Virus record (IMG/VR): IMGVR_UViG_3300032288_002071
Location: 1 to 55,715 of that record
DNA length: 55,715 nt
Strand: one strand, 5' to 3'
From: a virus
Lineage: Duplodnaviria; Caudoviricetes
The translations under genes and the position numbers were made by a program. Numbering within the stretch: the stretch's first letter is position 1; each line of letters opens with the position of its first letter. Positions 1 to 55,715 of this stretch are shown here, piece by piece. The notes under the pieces are model-generated. The model saw only the letters and a list, made by a program, of their open reading frames with translations, was not told the DNA's origin and searched no databases.

Positions 1-2
1 AC

Positions 3-314
3 AATTTATGTGAAGGTGGCAAATGTGGTTTCGGTTACTGGAATAGTAGTGGACTTTCTTCACGATTGGGTTCTCAATTGACACAAGAATCAAAAAATAA
101 AATATCAAGAGCAAAAAAAGGAACAACACTATCTGAAGAAACAAAAAGAAAAATATCTAAAAATAACGGAATGAAAAATTCCGATATTGCAAGAAAAAAA
201 GTATCGGCCTCTTTGACAGGAAAGAAAAAAACAGAAGAGCATAAGCGTAAAATAGCAGAAACAATAAAACGCAAACATGAACAAAAACGTGCGGCTATGG
301 TGTTTAACGGTTAG
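3..314 (+). CDS. GIY-YIG/Seg-like homing endonuclease with NUMOD3 repeats, 5'-truncated by the window edge
   Basis: Frame is open from base 3 (NLCEGGKCG...), resembling the YN-x-x-x-GG end of the GIY-YIG domain. NUMOD3-like repeats follow (SEETKRKIS, TEEHKRKIA). The stop codon lies inside tRNA-Gly. Confidence 0.75.
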   Translation, partial: NLCEGGKCGFGYWNSSGLSSRLGSQLTQESKNKISRAKKGTTLSEETKRKISKNNGMKNSDIARKKVSASLTGKKKTEEHKRKIAETIKRKHEQKRAAMVFNG

Positions 315-367
315 CATATAACCTTGCCAAGGTTGAGGTTCCGATTCGATTTCGGATGGCCGCTCCA
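291..367 (+). tRNA. tRNA-Gly(GCC)
   Basis: Cloverleaf, anticodon loop TTGCCAA, encoded CCA. Confidence 0.93.
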
Positions 368-372
368 AGGAT

Positions 373-446
373 TACGGTGTAGCGTAGTGGCAGCGCAGCG
401 ATCTCCAAAATCGTTAGTGGGGGTTCGATTCCCTCCACCGTAGCCA
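373..446 (+). tRNA. tRNA-Trp(CCA)
   Basis: Acceptor TACGGTG/CACCGTA, loop CTCCAAA, GTTCGA T-loop, CCA. Confidence 0.93.
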
Positions 447-449
447 AAT

Positions 450-544
450 GGTAGACAGCACTGGTGTGCGGCGGAGACTTATAAACTCTGGAGATCGGTC
501 AGATGGGCTGGAACGGCTAGGTTCGAATCCTAGGTCTACTACCA
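450..544 (+). tRNA. Atypical tRNA-like RNA with a UAU (Ile) anticodon, reduced D-arm and long variable arm
   Basis: Acceptor GGTAGAC/GTCTACT+ACCA, T-arm CTAGG-TTCGAAT-CCTAG, anticodon loop CTTATAA, about 25-nt variable region. Confidence 0.7.
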
Positions 545-556
545 GTATTTTTTGGT

Positions 557-630
557 GTGACTATAGTGTAATGGTAGCACTAGACATTGTGACTGTCTCA
601 GTTCGGATTCAAATTCCGATAGTCACCCCA
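557..630 (+). tRNA. tRNA-His(GTG)
   Basis: AGACA-TTGTGAC-TGTCT anticodon arm, C73 discriminator, CCA; the base at -1 is T. Confidence 0.92.
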
Positions 631-639
631 AAAAAGATT

Positions 640-715
640 GGTGCTTTAGCTGATGTGGTCATAGCGGCGGTCTGAAGAGCCGTTGAAGTTGGTTCGATTC
701 CAACAGGCACCACCA
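640..715 (+). tRNA. tRNA-Phe(GAA)
   Basis: Loop CTGAAGA, GTTCGATTC, CCA. Confidence 0.93.
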
Positions 716-717
716 AT

Positions 718-791
718 CCTCTCTTAGCTCAAAGGTAGAGCACCCGCTTGATAAGCGGTAGACGTTGGATCGATACCATCAGAGAGGACCA
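718..791 (+). tRNA. tRNA-Ile(GAT)
   Basis: Acceptor CCTCTCT/AGAGAGG, loop TTGATAA, CCA; T-loop slightly atypical (ATCGATA). Confidence 0.88.
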
Positions 792-800
792 AGTAATAAC

Positions 801-875
801 GGTAATGTAGCATAATGGTAGTGCACCTCCTTCATACGGAGTAAAGTGTAAGTTCGACTCTTACCATTACCACCA
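801..875 (+). tRNA. tRNA-Met/Ile2(CAT), elongator type
   Basis: Acceptor GGTAATG/CATTACC fully paired, loop TTCATAC, CCA. Confidence 0.9.
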
Positions 876-876
876 A

Positions 877-953
877 GCGCCGGTGACGGAACTGGTATAC
901 GTGTATGCCTTAGAAGCATAATTTTAGGAGTTCGACTCTCCTCTGGCGCACCA
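877..953 (+). tRNA. tRNA-Leu(TAG) with short variable loop
   Basis: TATGC-CTTAGAA-GCATA anticodon arm, only 4-5 nt variable loop, CCA. Confidence 0.9.
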
Positions 954-1009
954 AACACTCACCCTTGTATACGGTGTATAATGAGATAAGTAGTATACAA
1001 AAGATTTTT

Positions 1010-1083
1010 AGCCCGTTAGTTTAATGGTAGAACTCCGTCTTTACACGGCGGTTACGGCAGTTCGATTCTGTCACGGGCTACCA
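1010..1083 (+). tRNA. tRNA-Val(TAC)
   Basis: Acceptor AGCCCGT/ACGGGCT, loop TTTACAC, CCA. Confidence 0.92.
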
Positions 1084-1085
1084 AT

Positions 1086-1163
1086 GGTAAGATGGCTGAG
1101 TGGTCCAAAGCAACAGTCTGCAAAACTGTAAAGCCGTGAGTTCGAATCTCACTCTTACCTCCA
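1086..1163 (+). tRNA. tRNA-Cys(GCA)
   Basis: ACAGT-CTGCAAA-ACTGT, U73 discriminator, CCA. Confidence 0.93.
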
Positions 1164-1170
1164 AGTTTAC

Positions 1171-1260
1171 GGAAGTGTGGCAGAGTCCGGTTTATTGCAA
1201 CAGTCTTGAAAACTGTCGTGTCGAAAGGCACCGTGAGTTCGAATCTCACCGCTTCCGCCA
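1171..1260 (+). tRNA. tRNA-Ser(TGA)
   Basis: Loop CTTGAAA, long variable arm, G73, CCA. Confidence 0.94.
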
Positions 1261-1267
1261 TTTTTAT

Positions 1268-1359
1268 GGAGTGTTGGCCGAGTTGGTCGAAGGCACTTTC
1301 CTGCTAAGAAAGCATACCTCAAAAGGGTATCATTGGTTCGAATCCAATACACTCCGCCA
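1268..1359 (+). tRNA. tRNA-Ser(GCT)
   Basis: Loop CTGCTAA, long variable arm, G73, CCA. Confidence 0.94.
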
Positions 1360-1377
1360 TTAACAAGTTGATAACAC

Positions 1378-1406
1378 TTGACAATCTTTTTCATCTGTGC
1401 GATAAT
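1378..1406 (+). promoter_or_regulatory. sigma70-type early promoter
   Basis: TTGACA-17nt-GATAAT, 7 nt before ATG 1414. Confidence 0.75.
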
Positions 1407-1413
1407 GTAACTT

Positions 1414-1602
1414 ATGACTAAATTATACATTGACCCGCCAAGTGGTTGGAAATACGGTTTTCCAAAAGTTTTCAATACTGAAACTGATGGTGATGTTATC
1501 AAATGGCTAATTGCTGAAGGCTATCCGCAAAAAGAAATTGATGCCTGCGGCGATTATTTCTTTACCCGTCAATGGGAGGTTGACGATGAAAACGAAAAAT
1601 GA
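1414..1602 (+). CDS. Hypothetical phage protein (YIDPPSGWKYGFPK motif)
   Basis: ORF directly downstream of promoter. Confidence 0.75.
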   Translation: MTKLYIDPPSGWKYGFPKVFNTETDGDVIKWLIAEGYPQKEIDACGDYFFTRQWEVDDENEK

Positions 1603-1747
1603 TAAACTAAACAAACCACGAAATTTTGTGGCTAAAGACTTGTTTACACCCAAGTACCGCATGAAAGTGGAACACTCGGCTGTGAATGTTTATAAACGTG
1701 CAGCAGAGAAACAAAACTTTCGAAAGCAATCTAATGTCTATTTCTGA
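1586..1747 (+). CDS. Small basic protein, ArfA (alternative ribosome-rescue factor A)-like
   Basis: GGAGGT RBS, 53 aa. RNFVAKDLFTPKYRMKVE..YKR parallels the E. coli ArfA segment DNAIEALLHDPLFRQRVE..YMR. Confidence 0.55.
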   Translation: MKTKNDKLNKPRNFVAKDLFTPKYRMKVEHSAVNVYKRAAEKQNFRKQSNVYF

Positions 1748-2156
1748 CAGACTTAAAACCCATCTAGCTGAAAATGATATGGAAAACTATGATGGGTTTT
1801 ATTTTATTCCATCGTTTGACGATGATGATGAAGAAACTTATAAATTAGCTTTCTTCAATCTTAAAGAAGAAGCAGCAAACGGTACACCAGTAGATTCATC
1901 TGAGATGGGAAACATGTATCATATGTGTTTTTTTAAAACTGCTGACAATGGTGCACCAATATTTGATGACGCCTTTGAAGCAATCCTTGCTGATCCTATT
2001 GTGTATATAAACAATCTTACAGGTTCAGGTTTAGGTGGGTGTATACTAAAGAAAACAGATAAGTCAGAAAAATGGTGGGTAGAATACCTTGATTATATTA
2101 CTGGCGGTGAATTTAAACAAAAAGTGAAAGAAGCATTTGGTTCTATTGGAGAATAA
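1734..2156 (+). CDS. Hypothetical acidic protein
   Basis: ORF track 1686..2156; ATG 1734 overlapping the upstream ORF end is the more likely start. Confidence 0.7.
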   Translation: MSISDRLKTHLAENDMENYDGFYFIPSFDDDDEETYKLAFFNLKEEAANGTPVDSSEMGNMYHMCFFKTADNGAPIFDDAFEAILADPIVYINNLTGSGLGGCILKKTDKSEKWWVEYLDYITGGEFKQKVKEAFGSIGE

Positions 2157-2158
2157 TT

Positions 2159-2440
2159 ATGACACAAGCATTTGTTGGTGATTCTGAAAATGCAAAAGAA
2201 GCACGTGAATGGTTAGTTGGTGTTTTACAAGAATACCCTATGGAAGTTACTTTTACAAAAAAAGACGGTACTGAGCGTGTAATGCTCTGCACTTTACAAG
2301 AAGAATATCTACCAGAAACAGTTGGTGATGTCCGCAAAAAAAGTGAAGATTCTTTAGCAGTATATGATTTAGAAAATGAAGGTTGGCGTTCATTCCGCTG
2401 GGATTCTATTAAGGCAGTGAAATTTACACTTGGAGATTAA
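2159..2440 (+). CDS. WYL_2/DUF2693-like Sm/SH3-fold protein
   Basis: VTFTKKDGTERVMLCTL...GWRSFR signature; GGAG RBS. Confidence 0.75.
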   Translation: MTQAFVGDSENAKEAREWLVGVLQEYPMEVTFTKKDGTERVMLCTLQEEYLPETVGDVRKKSEDSLAVYDLENEGWRSFRWDSIKAVKFTLGD

Positions 2441-2441
2441 T

Positions 2442-2732
2442 ATGCCTAAGTTTATTGTTGAGCAAATCAGTATACATCGTAATGTGTATGTCGTAGAAGC
2501 AGATACAGAAGCAGAAGCACGAAAAGTTGCGTCTGTTGCTGATGACAACTGGCAAGAATGGCTCGGTCATCTTGATGTTGATGTCAATGAATACAGTGAT
2601 GAACGAATCGCATACTTCAAAGACAAAGACTATTTCTGGGCTGGTGTATCATATAAAGATGATGATGGCTATCTAGCATATATACATCCATCTGGTGAAA
2701 AAGTTGAAGCAAAACAAATCCTAGTCAAATAA
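2442..2732 (+). CDS. Hypothetical protein
   Basis: GGAG RBS then ATG (MPKFIVEQ...). Confidence 0.75.
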   Translation: MPKFIVEQISIHRNVYVVEADTEAEARKVASVADDNWQEWLGHLDVDVNEYSDERIAYFKDKDYFWAGVSYKDDDGYLAYIHPSGEKVEAKQILVK

Positions 2733-2737
2733 TCAAT

Positions 2738-2815
2738 GCGGGTATGGTGTTTAACGGTTAGCACGTGAGCCTTCCAAGCTTGAAGTGATGAGTTCGAATC
2801 TCACTACCCGCTCCA
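2738..2815 (+). tRNA. tRNA-Gly(TCC)
   Basis: Loop CTTCCAA, GTTCGAATC, U73, CCA; shares its 5' D-arm sequence with tRNA-Gly(GCC). Confidence 0.93.
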
Positions 2816-2826
2816 AATATTAAATT

Positions 2827-2988
2827 ATGAAAACTTGGTCCTTAGAAGTACAAAAACTCGAAGATGGTGATCAATACATTGAGTTTCCCAAAGAACTCAT
2901 GGATGAGGTTGGTTGGCAAGATGGTGACGTTCTTGAATGGACACCAAATGAAGATGGAAGTTGGACATTAACTAAAAAGGAGAAATAA
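2827..2988 (+). CDS. AbrB/MazE/SpoVT-like small DNA-binding protein (not in ORF track)
   Basis: MKTWSLEVQKLEDGDQYIEFPKELMDEVGWQDGDVLEWTPNEDGSWTLTKKEK; FPxEL..xGWxxGDxLEW pattern; stop overlaps the next ATG. Confidence 0.7.
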   Translation: MKTWSLEVQKLEDGDQYIEFPKELMDEVGWQDGDVLEWTPNEDGSWTLTKKEK

Positions 2989-3425
2989 TGAGTTCGTTAA
3001 AAGGCACAAAAACTGCCGAGTGTTTGAAAGAAGCATTTGCAGGTGAATCAATGGCAAACCGCCGTTATCTATATTTCGCAAATCAGTGTGATATCTCTGG
3101 TGAGAACGATTTAGCTGCACTGTTCCGCTCAACTGCTGAAGGTGAGACAGGTCACGCACACGGTCACATGGAATATCTAATTGAAGGTGGTGCAGGAGAA
3201 CCTGGTACAGGTATGCCAGCAAAAACTGGTAAAGAAATGCTAGAGGCAGCAATCAGTGGTGAAACACACGAATACTCTGATATGTACCCAGGCATGGCAA
3301 AAATAGCACGTGAAGAAGGTTTTGATGAAGTTGCTGATTGGTTTGAAACACTAGCAAAAGCAGAACGTTCACATGCTAATCGTTATCAGAAAGCATTAGA
3401 CAAACATCTTGCTGATAATGCTTAA
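2988..3425 (+). CDS. rbr: Rubrerythrin, short form without rubredoxin domain
   Basis: [42 protein letters not shown] di-iron motifs; AGGAG RBS. Confidence 0.93.
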
Positions 3426-3458
3426 TGTAGTTTAATGATTTTGCTTATGAAACTTGAG

Positions 3459-3485
3459 TGCTACAATCTCTACATAGAATTGTAG
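3459..3485 (+). promoter_or_regulatory. Putative extended -10 promoter within an inverted repeat upstream of pqqA
   Basis: TGcTACAAT; CTACAAT...ATTGTAG inverted repeat. Confidence 0.4.
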
Positions 3486-3509
3486 TATTCAACATCCTAG
3501 GAGATAACT

Positions 3510-3584
3510 ATGAAATGGGAAACACCTTCAGCACAAGATATGCGTTTTGGTTTTGAAATCACAATGTACATCGCAAATCGTTAA
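3510..3584 (+). CDS. pqqA: PqqA, pyrroloquinoline quinone precursor peptide (not in ORF track)
   Basis: AGGAG RBS; MKWETPSAQDMRFGFEITMYIANR, 24 aa, with W-x-x-P and RFGFE-x-x-x-Y (the Glu/Tyr pair converted to PQQ). Confidence 0.95.
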   Translation: MKWETPSAQDMRFGFEITMYIANR

Positions 3585-3587
3585 AAC

Positions 3588-3615
3588 AAAGCGGCTACCA
3601 AGCCGCTTTTCTTTT
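3588..3615. terminator. Bidirectional intrinsic terminator
   Basis: AAAGCGGCT-acca-AGCCGCTTT then T-tract, between convergent genes. Confidence 0.7.
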
Positions 3616-3810
3616 ATCACGCACCGCTTTAACTCTAAACTCAGAATCATTTTTGGTATTTTTCAATGCTGCGTTTGTCTGCATGGCTAACTTGCAATCT
3701 TTGGTAACAAGAATCAACAAATTACCAACATTGGTGTAAACATAGTAGACATCTTCACCATTATCGTTTTCAACGTACATCATTTTTGTATCCTGGTACT
3801 TCACAATCAA
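3595..3810 (-). CDS. Hypothetical protein (true start probably the ATG at about 3783)
   Basis: ORF track; coupled to the upstream minus-strand gene. Confidence 0.55.
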   Translation of the reverse strand: MIVKYQDTKMMYVENDNGEDVYYVYTNVGNLLILVTKDCKLAMQTNAALKNTKNDSEFRVKAVRDKRKAAW

Positions 3811-4564
3811 TCCATATTAGATTATTGTAATGTTCATATGGCCACATACCTTTTGGTACTAAACAACGACCCAATTCAGGTTTCACATCAATACGAACTT
3901 GAACAACTGCCCAGATCAACCAAATAACATATATCGTAAAGATAGTAGTGATGCTGTATTTCCAAGCATTACATTTAATATGATTGATTCTTTTTAATCT
4001 TTTTGCTTTTGCTATTCTTTCTCTTTCGATCTGAACTTCTAATGCGTGAGCTTGTTCCTTTTTCATTTTTTCCATCATCTTCTCTACACGTGTGTAGAGA
4101 TCGCCTAATTCGGAAGGGCAGTTATAAACCATAAGTTCACGAAGTTCAGCTTGCATTGCTGTTAAACGACTTTGCATCAGAACACGTTGAAGAGCACGTT
4201 TACCTAGACTAGATTCACCATGATAAACTTCAGTTTGTGAACGGCGTTCTTCTTCCTCAAAGATAGCAGTACATTTGGCAAAGTTTTCGAAGTAGACGCC
4301 CAGTGATTCGCCTATCTGTGTGTAGATATCGTCGGGTTGCTGATTCTTGAGTTCAATGATGCGGTTTTTTTCCGCAATGTATTGATTCTTTTCAGCGGTG
4401 GTAGGTGTTTTACCTTTGAATTTTTCGTGAAACTGGTCATCAAGGTCTTTAAGTACACCTTGAACGTCGCCAGCAACACTAGAAATTTCTTTGTAGAGTT
4501 CGCAGCCTTTTTTGACTGCTTGAACGGCACCATTTGCCAGGGCAAACAGGGTTAGCGGATCCAT
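3770..4564 (-). CDS. Hypothetical coiled-coil protein with C-terminal transmembrane helix
   Basis: AAGGA RBS, 264 aa, TM-like segment YSITTIFTIYVIWLIWAVV. Confidence 0.8.
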   Translation of the reverse strand: MDPLTLFALANGAVQAVKKGCELYKEISSVAGDVQGVLKDLDDQFHEKFKGKTPTTAEKNQYIAEKNRIIELKNQQPDDIYTQIGESLGVYFENFAKCTAIFEEEERRSQTEVYHGESSLGKRALQRVLMQSRLTAMQAELRELMVYNCPSELGDLYTRVEKMMEKMKKEQAHALEVQIERERIAKAKRLKRINHIKCNAWKYSITTIFTIYVIWLIWAVVQVRIDVKPELGRCLVPKGMWPYEHYNNLIWIDCEVPGYKNDVR

Positions 4565-4621
4565 TGTCCTTTATGTAATATTTCCTATGTGAAATCATGG
4601 AACGATTCAAAAAAGACAATC

Positions 4622-4651
4622 TTGACAATCACGGTCTATTTATGCTATAAT
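4622..4651 (+). promoter_or_regulatory. sigma70-type promoter; overlaps a minus-strand CATAAATA late-promoter-like site
   Basis: TTGACA-18nt-TATAAT with TG extension. Confidence 0.7.
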
Positions 4652-4684
4652 GTAAGTTGGTGAATAAATACACTAGAGGTTATT

Positions 4685-5752
4685 ATGAGTAAAGCAATTG
4701 ACATTAAAGCAATCTTATCAAATAACAAAGAACCCAAGTTTACGGGTGAATTGTCACAAACACAACTGACCCAGGCGCTGAACTGGTACGCTCAGAATAA
4801 AGATAACAAAGACGCAACAAAGTACGCTTCTGACTTTCTAAAAAAGAAACACAAAATAGCGGGCTCTGAGGGGCTAAAAACTGTCCCTAGTACATTTGGA
4901 TTCCTATGTCGCATTGTGAGCAATGGGGGCGTTCTGAGCGGTTCTAATAGTACGTTTTTCAATGAAACCATCGACAAACTCAAACAAGCAACACCAGTTG
5001 TCAAGCAGACAACCACAAATGTCTTATCAATTCAAGATCATATTAAAAGAAAAGCAAGTGATTGTATTGGAGAACTGGAAGGTCAAATTGACGAATTGAT
5101 AACGTCAGAATTCAAAGCAAATGTTTCACCTTTTGCAACAATGACAGGTATGGAAATAAAAGGTGCTCATACCAAATTTGTAATTGACTATTTTAAAACA
5201 CGCCGTCAGGAGTATGATGAAGTTTTGACAACAGATGATGATGATGTCAAAGAAGCATATTCCAACTTTACAAAAACGCAACTGAAAAAACTGGTAGCAT
5301 ATTGCGACCAAGTGATTCTTGACGGCATGAAGCTTGCAGGTGAGTCAATCAAAACACGTAAGCCACGCAAACGCAAAGCAAAGTCGCCAGATCAAGTTGT
5401 GGGCAAACTAAACTACGCAAAAGATTTTGCTGAACTAAAACTTGTATCGATTGATCCTAAAACGATCATCGGTGCTTCATCACTGTGGGTATATAATACC
5501 AAAACACGTAAGCTGGGTGTGTATCAAGCACTTGACGCTGCTGGATTGAACATCAAAGGTTCGACGATACAGAATTTTGCTGAGAGTAAATCAATCAGCA
5601 AAACACTGCGTAAACCAGCGGTGACTATACCTGAAGTTTTAAAAGGCGGCAAAGTTGCTCTGCGTAACGTACTAACAAACATACGTGCCGCTGAAAAAGT
5701 GTTGACAGGTCGTATCAACAATGATACAATTCTTTTGAGAACAGTAAAATGA
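4685..5752 (+). CDS. Hypothetical protein upstream of RNase H
   Basis: GAGG RBS, 355 aa, basic C-terminal region. Confidence 0.85.
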   Translation: MSKAIDIKAILSNNKEPKFTGELSQTQLTQALNWYAQNKDNKDATKYASDFLKKKHKIAGSEGLKTVPSTFGFLCRIVSNGGVLSGSNSTFFNETIDKLKQATPVVKQTTTNVLSIQDHIKRKASDCIGELEGQIDELITSEFKANVSPFATMTGMEIKGAHTKFVIDYFKTRRQEYDEVLTTDDDDVKEAYSNFTKTQLKKLVAYCDQVILDGMKLAGESIKTRKPRKRKAKSPDQVVGKLNYAKDFAELKLVSIDPKTIIGASSLWVYNTKTRKLGVYQALDAAGLNIKGSTIQNFAESKSISKTLRKPAVTIPEVLKGGKVALRNVLTNIRAAEKVLTGRINNDTILLRTVK

Positions 5753-6597
5753 TAATCTTTGATTACAATCAAGTAGCCATCTCTTCATTAATGGAACAAA
5801 TCGGTTCATCTAAAAAACCGGTTGAAGAGAATCTAGTTCGCCATATGATATTGAACGTGATTCGTACCTATGTGAAACGATTCAAAGCTACACACGGACC
5901 AGAAGTTGTTATCGCTTGTGATAACCGTAATTACTGGCGCCGTGACTTTTTTCCACAATACAAAGCATCACGCAAGAAAACACGTGATGCTTCTGGGCAT
6001 GATTGGAATTCTATCTTTGACTGTCTACACAAAATCAAAGAAGAACTGAAAGAATATTCACCTTACAAAGTCGTTGATGTTGACACTGCTGAAGCAGATG
6101 ACATCATCGCCACACTAGCTATTCAAAAGTCAGCACATGAAAAGGTGATGATTCTTTCTTCAGATAAAGATTTTGCTCAGTTACAGAAGTACCCAAACGT
6201 TGAACAGTATTCACCAATACTGAAGAAAGCAATCAAAGAACCACTGCCTGCTGTACAACTAAAGCAGATGATTATACGTGGTGACAAAGGTGATGGTATT
6301 CCCAACATTCTGACACAAGATAATGTGTTTATCGATGGTGGTCGTCAAAAGCCAATCACTGAAGCAAAGATTATTAATTGGTTGAATCAAAAGCCCGAAG
6401 AGTTCTGTACAGATGAGATGCTGCGTAATTACAAACGCAATGAACTGCTGATTGACTTGACAAAAGTACCTGAAACTCTACAAGTATCGATCATAGATAC
6501 ATATGAAAGCGCAACTGCTCATTCCAAGCAGGTGTTTATGAATTACATGATTGCAAACAAACTAAAAAATCTCCTTGAGGTAATTGATGAGTTCTGA
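5749..6597 (+). CDS. rnh: T4-type RNase H (5'-3' exonuclease/flap nuclease)
   Basis: IIFDYNQ, NYWRRDFFPQYKASR, EADDII, SSDKDFAQL, GDKGDGIPN motifs. Confidence 0.95.
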   Translation: MIIFDYNQVAISSLMEQIGSSKKPVEENLVRHMILNVIRTYVKRFKATHGPEVVIACDNRNYWRRDFFPQYKASRKKTRDASGHDWNSIFDCLHKIKEELKEYSPYKVVDVDTAEADDIIATLAIQKSAHEKVMILSSDKDFAQLQKYPNVEQYSPILKKAIKEPLPAVQLKQMIIRGDKGDGIPNILTQDNVFIDGGRQKPITEAKIINWLNQKPEEFCTDEMLRNYKRNELLIDLTKVPETLQVSIIDTYESATAHSKQVFMNYMIANKLKNLLEVIDEF

Positions 6598-7018
6598 GAA
6601 ACTATATTCCGAAATATTTGAGGAATTTGAAAAAGCAACAACCAAACAAGAACGAATAAACATTCTACGCCGTGAGGGTGATGAACGTTTTCGTTTCTTT
6701 CTACAGTTAGTATTCAATCCTGCTATTGAGTTTGATATTCATCTACCTCACATGTATCGACCGGCAAAAGAACCTGCGGGATTGAACTACGCATATCTTG
6801 ATACTGAGATGCCTAAAATGTATAGGTTTATCAAAGGTCATCCTATGCGCCCAGAGAACTTCACCGCAGAAAAGACTACACAACAGATATTGGTTATGTT
6901 AGAATCATTACATCGTGATGAATCTGCGATGATTCTTAAAGTCTTTAAAAAAGAATTCAAGATAAAAAATCTCACAGCAAATTTAGTTAAAGAAGCGTTT
7001 CCTGATCTAGTGATATGA
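6584..7018 (+). CDS. Hypothetical protein downstream of rnh
   Basis: ORF coupled to rnh; ends LVKEAFPDL as in T4-like homologues I recall. Confidence 0.8.
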   Translation: MMSSEKLYSEIFEEFEKATTKQERINILRREGDERFRFFLQLVFNPAIEFDIHLPHMYRPAKEPAGLNYAYLDTEMPKMYRFIKGHPMRPENFTAEKTTQQILVMLESLHRDESAMILKVFKKEFKIKNLTANLVKEAFPDLVI

Positions 7019-7524
7019 GAATAATTGTTGTATCTGGTGGCTTTGACCCCATTCATTCAGGTCATCTTGCTATGTTGCGTGAAGCAGCAGGTATGGGTGA
7101 CAAACTCATTGTTGGTGTAAACTCTGACGAATGGCTTACCCGCAAGAAAGGTAAAGCGTTCATGAGCATACATGAACGTAAAGCAATCTTACAAGCAATA
7201 CGTTGGGTCGATGAGGTATGGGAGTTTGATGATACAGACGGAACTGCTTGTGAATTATTAGACCGTGTGTTATCATCGTACAATACACGCATATACGAAA
7301 GCCATGAATTTGTGTTTGCTAATGGTGGCGACCGTAATGAATCAAACAATGCTGAAGCAAAAGTACCAGGTTGGCAATTTGCTTATGGTGTTGGTGGTAG
7401 TGATAAAAGAAATTCATCATCTATATTGTTAAGGAAATGGAATGAAAGTAGCGATAGTGACACCGACCATAGGTACAGACTTTTTGGAGAAGTGCGTAGA
7501 GTCGATCCAGAAACAAACATATGA
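7015..7524 (+). CDS. Cytidylyltransferase-family nucleotidyltransferase (TagD/RfaE-like)
   Basis: SGGFDPIHSGH (HxGH), VGVNSDEWL, FANGGDR, GVGG..K.NSSS. Confidence 0.9.
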   Translation: MRIIVVSGGFDPIHSGHLAMLREAAGMGDKLIVGVNSDEWLTRKKGKAFMSIHERKAILQAIRWVDEVWEFDDTDGTACELLDRVLSSYNTRIYESHEFVFANGGDRNESNNAEAKVPGWQFAYGVGGSDKRNSSSILLRKWNESSDSDTDHRYRLFGEVRRVDPETNI

Positions 7525-8200
7525 AAATTTAACACATTATATTTTTGTTGATGGTGACGAATATACTGATAAAGTATTAGAAGTCACAAAAAATATTTCC
7601 GATAAAAAAATTAAAGGAGTATTTCTTGAAGAAAATGTTGGTAAAGGTTGGTATGGTCATAGGGTATATGCTGCATGTGGCTATCTTGTCAATGCTGATG
7701 TTATATGTTACCTTGACGAAGATAATTGGTTTGAGCCTAATCACGTTGAGAAACTTTTGGAGAGAATCCAAAAAGGTGCTGATTGGGCATTCTCACTAAG
7801 AAAAATTGTTGACCGTGATGGCAATTATGTTTGTGATGATAACTGTGAATCATTAGGTCAGTGGCCTATCTATTTTAATCCAGATGCTTTTCACATTGAC
7901 ACATCATCATTCATGGTGAAAGCAGACATCGCTCGTAAACTTGGTGCAGCATGGTATGGGCAGTGGGGTGCTGATCGTAATTTCTTCAATGCGTTGAAAC
8001 ATTACTTTCCAAACTTCTCTTGCTCTAAAGAATATTCTTTGAACTACCGTTTAGATGCTAATCCTAATTCTGTGAACGCTGAGTTTTTTGAAAAAGGTAA
8101 TGCAGAGAATGCCAAACGATATCCTAATGGATTTCCATGGCAACAAGTTTATTCTGAAGAATATGTGGTTGGACCTGGTATAACTATTGTGAGTGGATAA
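7442..8200 (+). CDS. Glycosyltransferase family 2
   Basis: IVTPT...L.KCVESIQKQTYEN, FVDG, YLDED (DxD-like). Confidence 0.9.
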   Translation: MKVAIVTPTIGTDFLEKCVESIQKQTYENLTHYIFVDGDEYTDKVLEVTKNISDKKIKGVFLEENVGKGWYGHRVYAACGYLVNADVICYLDEDNWFEPNHVEKLLERIQKGADWAFSLRKIVDRDGNYVCDDNCESLGQWPIYFNPDAFHIDTSSFMVKADIARKLGAAWYGQWGADRNFFNALKHYFPNFSCSKEYSLNYRLDANPNSVNAEFFEKGNAENAKRYPNGFPWQQVYSEEYVVGPGITIVSG

Positions 8201-8697
8201 TGAAAGTACAAGATACTGAAATTGAAGGCTTGAAAATTGTCATGCCTATTGTATATGAAGATTTTCGTGGTACGAACTTTGAGGCGTTCAATAAATTTAC
8301 ATATCATCACGAAGGTATAACACAGTCTTTTTTGGTAGATAGTATTTCTACTTCACGCAAACATGTGTTGCGTGGCATTCATGGTGATGATAAAACAACG
8401 AAACTTGTTTCATGTTTGTATGGTAGCATTTATGTTGTTGTGTTGGACCGTAGACCTGGTTCACAAACATACAATCAGTGGCTATCATTTAATCTATCGG
8501 ACAGAAACAAACATCAATTACTGATACCACCAGGTTGTGGTAATGGTCACCTTGTGATGTCTGATGAGTGTGTATTCAGCTATAAGCTTGACCAATACTA
8601 TGATCGTAAGTCACAGTTTACAATCAAGTGGAACGATCCTACATTTGAGATTTACTGGCCCGTAAAACATCCTATTTTGTCAGAAAGAGATAGATGA
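8200..8697 (+). CDS. rmlC: dTDP-4-dehydrorhamnose 3,5-epimerase
   Basis: DFRG.NFE, SRKHVLRGIH, KLVSCLYG, LIPPGCGNG, WNDP...IYWP. Confidence 0.92.
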   Translation: MKVQDTEIEGLKIVMPIVYEDFRGTNFEAFNKFTYHHEGITQSFLVDSISTSRKHVLRGIHGDDKTTKLVSCLYGSIYVVVLDRRPGSQTYNQWLSFNLSDRNKHQLLIPPGCGNGHLVMSDECVFSYKLDQYYDRKSQFTIKWNDPTFEIYWPVKHPILSERDR

Positions 8698-9677
8698 GAA
8701 CAGCATTTGTGACAGGTGGTGCAGGTTATCTTGGTTCACACTTAGCAAAAGCATTAAAGCAAGCCGGTTATTACACATTCTGCTTTGATTTAAAAATTCC
8801 AGAAAATAAAAAATACTGGGACAATTATGCATTTGGTGATGTGCGTAATTGGGAAGATTTGCATCAATCTTTTGAAGATTTACGTTTGATCCATAATAAA
8901 AAACCAGACGTTGTATTTCATCTTGCAGGACTAATTGAAGTTGGACTATCAGTAGAAAATCCGATTGACTTTTGGGAAACAAATGTCGGCGGCACTTGCA
9001 ATCTACTCTCCGTAATGAAAGCATTTCATGTTAATAATATTGTTTATTCTTCTACTGCCGGTCTTTATCGTCCTCAGTTTACCACGCTCTCAGAGAAAGC
9101 CGAAGTAGGCAGCAACAATCCGTATGCCAATAGCAAGTATGCTGCTGAATGTGCTATTCGTGATTCAAAACTGAATCATGTAATCTTTCGTTTCTTTAAT
9201 CTTGCTGGTGCTGATCCAGATGGTGAAATGGGCGAATCACATGATCCAGAAACACACTTGATTCCAAGAATGTTTGAAAGTCTAAATAATCAAGAGTTCT
9301 ATATTTACGGAAACGATTATAATACTTCAGATGGCACGTGTATAAGAGATTATGTACATGTGTCCGACATTGCAGATGCACATATACTGGCTGACCAGTA
9401 TCTGCAAACTCCATATGCAAATCAGCCACGAACATTCAACTTAGGAACTGGTAAAGGTCATTCAGTATTAGAAGTGATACAAACTGCCGTGACAGAGTTA
9501 GACATTCCTATTCTTTATTTGTTTAGAGAAAGACGAGATGGTGATCCGTCAAGATTGGTCGCCAACTGTGATTCCGCTAAACGATATCTAAACTTCAAAC
9601 CGAAACATAATTTAAAATCTATTTTGAGAACTGCGTATACTTGGTATGGAAAACAAAGAGACAGAACTACCGTTTGA
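8694..9677 (+). CDS. galE: UDP-glucose 4-epimerase
   Basis: TGGAGYLGSH, HLAG.IEVG.S, YANSK (YxxxK), GESHDPETHLIP, DGTCIRDYVHV. Confidence 0.93.
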   Translation: MRTAFVTGGAGYLGSHLAKALKQAGYYTFCFDLKIPENKKYWDNYAFGDVRNWEDLHQSFEDLRLIHNKKPDVVFHLAGLIEVGLSVENPIDFWETNVGGTCNLLSVMKAFHVNNIVYSSTAGLYRPQFTTLSEKAEVGSNNPYANSKYAAECAIRDSKLNHVIFRFFNLAGADPDGEMGESHDPETHLIPRMFESLNNQEFYIYGNDYNTSDGTCIRDYVHVSDIADAHILADQYLQTPYANQPRTFNLGTGKGHSVLEVIQTAVTELDIPILYLFRERRDGDPSRLVANCDSAKRYLNFKPKHNLKSILRTAYTWYGKQRDRTTV

Positions 9678-10176
9678 TTCGTATGCTCACTTCATGTCCG
9701 GCACTGTTGACCCGATGACAATTGAGTATGCTGCTAAATGGTTGATGAATGCAAAATTCAACAAGATTGAAAAGCCACTAACTCTTCATATAAACTCTGA
9801 AGGTGGTGATCTGGGTGATGCTATTGGTCTGGTTGATCTGATGCGTGGTGTTCGCCCTGTCCGAACACTTGCATATGGTAATCTGATGAGTGCAGCTTTT
9901 ATGATATTTGCTGCTGGTGAAAAAGGCTATCGTGCTATTGGTAAGAATACAACCATCATGATTCACCAGTTCAGTGACAGTCTGGAAGGCAAGTATCACG
10001 ACATGAGAGCATATGCTAAAGAATGTGACAGATATAACGAACGCATGGCAGAACTTCTTTCCGACTGCTCAAACTTGACAGTTAAAGATGTCAAGCACAA
10101 ACTTCTGAAGCCGACTGATGTATGGTTGACGGCTGATGATTTGATTTATTATGGTATCGCAGATATAATCTTCTAG
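9646..10176 (+). CDS. clpP: ClpP-family serine protease subunit
   Basis: HINSEGGD, MSAAFMIFAAG (Ser), IMIHQ (His), DVWLTA (Asp), YGIAD. Confidence 0.88.
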   Translation: MENKETELPFDSYAHFMSGTVDPMTIEYAAKWLMNAKFNKIEKPLTLHINSEGGDLGDAIGLVDLMRGVRPVRTLAYGNLMSAAFMIFAAGEKGYRAIGKNTTIMIHQFSDSLEGKYHDMRAYAKECDRYNERMAELLSDCSNLTVKDVKHKLLKPTDVWLTADDLIYYGIADIIF

Positions 10177-10187
10177 GAGCAATAAAT

Positions 10188-10364
10188 ATGTTGTCTGGTG
10201 GCAAAAAGTTTCAAAAGCCTAAGAAAACAAAATTTCACAAACAAAATGAGAGCGATGAGTATCGTAATTTGAAGCAACATAAACATCATGATAAGACGAT
10301 GTATCGCCTGTTAAAACAGGAAAACGATTATGTCTTACAAGGACGAATTAAAGAAACAAATTGA
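10188..10364 (+). CDS. Small basic hypothetical protein (not in ORF track)
   Basis: AGGAG RBS; MLSGGKKFQKPKKTKFHK..., 58 aa. Confidence 0.55.
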   Translation: MLSGGKKFQKPKKTKFHKQNESDEYRNLKQHKHHDKTMYRLLKQENDYVLQGRIKETN

Positions 10365-10491
10365 ACAACTAGAAAATTCAATTGATGTAGATAGAATGAG
10401 GCTAAATGCTCTGCGACAAGAGTTGATGAGCCTAAACATGAAAGAAAAAGCCGAAGCTGCATTCGGTCAGCAACAACTTCTACAAGGTTAA
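10330..10491 (+). CDS. Small coiled-coil hypothetical protein (not in ORF track)
   Basis: AGGA RBS; MSYKDELKKQIEQLENSI...QQLLQG, 53 aa. Confidence 0.6.
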   Translation: MSYKDELKKQIEQLENSIDVDRMRLNALRQELMSLNMKEKAEAAFGQQQLLQG

Positions 10492-10508
10492 GGTCAATCT
10501 TCTGTTCG

Positions 10509-10516
10509 TATAAATA
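10509..10516 (+). promoter_or_regulatory. T4-type late promoter
   Basis: Exact TATAAATA upstream of the AGGAG RBS of 10535. Confidence 0.85.
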
Positions 10517-10534
10517 AGCGAATAGGAGATAAAC

Positions 10535-11014
10535 ATGGCTTTAACGAAAATCAGCACTGGCGGCACTGCTGCCAATCTCACGCTTTCCCTAACTAGAGTC
10601 CTAGAAGGGGCAAACATCAACTCTACTGCTATTGGTGGAAACGTCAACATTGATGTTTCTAATAGCACTGTCTATTTTTTTGAAGCAAATACCATAGCAA
10701 ATCTCACGTTCAATCTACGTGCGAATAGTTCCCATACGTTTGACTCTGCTGCCACTATTGGTGGAACAACGACTGTGGCTATAGCAGTCAAGCATGGCAC
10801 AGATAGACATACAGCAAATCTGTACATTGATGGTGGTTTAATTACAGGCACATTTTCGGGAAGTCCTAACTCTCTCTTTTACGCTGGAAATACTGCACCT
10901 GTTTATCAGGCAATTACTTCCGGTGAACTAAATCTGTTCACATATAGCGTATTCAAAAAAGCGGCAAACTCTTATGTTGTCATTGCCGGTAACACTATTT
11001 TTGGATTGGGTTAA
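10535..11014 (+). CDS. Virion adaptor-like protein, paralogous to the C-terminal domains of 48253 and 51821
   Basis: Shared NIDV.N.T..F.ANT..N.TFNLR.N...TFDS, HTAN.YIDGGLIT and SVFK motifs. Confidence 0.8.
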   Translation: MALTKISTGGTAANLTLSLTRVLEGANINSTAIGGNVNIDVSNSTVYFFEANTIANLTFNLRANSSHTFDSAATIGGTTTVAIAVKHGTDRHTANLYIDGGLITGTFSGSPNSLFYAGNTAPVYQAITSGELNLFTYSVFKKAANSYVVIAGNTIFGLG

Positions 11015-11016
11015 AC

Positions 11017-13464
11017 ATGCCACCTATTTTTGCATCTTTAGGTTCTGGAGCAATTGCTTCTTACGGATTGATTAGACGATTTGGTGTCACTGCTCCTGTT
11101 GATTACGCAGTAAGTAGAATATTCACAGAAACCACTACATGGGTAGCACCATCAAGTGTAACACAGGTTGACTATCTTGTTGTTGCTGGTGGCGGCGGTG
11201 GTGGTGGTTATGACCGTGGAGGTGGAGGTGGTGCTGGTGGATTTAGAACAGGAACAAGTTTTAGCGTTACTCCAGGTCAGTCTTACACTGTTACTGTTGG
11301 TGCTGGTGGCGCAGGCGGAGCGTCTTTAGGTGACGGTAGTAATGGCGTAAACTCAACATTCTCCACTATCACATCTAATGGTGGCGGTGGTGGTGGTTGG
11401 TATGGTGGTTCTGCTAAATCTGGTGGTTCTGGCGGCGGTGGAGGACATGCTAATAATGGTGGCGCTGCTGGCACTCCAGGTCAAGGTAATAATGGAGGAG
11501 CAGGTTCAGCCAGTTTAGGTGGAGCATCTGGCGGTGGAGGTGGAGGGGCAAGTGCTGCTGGCGCTGCTGGTAATAATGGAGGCGCCGGCCCTGCGGGTGG
11601 AGGTGCTGGTGGTAATGGGACTGCATCTTCTATTTCAGGTGAATCTCTAACTTATGCCGGAGGTGGCGGTGGTGCTTCTGATCTTACAACAGGTGGAGCT
11701 GGCGGCACAGGCGGTGGTGGTAGAGGAGCACTCAATAATCAAAATGGATTTAGTGGCAATACATCTACTGGTGGAGGAGGTGGTGGTGGCGGCACTGCAC
11801 CTGGTAATTTGGGAGGTGCTGGTGGCTCTGGTGTAATCATTCTTCGTTACACAGAAACATTTCCAGGTGGTAATGGTGTCTATGTTTTTGCAAACACAGG
11901 ACAGTTAAGAATACCACAAGGTGCAACAACGATTGATTATTTAATTGTTGCTGGTGGTGGTGGGGGTGGTGGTGCATACGGTGATGTAAATGGTGGTGGG
12001 GGTGGCGGTGCTGGTGGAGTTCTTCAGGGCACAGGATATCCAGTAGGACCAAATCAACTATACACAATTTCAATTGGTGCTGGTGGAATTGGTGGTTCTT
12101 CTGGAACAGGTACAAATGGAACTAATTCTGTTATTTCTTCTGGAAATACGGCAAATGCCATTCTTTTAACTGCTATAGGTGGTGGTTACGGTGGTGGAAG
12201 AACGGGAAGTGGTCCTTCTTATTATAATGGTGTGTTTGGTGGTTCAGGTGGTGGTTCTCAAGGCTCTGCACCCTCACAAACAGGCGCTCCAGGAACACCA
12301 GGACAAGGTAATGCTGGAGGTTCTGTAACAACTCCATTTTGGGGTGGTGGTGGTGGAGGAGGTGGTGGTGCTGTTGGATTTAATGGAGCGACCAATGGTG
12401 GTAATGGTGGTGTAGGTATTTTTTCAACAATCACTGGTTCAAATACTGCTTATGGTGGTGGGGGTGGTGGTGGAGGTAGATTTAGTCCGGGCACACCAGG
12501 TTATGGTGGTTCTGGTGGTGGTGGAAATTCTGCTCCTATTCCAGCAGGTGATGGTAATTCTGGTTCTTCATATACAGGAGGTGGTGGAGGTGGTGCTGTA
12601 TCTGCTGCTCCTTCTCCAGGTGGTGCTGGACCAGCGACACAAAGAACTGGTGGTTCTGGTGGTTCAGGTTTTGCTGTCATCAAAGTTTCAGCATCACAAA
12701 ACAAGATAGCAGTATTCTCTAACACTGCAACATGGAATGTGCCAACTGGTGTATCGTCAATTGAGTATCTTGTAGTTGCTGGTGGCGGTGGAGGTGGTAC
12801 GGGTGATGGTGCTATCTATGCTGGTGGTGGAGGTGGTGCTGGTGGATTTAGAACAAGTCCTGCTGTATCAGTAACACCCGGTTCATCGTTAACGGTTGTT
12901 GTTGGTTCGGGTGGTTCGGGAACAACCGCCGTTATAGTTCCTGGTGGTAATGGATCAAATTCTGGTATATATGGTTCTGCTCCATTTACTGCTGTTTGGT
13001 CATCTGGTGGTGGTGGTGGTGCCTCTAAAAGTTCTGTTGCATATAATGGTGGGTCTGGTGGTGGAGGAAGTCAAGGTGTTGCTGGTACCGGAAACACAGG
13101 AGGTTATACTCCAGCAGAAGGTACAAATGGTGGCGCTGGTGCACCCGGATGGGTTGGTGGTGGCGGCGGCGGTGCTTTAGTAAGCGGTGGTGTGGCTGGA
13201 GCGAATTCAAATGGACAAGGTGTTGGTGGTGCTGGTGCAACATCATCTATTACAGGCACACCAGTGACATATGCTGGCGGCGGTGCTGGTGGTGGATATA
13301 ACGTAACACCTGGTGGCGCTGGTGGTGGTGGTTCTGGTGGTGGTGGAACAACTGATAATGCTACTCCAGGAGCAGTTGCTTCCGGTGGCGGTGGCGGCGC
13401 TGGTGGGGGTTCTATAGTTGGTAAAGCTGGTGGCTCTGGTGTCATCATTCTCAAATGGACATAA
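11017..13464 (+). CDS. Glycine-rich fibre/adhesin protein with three tandem polyglycine domains
   Basis: Three units, each from (V/I)(D/E)YL(V/I)VAGGGGGG to GGSGxxIx(R/K). Confidence 0.85.
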   Translation: MPPIFASLGSGAIASYGLIRRFGVTAPVDYAVSRIFTETTTWVAPSSVTQVDYLVVAGGGGGGGYDRGGGGGAGGFRTGTSFSVTPGQSYTVTVGAGGAGGASLGDGSNGVNSTFSTITSNGGGGGGWYGGSAKSGGSGGGGGHANNGGAAGTPGQGNNGGAGSASLGGASGGGGGGASAAGAAGNNGGAGPAGGGAGGNGTASSISGESLTYAGGGGGASDLTTGGAGGTGGGGRGALNNQNGFSGNTSTGGGGGGGGTAPGNLGGAGGSGVIILRYTETFPGGNGVYVFANTGQLRIPQGATTIDYLIVAGGGGGGGAYGDVNGGGGGGAGGVLQGTGYPVGPNQLYTISIGAGGIGGSSGTGTNGTNSVISSGNTANAILLTAIGGGYGGGRTGSGPSYYNGVFGGSGGGSQGSAPSQTGAPGTPGQGNAGGSVTTPFWGGGGGGGGGAVGFNGATNGGNGGVGIFSTITGSNTAYGGGGGGGGRFSPGTPGYGGSGGGGNSAPIPAGDGNSGSSYTGGGGGGAVSAAPSPGGAGPATQRTGGSGGSGFAVIKVSASQNKIAVFSNTATWNVPTGVSSIEYLVVAGGGGGGTGDGAIYAGGGGGAGGFRTSPAVSVTPGSSLTVVVGSGGSGTTAVIVPGGNGSNSGIYGSAPFTAVWSSGGGGGASKSSVAYNGGSGGGGSQGVAGTGNTGGYTPAEGTNGGAGAPGWVGGGGGGALVSGGVAGANSNGQGVGGAGATSSITGTPVTYAGGGAGGGYNVTPGGAGGGGSGGGGTTDNATPGAVASGGGGGAGGGSIVGKAGGSGVIILKWT

Positions 13465-13482
13465 TGTTGTAAAAATACAACA
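13465..13482. repeat. Palindrome upstream of promoter (possible operator)
   Basis: TGTTGTA-aaaa-TACAACA. Confidence 0.5.
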
Positions 13483-13488
13483 GGCTAC

Positions 13489-13517
13489 TTGACATAGTAT
13501 TCATACCGTGTTATACT
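13489..13517 (+). promoter_or_regulatory. sigma70-type early promoter
   Basis: TTGACA-17nt-TATACT. Confidence 0.85.
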
Positions 13518-13526
13518 GTATATACT

Positions 13527-13883
13527 ATGAAAAGTATGCCTGTTATCGGTTCGACAATTACCGTAAATTGTCAATATTACACTGGTCCCGTTAGCTTTAC
13601 TGGCGTGGTCGTCAATCCCTATCGTTGGTTAGATGCTAACGAATTCTGTTTACAAACCGACAACAAAGCTTTTCCTGTGTCAGTTATCAATCTAGCAAAT
13701 GTTGTTGATCTGAAAATACTTAAAGGATCAGCAACAACTATTCGTAAGTTCAAAGTTTCCGGCACGAAAGGTGACTATATTGTAACATTGTCAAATAAAC
13801 ATCTTTCCTGTAGTTGTATAGGTTACAAGTATCACAGCAAGTGCAAACACATAACAAAAGTGAAAGACAAGCTTGCCGAATAG
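13527..13883 (+). CDS. SWIM zinc-finger protein
   Basis: C-terminal Y.V....SCSC.GY.Y.SKCKH. Confidence 0.8.
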   Translation: MKSMPVIGSTITVNCQYYTGPVSFTGVVVNPYRWLDANEFCLQTDNKAFPVSVINLANVVDLKILKGSATTIRKFKVSGTKGDYIVTLSNKHLSCSCIGYKYHSKCKHITKVKDKLAE

Positions 13884-13887
13884 CATC

Positions 13888-13916
13888 TTGACAAATGGCT
13901 CAATTTTTGATATACT
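13888..13916 (+). promoter_or_regulatory. sigma70-type early promoter
   Basis: TTGACA-17nt-TATACT. Confidence 0.85.
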
Positions 13917-13925
13917 GTTTATATT

Positions 13926-14318
13926 ATGATGATTCGTATCTATTCCAAATCAAAAAAGCAGAAGTTGACAAAAAAACAATTGCAAGAACAGCAAGATTTT
14001 ATTTTGTCAATTAATAAAATACCACTGCCGTCTGGTGGTCGTTTTCCTGCTGCTGCGCCCAAAAAAGTAAAAGCAAAGCCTGTGTTCACGTATAATGAAC
14101 CTCGTGACATTAAGCGTGCACCATCTTTACCTGATACACATAAAGGCGCATTGACTAAAACTGGTATCATGAAAGACTATCACAAACTCTCACCCGCCGA
14201 CCGTGAGATTGTGGCAGATGTAGCATCTTGCACAGCACCAATGCACAAGGGTAATTATGTATATGTTACTCCTGGCATCAATCCTGCTGGGCTAGGTCGG
14301 AAAAACGAAGTATTATGA
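13926..14318 (+). CDS. Basic hypothetical early protein (APMHKGNYVYV motif)
   Basis: ORF directly after promoter. Confidence 0.8.
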   Translation: MMIRIYSKSKKQKLTKKQLQEQQDFILSINKIPLPSGGRFPAAAPKKVKAKPVFTYNEPRDIKRAPSLPDTHKGALTKTGIMKDYHKLSPADREIVADVASCTAPMHKGNYVYVTPGINPAGLGRKNEVL

Positions 14319-14330
14319 TTCTGATAACAT

Positions 14331-14359
14331 TTGACAAAGTGTTAGGATCATGCTATACT
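14331..14359 (+). promoter_or_regulatory. sigma70-type early promoter
   Basis: TTGACA-17nt-TATACT with TG extension. Confidence 0.85.
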
Positions 14360-14393
14360 ATTATTTCTAATGTTGATAATGGAGGTTATCAAA

Positions 14394-14846
14394 ATGGCAC
14401 GTACCAAATCAAATGAACTACAACCGCACGTTAAACTTCTTGTATTCATGCAAGATGGTAATTTCGTTGCAAAAGATGATATCATAAGTAAACTGAGCAC
14501 TGACATTCACACCTATCGACTGTCAACTTACATTTATGACATCAAGAAATACACACCAGGCGTTGTGAAGGTGACTAAAAACGGCAAGTCTGTTCTCGGC
14601 TACCAAATCACAAATCCTGATGAAGTAAAAAAATTCCTTTCTACACAGAACGGTCTTGCGAACTATGTGCCTGGTACAGGCAATCTCAAGCCGTCTACCA
14701 GCAAGTTCGCAAACAAGCCTGTGAAGTCTCTTGCTTCACTGAACGCTAAACCTGCTAAGGCAGCAAAAGCAGCAAAACCAGCAAAGACTAAAGTTGCTGC
14801 TCCTGTTGTAGCAGATGAACTTGAGGTGACTGAAATCACCGATTAA
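14394..14846 (+). CDS. Putative DNA-binding protein with Lys/Ala/Pro-rich tail
   Basis: GGAGG RBS before ATG 14394; tail KPAKAAKAAKPAKTK. Confidence 0.7.
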   Translation: MARTKSNELQPHVKLLVFMQDGNFVAKDDIISKLSTDIHTYRLSTYIYDIKKYTPGVVKVTKNGKSVLGYQITNPDEVKKFLSTQNGLANYVPGTGNLKPSTSKFANKPVKSLASLNAKPAKAAKAAKPAKTKVAAPVVADELEVTEITD

Positions 14847-14855
14847 ACAAGTTTC

Positions 14856-14899
14856 GGGTGGCGGACTGTCGGGAGACTAGGCTGCTGCCCACTTTTTTT
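14856..14899 (+). terminator. Intrinsic terminator
   Basis: GGGTGGCGG...CTGCTGCCC followed by a T-tract. Confidence 0.6.
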
Positions 14900-14911
14900 A
14901 TAAGGTGAATT

Positions 14912-15148
14912 ATGTCTAAACTTAAAGAATGGTTTGCGACCAAGTATCTACAAATTGAATCACAAACAATCAAAGCTATTGATACAGCAAATTTCTATGG
15001 TGACCTGTTTACAGAACGTCAGAAGTTTTATATGTTAGCTACATTCATGGCATTGCTTGCTATGACTGGAGCTTATGGTGCTGTTCAATTTATTGGTTTG
15101 ATTTATATTATGTCTAAATTGACTCCTGAGGATAAAGATGAAAGCTAA
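14912..15148 (+). CDS. Small membrane protein
   Basis: AAGGTG RBS; hydrophobic C-terminal half. Confidence 0.75.
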   Translation: MSKLKEWFATKYLQIESQTIKAIDTANFYGDLFTERQKFYMLATFMALLAMTGAYGAVQFIGLIYIMSKLTPEDKDES

Positions 15149-15413
15149 ATTTATTTTGCTTGTGCCTTTGCTTGCTTTAGCTGCTTGTGTAACACCACAA
15201 ACAGCACATAAAGATCCTGTTAATAATCCGCAAGGATTGAATCAAGATGATCTGATCAAAGCACAAATCGCACGTATTGAAAAACTTGAACGTGAAATGG
15301 AACGGCGTGAAAACGATCTAAAATTTCAGCACATGAAAGAAATGCATCAGGTTCAAATACAAAGCAAATCACCACATACCGTAAACACAAACTGTAAATT
15401 CTTTTGCTTCTGA
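15138..15413 (+). CDS. Putative lipoprotein
   Basis: Signal peptide with LAAC lipobox; GAGG RBS. Confidence 0.75.
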   Translation: MKAKFILLVPLLALAACVTPQTAHKDPVNNPQGLNQDDLIKAQIARIEKLEREMERRENDLKFQHMKEMHQVQIQSKSPHTVNTNCKFFCF

Positions 15414-15952
15414 TGAATATTTTTTACTTAGACCATGATGTTACAAAATGTGCAGAAATGCACAACGATAAACACGTGGTCAAAATGATCCTTGAGTATG
15501 CTCAACTTTTGTCTACTGCTCACCGTATTTTGGATGGTGTACCTACTCCTAGTCACACCCCATCTGGGCGTAAAAAGACTTCATATGTGCTTGATGATTC
15601 ACGTGACGGGATTTTGTATTCTGCTACTCATATATCTCATCCTTCTGCTGTTTGGGTGAGACAGTCAGACAAAAACTATGATTGGTTGTTCAGTCTCTTT
15701 CAAGCATGTATGGACGAGTATACATATCGTTATGATAAAGTTCATGCTTGTACTAAACTGGAAGTTGCTTTGAGTAATCTACCCAAGAATATTCCACAAG
15801 CACCATTTACTGAACCAACACCAGCAATGCCAGATGATGTAAAAATACCTGATGATTCAGTTGCGTCTTATCGTAACTACTATATCAAGAACAAAACACA
15901 TTTGGCAAACTGGAAAAAACGACCTGTACCAAATTGGTATGTGACTATATAA
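15413..15952 (+). CDS. Pyrimidine-dimer DNA glycosylase/DenV-like family protein
   Basis: MNIFYLD...HNDKHVVKMILEYAQLLSTAH, THISHPSAVWVR, SYRNYY. Confidence 0.75.
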   Translation: MNIFYLDHDVTKCAEMHNDKHVVKMILEYAQLLSTAHRILDGVPTPSHTPSGRKKTSYVLDDSRDGILYSATHISHPSAVWVRQSDKNYDWLFSLFQACMDEYTYRYDKVHACTKLEVALSNLPKNIPQAPFTEPTPAMPDDVKIPDDSVASYRNYYIKNKTHLANWKKRPVPNWYVTI

Positions 15953-15957
15953 TATTG

Positions 15958-16263
15958 ATGCCTACATACGATTTTTTAAATACTGAAACTGGTGAAACAT
16001 TTGAGAAACTCATGAGTCTTTCAGCACGTGAGGAATATCTCAAAGAGAATCCACACATCCAACAAGTTCATCTTGGCGCCATGTCTATAGTCAGTGGCGT
16101 ATCAATTACTGGTAAAATACCAGACGGCTTTAAAGAAGTTCTAGCAAAAGTTTCCGAGAATCACAAACAATCTTCTGTGGCAAATAAGCATGGTAAAAAG
16201 TCCATCAAAGAAGCACAGACACAGAGGATCGTCGATAAGCATTTAGGTAAATTTGGGCAGTAA
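15958..16263 (+). CDS. FmdB-like protein lacking the zinc-binding cysteines
   Basis: MPTYDF.N.ETGETFE...DGFKEVL. Confidence 0.7.
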   Translation: MPTYDFLNTETGETFEKLMSLSAREEYLKENPHIQQVHLGAMSIVSGVSITGKIPDGFKEVLAKVSENHKQSSVANKHGKKSIKEAQTQRIVDKHLGKFGQ

Positions 16264-16297
16264 TTTTGTTATGCTAACTTGTCTTAAAGGAGCAGGT

Positions 16298-16480
16298 ATG
16301 GCAAAACGTTCGTTGCAGAAAAAAGTAGCACTGTTGAATGAATATCTTACACAAGAGCTTGAAAAAGAAATCAAAACTGAAATAACACAAATTGAAAAAG
16401 ATAATATCGCTGCAAAGAACGAAAAAAAGTTTATAAGACAAAATTACCCACACTATAGTCGAAATCATTACGTCACATGA
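16298..16480 (+). CDS. Hypothetical protein
   Basis: AAGGAG RBS before ATG 16298. Confidence 0.6.
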   Translation: MAKRSLQKKVALLNEYLTQELEKEIKTEITQIEKDNIAAKNEKKFIRQNYPHYSRNHYVT

Positions 16481-17142
16481 AAATATTTGAACATGTAAAA
16501 CTCCCACAACTACAATTTGATCTTGAAGCTGAGACTACCGATAGTGGTAGATTTTATACGACACCGGAAGGTAACAAGTATAAATCTATCACTACGGTTC
16601 TTTCACATTATGGCAAACAAGCAATTTATGAATGGCGACAAGCTGTTGGTGAAGAACGAGCTAATGAAATTTCACGTAAAGCATCAAATCGTGGAACAAA
16701 GGTACATAAGATATGTGAAGATTATCTGAACAATGAAATAAGTGAATTCAAGTTACAGACCATGATGCCTGACTTGAAGGAACTGTTCTTCAAAATCAAA
16801 CCTGACATTGATGAAAGCGTTGGTAAAGTCTACGCACAGGAACAAGCACTATACTCTGACAAGTACAGAATCGCTGGTAGGGTTGACTTGATTGCTGAGT
16901 GGAATGGCAAACTATCTGTTATCGACTTCAAAACTTCCACAAAACAAAAAGACGAAGAATATATTCAGAACTACTTTATGCAGTGTACAGCATATGCTCT
17001 GATGTTTCATGAGCGTACTGGAATATGGATTGATGATATTGTGGTGCTGATAGCTACTGAAGAAGGACCTGCTCAGGTATTTGAGAAACAGATACATGAC
17101 TATCGGCAACCCCTAGTTGAGTATATTGATAAATATGCTTGA
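16477..17142 (+). CDS. PD-(D/E)XK exonuclease
   Basis: SITTVL, RGTKVH, QEQALYS, AGRVDLIAE, IDFKTS, QCTAYA. Confidence 0.9.
   Translation: MKIFEHVKLPQLQFDLEAETTDSGRFYTTPEGNKYKSITTVLSHYGKQAIYEWRQAVGEERANEISRKASNRGTKVHKICEDYLNNEISEFKLQTMMPDLKELFFKIKPDIDESVGKVYAQEQALYSDKYRIAGRVDLIAEWNGKLSVIDFKTSTKQKDEEYIQNYFMQCTAYALMFHERTGIWIDDIVVLIATEEGPAQVFEKQIHDYRQPLVEYIDKYA
17128..17135 (+). promoter_or_regulatory. Late-promoter variant
   Basis: GATAAATA before the GGAGG RBS of 17158. Confidence 0.5.
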
Positions 17143-17157
17143 CATTTTGGAGGCATC

Positions 17158-17688
17158 ATGCTATCATTCAAACAACACCAACAATTAGATGAAGGTAATC
17201 CACTGGCAAGACTTCATAAACATGCTCAAGAGGGTAGGCATTATGCTGTTATTTCCTCACAGCGTCCGCATGATGAAGTATCGCCGGAAGAGAATAAAAA
17301 GCGTCATGAGGAACTTAAAAAGAAACTGACTGCTCAAGGCTATTCCCACAAAGAAGTTGAAGGACATTGGGAGGGTGGCAAAGAGAAGTCTATTATGGTA
17401 CATGCAAAAGGTAAAGGTGATGAACACGGCAAACAGTTGCTCCATGATATCAAGAAACATGGAGAACATTATAATCAAGACTCAATCTTACATCATGATG
17501 GAAAAACTGCAACCCTACATGGGACAAACAAAACAGGATTTCCAGGACACGGTAAGACAGAACCAGTAGGTAAGATGGCTTATAACAAAGCACATTCGCC
17601 GTTTCAAACAGAAACAAAACCTAAATCTGACAAACCGTTGAAGCCTGGAAGAACAAGTAAAGGTTCGGCTAGATTTACAACGGAGTAA
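17158..17688 (+). CDS. His/Lys-rich protein, candidate head internal protein
   Basis: N-terminus MLSFKQHQQLDE resembles a T4 capsid-targeting/gp21-cleaved leader. Confidence 0.6.
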   Translation: MLSFKQHQQLDEGNPLARLHKHAQEGRHYAVISSQRPHDEVSPEENKKRHEELKKKLTAQGYSHKEVEGHWEGGKEKSIMVHAKGKGDEHGKQLLHDIKKHGEHYNQDSILHHDGKTATLHGTNKTGFPGHGKTEPVGKMAYNKAHSPFQTETKPKSDKPLKPGRTSKGSARFTTE

Positions 17689-17690
17689 TT

Positions 17691-17867
17691 ATGGTAATTA
17701 GTGAAAAAGAATACTACGAAAGACTTGAAAATTATTTGAAAGAATGTGGATCAAATCCAGGAACTACATTCTTCGGTGCGTGGGGTTGGTATGCGTCCCG
17801 TCGTAATGAATTTAACGCAATGCTTAGAGATGATGGGATATCGGTGAAATATGACGGAAACGCATAA
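17691..17867 (+). CDS. Hypothetical protein (not in ORF track)
   Basis: GGAG RBS; MVISEKEYYERLENYLKEC..., 58 aa. Confidence 0.6.
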   Translation: MVISEKEYYERLENYLKECGSNPGTTFFGAWGWYASRRNEFNAMLRDDGISVKYDGNA

Positions 17868-18027
17868 ACGAACAATAGTCAGAGCAATTAGTTGGCGTAT
17901 AGTAGCAACATTAGTAACAGCAGCATTTACTGGTTTGTCTGGTGCTATTGTCATTAATATTTTTATGACTATTGCCCACTACATTCATGAACGAGTATGG
18001 CTTAAAGTGAATTGGGGTAAAGAGTGA
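17851..18027 (+). CDS. DUF2061-like small membrane protein (not in ORF track)
   Basis: ETHKRTIVRAISWRIVAT...HYIHERVW..VNWG. Confidence 0.8.
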   Translation: MTETHKRTIVRAISWRIVATLVTAAFTGLSGAIVINIFMTIAHYIHERVWLKVNWGKE

Positions 18028-18176
18028 TTGTTTGTGTTTGTAGAAACATTAAAGAATCAGATTTTGAAACACAAGAAGAACTGGTCGAACGCATAATGCA
18101 ATGCGATCATAATTGTGGACAGTGCCAAGAGTATTGTACACAGTTGAAAGAATTGTTGTATATCCCTTCAAAGTGA
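18024..18176 (+). CDS. Bfd-like [2Fe-2S] ferredoxin (not in ORF track)
   Basis: GTG start overlapping the upstream TGA; MIVCVCRNIKE...CGQC gives the C-x-C...C-x-x-C ligand set. Confidence 0.7.
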   Translation: MIVCVCRNIKESDFETQEELVERIMQCDHNCGQCQEYCTQLKELLYIPSK

Positions 18177-18480
18177 AGGCATTCTGGACGTGGGTTCGAC
18201 TCCCACCATCTCCACCAAAAGCATATTGTAGAAACACATGAGCAGGTTTCTCACTACCGCTGGTTACGTATAGAATCGTAAGTGAGTGTAGGCAGTATGC
18301 TTCTGATGGGGATGACAAGGTTTCGACAGGGTGAGATAGTGGAGAAGGCAACACGAAAGGCGACGGACGTAATCCGAGCAAATTAGTAAATGCAAATGAT
18401 GCATTTTATGGAGAAGAACGCCTAGCAGCGTAATCTCTTGGGGTTTACGAGAGTGTACCTTATTACCCAAACACTCTCAC
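18157..18480 (+). ncRNA. ssrA: Circularly permuted (two-piece) tmRNA; ends approximate
   Basis: T-arm and CATCTCC-A-CCA (ends 18217) come before GGGGATG (18308); they pair with the G3.U70 Ala determinant. Tag ORF ANDAFYGEERLAA* at 18392-18433. Confidence 0.92.
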
Positions 18481-18496
18481 CAATTTCTTTTATATT

Positions 18497-19099
18497 ATGC
18501 GTGTATACATCAGCAACTATCGGCATCACTGGATTTCTCCATACACAATGTTGGAGAAAATCTTCTTCTGGCGTGAGATTGATTATAATGAACCACTGAT
18601 TGAAAAATGGTCTGACCGTCTAGAGCCAATATCAAAAAGCATTCAATGGTTTCTTGACTTTGTTCGCCCACGTGTAGTTGATGTGAAGATTGATTATTGG
18701 GACACATGGAGCATGGACGCAACATTGACTCCTATTATTCTTCCAATGCTCAAACAACTCCGTGACACCAAACATGGATCGGGTTGGATTGATCCTAAAG
18801 ATGTTCCAGAATATATGAGAACGTCCGACAAGAATGATACTGATTATGGTCAACAAATGTTTGACTTTTATAATGAAGAAAGTATTCATGAATTAAAATA
18901 TGATATACATGATCGTTATGAATGGGCACTCAATGAAATGATTTTTGCGTTTGAATGTCTGTATGATGAAAACTGGGACGAACAATTTTGGGACAAAGAC
19001 AATAGAAAATGTGATTGGGATGCCCGCCAAAAGATACAAGACCGCATAGATAATGGGCTGCGCTTATTTGGTAAATACTACCAGACACTCTGGGATTAA
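18497..19099 (+). CDS. Conserved hypothetical phage protein
   Basis: 200 aa; WDTWSMDATL..II.PML, GLRLFGKYY..LWD motifs. Confidence 0.8.
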   Translation: MRVYISNYRHHWISPYTMLEKIFFWREIDYNEPLIEKWSDRLEPISKSIQWFLDFVRPRVVDVKIDYWDTWSMDATLTPIILPMLKQLRDTKHGSGWIDPKDVPEYMRTSDKNDTDYGQQMFDFYNEESIHELKYDIHDRYEWALNEMIFAFECLYDENWDEQFWDKDNRKCDWDARQKIQDRIDNGLRLFGKYYQTLWD

Positions 19100-19166
19100 A
19101 ATCTACTAAATAAAGATACTGGCACTACACACACAATCGCCAGTAAAACACACACAGGAGAAACAC

Positions 19167-19439
19167 ATGAGCAATCTGACACCGTTCGAGATTCGTCTTG
19201 AACTTCTAAAAATGGCGAAAGACCTTTTATTGGAAGATTATAATTCCAATAAAGAACGCCTAATCAATGAATGGCAAGTGAAGGTAGAGTCCGCTAAACT
19301 AAACGGACAAGCAATACCTGAACATCCAGCCTTTCCATCATATCCCACAGAAAACGAAATTATTGCCAAGGCACAGTCCTTGAACGGATTCGTATCTAAC
19401 ATTACAGCAGAAAAAACACAGAGCAAAAAGTCTGCCTGA
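19167..19439 (+). CDS. Conserved hypothetical protein (PFEIRLELLKMAKD)
   Basis: AGGAG RBS; ACTAAATA late-like site at 19105. Confidence 0.85.
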   Translation: MSNLTPFEIRLELLKMAKDLLLEDYNSNKERLINEWQVKVESAKLNGQAIPEHPAFPSYPTENEIIAKAQSLNGFVSNITAEKTQSKKSA

Positions 19440-19446
19440 TGGGAAC

Positions 19447-19466
19447 GAGTGTGCTTCGGCACACTC
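19447..19466 (+). other. cUUCGg tetraloop hairpin
   Basis: GAGTGTGC-TTCG-GCACACTC, no T-tract. Confidence 0.7.
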
Positions 19467-19486
19467 CTAACTTATAGGAGAAAGTA

Positions 19487-20041
19487 ATGCGTTACATCAC
19501 ACTTTTAGTTTGTAGTATCTTTGCAGCATTTGTATTATACGTAGGGCAAGCAGCAGCAAACATTCGTATACCTATTACACCGCACGTTCAACTAGAAGAT
19601 TTATCACCACATGCTCGGGCTGAAGTAGAGTGCCTAGCACAGAACATGTATTTCGAAGCAGGTCGTGAACCAAAACTTGGTCAGCTTGCTGTCGCATTTG
19701 TTACTCACAATCGAGTACAATCAGGATTATTTCCCGACACATATTGTGGTGTCGTGAAACAAAAAGAAGGTGGGGTCTGTCAGTTTTCTTGGTTCTGTGA
19801 CAAAAGAGCTAAGGCTATGATTGATCGTAATGTATTGACAATTGAAAGCAATTCAGTGTATAATGGTTTAACTGACCTAGCATTACAATTTTATCTTTAT
19901 ACCGAAACTTTTAAGGACCCAACAAAAGGCGCAATGTTTTTTCACGCTGATTATGTAAAGCCTATGTGGAGTAATATCAAACACACTGTGCAAATAGGCA
20001 GGCACATTTTTTATAACAAGGTAAGCAAGAAACAGGTATGA
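19487..20041 (+). CDS. SleB-like cell wall hydrolase (Hydrolase_2)
   Basis: Signal/TM N-terminus; CLAQNMYFEAGRE, AVAFVTHNRV, CQFSW, DPTKGAMFFHA, IGRHIFY. Confidence 0.92.
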   Translation: MRYITLLVCSIFAAFVLYVGQAAANIRIPITPHVQLEDLSPHARAEVECLAQNMYFEAGREPKLGQLAVAFVTHNRVQSGLFPDTYCGVVKQKEGGVCQFSWFCDKRAKAMIDRNVLTIESNSVYNGLTDLALQFYLYTETFKDPTKGAMFFHADYVKPMWSNIKHTVQIGRHIFYNKVSKKQV

Positions 20042-20070
20042 GTATTTTAAATAAAAAGGAGAAGGTGATT

Positions 20071-20289
20071 ATGGAAAAAGGATTGAGTAGTGTAACTGCT
20101 ATTTCAATCACTGTGGTTCTACTTTCAATCGTTACTTCCATTTGTTGGTATGGTCTTAATGACCGAAAACTTATGGCAGCAAACATTGAAACGGCAATTA
20201 CAAAAGGCATTGATCCACTTACAGTTAGGTGTTCATATGCCAAAAGTGATGACATAGTTTGTATCGCCCACGCATCAAATCGTAAATAA
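20071..20289 (+). CDS. Small membrane protein
   Basis: AGGAGAAGGTG RBS before ATG 20071; N-terminal TM. Confidence 0.7.
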   Translation: MEKGLSSVTAISITVVLLSIVTSICWYGLNDRKLMAANIETAITKGIDPLTVRCSYAKSDDIVCIAHASNRK

Positions 20290-20304
20290 ACAGGAGACTA
20301 TATT

Positions 20305-20832
20305 ATGAGAGAACGTTACGGAGAAGCAGAAGATAAACGTCATTTTAGGTTTTACTATGATGACAATCAAGGTAAAAGTATAACTATGAATGTATCAACA
20401 TCTGATGGTGCTTTTGGTATTGTGAAAGAGTTTGAAAAGTTTTTGAAGGCATGTGGTTATATTCATGACGGGCAGCTTACTATTCAGCGACAAAATCTTG
20501 CACCAAGAGAAGGCGTTATAGCACAAGCAGCAAAAGAAGAACGTGTTGCTAAATCAAATTTTGACTTCAGCAATATTCCCAATAACAACTGGCTCTTCGG
20601 CAGTCAACCAATTCCTGCTATCACTACAGCAGATTTGGCTACAATCAAACCTATTGATTTGTCTGGTATTACTGTAACAGATTTGACTACAGGTGAAACT
20701 AGACCTTTGATGGATGCATATAAAGTAAATGTAAATGAGTATCCAACTATGGCACCTTTGACTACTGAACAACTTCAGTCATGGACAACTGAAATGCCTG
20801 GCACACTTGGTTCTGCAAAGATAAAGTTCTAA
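20305..20832 (+). CDS. Hypothetical protein
   Basis: AGGAG RBS, 175 aa. Confidence 0.75.
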   Translation: MRERYGEAEDKRHFRFYYDDNQGKSITMNVSTSDGAFGIVKEFEKFLKACGYIHDGQLTIQRQNLAPREGVIAQAAKEERVAKSNFDFSNIPNNNWLFGSQPIPAITTADLATIKPIDLSGITVTDLTTGETRPLMDAYKVNVNEYPTMAPLTTEQLQSWTTEMPGTLGSAKIKF

Positions 20833-20833
20833 G

Positions 20834-21058
20834 ATGCCAACTAAAGATGAGATGCTAAAGTTCTCTTTGAACATTGAACAGTTGGTAGCCAATACAGATT
20901 ATACATATCTTGAGGCTATCACTGAACACTGTAAAGGAACTGGTTTGGAGATTGAAGTTGCTGCCACTTTGATTACACCAAACCTTAAAGCAAAGATACA
21001 AGAACAAGCAGAGAGTTTGAACATGTTGAAAGATAAAGGTAATCGTTTACCGATTTAG
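20834..21058 (+). CDS. 33: Late transcription coactivator gp33
   Basis: FS..IE..V...Y.EAI..C....E.E....LI...LK.KI..A..LNML; position before gene 59. Confidence 0.88.
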   Translation: MPTKDEMLKFSLNIEQLVANTDYTYLEAITEHCKGTGLEIEVAATLITPNLKAKIQEQAESLNMLKDKGNRLPI

Positions 21059-21526
21059 TTGCTGCCTTTTGAATTGTGACTCCGACATTTTTTTACGAGT
21101 TTCTTCAGATAGTTTTACACCTTTTCTGTTAGAAACTCTACCTTTCATTGTTGCGGATAATTTGGCCTTAGTTTGTTCAGAAAGAGGTTTACCTTTATAA
21201 CTTGAGGTTCTTTTGTCTATATGTTCTTTTGATTGTTTATATCCTTTCATTCCATCACCCCCGATTGTCAAATTATATTTCGGTTTTAGTGATTGAATAT
21301 AAAAGATTTCTCTTTCATTTAGAACATTTTCTGATATAATATTATCCTCAACTATCGAAAAAGTGAAATTGTCGATGCCATACTTTCTCATTGCTTTATG
21401 AATATAAGAACCTTTATTCCTATTAGCAATAGATTTGTGGGAGTTGATTCTTTTGTTGAACTGACGGGTGGTTTTACCGATATAAAACTCACCGGTAATA
21501 TTGTTAGTTATTTGATAAATAATCAT
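21047..21526 (-). mobile_element. Free-standing GIY-YIG homing endonuclease with NUMOD3 repeats, antisense between genes 33 and 59
   Basis: IIYQITN..TGEFYIGKT, R...H, E..YI...KPKYNLTIGG, SEETRKKMS. Confidence 0.9.
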
Positions 21527-21593
21527 GCTGATACGGTCCTTTCGTATTAGAGTAGGTGCGGAGTTCCAGTCCGGCGACCTACACCTATTTATA
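21527..21593 (-). promoter_or_regulatory. Late promoter plus two-hairpin leader of the endonuclease
   Basis: Minus-strand TATAAATA (21593-21586), GTAGGT...ACCTAC stem, then ATACG-aaaggac-CGTAT enclosing the RBS. Confidence 0.7.
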
Positions 21594-21600
21594 AAAAATT

Positions 21601-22212
21601 ATGTCTGGATATGAAGCCTACTGTTTATACAATTCTCTCAAACTTCACTTCAATTCCGATACTTACGATTACTTTCGATATGGTGGTAAGATTAGTACGA
21701 GCATAGAAGCGTTCGAGAATCGTAAAGACAAATATCATTTTTACAAACTGAGTCGTAGGTTCACCAATGCTGAACAAGGTCGTGATTTTATTGTTGCTAA
21801 TCTTGTGTATGATTCTAATGTTTGGATTGGGCATTTACTAACTGAAGAATCCGATATTCAGTATCGTAAACGTCAAAAGGTAATACAGTCTTTGACTTAT
21901 ACTTTTACGAATGAGATTGAATCGTTAATGAATCATGATAATCCAAATGACTTATTGATGGTTCGGGATAGTGAGTATCCCATTCTACTCACAAAGCTGT
22001 TACATGGTGATGTTTCAATAGAGACTTTGTGCATCATGAATTCAATCATGAACTTCACACCAATGTGGGATAAAAAAATTGCAGATACAATTCATTATCC
22101 AAAGGTAAGCAAGACAATAAGAAAATATACACCGTTCATACAGTTTAACACAACTAATATGAAAATTATTTTGAAGAAAGCATATGATGCGAATACAGAA
22201 AATATACCTTGA
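21601..22212 (+). CDS. 59: Helicase loader gp59
   Basis: Y..LKLHF....YDYFRYGGK, FENRKDKY.F.KL, SIETL; position before gene 32. Confidence 0.92.
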   Translation: MSGYEAYCLYNSLKLHFNSDTYDYFRYGGKISTSIEAFENRKDKYHFYKLSRRFTNAEQGRDFIVANLVYDSNVWIGHLLTEESDIQYRKRQKVIQSLTYTFTNEIESLMNHDNPNDLLMVRDSEYPILLTKLLHGDVSIETLCIMNSIMNFTPMWDKKIADTIHYPKVSKTIRKYTPFIQFNTTNMKIILKKAYDANTENIP

Positions 22213-22729
22213 TATGGATGGAGTTCTTAGTGACTTCTACAAACGATACAATGAAATATTCAAGGTTGAATTAGAGCACAAACGCTCACATGGAGAAAAG
22301 GTAACACTAGAATGGGACAAGTTTGTTGAAGGTAAAAACTTTGAAACGCTTGACTGGCATCCTGGTGGTGTGGAACTGTTGAAGTATATTATTTCGTTGG
22401 ACATTCCAGTGGAAATTCTTTCTTCATCAGGTGGTAATCGACATCATGAAGAAGTAAAACGACAAAAAAAGGTTTGGTTAAAACGTCATCACATTGACTT
22501 TACAGCCAATATCGTACCTGGGCGACATCTTAAAGCAAACTATGCTAAGCCTGATATTATTCTCATTGATGATACTGAGGACGTAATTGACGATTTCAAT
22601 ATAGCTGGAGGCATAGGCATACTTCACAAAGATGCGGCGAAAACGATAGCAATAGTGCAATCTGTACTTGACGACACATATATACATGTATATAATGAAT
22701 CATGTGGACACGATGCACATACAATTTAA
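22184..22729 (+). CDS. HAD-family 5'(3')-deoxyribonucleotidase-like protein
   Basis: YLDMDGVLSDF, ILSS, K..WL, ILIDD, GGIGILH. Confidence 0.85.
   Translation: MMRIQKIYLDMDGVLSDFYKRYNEIFKVELEHKRSHGEKVTLEWDKFVEGKNFETLDWHPGGVELLKYIISLDIPVEILSSSGGNRHHEEVKRQKKVWLKRHHIDFTANIVPGRHLKANYAKPDIILIDDTEDVIDDFNIAGGIGILHKDAAKTIAIVQSVLDDTYIHVYNESCGHDAHTI
22668..22696 (+). promoter_or_regulatory. sigma70-type promoter for gene 32
   Basis: TTGACG-17nt-TATAAT. Confidence 0.7.
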
Positions 22730-22753
22730 TACATTTTTATACGAGGCAAATAT

Positions 22754-23623
22754 ATGGTAGATTTTTCTAAACTCAAAAACAACCGCAACTCATTCGAGAA
22801 GCTCACCAAAGCGGTTGAAACAATCAATACCCCCGCAGAAGGTTCTAAAAATGATGAACGTTTTTGGCAACCAGAAGTAGACAAAGCAGGTAATGGAATG
22901 GCGATTATTCGTTTTCTTCCAGCACCAGCAGTAGATGGAGATGAAGGACTTCCTTGGGTACGTTTATTTGATCATGGTTTTCAAGGTCCTGGTGGATGGT
23001 ATATTGAGAACTCACTCACAACTTTAAATCAGAAAGACCCAGTATCAGAATATAACTCTGTGCTGTGGAACTCTGGTATTGAAGCGAACAAAGAAATCGC
23101 ACGTAAGCAAAAGCGTCGCCTTTATTACATTGCGAATGTTTATATTGTTTCTGACCCAAAGAATCCAGACAATGAAGGACAAATTCGTCTGTACAAGTTT
23201 GGTAAGAAAATCTTTGACAAGATTACAGAAGCAATGAATCCTGCGTTTGAAGATGAGAAGCCAATCAATCCATTTGACTTCTGGGATGGTGCTAATTTCA
23301 AAATCAAGATTCGTCAAGTCGAAGGCTATCGTAACTATGACAAGTCTGAGTTTGATTCACCTTCTGCGTTACTTGGAGGTGATGATGCTAAACTTGAAGC
23401 ACTATGGAAGAAACAATATTCACTGAAAGAGTTTCTTGATCCTAAACACTTCAAGTCTTATGATGAACTGAAAGCAAAGCTTGACAAGGTTCTTGGTCTT
23501 GATGGTGCTCCACCAGTATCAAAGGTCAAAGCAGAAAACATTACACCTGCTATGACTACAATGTCTCCTGATCTGGAAAGTGATGAAGAACTAGACTACT
23601 TTAAGTCTTTAGCAGAAGATTAA
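22754..23623 (+). CDS. 32: Single-stranded DNA-binding protein gp32
   Basis: DERFWQP..DKAGNG.AIIRFLP, HGFQGPGGWYIENSLTT, YKFGKKIFDKI, YRNYDKSEF, acidic tail. Confidence 0.97.
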   Translation: MVDFSKLKNNRNSFEKLTKAVETINTPAEGSKNDERFWQPEVDKAGNGMAIIRFLPAPAVDGDEGLPWVRLFDHGFQGPGGWYIENSLTTLNQKDPVSEYNSVLWNSGIEANKEIARKQKRRLYYIANVYIVSDPKNPDNEGQIRLYKFGKKIFDKITEAMNPAFEDEKPINPFDFWDGANFKIKIRQVEGYRNYDKSEFDSPSALLGGDDAKLEALWKKQYSLKEFLDPKHFKSYDELKAKLDKVLGLDGAPPVSKVKAENITPAMTTMSPDLESDEELDYFKSLAED

Positions 23624-23649
23624 ATCCTCCTTTATCTTAATCAACTGCG

Positions 23650-23675
23650 GCGCCACCTTCGGGTGGCGTTTTTTT
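23650..23675 (+). terminator. Intrinsic terminator
   Basis: GCGCCACC-TTCG-GGTGGCGT followed by a T-tract. Confidence 0.9.
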
Positions 23676-25719
23676 ATGATACTGATGGTTGTGTATAACC
23701 GTTCATCTTCATAATGGCGTTCAAGAGATTTTCATCACGAACTGCCGGTGAACCTTGAGCAGTTACCATTTCACTTCCACCTTTGTTCACGCTAGTTGAA
23801 TTATCTACAAACGTAGGACCAGAAGCAATCTCTTTTTCAATCATCTTCCATGCAGCGGTAAGTTCAGCAGAATCTAATCCTAATTTTCCACCTATCATTT
23901 TGTCAAAATTAACTAACATTTTGATTAGTGGATTTTCTTCTTCTTGTGATGCTTTTACTTGTTCTTGTGACATCGCTGCGCTAGGAGTTGGAGATGGTGA
24001 AACTGTTGCGACAGGAGTTGGCTCTTCAATCTTACCTCCAGCTAATAAAGTTGCAAATTGATTTGTTGCTAACCTGTTTGCTTTATTTGGTCCACCAAGT
24101 GAAGTTTCTCCAGCGGTATTTCCAACAGCACCCCAAATTTTTGATACATCATTTTGAAATTCTGTTGGTGACTTTTTCCCTGCTTTAAATTGTGATAATC
24201 CAGCATCTTCTAATAATGCTTTACCCAACTTATCTTGTGTAGCAGCATCAAACTTATCACCTCTATTAACTACACCCGCATTTACCAATTTTTTTAATGT
24301 TTCTGGAACAATTTGATACTTACCAGCGGCAAAAATAAGACCTTCTTTTTTTCTCTTTTCGGGGCTTGCTGAAGGTGGCGCTCCTCTCATCATAACTTCA
24401 CCAACAGTCATGTCGGTTAAATTTTTACCAATAATTTTCATTGAATTACCAGAACCATATATTCCTTTTTCTTTGGTTCCACCTTGATTCATTGCGTTGT
24501 AATCACCTCCAGATTCACCTTTTGCGATCACATTTAATAAAGACATATCAAAATCATCTGGTGCTGTTTTTGTATATGCTCTTGTTACTTTTCCTTCTAC
24601 AGTTCGTTTATCTTTTGGTGTTGGTGTTGGTGATGTTGATGCATCCATAATAGCTGAACCTATCATAGATTCGTCCATTTGACCTAATAACATTGAAGTA
24701 TGTTCTGCTGATTTTTTCTCGGCAGCTTCATCACCTCCTTCAGCACGTGCTTTTTCAACTTCGTAATCCATAAGTTCCATGGCACTACCAATTACAAAAG
24801 TTGATGCTCCTAACCCTGCTAAAAAGCCTGGTAATTTTACACGAGGTTTTGGAGGAGTTTTAGTATATCGTCCAGTTTTAGGATCACGATATGGACCTTT
24901 TTTACCTTTACCTTTATCGGGAACATCAACATCACCACCTCCACCACCAACACCAAATAAAGATTTTGCTGCTGAATCTGCGGCTGCTTTGAGTAACCAA
25001 ACGGCTCCTTTAAGTGCTCCAAAGGCTATCACTACCGCACCAACCACCGCCCCAAGAGAAACTTTTTCACCGTTGATATCAATTTCTGTCGAAAGTATTT
25101 TTTTAATTGCTGAAAAAATTGTTTGAATTACTTCCCAAACACCTTCCCACACTCTAGGATCCGATAAAACATCTGCTGCTTTTTTGATACCTGTTACCAA
25201 TAAATCTTTGATTGCTATAAGTGTGCTTATTATTGTTTCTTTTATTTCTGGCCAGTTTTCTCTCATCATATCGTTCAACATTGTGGCGCCTTTTTGTATT
25301 ACATTCAGAACACCAAGAAATAAATTTTTTAGAAATGACTTTATATTTTCTCTGATCGTATCATTTTCTAATAACTTGGCAATACCCATTGTACCTAAAC
25401 TTACAAGAGCACCTTTAATCAACACATTAGCAATGTTTTTGATAAAGTCAAGAACAGAAGTACCAGGACCAAAACCTAAACCTTTGCTTGAACGGCTACC
25501 ACCACCGCTGCTTGATTTTGTTGGTGTTGGGGACTTTCCATACTTTGCTTCATATGCTGATTCTTTACTTTGTTGACCAGCAAAGAATTGTTCTGCTTTT
25601 GTTCTTGGTGTTCCAGTTTGAACAGCAACAAGCTTCATGATGCCCATCTTCATGACACCAATATCTTTTGCCATTGCTGGTAATGCTTTTTCTAAAGCAG
25701 ATTTTTTTTCTGTTGCCAT
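23674..25719 (-). CDS. Tape-measure/gp29-like protein with lysozyme-like domain
   Basis: 681 aa; helical amphipathic N-half; GESGGDYNAMN...AAGKYQIVP.TL...FDAATQD muramidase-like motif; follows genes 26/51. Confidence 0.7.
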   Translation of the reverse strand: MATEKKSALEKALPAMAKDIGVMKMGIMKLVAVQTGTPRTKAEQFFAGQQSKESAYEAKYGKSPTPTKSSSGGGSRSSKGLGFGPGTSVLDFIKNIANVLIKGALVSLGTMGIAKLLENDTIRENIKSFLKNLFLGVLNVIQKGATMLNDMMRENWPEIKETIISTLIAIKDLLVTGIKKAADVLSDPRVWEGVWEVIQTIFSAIKKILSTEIDINGEKVSLGAVVGAVVIAFGALKGAVWLLKAAADSAAKSLFGVGGGGGDVDVPDKGKGKKGPYRDPKTGRYTKTPPKPRVKLPGFLAGLGASTFVIGSAMELMDYEVEKARAEGGDEAAEKKSAEHTSMLLGQMDESMIGSAIMDASTSPTPTPKDKRTVEGKVTRAYTKTAPDDFDMSLLNVIAKGESGGDYNAMNQGGTKEKGIYGSGNSMKIIGKNLTDMTVGEVMMRGAPPSASPEKRKKEGLIFAAGKYQIVPETLKKLVNAGVVNRGDKFDAATQDKLGKALLEDAGLSQFKAGKKSPTEFQNDVSKIWGAVGNTAGETSLGGPNKANRLATNQFATLLAGGKIEEPTPVATVSPSPTPSAAMSQEQVKASQEEENPLIKMLVNFDKMIGGKLGLDSAELTAAWKMIEKEIASGPTFVDNSTSVNKGGSEMVTAQGSPAVRDENLLNAIMKMNGYTQPSVS

Positions 25720-25914
25720 TTAGTTTCTGTTCCTGTTGTATTCTCTTACTCTCTCGTTTTCTTCATCAATGTGTTTCATCAATAAATCCAAATAGACTTG
25801 TCTCTCCCAGGGAATCATATTATCCAATTCAGTCAAACTGTACTTATGATGTTGTAGCAAAGCAAAGTTAGTTTGAAAGTAATTCCCTAAATTATCATAA
25901 TTTATAATTAGACG
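25720..25914 (-). CDS. 51: gp51-like baseplate hub assembly domain, probably reached by -1 frameshift from gene 26
   Basis: NYFQTNFALLQHHKYSLTELDNMIPWER.VY motif; no ATG between the gene 26 stop and the motif. Confidence 0.75.
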   Translation of the reverse strand, partial: RLIINYDNLGNYFQTNFALLQHHKYSLTELDNMIPWERQVYLDLLMKHIDEENERVREYNRNRN

Positions 25915-26639
25915 AAAAAATTTTGTATACCTTCTACAACGATATCTTCTTCGTATCCACATTTACCACATTTGAAATGTAAGTCTTTTTTAAACTTAGG
26001 TAGTGTATCAAAAAACTTTTGTATTTTTTCTAAATCAGTTTGTGTTAAGTTTTCAATAAAATCAATAAGCTCTTCTTTGGGAGAATCTTTAGCGTAATAT
26101 ATTTTCTCATCATCGTAAATAAAATCAATACATCCAATTATGACTTCCAAAATTTGTTGCATGTCATTTGAATTAACATCCAATTTATCTACAGTTTTGA
26201 ATGTAGGATATTTCATAACGATTCCCATTTTCTCATTAATAGGAATTTTGCTATTGTGCTCTGGATTTTTTTGTGGTTGAATTTCCAGTACATTCAAATC
26301 AAATTGAACTTTACCACCACAGATTTTTTCACCATTATCATCTTTGACTTTGTTATTACAATTATAGTTTAGAGTAACAATTTCTCCTACCGATCTTGCT
26401 CTTAACTGAATAAACAAATGTTCGATATCAAATGTTGCCATATTCTCAACATCAATATCATCTAAAACGCAATTCGAAATTACTTGTTTAATCGCATTGA
26501 TCGTATCTTGTACTTCCTCAGATTCAGCTGCCATTAAAAACAACTTCTGTTCTTTTACAAGAAACGGGCGATAACGAATTATCTTTCCACTAGAAATTAA
26601 TTTAGTTTCATAAATTGGTACATCTATTTTTGGTAACAT
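25908..26639 (-). CDS. 26: Baseplate hub assembly protein gp26
   Basis: LPKI..P.YE, YRPFLVKEQK, FDIE..F..LRARSVGE, MKYP, CxxC, ends GIQNFFV; GAGGA RBS. Confidence 0.92.
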   Translation of the reverse strand: MLPKIDVPIYETKLISSGKIIRYRPFLVKEQKLFLMAAESEEVQDTINAIKQVISNCVLDDIDVENMATFDIEHLFIQLRARSVGEIVTLNYNCNNKVKDDNGEKICGGKVQFDLNVLEIQPQKNPEHNSKIPINEKMGIVMKYPTFKTVDKLDVNSNDMQQILEVIIGCIDFIYDDEKIYYAKDSPKEELIDFIENLTQTDLEKIQKFFDTLPKFKKDLHFKCGKCGYEEDIVVEGIQNFFV

Positions 26640-26656
26640 AATATCCTCACTATAAT

Positions 26657-27388
26657 TTAAACTCTAAGTAATGCTCTTGCTCCAGCTGTAACACCAGAAG
26701 TAACAATGTCTCCAATGTTATATTTGCTATCTGGTATAACTTCGTATCTGCGATATGCGAACTGAATACTTAAACGATGAAAACCTTCTTCTGACCAATT
26801 TAATGGTTGTGCTGCTATGCCAATTGGAAACGCTTCAATAAGTTTTGTACCAAAAATTTGCTTTACGTCATCGTTATATTGTTTGATTGTAATCTCAGTC
26901 ATGTACTGAGAATTTTGCCCCATTGGGTATCGCAAGTTGTTTGTATCTGTTGGCATAATTGCTTCAATCCAACGTTCAAATAACTTACGCTCATAGAAAT
27001 CGTTTGTACAGATGAATGTTAAAGTGGTGTCACCATATTGTGTTTGATAAGGAATCTTAAACGTTGGACCGTAGATTTTAACATCATCTGTTTGTAAAGT
27101 TTTACCTGGCAGTTCAGCACTTTCACATTGTAACGCAAGATAACGAGTCATACCTGGGTTAGCAGATTTCATAGCGTTGTTTGAATCTGACCCGATAGCT
27201 GAATTAATAGCATCTGAAATATCAGACATGATTGAATTTGGTAAGTTCAAAATTCTTTCTATTAAAGAGTTCTGAACAAACTGGCTAATATAAGGTGGTA
27301 TTGGAAGTATGACCTCAAATCTCGAAGGACGTGCTAGACCTTCTTTTGCATTAATGTTTGAAATGAATTCGTTGGGTGAAAATGCCAT
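26657..27388 (-). CDS. Tail tube-like protein (gp19/gp54 family)
   Basis: GLARPSRFEV, CESAELPGK, FERW, EAFP.....L.W, F.YR. Confidence 0.85.
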   Translation of the reverse strand: MAFSPNEFISNINAKEGLARPSRFEVILPIPPYISQFVQNSLIERILNLPNSIMSDISDAINSAIGSDSNNAMKSANPGMTRYLALQCESAELPGKTLQTDDVKIYGPTFKIPYQTQYGDTTLTFICTNDFYERKLFERWIEAIMPTDTNNLRYPMGQNSQYMTEITIKQYNDDVKQIFGTKLIEAFPIGIAAQPLNWSEEGFHRLSIQFAYRRYEVIPDSKYNIGDIVTSGVTAGARALLRV

Positions 27389-27972
27389 TAAAATTTATCC
27401 TCTGATTCTGACCAGACTTTACTTGTGCTTGCTTTAGCAAATGATTCCACAGGAAGCATGACGGCAATGTCCCATTCATCTGCTGTAATTTCCAAGAAAC
27501 GAGATTGTATATGACTAAACAAATATCGTTTGATACAAGGTTTAGCTTGAGAGAAAACTTTCGTTGCTCTTGCTAGAAAATCATAACTGATTCTTAGCTT
27601 TGTAGTCTCGTCATAATCACGATTATTTAATATGATGCTAAGTTTATCTAATAGGACTATGCGCTGCTTTGGGTGTATGTAATGCAAATTTAACCCTAGA
27701 AAACCGTCTGAGTATCGTTCTATTGGAATTACCAATGGGAACCTGTCGTAATATGGCAGCGTGTCCTTTGTCTTAGGATCATAATAGTAAAAATACATTC
27801 GACCGATAAAAGACTTGTCACGTAGTCTCTGACGGTCACGCATCAGGTCAGCTTTGGTAGGTCTGAGTTTTGGTATCTTTGTTCTCAGCCATTTACGTGC
27901 TTCACGGGTGCGTGGCTCATAGCCAGATTTAGCTAACGATTCTTTAACTCGGTCTAATAGTGTTTTCGCCAT
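27388..27972 (-). CDS. 2: DNA end protector gp2
   Basis: GRMYFYYYDPKTKDTLPYYDRFPL, GLNLHY, PCIKRYL. Confidence 0.95.
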   Translation of the reverse strand: MAKTLLDRVKESLAKSGYEPRTREARKWLRTKIPKLRPTKADLMRDRQRLRDKSFIGRMYFYYYDPKTKDTLPYYDRFPLVIPIERYSDGFLGLNLHYIHPKQRIVLLDKLSIILNNRDYDETTKLRISYDFLARATKVFSQAKPCIKRYLFSHIQSRFLEITADEWDIAVMLPVESFAKASTSKVWSESEDKF

Positions 27973-27976
27973 CTAG

Positions 27977-27984
27977 TATTTATC
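27977..27984 (-). promoter_or_regulatory. Late-promoter variant
   Basis: GATAAATA 4 nt before the gene 2 ATG. Confidence 0.6.
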
Positions 27985-28416
27985 TCAGATGCCTAGATGC
28001 TTTTCTGTTAGTATCAGAAATTCCCAGCCATGGTCCTTACAGAATTCTTCTGCTGCTATCCACTTAGCTTTATTGATTTCATATGTTATGGCTTCATGAA
28101 TAAAAGTCTTTGTCTTTCGTTTCTGTGTTGGTGGTCGTGTTTGTTTTTCTGGTTTAACTTCGATCACATATGTCATAAGCTTACCGTCTGACTTACGCAT
28201 TTGAGCAATGAAGTCTGGAAAATAACGATGCTTCTTTTTATCCACTGGGCTGTAGTATGGTATAGGAAGCTCCTCTGATGCCCACCAAATGACGTTTGGG
28301 TTGGTGTCCAAGTACCCCATAACCTTGATTTCCCAAGTGGAACGATAGATTATGTTGTTTGGATTACCCTTGTATTTTTCTGGGTTGCGTGGTTTAAACT
28401 TACCTTTATTTGACAT
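27985..28416 (-). CDS. 4: Head completion nuclease gp4
   Basis: GKFKPRNPEKYKG, YRSTWE, W.SEE..IPY, HRYFPDF, EVKP, N.AKW.AA. Confidence 0.93.
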   Translation of the reverse strand: MSNKGKFKPRNPEKYKGNPNNIIYRSTWEIKVMGYLDTNPNVIWWASEELPIPYYSPVDKKKHRYFPDFIAQMRKSDGKLMTYVIEVKPEKQTRPPTQKRKTKTFIHEAITYEINKAKWIAAEEFCKDHGWEFLILTEKHLGI

Positions 28417-28421
28417 AAATA
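28414..28421 (+). promoter_or_regulatory. Late-promoter variant for the gene 48 operon
   Basis: CATAAATA overlapping the gene 4 start codon on the opposite strand. Confidence 0.55.
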
Positions 28422-28448
28422 CTATCTAGTCAACCTATAGGAACTTTC

Positions 28449-29759
28449 ATGGCATTTTTTGGTCTTTCAGATATCAGATTTAACGACATAGAACCTAGAA
28501 AATTTGGTGCAAGCGGCCTTGCTGCTTTAGAAGGTTCCGAATTCGAAAAAGATACTCTCAAATATCCTCTTGATATTGGTAAAGCTGACAGAGGACATTA
28601 CATGGTATTTTTCGTGCGTGAGCAAAAGAATACTACATTCAAAGCAAAAGATAGAGGATCACAGTCATGGGACGCTGAACAAGAAATTGGTATACAAAAA
28701 CAGCTAAGTGAAGGAAGAACAGTTGGTGGTGGTGGAGGTATAATTAAAACAAATCCATCGTTTGCTGACAACATTAACAATAAACTTTCAAGCTATATCA
28801 ATAAAGGCACAGCTTCAATCAAACAAAAATTTGGAACTGGTGGGCGTCTTGGCTCTGTTGCTGGAGCAATTGAAGGTTTTGTTGCTGGTCCACAACAACC
28901 AGCAAGAGAAGAAAAAGTTGATACTGCTATCGAACGATCAGTAAAGTCAATCATTGATAAATCACCTTTTGAGTTTTTAAACAGAACTAGATTGACTAGT
29001 GATGCCATCGCTCTATACATGCCAGATACAATCAACTTTGATTCAAGACAAGATTACTCAGAACTTCGACCTGGTGAAGAAATGTTAGGGCAACTAGCAG
29101 TAGCAGCACCAGAAATACTTTCTATCATGAGAAATGGTGGAGCAAATAAAAAAGATGCTTTGGTTGCTGCTGCTAAAAAATCTGGTTTAGCACAAAAATT
29201 TGGTGAAAATGTTCTAGGTGCTTTGGGTAGCCCAGCTGTGACTAAATTAGGTCTTTTTGCTGCTACTGGTCGTGTTACCAATCCAATGCTTGAGTTGATC
29301 TATTCTTCTCCTTCACTCAGAGATTTTCAATTTGAATTTTTCTTTTATCCAAAAAGCGAACGTGAAGCTTATGAAGTACAAAAAATTATTGAAAGGTTCA
29401 GATTTCATCAAGCACCAGAGTTAGAAAGATATCCAAACTCAAAAACACAATCTGGTTTATTAATACCACCTTCAGAGTTTGACATCAAATTTTATTATGC
29501 TGGTAAACAAAATCCAAACATTCCACCAATTGCGACTTGTGTTTTACAAACTGTACAAGTTAATTATGCACCAAGAGGTTGGACTGCTTATGAATCTATT
29601 GGTGATAATGATCCAGCTTTAGGGCGAACAGGTATGCCAGTTGCTATTCAAATGTCTTTAGGATTTAAAGAAACAACTTATATTACCAAAGAAGATTTTA
29701 ATATTGGTTCACCAAAAGTTGAAGGTAAGACTGCTTCGGATTATTCTTGGAGTAAGTAA
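28449..29759 (+). CDS. 48: Baseplate tail-tube cap gp48
   Basis: LKYPLD, IALYMP, NP.LELIY..P.LR.F.FEF.F.PKS..EA, CVL....VNY.P, L.FKET. Confidence 0.88.
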   Translation: MAFFGLSDIRFNDIEPRKFGASGLAALEGSEFEKDTLKYPLDIGKADRGHYMVFFVREQKNTTFKAKDRGSQSWDAEQEIGIQKQLSEGRTVGGGGGIIKTNPSFADNINNKLSSYINKGTASIKQKFGTGGRLGSVAGAIEGFVAGPQQPAREEKVDTAIERSVKSIIDKSPFEFLNRTRLTSDAIALYMPDTINFDSRQDYSELRPGEEMLGQLAVAAPEILSIMRNGGANKKDALVAAAKKSGLAQKFGENVLGALGSPAVTKLGLFAATGRVTNPMLELIYSSPSLRDFQFEFFFYPKSEREAYEVQKIIERFRFHQAPELERYPNSKTQSGLLIPPSEFDIKFYYAGKQNPNIPPIATCVLQTVQVNYAPRGWTAYESIGDNDPALGRTGMPVAIQMSLGFKETTYITKEDFNIGSPKVEGKTASDYSWSK

Positions 29760-30421
29760 TGGCAAGTTTTTTTAATTACTATCCACTAACATACTATACC
29801 GTTGATGCGAACACAACAAGCTTAGACACGGTAACAAATATAATCGCTCGTTTTGCTTTTGAGAATTCACTGAAAGAAAACTCTTCTGCTTTTTACAAGT
29901 ACGATATAAAAGATAGTGATACACCAGAATCAATCGCTTCAAAGTATTACAACAACCCAGAACGTCATTGGATTGTTTTGATGTTTAATGATATTATTGA
30001 TCCCCAATATGATTGGCCGTTGAAGTATGAAAATTTTATTGAATATGTTGACGCAAAATATTCAGCTAATGGTGCTGCTAACACTACAGTTCAATCTGGT
30101 TTAGTGTGGGCACAAAGCATCAACAACGTTCATTCTTATTATCAAGTAAATACAAGAACAACAACTTCAACAACTGCGGATAGTAAAACGATTGAAGAAA
30201 AAATACAAATAACAGCTAACGCTTACGCTAATGTAATTACGGGAACTAGCACATATACTCTTGATAATGGAACAGTTGTTAGAGAAGTCGTTACAAAAGA
30301 AAAGTTGACTTATTATGATTACGAAATGGAAGTCAACGAAGCTAAAAGAAAAATCAAATTATTAAAGCCAGAATTTGCTGGTTCGGTTGTTCAAGAATTT
30401 AAACAGATTATTAATCCATGA
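29759..30421 (+). CDS. 53: Baseplate wedge gp53 (LysM-like)
   Basis: Y.I...DTPE.IA.KYY....HWIVLM.N.I.DP.YDWP, YE...NE.KR.IKLLKP. Confidence 0.92.
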   Translation: MASFFNYYPLTYYTVDANTTSLDTVTNIIARFAFENSLKENSSAFYKYDIKDSDTPESIASKYYNNPERHWIVLMFNDIIDPQYDWPLKYENFIEYVDAKYSANGAANTTVQSGLVWAQSINNVHSYYQVNTRTTTSTTADSKTIEEKIQITANAYANVITGTSTYTLDNGTVVREVVTKEKLTYYDYEMEVNEAKRKIKLLKPEFAGSVVQEFKQIINP

Positions 30422-31746
30422 ACGTAATTGAATCTACACAGTTTAGAGTAACTGAGGTTGTGGTGGTAACTAAAGGTGGACCCATTGATGTTACTGACAT
30501 GTTTGAAGAAATTAATCTATACGATTCTTTGTTCTTACCCGTTCTCTCTGGTAATATAGTAATCACCGATGCTGTTGGGCTATCAAAAAAACTTACATTT
30601 GATGGCTCTGAAGTGTTAGCAATTAATATCAAGAAAGATGAAAATTCTGAGAATTTGGCATATAAAAAAGCATTCAGAATATACAGTCAGACAGATAGAA
30701 GTAATATTAATCAGACAAGCGAAACATATGTGCTCAACTTTGTTGCTGACGAATTAATTTTCTCAAAGCAGAAAAGAGTTAATCAAAGTTATGAAACAAC
30801 TTATTCCAAAGTTGTTGAAAAGATTATGACTAACTATCTGAAGATACCACAAAAAAATCTTGCTATACTTGAAGATACCTATGGTGTTAGAAAGATAGTT
30901 GTACCAAACTTGTCACCAATTGATGCTATTAATTGGTGTGCTAAAAGAGCGGTAGGAATTAAAAACGCTCCTGATTATATTTTCTTTTCTAATGTTGTTG
31001 GTTATAACTTTTGTTCTTTGTCAAAACTTCTGACAAAAGAAGCAATATTAGATATTAATTTCTCACCAAAAAATGTAGAAGATAACGCTGATTTTTTAGA
31101 ACTAACGAGTGCTAGAAGCTATGAAGTCTTAACTCAAAATGATGTGCTAGAAAAAATTAACTCTGGTGTTAATGCTGGGCAGTTTATTGGATTTGATCCG
31201 ATGACAAGAACTATGGGTTCTACTCCATTGACTTTTGACTCACATTATTCTACCGTAGAGCATGGCAATAAAAACTCTACCGCTGGTGAAGTTCATAATC
31301 GTGATAGGACATCTAATTTTACAAATTACGATTCCAGAAAGGTTGTGAGCATTTTTGGTGCGGCAAGAAAGAATAGCAACTACATTAAAAAGTATGACCC
31401 AACTTCAATATCAAAAGTAGAGACACAAGAACTTAGTGTCTTTCAAAGAAAAGCTATATTCAATAATCTGATCACAAAAAGATTGAAGATTGTAATGCCA
31501 GGAAACTTTAGTTTATCTTCTGGTTTTAACGTAAACTTCAAAACACAAGGTTTTGGTTTTAAAACAAAAGGTGAAAATGAAACTGAAGATTTAACAGTCA
31601 GTGGTAAGTATATTATAACAGGTACAAGACACATCATTAGTTTAACTAGACATGTCACAATAATTGAAGTCGCATCCGACTCTACAAATGATATGAATCA
31701 ATATGTGAGCAACCCACTTTCAAATCAAACATTGGAGAAATACTAA
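30418..31746 (+). CDS. Baseplate hub protein (gp27-like position)
   Basis: Between genes 53 and 5; EINLYDSL...LSG, SGKY.IT..RH. Confidence 0.65.
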   Translation: MNVIESTQFRVTEVVVVTKGGPIDVTDMFEEINLYDSLFLPVLSGNIVITDAVGLSKKLTFDGSEVLAINIKKDENSENLAYKKAFRIYSQTDRSNINQTSETYVLNFVADELIFSKQKRVNQSYETTYSKVVEKIMTNYLKIPQKNLAILEDTYGVRKIVVPNLSPIDAINWCAKRAVGIKNAPDYIFFSNVVGYNFCSLSKLLTKEAILDINFSPKNVEDNADFLELTSARSYEVLTQNDVLEKINSGVNAGQFIGFDPMTRTMGSTPLTFDSHYSTVEHGNKNSTAGEVHNRDRTSNFTNYDSRKVVSIFGAARKNSNYIKKYDPTSISKVETQELSVFQRKAIFNNLITKRLKIVMPGNFSLSSGFNVNFKTQGFGFKTKGENETEDLTVSGKYIITGTRHIISLTRHVTIIEVASDSTNDMNQYVSNPLSNQTLEKY

Positions 31747-32564
31747 TGATGATGGATTCTCAGCCAGGAGATTTTACTGGTAAAAATGGATTCGTTTGGT
31801 GGGTTGGTGTGGTTGAAGATCGTCAAGACCCAATTAAACTTGGGCGATGTCGTGTTCGTTGTATCGGTTGGCATTCAGCAAACAAAATGGAATTGCCTAC
31901 AAACATGTTACCTTGGGCAACACCAAGTATACCAGTAAATATGTCCAATGTCTATACACCCAAAGAAGGTGATATGGTATTTGGTTTTTTTATTGATGGA
32001 AATAACGCACAGGAACCAGTTATACTTGGTGTATTACCAGGCATACCATTAAAAGCTGCTAATAGACAGCAAGGTTTTTCTGACCCAAGAGAAGGTTCAC
32101 AACTTGCTGCTGCTCCAGTTAAACCATATGAGTCAGCAACAAACTATCCACGAAAGTTGGATGAACCAACAACATCTAGATTAGCAAGAAATGATTCTGA
32201 TTATCCGTCAGAGATCGTAGCAGCAAAGAAAAGTAAACGAGCAAGTAAAGTTGAACCTGCGTCATACTATAATGCCAAATATCCATATAATAATGTATAT
32301 GAATCTGAATCTGGTCACGCATTAGAATTTGATGATACGAAAGGCGCAGAACGAGTTCATGTATACCATCGCTCAGGTTCATATACTGAATGGGGTCCTG
32401 AAGGTGATCGTGCTGAAAGAATACAGAGAAACAAATATACTGTAGTTGCTGGTGATGAAGCTGTTTATATTAAGGGTGATGTACAGATTTATGTTGATGG
32501 CAATTATAGATTGAACGTGACAGGAGATATTATTATCAACGGTAAAACAATTAACCTAAACTAA
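31746..32564 (+). CDS. 5: Baseplate spike gp5 (OB fold plus short beta-helix, no lysozyme domain)
   Basis: WWVGVVEDRQDP.KLGRCRVR, VFGFF.DG..AQ.P, YPYN.V.ESESGH..EFDDT.GAER. Confidence 0.92.
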   Translation: MMMDSQPGDFTGKNGFVWWVGVVEDRQDPIKLGRCRVRCIGWHSANKMELPTNMLPWATPSIPVNMSNVYTPKEGDMVFGFFIDGNNAQEPVILGVLPGIPLKAANRQQGFSDPREGSQLAAAPVKPYESATNYPRKLDEPTTSRLARNDSDYPSEIVAAKKSKRASKVEPASYYNAKYPYNNVYESESGHALEFDDTKGAERVHVYHRSGSYTEWGPEGDRAERIQRNKYTVVAGDEAVYIKGDVQIYVDGNYRLNVTGDIIINGKTINLN

Positions 32565-32565
32565 T

Positions 32566-32871
32566 ATGCCAGCAGTATCTAGAAAATCAGGAACAGATTC
32601 TATAGCTACAAATCACGGGTGTGATGCTACAACTGTTACTGACCAAGGATCATCTGATGTTTTTGTAAATGGAATTGGTGCCGTTCGTGCTGGAGATTTG
32701 TGTCAAGTACATTTGATACTTTCTGGAGAATCTTGTGTACCACATACTGTTTCTTTGACATCCTTTTCAAGTACAGTGTTTGTAAATGGTAAAGGTGTAG
32801 GAAGAAAAGGTGATGAATACTCTGGGCATACTTTGACTTCTGGTTCTGGTAATGTTTTCGCTGGAGGCTGA
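32566..32871 (+). CDS. 5.4: PAAR spike-tip protein gp5.4
   Basis: MPAVSR, GSSDVFVNG..A.R.GD, GS.NVFAG. Confidence 0.9.
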   Translation: MPAVSRKSGTDSIATNHGCDATTVTDQGSSDVFVNGIGAVRAGDLCQVHLILSGESCVPHTVSLTSFSSTVFVNGKGVGRKGDEYSGHTLTSGSGNVFAGG

Positions 32872-32878
32872 ATAAATA
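32871..32878 (+). promoter_or_regulatory. Late-promoter variant
   Basis: AATAAATA 4 nt before the gene 25 ATG. Confidence 0.5.
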
Positions 32879-32882
32879 CCAA

Positions 32883-33305
32883 ATGGCAACTACAATAACA
32901 TCTCAGAATCCTAGAATCCAGTCCGAACGAACTTATCGTGATTTGGATTTGAACTTTAACAGACATCCAGTTAAAAAAGATGTGACAAAGCATCTTGATG
33001 AGTATGCTGTCATCAATTCAGTAAAGAATTTAGTATCAACTAATTTTTATGAACGTCCATTTAGACCCGAGTTAGGTAGTGGTGTTCGTTCGCTATTGTT
33101 CGAAAACGTTGATCCTATTATTGCTGCTCAGATTGAAAGAGCAATTGCTGAGGTAATTAACAATTACGAACCCAGAGTTAGAATTTTGGATTTGAATGCC
33201 ACAGCATATCCAGATGACAATCAATATAGTATGAAGATGACTTTTTTAATTGTGAACAATCCTAATCCAATTACAATTGATTTCTTCTTAGAGAGAATTA
33301 GATAA
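32883..33305 (+). CDS. 25: Baseplate wedge gp25
   Basis: Y.DLDLNF..HPV, SVKNLV.T..YERPF.P.LGS, I.NYEPRV. Confidence 0.95.
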   Translation: MATTITSQNPRIQSERTYRDLDLNFNRHPVKKDVTKHLDEYAVINSVKNLVSTNFYERPFRPELGSGVRSLLFENVDPIIAAQIERAIAEVINNYEPRVRILDLNATAYPDDNQYSMKMTFLIVNNPNPITIDFFLERIR

Positions 33306-33307
33306 AA

Positions 33308-35365
33308 ATGGTAGATCGTTTAAGAGTAACCGAACTTGATTTCGATACAATCAAGCAAAATTTAAAGACGTTTTTAAATCAACAATCTGAGTTTACCGAC
33401 TATGATTTTGAAGGATCAGGTCTGTCTGTTCTCTTGGATATTCTTGCTTACAACACCCATTATCAAGCATACTACCTAAACATGGTAGCTAATGAAGCTT
33501 TTATGGACACAGCATTACTTCGTGACTCTGTGGTTTCTCACGCTAAGACTTTAGGATATGTTCCATATTCACGTAAAGCACCACGTGCGACTATTAATTT
33601 TGTAGCTAATACAAATTCAAATACAGCAGCATCACTTACAATACCTAAAGGCTTTCGTTTTCTATCAAACGACATTGATGGTGTAAGTTATGGTTTTGTT
33701 ACTCTGTCAGATACAACTGTAACTAAATCAAATACAAATTATACGTTTTTAAATTTACCAATTTACGAAGGTCAACTGGTAACATATTCTTATAGTTACG
33801 ATCAGTCTACAAATCCAAAACAAGTTTTTGAATTGCCAGATAACAGCGTTGACACGACAACTTTGTATGTTACTGTTCAATCATCGGTAACTAACACTGA
33901 CATTTCTGTTTATACATTAGCTGCAGACGCAAGCAACACAACAACTCAGTCAGAAGTTTTTTATCTTCAAGAAGGTAAGGCACAAAGATACCAAATCTAT
34001 TTTGGTGATAATGTAATTGGTAAAAAACTCTCAGATGGCGCAATCATTAATATAACTTATCTTGTTACAAATGGTGATGCTGCGAACAAAGCAAACAATT
34101 TTGTTGCTACTGGTACGCTTGCTGATACTTTAAGTACCAATCTTACAGACTTTGACATTACACCGGTTAGTGAAGCTGCTGGCGGCGCAGAACGTGAGTC
34201 TGTGGACAATATTAAGTTTGCCGCACCACTTCAATATACAACTCAAAATCGTTTAGTCACATTTAGTGATTACGAAGCATACATTACAAAGAATTATCCT
34301 TCTGTAGATTCTGTATCTGTTTGGGGTGGTGAAGAAGAAACACCTCCATCATTTGGTATTGTATATGTTGCTTTGAAACCAAAAGAAAACTACTATCTGT
34401 CTGACGCAGAAAAACAAAGAATCATTGATGAAATTATTAAACCAAAAGCTGTTGTAGCAGTACAGACAGTAATTCGTGACCCAGAATATCTGTATTTGGT
34501 TATTTCACCTACTGTCACATACAATCCAAATAAAACGACACTTACTGATACACAGTTAAAGAACGCAATTAGAAACTCTATTCTTCTTTATAAATCAACG
34601 TTCTTAGATAAATTTGACTCTCAATTTATTCTTTCCAAGATGCAAGATCAAATCGATTCTGTAGATACCAATTCAATTGTTGGTTCTAGCGTTTCTGTTC
34701 GTGTACAGAAAAGATTTATGCCGTCGTTGAATTCATCTAAAGCGTACACGGTAAACTTTAATGTACCACTTCGTCGTGGTACAATTGGTAATAAACTTAC
34801 TTCAACATTCTTTACTGTTACTGATTCACAAGGTGTTGATCGTGAAGTTCAATTTGATGAAATTCCACAATCATTCTCTGGTATTTCATCAATCAGCGTT
34901 ACAAATCCTGGGCAAAGTTTTGTTACTGAGCCTACAGTGACGATTGATGGAGATGGTACTGGTGCTTCAGCACGTGCGATTATCGTCAACCAAAGAATTC
35001 AAAGTATTGAAATTGTAAATCGTGGCATTGATTATACACGTGCTACTGTTACCATTTCTGGTGGTGGTGGTTTTGGTGCTACAGCATCAGCGGTGATTGA
35101 TGGTCGCATTGGCACAATTCGCACGGTTTACTATGATTCATTAGCTCAACGTCAAGTTGTTGATGAGAATGCTGGTGAGATTGACTATGATGCCGGTATT
35201 GTTACAATCACAAATATCGCAATCAAAGGTGTTCAATCTGTAGATGGCGACATTCGTTTATCTATTGAGTCTGAAAAAGGCATTATAAGTACAACTAAAA
35301 ATACCATCGTCACAATTGACGAAAACGACCCAACAGCAATAAGCACAACACTAGAAACTGTATAA
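33308..35365 (+). CDS. 6: Baseplate wedge gp6
   Basis: ELDFDTIK.NLK, DYDFEGSGL..LLDILAYNT, QNRLVT..DY, VWGGEE. Confidence 0.96.
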   Translation: MVDRLRVTELDFDTIKQNLKTFLNQQSEFTDYDFEGSGLSVLLDILAYNTHYQAYYLNMVANEAFMDTALLRDSVVSHAKTLGYVPYSRKAPRATINFVANTNSNTAASLTIPKGFRFLSNDIDGVSYGFVTLSDTTVTKSNTNYTFLNLPIYEGQLVTYSYSYDQSTNPKQVFELPDNSVDTTTLYVTVQSSVTNTDISVYTLAADASNTTTQSEVFYLQEGKAQRYQIYFGDNVIGKKLSDGAIINITYLVTNGDAANKANNFVATGTLADTLSTNLTDFDITPVSEAAGGAERESVDNIKFAAPLQYTTQNRLVTFSDYEAYITKNYPSVDSVSVWGGEEETPPSFGIVYVALKPKENYYLSDAEKQRIIDEIIKPKAVVAVQTVIRDPEYLYLVISPTVTYNPNKTTLTDTQLKNAIRNSILLYKSTFLDKFDSQFILSKMQDQIDSVDTNSIVGSSVSVRVQKRFMPSLNSSKAYTVNFNVPLRRGTIGNKLTSTFFTVTDSQGVDREVQFDEIPQSFSGISSISVTNPGQSFVTEPTVTIDGDGTGASARAIIVNQRIQSIEIVNRGIDYTRATVTISGGGGFGATASAVIDGRIGTIRTVYYDSLAQRQVVDENAGEIDYDAGIVTITNIAIKGVQSVDGDIRLSIESEKGIISTTKNTIVTIDENDPTAISTTLETV

Positions 35366-38300
35366 TGTCATTCGAAGATTTAAAAACATCTATACTTGTC
35401 AATAGACAGTTACCAGAATTTATTCGTGATGAATATCCAAAGTTCATCACGTTTCTGGAAGCATACTATGAGTTCTTAGAAGCACAAGCTAATACAGCAG
35501 TAACATCAAACAATCTTGTAACGACTGCTAAATCGTTACGTTATATCAGTGACGTTGATGAGTCTATTGATGATTTTGAAAAGAACTTTTATAATACATA
35601 CGCTGCGATTGTTCCGTTAGATGTTCAAGCTAACAAAGCACTTTTATTTAAACAGTTATTACCACTTTACAGAACAAAAGGTAGTGAGAACTCATTCAAG
35701 TTATTATTTCAATTAGTTTTTGGTGAGGACATCGACGTTATTCTACCGAAGAATAATGTTCTAAGAGCATCAGCAAGTAATTGGCAAGTTGATAATAAGC
35801 TTAGAATTAACCCTGATATTTCGAGTAATTATATCGGAAACGGGACAACAAAAACATTTTATCTGGCACAACAAGTTGGCACAGATGAAGTAAGTATATT
35901 TGTAAATGGAGTTTTAAAGTCTGCTGGCATAGATTATTTTATTAATAAAGAGTATCGTCAACTAAACTTTGTTTCTGCTCCAGCAAACGGAGCAACAATA
36001 CAAGCGACTTATGATAACTTCAACATCGCTTTGTTGAACAATCGTAAAGTTACAGGTATCACATCAAAAGCATCTGCTATCATTGAATCAGCAAGTCGAA
36101 GAATTATTTCTGACACGTTAAATCTTGGTTTACCAGTTGAACTTCTTATTAATGAAGAGTCTCTTAATGGTTCTTTTTTGAATGGTGAAACTGTAACGAT
36201 ACCAATTAACGATGAAATTAACAATATTAGTATTGATGTTCGTGCGTCAACGTTCTCAATTGTTCGTCGTTTAAATGTTGTAAATGCCGGTAACAACTAT
36301 AGTATTGGTGATATCGTTTCTGTGTTTGGTGGTAATGCTTCAACAAACGCATTTGGTACGGTTGAAAGAGTTGTTACTGGTGAAATTGATACTGTAGATG
36401 TTAGTCATGGTGGTGCGTTATTTACTGTTTCTTCTCCTATAGGTGTTAGTGGAAACAATCCATTTTCTACCATGACGGTTGTTGTGGATGCGATTGATAC
36501 TTCTGGAGCAAACGCTGCTAATTCATTTACGGTATCACCAGATGTTATTTCCAACTTAAATACTGAAATAGCCATTACAAATTCAAATTGGGGATCAGCA
36601 TTTTCCAAAGCAAACATAAGCGCATCAAATACAATTGCTGACGCATTAAATTATATCACAATTCAAGCGGGACCAATTAGTAATGTTAAAGTTCTTTCAT
36701 CTACAGTCCCATTAACAGAAAAAAGCATCACTATCTTAGATGCTGCGGGTGCTCAGTATGGTTCAAATACACCTTATCGTTTTTCTAAAAGCTTACGTTC
36801 TGTAGGTCGTTATAGAATTAATTCTGGTGGAACAAACTATAAAATTGGTGATGAAATTGTTTTTGGAACAAATCCACCTGGTACCTATGGGCAACATGCG
36901 GCTGCAACGGTAACTTCTGTAGCAGCGAATGGATATATTTTAAGAATCGATTCGGCTAATTCACGTATTCGTGGTGTTGGAACTGTCACAGCCGCATGTA
37001 ACGAGATCAGTGGCACGGACACATTCTTCACACAAGATTTGAAAATTGGCGATAAAGTTGATATTAATAATGAGTCTAGAACTGTACAAACAATTACAAA
37101 TGATTTGACCGTTGTTGTATCTTCAGTATTTACATACTCAGCATCAAATAAAAAAATTGGGGTATATAATCGTTGGCCATTAGGTGGTTATGGGTATACA
37201 CAAAACAACTTTCCTACAATTAGCGTTTCTTCGTCTACTGGCTCTAATGCAAACGTACAAATTGATTCGTTAATTGGTGATGGTGAATTATTAAGTGCTA
37301 CTGGTTTTGGTGCTAATGGTCAGATTGTTTCCATTAAGGTTGTAAATCCTGGTTCTGGTTACGAATTCAATCCTATCGTAAGTGTGTCGGGTGGTGATGG
37401 TACAGCAACAGCAAATGCTGAAATTGAACGTTCATATGTTTCAGCACCAGGTCGTTGGACAACATCAGATTCCATTATCTCATCTACAGAAAGAAAATTA
37501 CAAGGTGAAGATTATTATGTAGATTATTCATATATTATTTCTTCACAGACAGAGTTCAGTAAATACAAACAGATGTTGAAGCAGCTTTTACATCCTGTTG
37601 GTATGGTAAACTACGCTTTTTTCAACACAGAAAAAGTTGTTGAACTTACAGACGTTGCGATTCAAGATGTAAAAACAAATACTATTTCAGGCACAGTTAA
37701 TGTTGGTAATGGTAGAATTGTTGTTACCGGTTCAAATACAAAATACAATATTGCCAATACACGTGGAATACTTTCATTGGGTTCAACTATTGCTGTAAAT
37801 GGTGAATTGCGTACAATCAATACGATTATAAGCAACACTACATTACTAACAAGCTCTAACATTACAAGTCTAACGATTGCTAATTCTGGTTCTGGTTACT
37901 CAAACGGTTATCTGGTGTTTGCTGATGGTGGTGGTCAAGTAACTCAACTTACAATTACCGCAGCGGGTTCTGGCTATGAAAATGGTTTTGTGACATTCTC
38001 TGGAACAGACGAAGCAATCGCTGCTGTAGCTAATGTAGAAGTCTATGCTTCAAATGGAGCTGTTCGTACATTAACGCTTGTATCTGGTGGTTTGTATTCT
38101 GGTACACCTGTTGCTCTCCCAGATAGTAATCCTCATCGTGTAGTTTATGCGAATACAATTTCTATTATTAATGAAGGTGAAGGATATGCTAATGGTTGGT
38201 TAGTGTTCTCTGGTGGCTCACCATTACGTGATGCGAATGCTGCTGTTGAGGTGTTCCCAAGCAACGGTGCGATTCGTACAATTACTGTTTATGATTCTGG

Positions 38301-39396
38301 TTTGTATCAGTCTAATCCAACAGTCACACCAAATACAAGTCCAAATGTTGTTGTATCTGCTGTTACTGTTGCTAACGTGGGCAATGGACATTCAAACGGT
38401 GTATTAACATTCTCTGGTGGTAATCCAAGTCGTGCTGCTGTTGTGCGTGTGGAAGTTTATCCAGCAAATGGTTCAATTCGTCGTGTGACGATTGTTGATC
38501 CTGGTTTATATTCATCAGCACCAACTGCGGTATTGAATACAACACCATTGTCAATCTCTTCAATCGCAGCTAATACGGCAACTTACAATGGTCGTTTTAT
38601 TGCGAATGGTTATCTAGCATTTTCTGGTGGTAATCCAGTTCGTGATGCGAATGTTTCTTATGAAGTTGGTGCAGCAAACGGTTCAATCGTTAAGTTTACA
38701 ATTAATGATGTTGGTTTGTATCGTTCAGCACCAACAGCTGCACCTAACGTGACTCCGGTATCTGTAACTGAGGCATATCCATCACAACCAGGTTCTGGTT
38801 ATGTCGCTGGATATCTTGTGTTCTCAACAAACCAAGGAACAGCAAATGCTGTAGCAAATGCTTCGGTCACTGTAAATGCTGGTGGTGCTATTTCAGGAAC
38901 CACTATAAATAATGTAGGATTATATGCAAATGGTGCTGATATTATTGTTGTTGGAGTATTGAATCCAGCTACAGGAGCTTTACAGACACCAACTTCAGCA
39001 GCATCCTTCAGAATTGGTTATACAGCAAACACTCTAAATGTTGCGAACCTTGTTGTTACTACGACCGCAAACGGGCAGCAAACTGCCAATGTAACAATTA
39101 CTGCGAATAGTAATACCTACACAAATGCGACATTCTCAGTCGTTGCTGTGTCTAACGTTGAAACTAACGCAGTTATCACTGTAGGATTTACAGGTAGAAA
39201 CACTGCCGCAAATGCGTCTGTTGAAGTATATTCTGGTAATGGAGCGATTCGTAAAGTGACAATTAATAATGGAGGCAGTTATTATTACACTCCAAATGTC
39301 ACTCCTGATTCTGTTGGTTCTGGCGCAATAATTGTTCCAAATCAAACATCATGGTATCAGACAGCAAACGCACAAACAGCAATTATATTCAATTAA
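35365..39396 (+). CDS. 7: Baseplate wedge gp7-like protein with C-terminal repeat array
   Basis: QLPEFIR..YPKF..FLEAYYEF, Y..KGSE.S, Q..YY..YSY.I.S....Y...LK.L.HP.G; between genes 6 and 8. Confidence 0.8.
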   Translation: MSFEDLKTSILVNRQLPEFIRDEYPKFITFLEAYYEFLEAQANTAVTSNNLVTTAKSLRYISDVDESIDDFEKNFYNTYAAIVPLDVQANKALLFKQLLPLYRTKGSENSFKLLFQLVFGEDIDVILPKNNVLRASASNWQVDNKLRINPDISSNYIGNGTTKTFYLAQQVGTDEVSIFVNGVLKSAGIDYFINKEYRQLNFVSAPANGATIQATYDNFNIALLNNRKVTGITSKASAIIESASRRIISDTLNLGLPVELLINEESLNGSFLNGETVTIPINDEINNISIDVRASTFSIVRRLNVVNAGNNYSIGDIVSVFGGNASTNAFGTVERVVTGEIDTVDVSHGGALFTVSSPIGVSGNNPFSTMTVVVDAIDTSGANAANSFTVSPDVISNLNTEIAITNSNWGSAFSKANISASNTIADALNYITIQAGPISNVKVLSSTVPLTEKSITILDAAGAQYGSNTPYRFSKSLRSVGRYRINSGGTNYKIGDEIVFGTNPPGTYGQHAAATVTSVAANGYILRIDSANSRIRGVGTVTAACNEISGTDTFFTQDLKIGDKVDINNESRTVQTITNDLTVVVSSVFTYSASNKKIGVYNRWPLGGYGYTQNNFPTISVSSSTGSNANVQIDSLIGDGELLSATGFGANGQIVSIKVVNPGSGYEFNPIVSVSGGDGTATANAEIERSYVSAPGRWTTSDSIISSTERKLQGEDYYVDYSYIISSQTEFSKYKQMLKQLLHPVGMVNYAFFNTEKVVELTDVAIQDVKTNTISGTVNVGNGRIVVTGSNTKYNIANTRGILSLGSTIAVNGELRTINTIISNTTLLTSSNITSLTIANSGSGYSNGYLVFADGGGQVTQLTITAAGSGYENGFVTFSGTDEAIAAVANVEVYASNGAVRTLTLVSGGLYSGTPVALPDSNPHRVVYANTISIINEGEGYANGWLVFSGGSPLRDANAAVEVFPSNGAIRTITVYDSGLYQSNPTVTPNTSPNVVVSAVTVANVGNGHSNGVLTFSGGNPSRAAVVRVEVYPANGSIRRVTIVDPGLYSSAPTAVLNTTPLSISSIAANTATYNGRFIANGYLAFSGGNPVRDANVSYEVGAANGSIVKFTINDVGLYRSAPTAAPNVTPVSVTEAYPSQPGSGYVAGYLVFSTNQGTANAVANASVTVNAGGAISGTTINNVGLYANGADIIVVGVLNPATGALQTPTSAASFRIGYTANTLNVANLVVTTTANGQQTANVTITANSNTYTNATFSVVAVSNVETNAVITVGFTGRNTAANASVEVYSGNGAIRKVTINNGGSYYYTPNVTPDSVGSGAIIVPNQTSWYQTANAQTAIIFN
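37860..39340 (+). repeat. Degenerate protein-level tandem repeats (mostly about 60-65 aa) in gp7
   Basis: Recurring G.GY.NG.L.FSGG...A.VEV...NG.IR..T....GLY...PT..PN. Confidence 0.8.
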
Positions 39397-39398
39397 GC

Positions 39399-39406
39399 GA
39401 TAAATA
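39399..39406 (+). promoter_or_regulatory. Late-promoter variant
   Basis: GATAAATA 6 nt before the gene 8 ATG. Confidence 0.6.
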
Positions 39407-39412
39407 TAACTT

Positions 39413-40984
39413 ATGACTTCGGTTACATCTAAAAAGATAGCATATACTTCAGCGGTTCAGTTCAAAGAATCTTTCTATGAGCCAAGCCCTGAAGTTGGCT
39501 ACGTCTATATTGGGAATCATTTACCATACGCAAATGAAAGCAGCCCTAGCTCAATTGTAGATTCTGTCAATGATGAAAAGTTGACTTGGGATAATATGAT
39601 AGCTGCTAAAAAGATTACTGGTAATGATGTTGAACTTGTGATACCAAAAATCATATGGACAGCAAATACAAAGTATAAACAGTATGATGACTTGGTTGCC
39701 TTAGACACATTACTTACTGGCAATACTTCACTTAATGTGAAGCCAATGTATGTTTATACATCACAACGTAACGTTTATAAGTGTTTATCTAATAACGCAT
39801 CAGCTAACTCTACTGTAGAACCAACTGGTGATTACACATCTTCAAATGGTAATATCGCAACTTCTGATGGTTACATCTGGAAGTATATGTTTAATGTTAA
39901 ACCATCTAATCGTTTCTTGTCGGACGATTGGATTCCAGTTCCAACAAGCACAAATCAGTTAGATTATAGCGTAGATGATATTGGTGTTGTTGATGGAGAA
40001 TTAACAACGATTGTTGTTACAAATACAGGTTCTGGTTTTTATGAGAATAATGTCGCAGTTGTTCCTATCTTCAGCTCTGGTTGTACAGTTCTTTCATTAG
40101 CAAATACAACGAATGTTGCTGCTAATATGTCTGTGTCTGGCACGGGTATTTCACCAGGTACATTTATTAGCCGTGTCGATGTACCAAACAATAATATCTT
40201 CTTATCAACAGCAACATCAGCATCAGGTGGTGGAAATACAACAGCAAATCAAATTGCTTTAACGACTAGAGTTTATATTGATGGTGATGGCACTGGAGCA
40301 GTCGCAGCAGCAACAATTAATGCTACTGGTTTTCTGACTAAAGTAACAGTCACAACAATTGGTACAGGTTATAGTAGAGCAAATGCTTTTGTATATGGAA
40401 CTGGTTCTAACTCATCTGTTCGAGTAATTCGTGATATGAAATATGGACATGGTTATAATCCAGCACGTGAACTTGGTGCGAATAGTGTTATGGTAACGTC
40501 ACGCATTGGTGAAATTGATTCTACTGAAAATGGAAAAGTGCCTGCCAACACTACGTTCAGACAATATGGTATCTTCGTGAACCCTCATAAATATGGCGAT
40601 GCTAATGTTGTTAGCGCAGCAAATGCTAATTCTGTGGTATCACAAGCAACCGTATTAACATTGATTACTGGTGCATCTTATTCTATAGATGAATTTGCGT
40701 ATCAAGGTTTACCCAACGATACAACTGCCGCAAATACAACAGCACGTGGATTTGTGCTAGATCAAACTTCAAGTCAAGTTAGATTGACGAATGTGATAGG
40801 AACATTTAGAACTGGTATTCCTCTTAGAGGCGCAAGTTCAGGTGTTGATGACCGTCTAATTGTATCTGTACAGAATCCAGAGTTTGAATCGTATAGCGGT
40901 GATATTCTTTACACTGAAAACGCAATAAAAACAACAAGAGCAGAAGGTCAGGCTGAGAACATCAAACTTATTGTTAGATTTTAA
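39413..40984 (+). CDS. 8: Baseplate wedge gp8
   Basis: W..MIAAKKI, W......Y..YDD, VYKCL.N, DGYIWKYMF, GHG.NP..ELG, SGDILY.EN, Q.E.IKLI..F. Confidence 0.92.
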   Translation: MTSVTSKKIAYTSAVQFKESFYEPSPEVGYVYIGNHLPYANESSPSSIVDSVNDEKLTWDNMIAAKKITGNDVELVIPKIIWTANTKYKQYDDLVALDTLLTGNTSLNVKPMYVYTSQRNVYKCLSNNASANSTVEPTGDYTSSNGNIATSDGYIWKYMFNVKPSNRFLSDDWIPVPTSTNQLDYSVDDIGVVDGELTTIVVTNTGSGFYENNVAVVPIFSSGCTVLSLANTTNVAANMSVSGTGISPGTFISRVDVPNNNIFLSTATSASGGGNTTANQIALTTRVYIDGDGTGAVAAATINATGFLTKVTVTTIGTGYSRANAFVYGTGSNSSVRVIRDMKYGHGYNPARELGANSVMVTSRIGEIDSTENGKVPANTTFRQYGIFVNPHKYGDANVVSAANANSVVSQATVLTLITGASYSIDEFAYQGLPNDTTAANTTARGFVLDQTSSQVRLTNVIGTFRTGIPLRGASSGVDDRLIVSVQNPEFESYSGDILYTENAIKTTRAEGQAENIKLIVRF

Positions 40985-40994
40985 AGGTTAATAA

Positions 40995-43900
40995 ATGGCA
41001 ATAACTACAAATTTAAATGTTGATCCGTACTACGACGATTTTAATGAAGATAAGAATTTTTATCGTATTCTGTATAAGCCAGGCTTTGCGGTTCAATCAC
41101 GTGAATTAACTCAGTCACAGTCTATTCTACAAGACCAAATTAAGAAGTTTGGTGACCACGTATTTAAAACAGGCTCTATTGTTTCTGGTGGGCAAATCTT
41201 TGTTCAAAATACCACATATATTAATGTGGCTACAGCATATGGAACATCCGATGTTGATTATGCCGTCTTTGATGGTGAATACATTACCAATGTGGCAGGT
41301 ACAAAGAAGGCATACGTTCTAAAATCATACGCTGCTGACTCAACTGCTGGTCAACCAATCACATTTATTGTTAATCAGCTATATGGTTCCGCTTTTGGTG
41401 TCAACGAAACTATTGTCACTGCTAATACACAAACTGGTGCAGTAAATTATTTTGCTAATGTAGCAGCATCCAATCCTACTGGTAATTCTAAAACATTCTC
41501 TATTAATGATGGTGTTTTTTACTATGAAGGTTTCTTTGTACGCAATGATGCTCAATCTATTGCTTTGTCAAAATATGATCGTAATTCAAATGTAATCGTT
41601 GGTTTTCAAGTAACTGAAGAAATTATTGATTATACCGAAGATACATCGTTACTTGACCCAGCACAGGACGCTTCAAACTTCCAAGCACCTGGTGCAGATC
41701 GTTTTAAGATTTCATTAACTCTAACTACACGTGCTTTAAATAGCACAGACCTATCACAGTTTATTGAGTTAAGTCAATTTGAAGGTGGTATTCAACAAAA
41801 AGTAATTCAAACACCAATTTACTCAACACTAGGTGATGAACTTGCTCGTCGTACATTTGATGAGTCTGGTGATTATCTTGTTCGCCCATTTGATATTGCA
41901 GTAACAGATGCGGCTAATACAGCACGTGCTAACGTTACATTAGGTGCTGGTAAAGCATATGTTCGTGGATATGAATTCCAAACAATTGCACCTACTGTTA
42001 TTTCTTTAGACAAACCAAGAACTACCGACAATGTAAACAATCGTCGTGTAACTGCCGACTTGGGTTACTATGTTTACGCTAATACTATTTACGGTACGTT
42101 CCCAACAAATCAAATTGCCAACGTTGAACTCTATGCAGTTGATGCTGGTTCGCTGGTAAGTATTCAAGCAAACACAGTCAACTTAACAAATGTAAGAGTT
42201 GGTTCAGCTAAAATTAAGATGATTTCTTTTGATTCATCTTCAAATACACAAGATTCAAATACTTACATTTATAAAGCATATCTGACAGATATCAATGTCA
42301 GCACCTTACTTAATACAGCAACAGGTAATGGTTACAATGCTACTGGTGGTAACACAACAACTGTAACATTACCATCTGGCTTTGCTGCAAATAATGGTGT
42401 ATACGTCGGCTCAAAGATTAGAATTGTAGCTGGACCAGGAACAGTTGATGGTTCAAGAACTGTGAAGTTCTATGATGGTTCAACACGTAATTTAACAGTT
42501 GATATTCCATATTCAACAGCAATTACATCAGCATCACAGTTTGCTATTGATTTTGATTTCGGTCAAACAGACTCAATTGCTGTTATGACTGGAGCAGCAG
42601 CAACACGTTCTGTATCAGCAAACGTTCACCCATATTCAAAGAAAGTGATTTATGCTCCAGTCGAGCATGAGGTATCATTTGTATCTGATACTGGTAACGA
42701 ACCTCTTCTGATTAAGATTGGTCAAGACAACGTAGCAGATAATACGATCTCTGATTTTAGTTATTCATATCGTCGTCTATATCAATCTGTTCCATTTACT
42801 TCTGATGTTTCATCACCATTATCTCTTGGCACTGGTGAATCATTATTATCAGCATCTTCTACTGCTACAAAACAACAATATTATACATTGGTTGTAACGT
42901 CAAAAGGGACTGGTGTTTATGATGTTGGAACAATTGTACCAGCAAGCGTAATCTCAGTAGACACTGCCGCACGTACAATTTCGGTAACTGCCGGTGGTTC
43001 AATGACGGCTAATATCTACGCTGGTATTAGTGTGTCTAATCCAACATCAAAAACAAAAACATTTATTCGTGCTAATACAAAACTTGCTGCTAATGGAACT
43101 GGTGTAACAACATCAAATAATGTATTTGGTAATGGTGCGATTATTGTTTCATCACCAGATGGTCAGACAATCATTAATGCAAACACAATTTTGGTAAGAA
43201 CACCTGGTGTTGACCAGTCATTGTTTGTTTCTGATGTTCATTCTATTAATGCTATTTTTGATTTTAATGGGACACCAATTACAACTACATCATACGATGC
43301 TGGTTCATATTCAAACGTAACATCATATTATACTCTAGTGACTGGTCAGAAAGACTCTTACTATGATTGGGGTGCAATTCGTCTGAAGCCTGGTTATCCA
43401 GCGCCAAAAGGTCCTCTGCTTGTTCGTTACAACAGATTCATTTCATCGGGCACTGGTTACTTTGATGTTGATTCATATACACGTTTAGGACCAGGTAACC
43501 TTGACTATGCTGAGATTCCTAGTTTTGTAACACAAGACGGTTCTGCGTCACCATTAAGTGATTACTTAGATTTCCGTCCGGTTCGTCTGGATGCAACCTC
43601 AACTATAACTGCTAACGGTTATTATTTTGATGTTGAAGAACGTGGCGCTGGTCCAAAAATTGTTGAAACAGGTACAGATTTAATTCTTGATTACAGCTAT
43701 TATCTACCACGTATTGATCGTGTTGTTCTAAACAAGAATGGATCGTTTGAAGTTATTGAAGGCATTCCGTCACTGACACCAAGTGAACCAAATGAGCCAG
43801 CAGATGCTATGACGCTGTACATTTTAGATTATCCAGCATATCTTGGTTTTGCATCCGAAACAAATATCAAAACGTTTAAGAACAAACGTTACACAATGAA

Positions 43901-46900
43901 AGATATTGGTGCATTAGAGAAGCGTATTCAAAATCTAGAATACTACACATCTCTGTCACTGATGGAACAAGCAACAATCAATAAGCAAGACTTGTCTATT
44001 CTTGATACTACAGGTTTACCACGATTTAAGAATGGTATTATGGTTGATCCATTTACCGACAAGACTGTAGCTAATTTTAACGCTTCAGACTTCTCTGCTG
44101 CGATTGACATTGTTGGTAATCTTGCTCGTAACAGTTACAATCTAGCGTCCGTAAGAATCTTCTCAAATAATTCAACATCTGACTCTGGTGTTGATTTTAA
44201 TGGACCATTGCTAACACTGACTGGTACAGATGAAAACTTCTTAACACAAAATCTTGCGTCAAAATCTGTAAACATTAATCCGTTCAACATCGTAAATTAT
44301 GTTGGCTCTGTTAAACTTGATCCTACATCTGATGTTTGGACTTCAGATACCCGTGTTGAAACACAAAATATTGATTTAACTGGTGGTGAAGCAGCACGTG
44401 ATGCTTGGTCATCAATTCAAAGTACATCGTGGGGTTCGTGGCAAACAACATGGACAGGAGTTACTCAGCAAGCACAGGGTGGTTTAAAAACAACCGATGA
44501 GAGAAGAGCAAGAACAGTTAATGCTAGGGGACAAACTACACGTGTTGGTACATGGCGTACAGTTACACAAGATGTTTTGGAAACACGCACAACAAGAGAA
44601 ACACGCACTGGCATTCTTTCACAGATTGTACCACAACAATTAACACGTTCACTTGGTGATCGTTTGATTGACGTTACTGTTGTTCAATTTATGAGAGCAA
44701 CAAACATTCTTGCGATTGGTACAAACTTCAAACCATCAACAACTCTTTACACTTATTTTGATAATCAGAGAGTAGACAATTACGTTTATCGTGCGAACCT
44801 GTTGAAATTTGTCAACAACAATCTTCAGTATGAGACAACTATTGGTGATCCTGAGTTTGTTGATTTCTACGACAACACAAACGGTCAATTAATGGGTGAA
44901 GGTGTTGTTGTTCTAACAGCAAACAATCACGCATTTATTACCAATATTGTTCCTGATGCTTCTTATGGAACTTGGGCAAATGCGTCAATTGGTATTCGTG
45001 TAATTGGAGCAACAACAGGTGCCAATAATACAACAACTAACTGGCAACATTATTCTGGCACTGTTCGCTCCGCAACTGTATCTACAGTTCAGCTTGACTT
45101 CCATGCTGGTGGTGCAGCCAATACTTCTGATTATGTTGGACAGACAATCCGTATTATTGGTGGTTTGGGTAACGGACAAACAGCAACAATCAATGCTTAT
45201 AACACAAGCACACGCACTGCTAATATTTCTACAAACTGGACAACGACTCCAGATACAACATCATCATATTCAATTGGTACATTAACAACAACGATTGAAG
45301 GCGCAACTGCTGGTATCTTTGCGGCACCTACAGATACATTCCGTGTGGGTGAGAAGATGTTCCGTCTGATTGATGACCCAAATGGTTCATTGGAGAGTTC
45401 GACAACAAATGGTGAAACATCATTCTTCTCACAAGGTCTGATTCAGACTAAACAAGAAACAACTGTTTCAGTATTTGTTCCAACGGTAACACGTTCAACT
45501 GTAACAGAAAGTCGTGTAAACCAAACATCGTCTGTTCGCACTGCCGTTGTTCGTCAGGGTTGGGTTGATCCACTAGCGCAGACATTCTTGGTAAACCCAG
45601 ATACATACCCACAAGGTATTATGTTGTCAAGTGTGCGTGTGTGCTTTAGAACAAAAGACGCACAAGCACCAGTAACACTACAGATTCGCACAGTAGTGAA
45701 CGGGTATCCATCAACTGTTGTTTATCCTTATGCTGATGTTTCATTAACACCAGATAAAGTTAAGACTAGTGTATTACCAAGTCTGACAGATACTAACAAG
45801 TATACCGAATTTACATTTGATGTACCAGTTTATCTGTTACCTGGTGAACACTCAATTGTTCTTCTGTCTAACTCTGTTGGATATGAAGCATATGTTGGTG
45901 AAATTGGTCAAGTTAATCTTGCGAACTCTGTGAAGATTTCTGAGCAGCCATACACTGGCACACTATTCTTATCACAGAACGGTTCCACATGGACTGCTGA
46001 CCAAACTTCTGACCTGATGTTTAGTTTGTTCAAGAAAGCATACTCAACAACAACACCTGGTTATGCTTACTTCGAAGTCGATATGTCACAACAAACAGCT
46101 AACGCATTGTTTGATGTAATGCAGGTTATGTCTACTGATGTTGTTCTTGCGAACACCACACTAGATTATCAGTTTATTGCTGAGAATACTACAGGAACAA
46201 CACATCCATATATTTCATTTACACCAAATCTTGATTATAAGATGGTAGATGGTTATGGTCGTCGTTCACTGAATACCGCAACGGGCAACACAACATTTTC
46301 ATTACGTACAGTTCTATCAACAACAAATCGTGATATTAGCCCGATGCTTGATAAGACAAGATTGAATCTTCTTGCTATTGAAAACCGCATCAACAATCTA
46401 CAACTAAAGAACACAGATTTTGTAATTACTGCTCCTGGTTCTAGTTACACAACTGCGACTGTAGCAATTACTGGTGGTGGTGGCACAGGTGCTACCGCTT
46501 CTGCTACCGTTGCTGGTGGTCAAGTAACAGGAGTCACACTGACAAACGCTGGTTCTGGTTACACATCCTCACCAACAATTACAATCACTGGTGATGGTTC
46601 AGGTGCGACTGTTGCATATAACGGTGAAGATAAGAGATCAGGTGGTAACGCAGATGTTCGTTATATCACACGTAAAGTACAACTGGCATCTGGTTTTGAT
46701 TCTGGTGACCTTCGTGTATATCTGTTAGGTTATATGCCACCACAAGGTAACATTTATGTGTATGCTAAGTATCTGGCTTCTGGTGATCCACAGAAGTTTG
46801 AGGATAAGAATTGGTCATTATTGACACAGATTGGTGGTGGTAATTTTGTTTCTGCTGATGATAGTGATTATCGTGAGATGACATTTGCTCCGGGTGCAAA

Positions 46901-47057
46901 TGGTGTTGAAACAAACAACATCAACTACACTTCTGGTTCAGTCACATACACAACGTTTGCAACTTTTGCAGTTAAAGTTGTAATGACAAGCACTGATCCT
47001 ACTGATGTACCAAAAATCAGAGACTTACGAATTATCGCTTTACCTGAGTCATTATAA
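40995..47057 (+). CDS. Large virion structural protein, VrlC/DUF4815-like
   Basis: TNLNV.PYYDDF...KNFYR.L.KPG..VQ.RELTQ.Q.ILQ.QI, LARRT.DESGDY, YYLPRID, DPLAQTF, P.I.DLR.IA. Confidence 0.9.
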
Positions 47058-47278
47058 TGCTAGTACAAATTAAAGATGATCCTAAATTGGTTCGTGATGT
47101 TACGAATCGTGCGATATTAAATACTGATCGTGAAGGTCTTGAGCGTTATAAAACACAGAGATTACTTGCTAAAAAACGATTGGATGAACAAGAAGAAATG
47201 AAAAACAAAGTAAATAAACTAGAGCAGGATGTGTCTGAGATTAAAGACCTCCTGCGTCAACTTGTAACGAGAACATAA
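47057..47278 (+). CDS. Small coiled-coil protein following the VrlC-like gene
   Basis: LVRD....AI.NTD, C-terminal heptads. Confidence 0.85.
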   Translation: MLVQIKDDPKLVRDVTNRAILNTDREGLERYKTQRLLAKKRLDEQEEMKNKVNKLEQDVSEIKDLLRQLVTRT

Positions 47279-47279
47279 G

Positions 47280-47891
47280 ATGGCAATAGACCAGATTTCC
47301 ACAGCAAATACTTTTGAAGAGTGGTTAACTACCACTTCAACATTGGTTGCAGTAGCGAACAATTTAACCAACAATACTGGTGGTGGTTTTATCATGAACT
47401 CTTCAATCTTTATTGAAGGTTCAGCGGCATCTTTAAATGTTCGAACACAAGCCAACATCAATACACTGACAGCAAACACTGCTAATATTGCTAATGTTCT
47501 TTTATCTTCTAGCAATGTTTCAATACCTTTAGATTTGACTATTGGAAGGAATGCAAATCTTGTAGGTAATGTGGCGTCCGTGAATGTAACTAACAAATTA
47601 TTTGTTGGTGGCGATGCTTTCGTTTATGGTAACTTAACAATATCTGGTAACGTTACTTTAGATTCAGTTGGTTTTGATGATTTAGATGTAAAAGGTTCTG
47701 CAAACATTGCAAACAATTTATATGTAACTGGTGTTTCAGAATTTAATGGAAATATTTCTGCTGGCAATTTGTCTATGACTGGAACATTATCTGGTGCGAC
47801 AATAATTACTGGTCCAGCAAACAATGCAATTTACAGCACTATCACAGCAGCAATTGACTCATCAATTGCATTTGCGATTGCTTTAGGTTAA
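47280..47891 (+). CDS. Fibre-like virion protein
   Basis: NTFEEW...T N-terminus, beta-rich middle, C-terminal SIAFAIALG. Confidence 0.75.
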   Translation: MAIDQISTANTFEEWLTTTSTLVAVANNLTNNTGGGFIMNSSIFIEGSAASLNVRTQANINTLTANTANIANVLLSSSNVSIPLDLTIGRNANLVGNVASVNVTNKLFVGGDAFVYGNLTISGNVTLDSVGFDDLDVKGSANIANNLYVTGVSEFNGNISAGNLSMTGTLSGATIITGPANNAIYSTITAAIDSSIAFAIALG

Positions 47892-47920
47892 ATAAATACT
47901 GACGAAAAACAGAGGATTTA

Positions 47921-48253
47921 ATGGCTAACAATTTTAGAAACTATACACTTAAAGCCGCTGGAACTACAGCGCAAAATGCGTATGCTGTTGGTGCTGGTGT
48001 TCAAGCAACTGTCATTGGTATGACAATTGCAAACATTACCCCATCACCTATTTCGGCAAATGTTATTTTAAATGGTGGAAATATTACGGGTAATGTTTAC
48101 CTAGTAAAAGATGCCACGATTGCTCCTGGCGGCGCATTGGTGCCTGTTGGTGGTGATCAAAAACTTGTGCTAGAGGCAGGAGATTATTTACAAGTAAATA
48201 CTTCTGTTGCATCTTCGGGTGATGTTATTGTTTCTGTTTTGGAGATTAGCTAA
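47921..48253 (+). CDS. Small beta-sandwich adaptor-type virion protein
   Basis: TVIGMTIANIT...YLVKDA.I.PG....KLVLE.GD.L; similar to 50136 and 53860. Confidence 0.75.
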   Translation: MANNFRNYTLKAAGTTAQNAYAVGAGVQATVIGMTIANITPSPISANVILNGGNITGNVYLVKDATIAPGGALVPVGGDQKLVLEAGDYLQVNTSVASSGDVIVSVLEIS

Positions 48254-49215
48254 TGTCATACATTGGTAATAGCCCAGATGTAAATGCTTTTACGATAGGC
48301 GTTGAAAGATTTAACGGCACTGGAGCTTGTACACAATTTACATTGACACGTGATATCGACGATTCAAAAGCAATCGAAATCGTCGTCAATGGTGTTCAAC
48401 AAGACCCAGATAATTCTTATACAGTAACAAATGGTATAATTACTTTTAGTGAAGCGCCACCAACTGGTGCGAATAATATCACTGTAACATATCGTTCCCC
48501 AATTGTTATAACTTTTAATCAAGTTACTGAATCACAACTTCAAGCAAATTCAGTTAAAGAAGGAGCAATTGCTGAGAATGCAATAACTACAAGTAAGATT
48601 TCTCCACTTTCAGTTACGGGTAATAAATTAGGATTATATTCTGTATCTGGCAATAATATTGGTACTGGTGCTATTAGCGCAAATAACTTTGCTGGTGGTG
48701 GTATCACATCAAATGTTTTATCATCAAATTTACAGTTGTCCGTTTCACAAATAACCGAAAAAATAAACATCAGTGGTTCTAGCAGTTTTTATGGTGGAGT
48801 TGCTCAAGGTTCTGTTTCTGGTATTTTAAATATTGATATTATGAATGCAACTGTGCATTCGTTTGAAGCAAATACCACAGGAAATGTAACATTTAATCTT
48901 CGTGGAAACTCAATAAACACTTTTGATTCTTGTATTGCTGTTGGTAATAGTGTTTCATTAATGATTGCATTAAAACATAATGCAGCAGGTGGAAGAGCAC
49001 AAACCAACGTACATATTGATGGTGGTTTAATTCAATCTGGTGGTGGTGGATGGGCTGGTAATTTAATGCTTTATAATTCAAATACAGCTCCAAGTTTTTC
49101 ACCTATTACTAAAGACGAATATAATTTTTATTCATTAACAGTTTTTAAACGTGCATCAAATACATATTCGGTATTTTTAGCAAATACAACTTACGGTAGA
49201 GGATCGGGTTTTTAA
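48253..49215 (+). CDS. Fibre protein: MSYIGN anchor, 10-aa repeats, C-terminal adaptor domain
   Basis: Paralogue of 51821; C-terminal domain shared with 10535. Confidence 0.8.
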   Translation: MSYIGNSPDVNAFTIGVERFNGTGACTQFTLTRDIDDSKAIEIVVNGVQQDPDNSYTVTNGIITFSEAPPTGANNITVTYRSPIVITFNQVTESQLQANSVKEGAIAENAITTSKISPLSVTGNKLGLYSVSGNNIGTGAISANNFAGGGITSNVLSSNLQLSVSQITEKINISGSSSFYGGVAQGSVSGILNIDIMNATVHSFEANTTGNVTFNLRGNSINTFDSCIAVGNSVSLMIALKHNAAGGRAQTNVHIDGGLIQSGGGGWAGNLMLYNSNTAPSFSPITKDEYNFYSLTVFKRASNTYSVFLANTTYGRGSGF

Positions 49216-49217
49216 AT

Positions 49218-50117
49218 ATGCCTAGACTTGCTGGTTTAAGTAATGGTGGGTTAACGGGTTATGGTATTGGTATTGCTGGTAAAAAGGCATTTATTAATGT
49301 TCACTCATTTAATGTAACTTCAAGTTGGAATCCACCACCAGGACTAGAGTATATTGAATTACTTGTTGTTGCTGGTGGTGGTGGTGGTGGTGGTAATTAT
49401 GGTGGTGGAGGTGGTGCTGGTGGAGTTAGAGTTTCCAATTCATATCAAATAGATTCCACAAAAACATATACGATTGTTGTTGGTGCTGGTGGTGCTGGTG
49501 GTCTAGATGTAGACAATAAAGGTGCATCTGGAACATCATCTAGTATAACTGCTCCTGGATTATCAACTTTTTCTACAACTGGTGGTGGGGGTGGTGGAAG
49601 TAGAGGATTTAATGCTGCAACTGCTCCAGGAAATCCTGGAGGATCTGGTGGCGGCGGCGGCGGATATAATGATTTAGCAAATCTTGGTGGTAGTGGAAAC
49701 GCTGGTGGTTATAATCCCGTTGAAGGATATGGTGGCGGAAAATCTGGTGGATACTATTTTGGTGCGTGTGGTGGAGGTGGTGGTGGAGCTGGTGCAGCAG
49801 GACAAGACGTTCCAGCAGCAGGTAATGGTGCTGGTGGAGATTATAAAGGTGGGCGTGGTGGTATAGGTATTGATTGGAATGGATTTAAAGTTGGGGGTGG
49901 TGGTGGAGGTGGCAATTGGAGTAGTAATCCAGTAGCTCCTGGAGATGCTGATGGTTATGGAACAGGAAAAGGTGGTATATCAACAACAGGCCCCGCTGCG
50001 ACTAGTGGTGGAACAAATCAAGGTGGTGGTGGTGGAGGTGGTGGTACATCAAATGTGCCACAAGGTGGTTCAGGTGGTTCCGGTATAGTGATTGTTCGTT
50101 ATTCACAGTTTTATTAA
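49218..50117 (+). CDS. Glycine-rich adhesin-like protein (single domain)
   Basis: ELLVVAGGGGGG...GGSGGSGIVIVRY. Confidence 0.85.
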   Translation: MPRLAGLSNGGLTGYGIGIAGKKAFINVHSFNVTSSWNPPPGLEYIELLVVAGGGGGGGNYGGGGGAGGVRVSNSYQIDSTKTYTIVVGAGGAGGLDVDNKGASGTSSSITAPGLSTFSTTGGGGGGSRGFNAATAPGNPGGSGGGGGGYNDLANLGGSGNAGGYNPVEGYGGGKSGGYYFGACGGGGGGAGAAGQDVPAAGNGAGGDYKGGRGGIGIDWNGFKVGGGGGGGNWSSNPVAPGDADGYGTGKGGISTTGPAATSGGTNQGGGGGGGGTSNVPQGGSGGSGIVIVRYSQFY

Positions 50118-50135
50118 TTTTTAAAAAGAAAAAAA

Positions 50136-50474
50136 ATGGCAAGAGCATATAAAATATTAGGACAAAATAATCCAGGTTCGGGTGTTTTAACAACACTCTA
50201 TACTGTTCCCGCTGGTAACTCAGCAATTATATCTTCAATTACAATCGCTAATTTGAATGAAGATGCAAATTCTGGTGCTTCATTTAGAATTGCGGCAAAC
50301 TCATCTGGTGCTGTAGTTTCTAATGCAAACTATCTTGCATATAGCGTTAATGTTCCTGGTCGTGATGCAATTACATTGACTCTTGGTATTACTTTGAATG
50401 CGGGTTCACAATTATCTGTTCACGCTAATTCCACTTTACTTTCATTTGCAGCATTTGGAACTGAAATCTACTAA
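50136..50474 (+). CDS. Small beta-sandwich adaptor-type virion protein
   Basis: YKILGQ..P.....TLYTVP...AIISSITIAN...LTLGITL..AFGTEI. Confidence 0.75.
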   Translation: MARAYKILGQNNPGSGVLTTLYTVPAGNSAIISSITIANLNEDANSGASFRIAANSSGAVVSNANYLAYSVNVPGRDAITLTLGITLNAGSQLSVHANSTLLSFAAFGTEIY

Positions 50475-51352
50475 TGGCACTGAATAGAGTCGTTCTTAAT
50501 AAGGTATCAATAAAACGCATGTCTGTTCCTGGAACGGGCGGATCATCTGCTGCACCTGCCGCTTCTACTAAAACTCCTACAGTTGAATATTTAATTGTTG
50601 GTGGTGGTGGTGGAGGAGGTGGTGATGGTGGTGGTGGTGGTGGTGCTGGAGGATTTAGAATAAATCCTTCTTATCCCGTTACATCTGGTACAACATATAC
50701 GATTACAGTTGGTGGTGCAGGTTCTGCTCCTGCTGGTGGACAAGGTGGTTCTGGTTCAAATTCTGGATTTCATCGTGCTGCACCATTTTCTTCGGTGTGG
50801 GCAACTGGTGGTGGGGGTGGTGGTAGAGGGGGTGGATCATCAGCAGCAGGTAGTAATGGTGGCTCCGGTGGTGGTGGCGGTGGTTTTTTTGGTGGTGTTT
50901 CACGAGCAGGTGGTAGTGGTAATGCTGGTGGTTATTCCCCTTCTGAAGGTAATAACGGTGGTATATCTGATGGGGGTGGACCACAATATGGTGGAGGTGG
51001 TGGAGGTGGAGCTGGAGGTGTCGGTGGTGCAGGCACACCAAGTACCAGTGGACCCGGTGGACCTGGTACTGCAAGCACAATCACAGGTGCTTCTGTAACT
51101 TATGCAGCGGGCGCTTCTGGTGGGGGTACTTCTGGACCATCGACTGCTGGAACACCAAATACCGGAAATGGTGGAGGTGGAAGTAGTAATGGTCCTACTG
51201 TTGCTGGTGGTCAAGGTGGTTCTGGTGTAGTTGTCATTCGTTATCTAACTACTTATGACAATGTATCAGCGATTAGTGGAGCAACCTACTCTGAAAGTAG
51301 TGGATATAGAATCTTTAGATATACTGGTGCCGGATCTATAACTTTTTCATAA
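50474..51352 (+). CDS. Glycine-rich adhesin-like protein (single domain)
   Basis: VEYLIVGGGGGGG...GGSGVVVIRY, ends GYRIFRYTGAGSITF. Confidence 0.85.
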   Translation: MALNRVVLNKVSIKRMSVPGTGGSSAAPAASTKTPTVEYLIVGGGGGGGGDGGGGGGAGGFRINPSYPVTSGTTYTITVGGAGSAPAGGQGGSGSNSGFHRAAPFSSVWATGGGGGGRGGGSSAAGSNGGSGGGGGGFFGGVSRAGGSGNAGGYSPSEGNNGGISDGGGPQYGGGGGGGAGGVGGAGTPSTSGPGGPGTASTITGASVTYAAGASGGGTSGPSTAGTPNTGNGGGGSSNGPTVAGGQGGSGVVVIRYLTTYDNVSAISGATYSESSGYRIFRYTGAGSITFS

Positions 51353-51361
51353 AAAACACAG

Positions 51362-51369
51362 TATAAATA
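51362..51369 (+). promoter_or_regulatory. T4-type late promoter
   Basis: Exact TATAAATA before the GAGGTG RBS of 51390. Confidence 0.85.
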
Positions 51370-51389
51370 TTTTTATTTGAGGTGATTGA

Positions 51390-51809
51390 ATGAATAACAA
51401 AGACATTGAATATGCACAATATTTAATTGGCAATAACAACAAATTAGTTTGTGGTATTGATACTGCAATCAAAACATTACGACCAACTGCTCGTTATGAT
51501 ATGTCTGCTTCGGGTGGACATTTTGAGTTTACACGTTGGGAAGATGAAGCTGGTACTAAACCACCAACTAAAGATGAAATTATGAAGGAACTAGAATATC
51601 AAAATAAGTTTATTGCATATTGGCAGCATTTCGTTGATCGTGCAGCAAACTATCCTGATATTGTAGTTATTATCAATAGTTTATGGGAAGCAATTGATAC
51701 TGGTGTTATTCCAGGTAAAGGAACAAAGTTCTATGAATCTATCAAAGAAATTAACGATAAGTTTCCTAAACCTGATGGTGAACCACCAGTAAGACCAACA
51801 TACGAATAA
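51390..51809 (+). CDS. Putative tail-fibre assembly chaperone
   Basis: AI..LRP.A, W......PPT..EI, R...YP, IK..NDKFPKP pattern; within the fibre cluster. Confidence 0.6.
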   Translation: MNNKDIEYAQYLIGNNNKLVCGIDTAIKTLRPTARYDMSASGGHFEFTRWEDEAGTKPPTKDEIMKELEYQNKFIAYWQHFVDRAANYPDIVVIINSLWEAIDTGVIPGKGTKFYESIKEINDKFPKPDGEPPVRPTYE

Positions 51810-51820
51810 TAGGAAATTAA

Positions 51821-52831
51821 ATGTCATATATTGGCAATCAAGTTACGTCAGTACCTCATGTAGTTGATATTTTTACTGGCGACAATACGACAGTTACCTT
51901 TGGACCACTGACACGTGCTCCTGCTGGTACTGCTGCTATTGCTGTGTTTGTAAACGGTGTTTATAAAATTCCTGGCGTTGATTACACACTAAATGGTAAT
52001 TTAATTGTTTTCACTTCTGCTCCAGCTTCAAGTGCTAGTGTTATCATACATCATTTAGGTAATGGTACAACAACACAAGTTCCATCCGATGGTTCAGTTA
52101 CAGGAAATAAATTAGCAATAAATTCTGTTCGTGGTAACAATATTGTTGCTGGAGAAATTACAGGTAACTTGATTGCTGCTACATCTGTTGCGACTAATAA
52201 TATTGTTGTTGGTGCAATTACAGGTAACTTGATTGCTTTGAATTCAATATCCGGTAATCAAATTGGTGTCTATGCAGTTTCCGGCAATCAAATCGGTACT
52301 GGTGCTATCAGTGCAAATAACTTTGCCGGTGGTGGTATTACATCAAATGTTTTATCACCAAACTTAACATTAACTATAACAAGAACAAACGAAACTACTA
52401 ATTTATTTTCTACTGCTCCAGCAGGAAATATAAACATTGATGTTGCAAACACCACTCTTTATTATTTCACATCGAATACTACAGCAAATGTGACATTTAA
52501 TCTTCGTGCAAATAATATAAACACGTTTGATTCTGTTGTTAGAATAGGTGAGACTGTTACTGTAACTATTATGCTTCGTCATTCAACAACATCTGGTGGT
52601 CGCCATACTGCAAATGTTTATATTGATGGTGGATTGATTACTACGAATAGAACAAACCCAGACCAAGCCGGTGCAAATAATTTATTTTACGTTGCTAACA
52701 TCGTTCCATTATACGCAACTACTATTGCTGGAACTGGTTTTGAAATGAATATGTACAACATCAGTGTATTCAAACGAGATGCAAATACGTACACAGTATT
52801 CATGTCTAATACAAATGCTCAAATAGGTTAA
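51821..52831 (+). CDS. Fibre protein: MSYIGN anchor, 10-aa repeats, C-terminal adaptor domain
   Basis: Paralogue of 48253; AGGA RBS. Confidence 0.8.
   Translation: MSYIGNQVTSVPHVVDIFTGDNTTVTFGPLTRAPAGTAAIAVFVNGVYKIPGVDYTLNGNLIVFTSAPASSASVIIHHLGNGTTTQVPSDGSVTGNKLAINSVRGNNIVAGEITGNLIAATSVATNNIVVGAITGNLIALNSISGNQIGVYAVSGNQIGTGAISANNFAGGGITSNVLSPNLTLTITRTNETTNLFSTAPAGNINIDVANTTLYYFTSNTTANVTFNLRANNINTFDSVVRIGETVTVTIMLRHSTTSGGRHTANVYIDGGLITTNRTNPDQAGANNLFYVANIVPLYATTIAGTGFEMNMYNISVFKRDANTYTVFMSNTNAQIG
52090..52345 (+). repeat. Decapeptide (30-nt) tandem repeats
   Basis: SVTGNKLAIN/SVRGNNIVAG/EITGNLIAAT/SVATNNIVVG/AITGNLIALN/SISGNQIGVY/AVSGNQIGTG/AISANNFAGG; ATTACAGGTAACTTGATTGCT occurs twice, 60 nt apart. 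Confidence 0.85.
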
Positions 52832-52832
52832 C

Positions 52833-53840
52833 ATGAGTAGATTAGCATCATTAACATCATTAGGAATAATTGGCACATTAAAAAAAACTAGAGTTCCTGT
52901 ATCACTTGTTTATACTGGTCAGGGAACATTCACGGTTCCACCGGCGCTTACTGCAATTGATGTTTTTGTTGTTGCCGGTGGGGGTGGTGGAGGTGGTGCT
53001 GTAAATGGTGGTGCTGGTGGTGGTGGTGCCGGTGGTGTTAGATTTATTACCGGTAAAACTGTTCGTCCAAATATCACCCTCAATATTCAAGTGGGCAGCG
53101 GCGGCGCAGGTGGTTATGACGCTTATGGTTCAAATGGTGGCAATTCGGGTATTTGGACTACAGATTATTTGATTCCACCACTTATTCCGGTTGGTGATGT
53201 GTGGTCAACAGGAGGTGGTGGCGGTGCTGGAGCAGTGGCTCCCTCTGGAAGTCCTGGAAGGGGTGGTGGTTCTGGTGGTGGAGGTGGTGGCAACTCATCC
53301 CCTTCAACTAGAGGTGGTGGCGCTGGTAATTTAGGTGGATATAATCCATCCGAAGGAAATACTGGTGGTGGGGGTGGTTTTTCTGGTGGTGGTGGAGGTG
53401 GTGGTGCTGGCAATGTTGGTGAAACAAAATCTTATGGTGGTGGTAACGGTGGCATAGGTATATTTTCTACGATGTCTGGAACTAACACTGCATATGGTGG
53501 AGGAGGTGGAGCATTTGGAATATTTTTCACTCCAGGACCACTTGCTCCTATGTTGGGTACGGGTGGTGGTGGTTCGGTGCCCGGACCTCTTGGAACAAAT
53601 AGTATTAATAAGTATGGTTCACCGAGTTCTTTAGTATCTCCATACGGTGCATTTGTTGGAACACCGTTTGGTGGTGGTGCTGCAAGCACTTATCAACCGC
53701 CGTATGCTGGTAGACCAGGAAGAGGTGAAGCTGGTGTTGCGTTTACGGGTGGTGGTGGTGGAGCATCGGATGATGGTGGTGGTAATGGAGAAGGATGGGG
53801 TGGTAATGGTGGTTCGGGTATTGTTATTATCAGATACTAA
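52833..53840 (+). CDS. Glycine-rich adhesin-like protein (single domain)
   Basis: IDVFVVAGGGGGGG...GGNGGSGIVIIRY. Confidence 0.85.
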   Translation: MSRLASLTSLGIIGTLKKTRVPVSLVYTGQGTFTVPPALTAIDVFVVAGGGGGGGAVNGGAGGGGAGGVRFITGKTVRPNITLNIQVGSGGAGGYDAYGSNGGNSGIWTTDYLIPPLIPVGDVWSTGGGGGAGAVAPSGSPGRGGGSGGGGGGNSSPSTRGGGAGNLGGYNPSEGNTGGGGGFSGGGGGGGAGNVGETKSYGGGNGGIGIFSTMSGTNTAYGGGGGAFGIFFTPGPLAPMLGTGGGGSVPGPLGTNSINKYGSPSSLVSPYGAFVGTPFGGGAASTYQPPYAGRPGRGEAGVAFTGGGGGASDDGGGNGEGWGGNGGSGIVIIRY

Positions 53841-53859
53841 TAAGCTAAGGAAAAAATAA

Positions 53860-54255
53860 ATGGCAGCACCTAACATTGTCAGTGTAGCAAACATTTTGGG
53901 AAAAAGTAACGTAGCTAACGTTACTACTGTCACTTCAAATGTTGTTTCGAACGTTTATGGTTCGAACAAAGTATTTAAAATAAACACGATTATTATATCA
54001 AATGTTGATGGTGCAAACAATGGTATTGTTACAGTTGGACTATACAAAGGCGGAAACTCAGGTTCTCAAAGAACAGCAGATGGTACAGTCTACAATACAG
54101 TTTTTTCAATTGCCAATACTATCACCGTTCCTGCAAAGTCATCTCTAGACATTCTTGCTAAAAATTTATATCTTGAGGAAGGAGATGTCATTACAGTGAG
54201 AGCCGATGCGAACAATCGCTTGCACATGATTACTTCTTTTGAAGAGATTAGTTAA
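53860..54255 (+). CDS. Small beta-sandwich adaptor-type virion protein
   Basis: MAAPNIVSV..I.GK, KINTIIISNVDG, I.VPA.SSL, YLEEGD, SFEEIS. Confidence 0.8.
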   Translation: MAAPNIVSVANILGKSNVANVTTVTSNVVSNVYGSNKVFKINTIIISNVDGANNGIVTVGLYKGGNSGSQRTADGTVYNTVFSIANTITVPAKSSLDILAKNLYLEEGDVITVRADANNRLHMITSFEEIS

Positions 54256-55715
54256 ATGCCTTTTGGTTACAATGGCGGCGTTCTTGGTTTTGTAAATCTA
54301 GCAAAAGGTTTAAATGGAATCACTAATGGCATCTGGTCACTAGATGAAGTATTCATTAATCGTGATTTGGGTTATTGGCCCAACACGACACGCAGTGAAT
54401 ATGCAAATCAAATATTCACATCTTCAGGTACTTTCACTACCACACCTCTTGTTTCATCGTATGTAGAATATCTTGTTGTTGCCGGTGGCGGCGGTGGTGG
54501 AGGTCAAGCTGGCGGTGGCGGTGGAGGTGGTGGTTTTCGTTCGGGACAAATTGCCGTAGATGCTGGAAAAACTTACACCGTAACTGTTGGTGGTGGTGGT
54601 GCCGTAGGCACTATAGGATCTAATAGCGGATTTTTTGAAAATTCTTCAGGACAACCTAGTTTTTGGTCAACTGGTGGTGGTAGAGGTGGTGTAAATTCTT
54701 CAGGGCAACAAGGCGGTGGTGATGGTGGTTCTGGTGGAGGAGGAGGATCAACTGGATATGGAGGTGGTCCTCATCCGGGTGGACAAGGAAATGCAGGAAA
54801 TTATATTCCATTAGAAGGTTATGGTGGTGGCTCTGGTTTATTTTTTCTATCTGTACCTTCTCCCGGCGGTGGTGGAGGTGGTGGCGCTGGTGCTAATGGC
54901 TTAAGTGCTGTGAATGGTCAAGGTGGTAATGGTGGTATAGGAATCTTCTCTTCTGTATCTGGTGCAAATATAGGATATTCTGGTGGTGGTGGAGGATGTA
55001 TTGATTCGTCAACTCCTAATAATTATGGAGTTGGTGCACTAAGTTTTGGTGGAGCAAATGGCGCATATCTTTTTTCTGGAACAGCGGGCAATGGCACAAC
55101 AAATCGTGGTGGCGGTGGCGGCGGAGGAGGTCCTGCCGTAGGACCAACTAACACAGGAGGTCTTGGTGGCTCAGGTTTCGTATACATAAGACAGTTTACA
55201 CTTTCAACTACATCAGTATTTGTATTTGCTAATACAACTCAATTTACAGTTCCCGATGGTGTCACATCAATTGATTATTTGATTGTTGGTGGTGGTGGTG
55301 GAGGAGGCTCTTTTGGTGGTGGTGGAGGTGCGGGTGGCTTACTTCAAGGCACAGGATATCCTGTAGGACCGGGACAGCTATACACTATTCAAGTTGGTTC
55401 TGGTGGTTCGGGTGCAACTACATCAGACACGGGGATAAATGGAAGCAATGGAACAAATACAATATTTTCAGCAGGTAACACAGTAAATGCCGCTATTTTT
55501 ACTGCTAGAGGAGGTGGAGGTGGAGGAACAAGAAACGGTGCACCGGGTTATGGTGGACCTGCTGCATTCTCTGGCGGTTCGGGTGGTGGTGGTGCCAACT
55601 CAGATTCAGGACCAGGAGGTCCTGCTGGTTTAGGAACACCAGGACAAGGAAACAATGGAGGTAATGGTGGAACTGGTGTTGTTGGAACACCTGATTATGG
55701 ACATGGTGGTGGAGG
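54256..55715 (+). CDS. Multi-domain glycine-rich adhesin-like protein, 3'-truncated (not in ORF track)
   Basis: ATG directly after the upstream TAA; MPFGYNGGVLG...GIWSLDEV...VEYLVVAGGGGG; second unit IDYLIVGGGGGG...QGTGYPVGP matches domain 2 of 11017. Confidence 0.85.
   Translation, partial: MPFGYNGGVLGFVNLAKGLNGITNGIWSLDEVFINRDLGYWPNTTRSEYANQIFTSSGTFTTTPLVSSYVEYLVVAGGGGGGGQAGGGGGGGGFRSGQIAVDAGKTYTVTVGGGGAVGTIGSNSGFFENSSGQPSFWSTGGGRGGVNSSGQQGGGDGGSGGGGGSTGYGGGPHPGGQGNAGNYIPLEGYGGGSGLFFLSVPSPGGGGGGGAGANGLSAVNGQGGNGGIGIFSSVSGANIGYSGGGGGCIDSSTPNNYGVGALSFGGANGAYLFSGTAGNGTTNRGGGGGGGGPAVGPTNTGGLGGSGFVYIRQFTLSTTSVFVFANTTQFTVPDGVTSIDYLIVGGGGGGGSFGGGGGAGGLLQGTGYPVGPGQLYTIQVGSGGSGATTSDTGINGSNGTNTIFSAGNTVNAAIFTARGGGGGGTRNGAPGYGGPAAFSGGSGGGGANSDSGPGGPAGLGTPGQGNNGGNGGTGVVGTPDYGHGGG

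Follow-up and report, generated by a model that had tools for sequence, protein, structure and literature searches.

Results

Fibre gene cassettes behind the baseplate module

The window, the whole stretch of 55,715 nucleotides analysed here, represents a fragment (55.7 kb) of the genome of a marine T4-like myophage, of which the record covers approximately 34%. Baseplate genes are located at positions 28449–47057 and comprise gp48-, gp53-, gp5-, PAAR-, gp25-, gp6-, gp7-, and gp8-like genes, followed by a DUF4815 giant. The fibre cassettes start directly after this run, at the far end of the baseplate module. The last gene ahead of them (47057..47278) encodes a 73-aa protein matching phrog_473, 'virion structural protein' (E = 5e-17). 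This gene and all genes described below lie on the + strand.

The cassettes begin with F0 (47280..47891), an open reading frame for a 203-aa stalk protein with the hydrophobic tail ...SSIAFAIALG. The relatives of F0 range from 71 to 327 aa and are alike at both ends, and a weak bactofilin-like beta-helix match of F0 falls below the cut-off.

For the small S proteins, S1 (47921..48253, 110 aa, class Sa) and S2 (50136..50474, 112 aa, class Sb) match phrog_1276 (E = 7.4e-8 and 2e-7, respectively). S3 (53860..54255, 131 aa, class Sc) has no match in the PHROG profile search, although it aligns with S1 and S2, and it is 71% identical to its homologue in a related locus (L018). The AF2 model of S2 is an eight-stranded jelly roll (pLDDT 87.7), all-beta and with no helical domain, and its structural matches are generic jelly rolls only (best Z = 10.1). 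The gp24 protein of HTVC010P, which is labelled 'virion structural protein' by database annotation, is a member of the S family (hhalign probability 98.5%, E = 3e-15). Each S gene shows translational coupling with the gene that follows it, from which it is separated by −1 to +16 nt. The stop of S1 overlaps the start of A2, and S1 therefore adjoins a short-fibre gene downstream and not a Gly-rich gene.

For the short fibres, A2 (48253..49215, 320 aa; phrog_5906, E = 9.5e-8, and tail-fibre PHROGs) consists of an MSYIGN N-terminus, shaft repeats of ~10 residues, and a C-terminal knob (48763–49212). Its paralogue A3 (51821..52831, 336 aa; phrog_5906, E = 1.5e-12) carries the knob at 52373–52828, and the A3 shaft, at about residues 73–180, matches tail-fibre proteins of many phages. 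A1 (10535..11014, 159 aa; phrog_5906, E = 6.9e-15), at a second locus whose synteny is kept in four related loci (L002–L004 and L026), is a knob with a very short stalk. The NIDV, TFNLR, and IDGGLI motifs, by which the first-pass annotation had recognised a common domain, are present in the alignment of A1, A2, and A3. Both phrog_5906 (knob) and phrog_1276 (S) are without annotated function. No Pfam family was found for the knob or the A proteins; the knob had no PDB sequence match and showed no relatedness to gp37 in sequence. Of the best 150 among 3,788 representative clusters, 146 have the knob no more than 20 residues from the C-terminus, as do 25 of the 26 longer homologues scored by the knob model (27 listed). 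These positions indicate that the knob terminates the polypeptide chain.

Between the G3 and A3 genes lies X139 (51390..51809), a conserved 139-aa protein that matches PHROGs without function and is a candidate connector or chaperone. X139 is kept in two relatives (L018 and L041), and an X139-type gene precedes MSYIGNQV-type fibres in several loci. X139, F0, and the placement of S1 ahead of A2 had gone unremarked in the first-pass annotation.

The Gly-rich proteins share the fold of a phage receptor-binding tip

Five genes encode Gly-rich tip proteins. G1 (11017..13464, 815 aa, N-terminus MPPIFASLGSG), which begins 2 nt after A1, contains three tandem PF21722 domains (E = 3.9e-67, three stretches). 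G2 (49218..50117, 299 aa, MPRLAGLSNGG; E = 1.2e-17) begins 2 nt after A2, and G4 (52833..53840, 335 aa, MSRLASLTSLG; E = 4e-14, two matches that represent one domain) begins 1 nt after A3. G3 (50474..51352, 292 aa; E = 1.9e-13), with the N-terminal peptide MALNRVVLNKVSIKRMSVPG, overlaps S2 by 1 nt. G5 (54256..55715, reading frame 54256–55713, at least 486 aa, MPFGYNGGVLG) abuts S3 with a gap of 0 nt, contains at least two domains (E = 1.8e-33, two stretches), and is open at its 3' side at the contig end; its relatives downstream of Sc genes are 813–878 aa long with three domains. Hence, as had been noticed from the sequence, each of the five genes directly follows a partner gene. The positions that had been quoted for them (10535, 48253, 51821, 50136, and 53860) mark where the partner genes begin, not the Gly-rich genes, which are real in all five cases.

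Glycine accounts for 34–36% of all five proteins, and all five pass the cut-off of PF21722 (Gly_rich_2; 24.3 bits), with scores of 51–227 bits. The whole record contains eight PF21722 domains (3+1+1+1+2), the last one interrupted by the contig end, in agreement with the earlier count of at least eight. The proposal that the Gly scaffold is kept while the loops vary was also borne out: when 28 single-domain relatives were aligned, Gly occupied 23 of the 24 invariant columns, and 568 columns were needed to accommodate proteins of ~300 residues.

The AF2 model of G2 (pLDDT 81.9) has values below 50 for residues 1–16, and its first strand starts at residue 24. Among the matches listed, the closest solved relatives of the model appear to be the fibre protein gp24 of cyanophage Pam3 (7ypx_A; Z = 16.6, rmsd 3.6 Å, 202 of 250 residues, 25% identity; Foldseek E = 6.8e-5) and, second, the tail-tip chain of mycobacteriophage Bxb1, 9d93_Qb (Z = 14.7, 31% identity). 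The TG domains of ALK/LTK scored Z ~8, and the next unrelated match Z = 3.2. The comparison of the model thus supports the conclusion that the Gly-rich proteins are folded like a phage receptor-binding tip that is already known. T-even gp38, which had been named as the model for these proteins, does not appear to be the nearest relative; its entry 6F45 is absent among the matches listed for the G2 model (Foldseek, VIA). At its N-terminus, G2 has a short peptide, disordered in the model, instead of a helical attachment domain. The model contains no helix and lacks a counterpart of the helical docking domain of gp24.

The N-terminal class of the tip is tied to the class of the upstream gene

The N-termini of G1, G2, and G4, which follow A1, A2, and A3, share the pattern M-P/S-x-L-A-x-L (class I plug), and those after the small S proteins differ, with MALNRVVLNKVSIKRM for G3 (class II) and the G5 peptide (class III), as the first-pass annotation had pointed out. 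These peptides were compared in ~100 related viral contigs. Methylophilales phage Melnitz and Synechococcus phage S-CAM22 are cultured relatives in which the cassettes occur. Because the loci were retrieved by homology to the window's own proteins, many of them represent related phages, and the counts given here are not independent events. With plug motifs I, II, and III and the start M[SA]Y[ILV]GN worded after inspection of the data, and with non-redundant proteins directly after each gene class counted, motif I was found after knob genes in 26/32, the M[SA]Y[ILV]GN start after Sa in 20/22, motif II after Sb in 11/20, and motif III after Sc in 7/10. Motif II follows no other class, and no cross-class motif was found in the proteins directly after knob, Sa, Sb, or Sc genes. 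Of the plug-and-socket code predicted earlier, the link between a tip's N-terminal class and the kind of gene ahead of it is supported across many contigs. Motifs II and III cover only the fractions given above, and 7 of 32 non-redundant knob genes have followers that are not Gly-rich.

A class I profile trained only on the three peptides of the window was run over 545 non-redundant N-termini from 81 related contigs. Its top 17 matches comprised 10 immediately behind a knob gene and 7 no more than two genes away from one, and the first match of another class ranked 18th. Judged from these peptides, the likeness of the three class I N-termini exceeds chance. Where class I N-termini scored at least 8 bits, a knob gene was present in the locus in 22 of 23. 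A second search, seeded by the plug peptide and blind to the knob, found 15 ORF starts. Seven of these have a knob gene within 21 nt upstream, and three have one at a distance of two genes upstream; for four, none was found within 2.5 kb, and the remaining one had no upstream DNA. Since the type of the upstream gene predicts the first twenty residues of the tip, these results suggest that the fibres are composed of separately encoded, exchangeable parts.

The S proteins also show a relation to the protein encoded before them. Its C-terminus reads I[AV]LG in 20 of 21 non-redundant cases ahead of Sa, FL[FL]GGM in 8/16 ahead of Sb, and [IV][FY]GG in 5/10 ahead of Sc, indicating that the stalk-tail type matches the S class. 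Within the window, the proteins encoded ahead of S2 and S3 are Gly-rich and carry no matching stalk tails, and no ORF ending in tails that match the S2 or S3 class was found there. The small jelly-roll proteins had been regarded as adaptors specific for Gly-rich proteins; instead, each subclass pairs with any downstream fibre protein bearing the matching N-terminus.

Phage fibres commonly require a small, specifically matched chaperone encoded in an adjacent gene, and for the fibre chaperones T4 gp38 and Mu Tfa this gene lies downstream of that of the client, whose C-terminal part is the target. The S proteins, perhaps X139, and conceivably the knob might be assembly chaperones outside the virion that help the neighbouring fibre protein to fold or trimerise, with the class-specific N-termini as recognition sites on the clients. 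The translational coupling of the S genes would fit this explanation, as would a weak lead from X139 to XkdW, a small protein of a prophage tail-fibre region. Pam3 offers a precedent, as the beta-sandwich domain of its chaperone gp25 is described as binding the Gly-rich head of gp24 (PMC9608196). However, Pam3 gp25, too, is reported to be encoded downstream of its client and to act on the client's C-terminal part (PMC9608196), whereas here, unlike in known chaperones, the specificity lies in the N-terminus of the client and in the C-terminal tail of whichever protein is encoded ahead of S. Moreover, S2 is predicted to be all-beta, without the helical trimerisation domain of gp25, the knob is not a free protein but is covalently part of a fibre that has shaft repeats, as its C-terminal domain, and the S homologue in HTVC010P is annotated as a virion structural protein. 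We consider the chaperone explanation unlikely, although it is the most probable of the alternatives.

The plugs are portable and co-vary with the end of the knob

In related loci, the plugs were found on other bodies. Class I plugs are carried by a protein with three Laminin_G_3 domains (L007) and by a DUF7483 body (L015), and the class II plug by a DUF7483 body (L034). Three Laminin_G_3 domains occur with a class-III-like N-terminus behind an Sc-class gene (L059) and with a different N-terminus behind an unclassified S gene (L063). These results indicate that the plug class follows the upstream gene, not the protein body, across Gly-rich, ConA-like-lectin, and DUF7483 bodies.

In 27 knob/tip pairs, the whole knob and the plug showed no significant covariation (r = 0.12–0.13, p = 0.12–0.15). 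In windows at the knob end, which were picked after this null result, the last 15, 25, 40, and 60 residues of the knob co-varied with the first 22 residues of the tip (r = 0.36, 0.37, 0.35, and 0.31; p = 0.004, 0.002, 0.002, and 0.008, respectively). The plug did not co-vary significantly with the next 78 residues of its own protein (r = 0.11, p = 0.19) or with its own body (r = 0.07, p = 0.27). In addition, one database protein (P0216) is a natural fusion in which the knob end is followed by four residues, a class I plug, and a Gly-rich body.

These observations bear on whether each Gly-rich protein could be an independent fibre that inserts its N-terminus straight into the baseplate, the plug classes addressing different baseplate sockets and the adjacency merely operon order or joint inheritance. 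The N-terminal domain of Pam3 gp24 is described as docking on the baseplate (PMC9608196), knob fibres without Gly-rich partners exist, and the whole-knob test was not significant. Linkage can make adjacent DNA segments co-vary, and because the knob end and the plug are adjacent in the DNA, a shared recombination history could contribute to the covariation. Yet the plug co-varies across the gene boundary with the knob end but shows no such relation to the neighbouring stretch of its own gene, a pattern that counts against simple linkage, which does not predict it. Insertion into the baseplate also fits poorly with a plug class that tracks the upstream gene even where bodies are swapped for unrelated domains, with the near-constant presence of a knob gene in loci with class I N-termini, with the natural fusion, and with the G2 model, which is predicted to lack the helical docking domain of gp24. 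Independent fibres are thus improbable, somewhat more so than chaperones.

Least probable is that the knob is itself a lectin-like receptor-binding end and the Gly-rich proteins accessory or alternative adhesins, one optional add-on without a general code: the knob genes lacking a Gly-rich follower, a knob family of 3,788 clusters that reaches far beyond the pairs examined, and weak ConA-like lectin matches in 2/36 knobs agree with it, but it is compatible with docking rather than opposed to it and does not account for the portability of the plugs or for the link of three further plug classes to S subclasses. Because knobs occur without a Gly-rich partner, as in L005–L013, where two knob fibres stand ahead of a gp13-like gene, the knob can by itself form the end of a fibre.

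Proposed modular joints for docking of exchangeable tips

The best reading of the region is that of modular docking joints for exchangeable receptor-binding tips, to which we assign a probability of roughly 55%. The gene order, the fold, the association of plug and partner, the portability of the plugs, and the end-to-end covariation are observed; from them we infer physical docking, location in the virion, stoichiometry, and receptor binding. The region would encode the outer host-recognition apparatus, built from separately encoded parts joined end to end. The Gly-rich proteins would be its distal receptor-binding tips, each head a TNF-like jelly roll with a polyglycine lattice and variable distal loops, probably homologous to the head of Pam3 gp24. 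The plug, ~20 residues at the N-terminus of the tip and disordered alone, would dock on the product of the gene just upstream, class I on the C-terminal knob of a short fibre and classes II and III on a small jelly-roll S protein. The S proteins appear to join the hydrophobic C-terminal tails of stalk proteins as well, and F0, S1, A2, and G2 may form one four-protein chain.

Identity to relatives was 82–90% for S1, 66–81% for S2, and 86–95% for X139 (in the two relatives having it), compared with 44–55% for the G proteins and 44–75% for the A proteins, indicating that the connectors are conserved and the tips are not. With plug and socket conserved and the bodies variable, whole tips would be exchangeable by recombination at the joints.

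Comparison with known fibre systems

The T4 long tail fibre, gp34-gp35-gp36-gp37, likewise consists of several proteins joined end to end, with the genes in structural order. The proposed chain would resemble it as a multi-protein fibre with end-to-end joints and structural gene order, whereas its small connector is a jelly roll of 110–130 aa, and no homology to any T4 fibre protein was detected in the Pfam and PHROG searches.

For Pam3, the head domain is described as the receptor-recognising end of the fibre (PMC9608196), and gp24 (PDB 7YPX, 7YFW) has the same head fold, a TNF-like jelly roll with a polyglycine lattice and variable distal loops, both being myophage fibres. In contrast, the N-terminus of gp24 is a long helix that serves trimerisation and docking on the baseplate (PMC9608196); in its place, the tips here have a peptide of ~20 residues that is predicted to be disordered. 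A single fibre type is described for Pam3, compared with at least five tips in the present phage, several of them with two to three tandem heads per chain. The chaperone gp25, a beta-sandwich plus a helical domain, is encoded downstream in Pam3, and a counterpart was not recognised here: G2 is followed by the gene of S2, which is modelled as all-beta and pairs with the following gene instead.

The head of Pam3 is also reported to be related to gp38 (rmsd 2.7 Å over 52 residues; PMC9608196). In the T-even phages (Salmonella phage S16, PDB 6F45), the adhesin gp38 is described as a polyglycine-rich protein of its own, in which Gly motifs are conserved and loops vary, and whose gene comes directly after the fibre gene (Dunne 2018, as cited in PMC9608196 and PMC13243192). 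The same placement is seen for G1, G2, and G4 behind A1, A2, and A3. The N-terminal part of gp38 holds the adhesin on the end of the gp37 fibre, and a like attachment is predicted here, although that of gp38 is given as three short helices and not a peptide (PMC9608196).

The branched receptor-binding systems of other phages appear to share the proposed principle. In three podophages of Klebsiella (KP32, K11, and KP34), RBP1 is reported to carry a T4 gp10-like branching domain and RBP2 a conserved docking peptide, and in KP32-type phages, when either element was lost, the second protein was no longer incorporated (PMC13352976). The tailspike complexes of the Ackermannviridae are likewise described as branched (PMC11414711, PMC8825819). 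As far as these accounts go, a short conserved N-terminal peptide on an exchangeable body would in the Klebsiella systems, as here, dock on a dedicated domain encoded in an adjacent gene, and conserved short N-terminal peptides tied to a partner class were indeed found here. The proteins and folds differ, since those systems carry tailspike depolymerases in podophages and Ackermannviridae, and the present tips are Gly-rich or lectin-like in a T4-like marine myophage. Unlike them, the present system would have at least four classes of plug as well as jelly-roll connectors that are free-standing, its joints being predicted.

Finally, the polyglycine 'brush' domains of Bxb1 (PDB 9D93) are regarded in the published descriptions as anti-receptor domains (PMC13243192, PMC13243795), and are placed in a siphophage tail tip or wing, unlike the fibre tips of the T4-like myophage described here.

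Fibre and tip genes lie in cassettes downstream of the baseplate module

The window spans an entire IMG/VR record (55,715 bases) and represents an estimated 34% of a virus genome. A T4-type baseplate module occupies positions 28449–47057 and encodes a tube cap, a gp5-like hub, a PAAR protein, the gp53-, gp25-, gp6-, gp7-, and gp8-like wedge subunits, and a DUF4815 protein of 2020 aa (40995–47057), which is the last baseplate gene ahead of the fibre cassettes and a candidate anchor of the stalk protein F0. In relatives and in phage Melnitz, the same gene of about 75 aa and a stalk gene come after the DUF4815 protein. The nearest cultured phages by DNA, the marine cyanomyophages and Pelagibacter phage HTVC008M, are distant (66–74% identity over approximately 100–200 bases of the gp6 gene), and a DNA megablast of the region returned no match.

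All of the cassette genes are on the + strand. F0 (47280–47891, 203 aa) is followed by S1 (47921–48253, 110 aa), the first of three small jelly-roll family proteins, and then by the fibre A2 (48253–49215, 320 aa) and the putative receptor-binding tip G2 (49218–50117, 299 aa). The next cassettes comprise S2 (50136–50474, 112 aa) with the tip G3 (50474–51352, 292 aa); the 139-aa protein X139 (51390–51809) with the fibre A3 (51821–52831, 336 aa) and the tip G4 (52833–53840, 335 aa); and S3 (53860–54255, 131 aa) with the tip G5 (54256 to the contig end, at least 486 aa). One fibre–tip pair lies apart, at 10535–13464, and consists of A1 (10535–11014, 159 aa) and G1 (11017–13464, 815 aa). The coordinates place the A and G genes in different frames, and they therefore encode separate proteins here.

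As the first-pass annotation had claimed, each of the five Gly-rich genes adjoins a partner gene, starting 0–2 nt after it or overlapping it by 1 nt; the positions given there as those of Gly-rich genes in fact mark where the partner genes start. The five G proteins contain 34–36% glycine and all exceed the PF21722 cut-off, with eight such domains in the record. The NIDV, TFNLR, and IDGGLI motifs, by which the first group of partners had been recognised, are common to A1–A3 and lie in a C-terminal domain of approximately 140 residues, hereafter the knob. The tips that follow A1, A2, and A3 start with MPPIFASLGSG, MPRLAGLSNGG, and MSRLASLTSLG, respectively, as described earlier.

The Gly-rich tips resemble the receptor-recognising fibre end of phage Pam3

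The earlier description of a conserved glycine scaffold with variable loops is a fair one, since glycine fills 23 of the 24 invariant columns when 28 single-domain G proteins are aligned; indels spread these 300-residue proteins over 568 alignment columns. The model of G2 built from this alignment (pLDDT 81.9, pTM 0.82) matched the cyanophage Pam3 fibre (7ypx_A) with a Z score of 16.6 (rmsd 3.6 Å over 202 residues, 25% identity), the mycobacteriophage Bxb1 tail tip (9d93_Qb) with a Z score of 14.7, and the TNF-like plus Gly-rich domains in ALK and LTK with Z scores of about 8; the next unrelated chain scored 3.2. The proposed analogy to the T-even adhesin gp38 is thus right in kind, but the closest relative of the G2 model is Pam3 gp24, and the entry for S16 gp38 (6F45) appeared in neither of the two structural match lists for G2. 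The Pam3 domain is described as a receptor-recognising fibre end with twelve glycine-rich motifs arranged as a four-layer lattice and with a hypervariable distal tip, related to phage S16 gp38 and to ALK (PMC9608196). Such domains are elsewhere named polyglycine-rich or brush domains and taken as anti-receptors (PMC13243192, PMC13243795). Pam3 gp24 has an N-terminal helix, whereas the G2 model does not; its residues 1–16 are modelled with low confidence and as non-helical, and the jelly roll begins at about residue 24.

PDB sequence searches with G2 and with the Gly-rich profile gave nothing significant. A homologue search with G2 returned 661 unnamed PF21722 proteins, dominated by glycine words and without a clue to function or context, and tblastn of G2 against cultured phages gave no match, probably because of the low-complexity filter.

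Many Gly-rich tips contain three PF21722 domains, and one- and two-domain forms exist too. The lectin-type tips of related contigs (L007:7176–9353, L059:1557–3734, and L063:5332–7461) contain exactly three Laminin_G_3 domains each. A single-chain pseudo-trimer tip is speculation, and the idea that three tandem heads mimic a trimer was dropped, since complete ORFs exist with one, with two, and with three domains.

The N-terminus of a tip follows the class of the gene upstream

Viral contigs were collected in three sets, 29 seeded with the knob, 52 with the S family, and 23 with the back-translated class I peptide, and annotated with small HMMs built on the window's own proteins. Non-redundant proteins directly downstream of each gene class were then counted. 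Downstream of the knob genes (n = 32), 26 proteins started with the class I peptide (M-P-x-L/I-x-x-L/F) and 25 were Gly-rich. For the S1-like class Sa (n = 22), 20 of the downstream proteins started with M[SA]Y[ILV]GN, and a single one was Gly-rich. The proteins after the S2-like class Sb (n = 20) included 11 with a class II peptide (...LNKVSLKRM or ...LNRVSLRRF) and 13 that were Gly-rich, and those after the S3-like class Sc (n = 10) included 7 with a class III peptide (M..G.NGG[IV][IL]G) and 8 that were Gly-rich. No cross-class motif was found among the proteins counted after knob, Sa, Sb, or Sc genes. The two kinds of partner distinguished in the first-pass annotation generalise into a grammar.

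These class motifs were written with the data already seen, and two cleaner tests were therefore made. In the first, a profile trained only on the three class I peptides of the window was run against 545 non-redundant N-termini from 81 contigs. Its 17 best matches all lay directly after a knob gene (10) or within two genes of one (7), and the first match of another class ranked 18th; 22 of the 23 matches of at least 8 bits were in a locus holding a knob gene. The second test, a peptide-seeded search independent of the knob, gave 23 matches, 15 of which were ORF starts, three of them on contigs already in the other sets. A knob gene was found within 21 nt upstream for seven of these 15 and two genes upstream for three; for four, in tandem arrays of plug-bearing proteins, the knob was not found within 2.5 kb, and one had no upstream DNA.

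The best reading, to which we assign a probability of roughly 55%, is that these junctions are docking joints for exchangeable receptor-binding tips. A short N-terminal peptide, unfolded alone, would act as a plug by which an exchangeable tip is attached, either to a short fibre's knob or to a connector of jelly-roll fold. In Klebsiella podophages, the first receptor-binding protein has a branching domain and the second a conserved peptide, and these two elements are required interacting partners (PMC13352976); branched tailspike complexes are built by Ackermannviridae (PMC11414711, PMC8825819). The principle of docking peptide and branching domain is already established in the Klebsiella phages. 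A complex prediction with three A2 knobs (residues 150–320) and G2 gave scores of 0.12 and 0.02, both under the mark, and these weigh neither way on binding.

The putative connectors are conserved and often preceded by stalk tails that differ by class

S1–S3 form a weak family (25–31% identical to S1), and S1 and S2 match PHROG 1276. The S2 model is an eight-stranded jelly roll (pLDDT 87.7), for which fold searches returned only generic small jelly rolls, the best (KHP40 cement protein, 7dou_4; Z = 10.1) being near the tool's stated background. The proteins upstream of the S genes also differ by class: among non-redundant proteins, 20 of 21 upstream of Sa genes end in I[AV]LG, 8 of 16 upstream of Sb genes in FL[FL]GGM, and 5 of 10 upstream of Sc genes in [IV][FY]GG, the remainder being mostly Gly-rich proteins without such a tail. 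F0 ends in ...IAFAIALG. No stalk with an Sb- or Sc-type tail occurs in the window, where only the I[AV]LG kind is present, so that F0, S1, A2, and G2 can be read as one chain; attachment points of S2–G3 and S3–G5 were not identifiable within this fragment. In close relatives, the stalk after S1 ends with an FLFGGM tail and is directly followed by Sb and a tip. In the window and at least L022, L023, L041, and L046, a knob terminates the stalk, with a class I tip intervening before Sb.

The connectors are conserved and the tips are not: identity to relatives is 82–90% for S1, 66–81% for S2, 71% for S3, and 86–95% for X139 (present in L018 and L041), compared with 44–55% for the G proteins and 44–75% for the A proteins. 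X139 is regularly found upstream of MSYIGNQV-type fibres. Its PHROG matches are all of unknown function, a feature-based comparison points weakly to XkdW (32% of one cluster), and its role might be that of a chaperone or of a differently folded connector. The S proteins, and perhaps X139 too, might be chaperones and not parts of the virion, which we consider unlikely; in Pelagibacter phage HTVC010P, a member of the S family (hhalign probability 98.5%, E = 3e-15) is labelled a virion structural protein, although a search turned up no basis for the label.

Class-specific N-termini are portable, and those after a knob gene covary with the end of the knob

Docking joints for exchangeable tips are most clearly separated from an N-terminus that is a mere part of the Gly-rich family by the appearance of the plugs on other bodies. 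Class I peptides head a protein of three Laminin_G_3 (ConA-like lectin) domains (L007:7176–9353) and a DUF7483 protein (L015:9693–11702), and a second DUF7483 protein, directly downstream of an Sb gene, begins with a class II peptide (L034:6358–8403). In addition, a three-Laminin_G_3 protein behind an Sc-class gene has a class-III-like N-terminus (L059:1557–3734), and a further one, behind an S gene of no assigned class, starts differently (L063:5332–7461). One body is therefore found with different plugs according to its upstream neighbour, and one plug on unrelated bodies.

Covariation was examined in 27 non-redundant knob/tip pairs, with the first 22 tip residues as the plug. The whole knob exhibited no significant covariation with the plug (r = 0.12–0.13, p = 0.12–0.15). 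The last 15, 25, 40, and 60 residues of the knob gave r values of 0.36, 0.37, 0.35, and 0.31 (p = 0.004, 0.002, 0.002, and 0.008, respectively), and the knob minus its last 25 residues gave r = 0.09 (p = 0.21). The knob windows were picked once the initial result had come out negative, some twelve tests were made, and the compared ends are adjacent in DNA; this covariation is therefore suggestive and not proof.

That adjacency also bears on the possibility that the tips dock on the baseplate independently and merely travel with their neighbour genes. If linkage alone were at work, the plug should covary at least as strongly with the remainder of its own gene; no covariation was detected for the 78 residues that follow it (r = 0.11, p = 0.19) or for the body (r = 0.07, p = 0.27), which counts against linkage alone and leaves independent docking rather improbable.

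In the protein P0216 (537 aa), a knob, four residues, a class I peptide, and a glycine-rich body follow one another; if real, it is a Rosetta-stone case for a knob C-terminus and a tip N-terminus that lie together. It could be a natural fusion or an artefact of sequencing or gene calling (a merged gene call). It is the one knob–tip fusion among the best 150 of 3,788 representative knob clusters, and none was found among the 27 longer knob homologues returned (26 scored by the model).

The knob is a widespread C-terminal domain of fibres

A2 and A3 start with MSYIGN, continue with repeats of about ten residues, and end in the knob; the A3 repeats match tail-fibre and host-specificity proteins of many phages. 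The knob corresponds to PHROG 5906, a family without an annotated function, and ends proteins of 117 to 1,925 residues in relatives. A profile of 36 knobs matched 3,788 representative clusters at E values up to 0.001 (3,008 at up to 1e-10). Of the best 150 of these clusters, 146 had the knob ending no more than 20 residues from the C-terminus, as did 25 of the 26 scored longer homologues (27 returned). The knob has no Pfam family, and PDB sequence searches with its profile and with A3 gave nothing significant.

In five contigs (L005, L006, and L011–L013), two knob-ended short fibres stand in tandem directly ahead of a 316-aa gene and have no Gly-rich partner; the lengths of these orthologues (189, 199, 229, and 259 aa) differ in steps of ten residues. 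The 316-aa gene resembles the T4 neck protein gp13, and fibritin occupies this position in T4. Two or three class I plug proteins in tandem beside a single knob gene were observed in L017, L008–L010, L110, and L114; these would fit several different tips on one trimeric socket.

Seven of the 32 non-redundant knob genes have no Gly-rich follower, which counts against any strong "code". That the knob itself is the receptor-binding end and the tip an optional rider is improbable, and this overlaps with docking; the weak ConA-like lectin matches of two of the 36 knobs are a lead only.

A possible joint code in marine T4-like phages

A broader extension of the docking reading, which we offer as possible rather than probable, is a combinatorial joint code in marine T4-like phages, with at least four mutually exclusive plug/socket pairs, several tip kinds per virion, and exchange of cassettes. 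The proposed pairs would be the knob with the class I peptide; Sa with an ...IALG tail and an MSYIGN start; Sb with an ...FLFGGM tail and the class II peptide; and Sc with an ...I[IV]FGG tail and the class III peptide. If this code is true, one virion could carry several tips (polyglycine, ConA-like lectin, and DUF7483) on chains of separately encoded segments, tips could move between phages as cassettes with assembly undisturbed, and the knob, with approximately 3,800 sequence clusters, would rank among the most frequent sockets at fibre ends in aquatic phages.

In marine T4-like phages (cyanophages, pelagiphages, and relatives), it is the fibres that determine which of the abundant bacteria of the ocean are killed, and most of the fibre architecture lacks annotation. 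Real joints would mean that exchangeable tips on conserved connectors set the host range; they would also explain the extreme mosaicism of the fibre region and allow tips, stalks, and connectors to be annotated from sequence alone. The glycine-rich head and the docking-peptide principle are already known; the additions made here are the knob and its class I peptide, the test of portability, the end-localised covariation, and the fusion protein. The open-access papers searched do not describe the knob family, the connectors of jelly-roll fold, the four plug classes, or their use on polyglycine, lectin, or DUF7483 tips in marine T4-like phages. The advance would be a new, apparently widespread set of parts, and not a new kind of mechanism.

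Related layouts occur in cultured phages. Synechococcus phage S-CAM22 encodes a 196-aa knob-like protein and, 4 nt on, a 303-aa Gly-rich protein starting with MPLYSSFSAGG. Methylophilales phage Melnitz has the same overall layout downstream of its giant baseplate protein: an S-like gene, a fibre, and a 460-aa protein with 26% glycine, and, after another S gene, a 404-aa protein that includes a Gly-rich domain. The cassette genes in both phages are labelled "hypothetical", except for one "putative tail fiber protein" (Melnitz) and one "sericin 1 precursor-like protein" (S-CAM22).

Sequence signals and the surroundings of the A1–G1 locus

The octamer TATAAATA, the T4 late-promoter consensus, is found at 10509–10516 and 51362–51369, approximately 20 nt ahead of the start codons of A1 and X139; its four occurrences in the window are at chance level, and sigma-70 promoter and terminator scans of the window were at or below shuffle level. 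Genes for a nucleotide-sugar epimerase/dehydratase and a ClpP-like protease are found just upstream of A1–G1, at 8694–10176, and this neighbourhood recurs in relatives L002–L004. Three small genes after G1 (118, 130, and 158 aa; 13527–14846), which have no PHROG match, are candidate assembly factors of G1; the 118- and 130-aa genes come after the knob/tip pair in many relatives.
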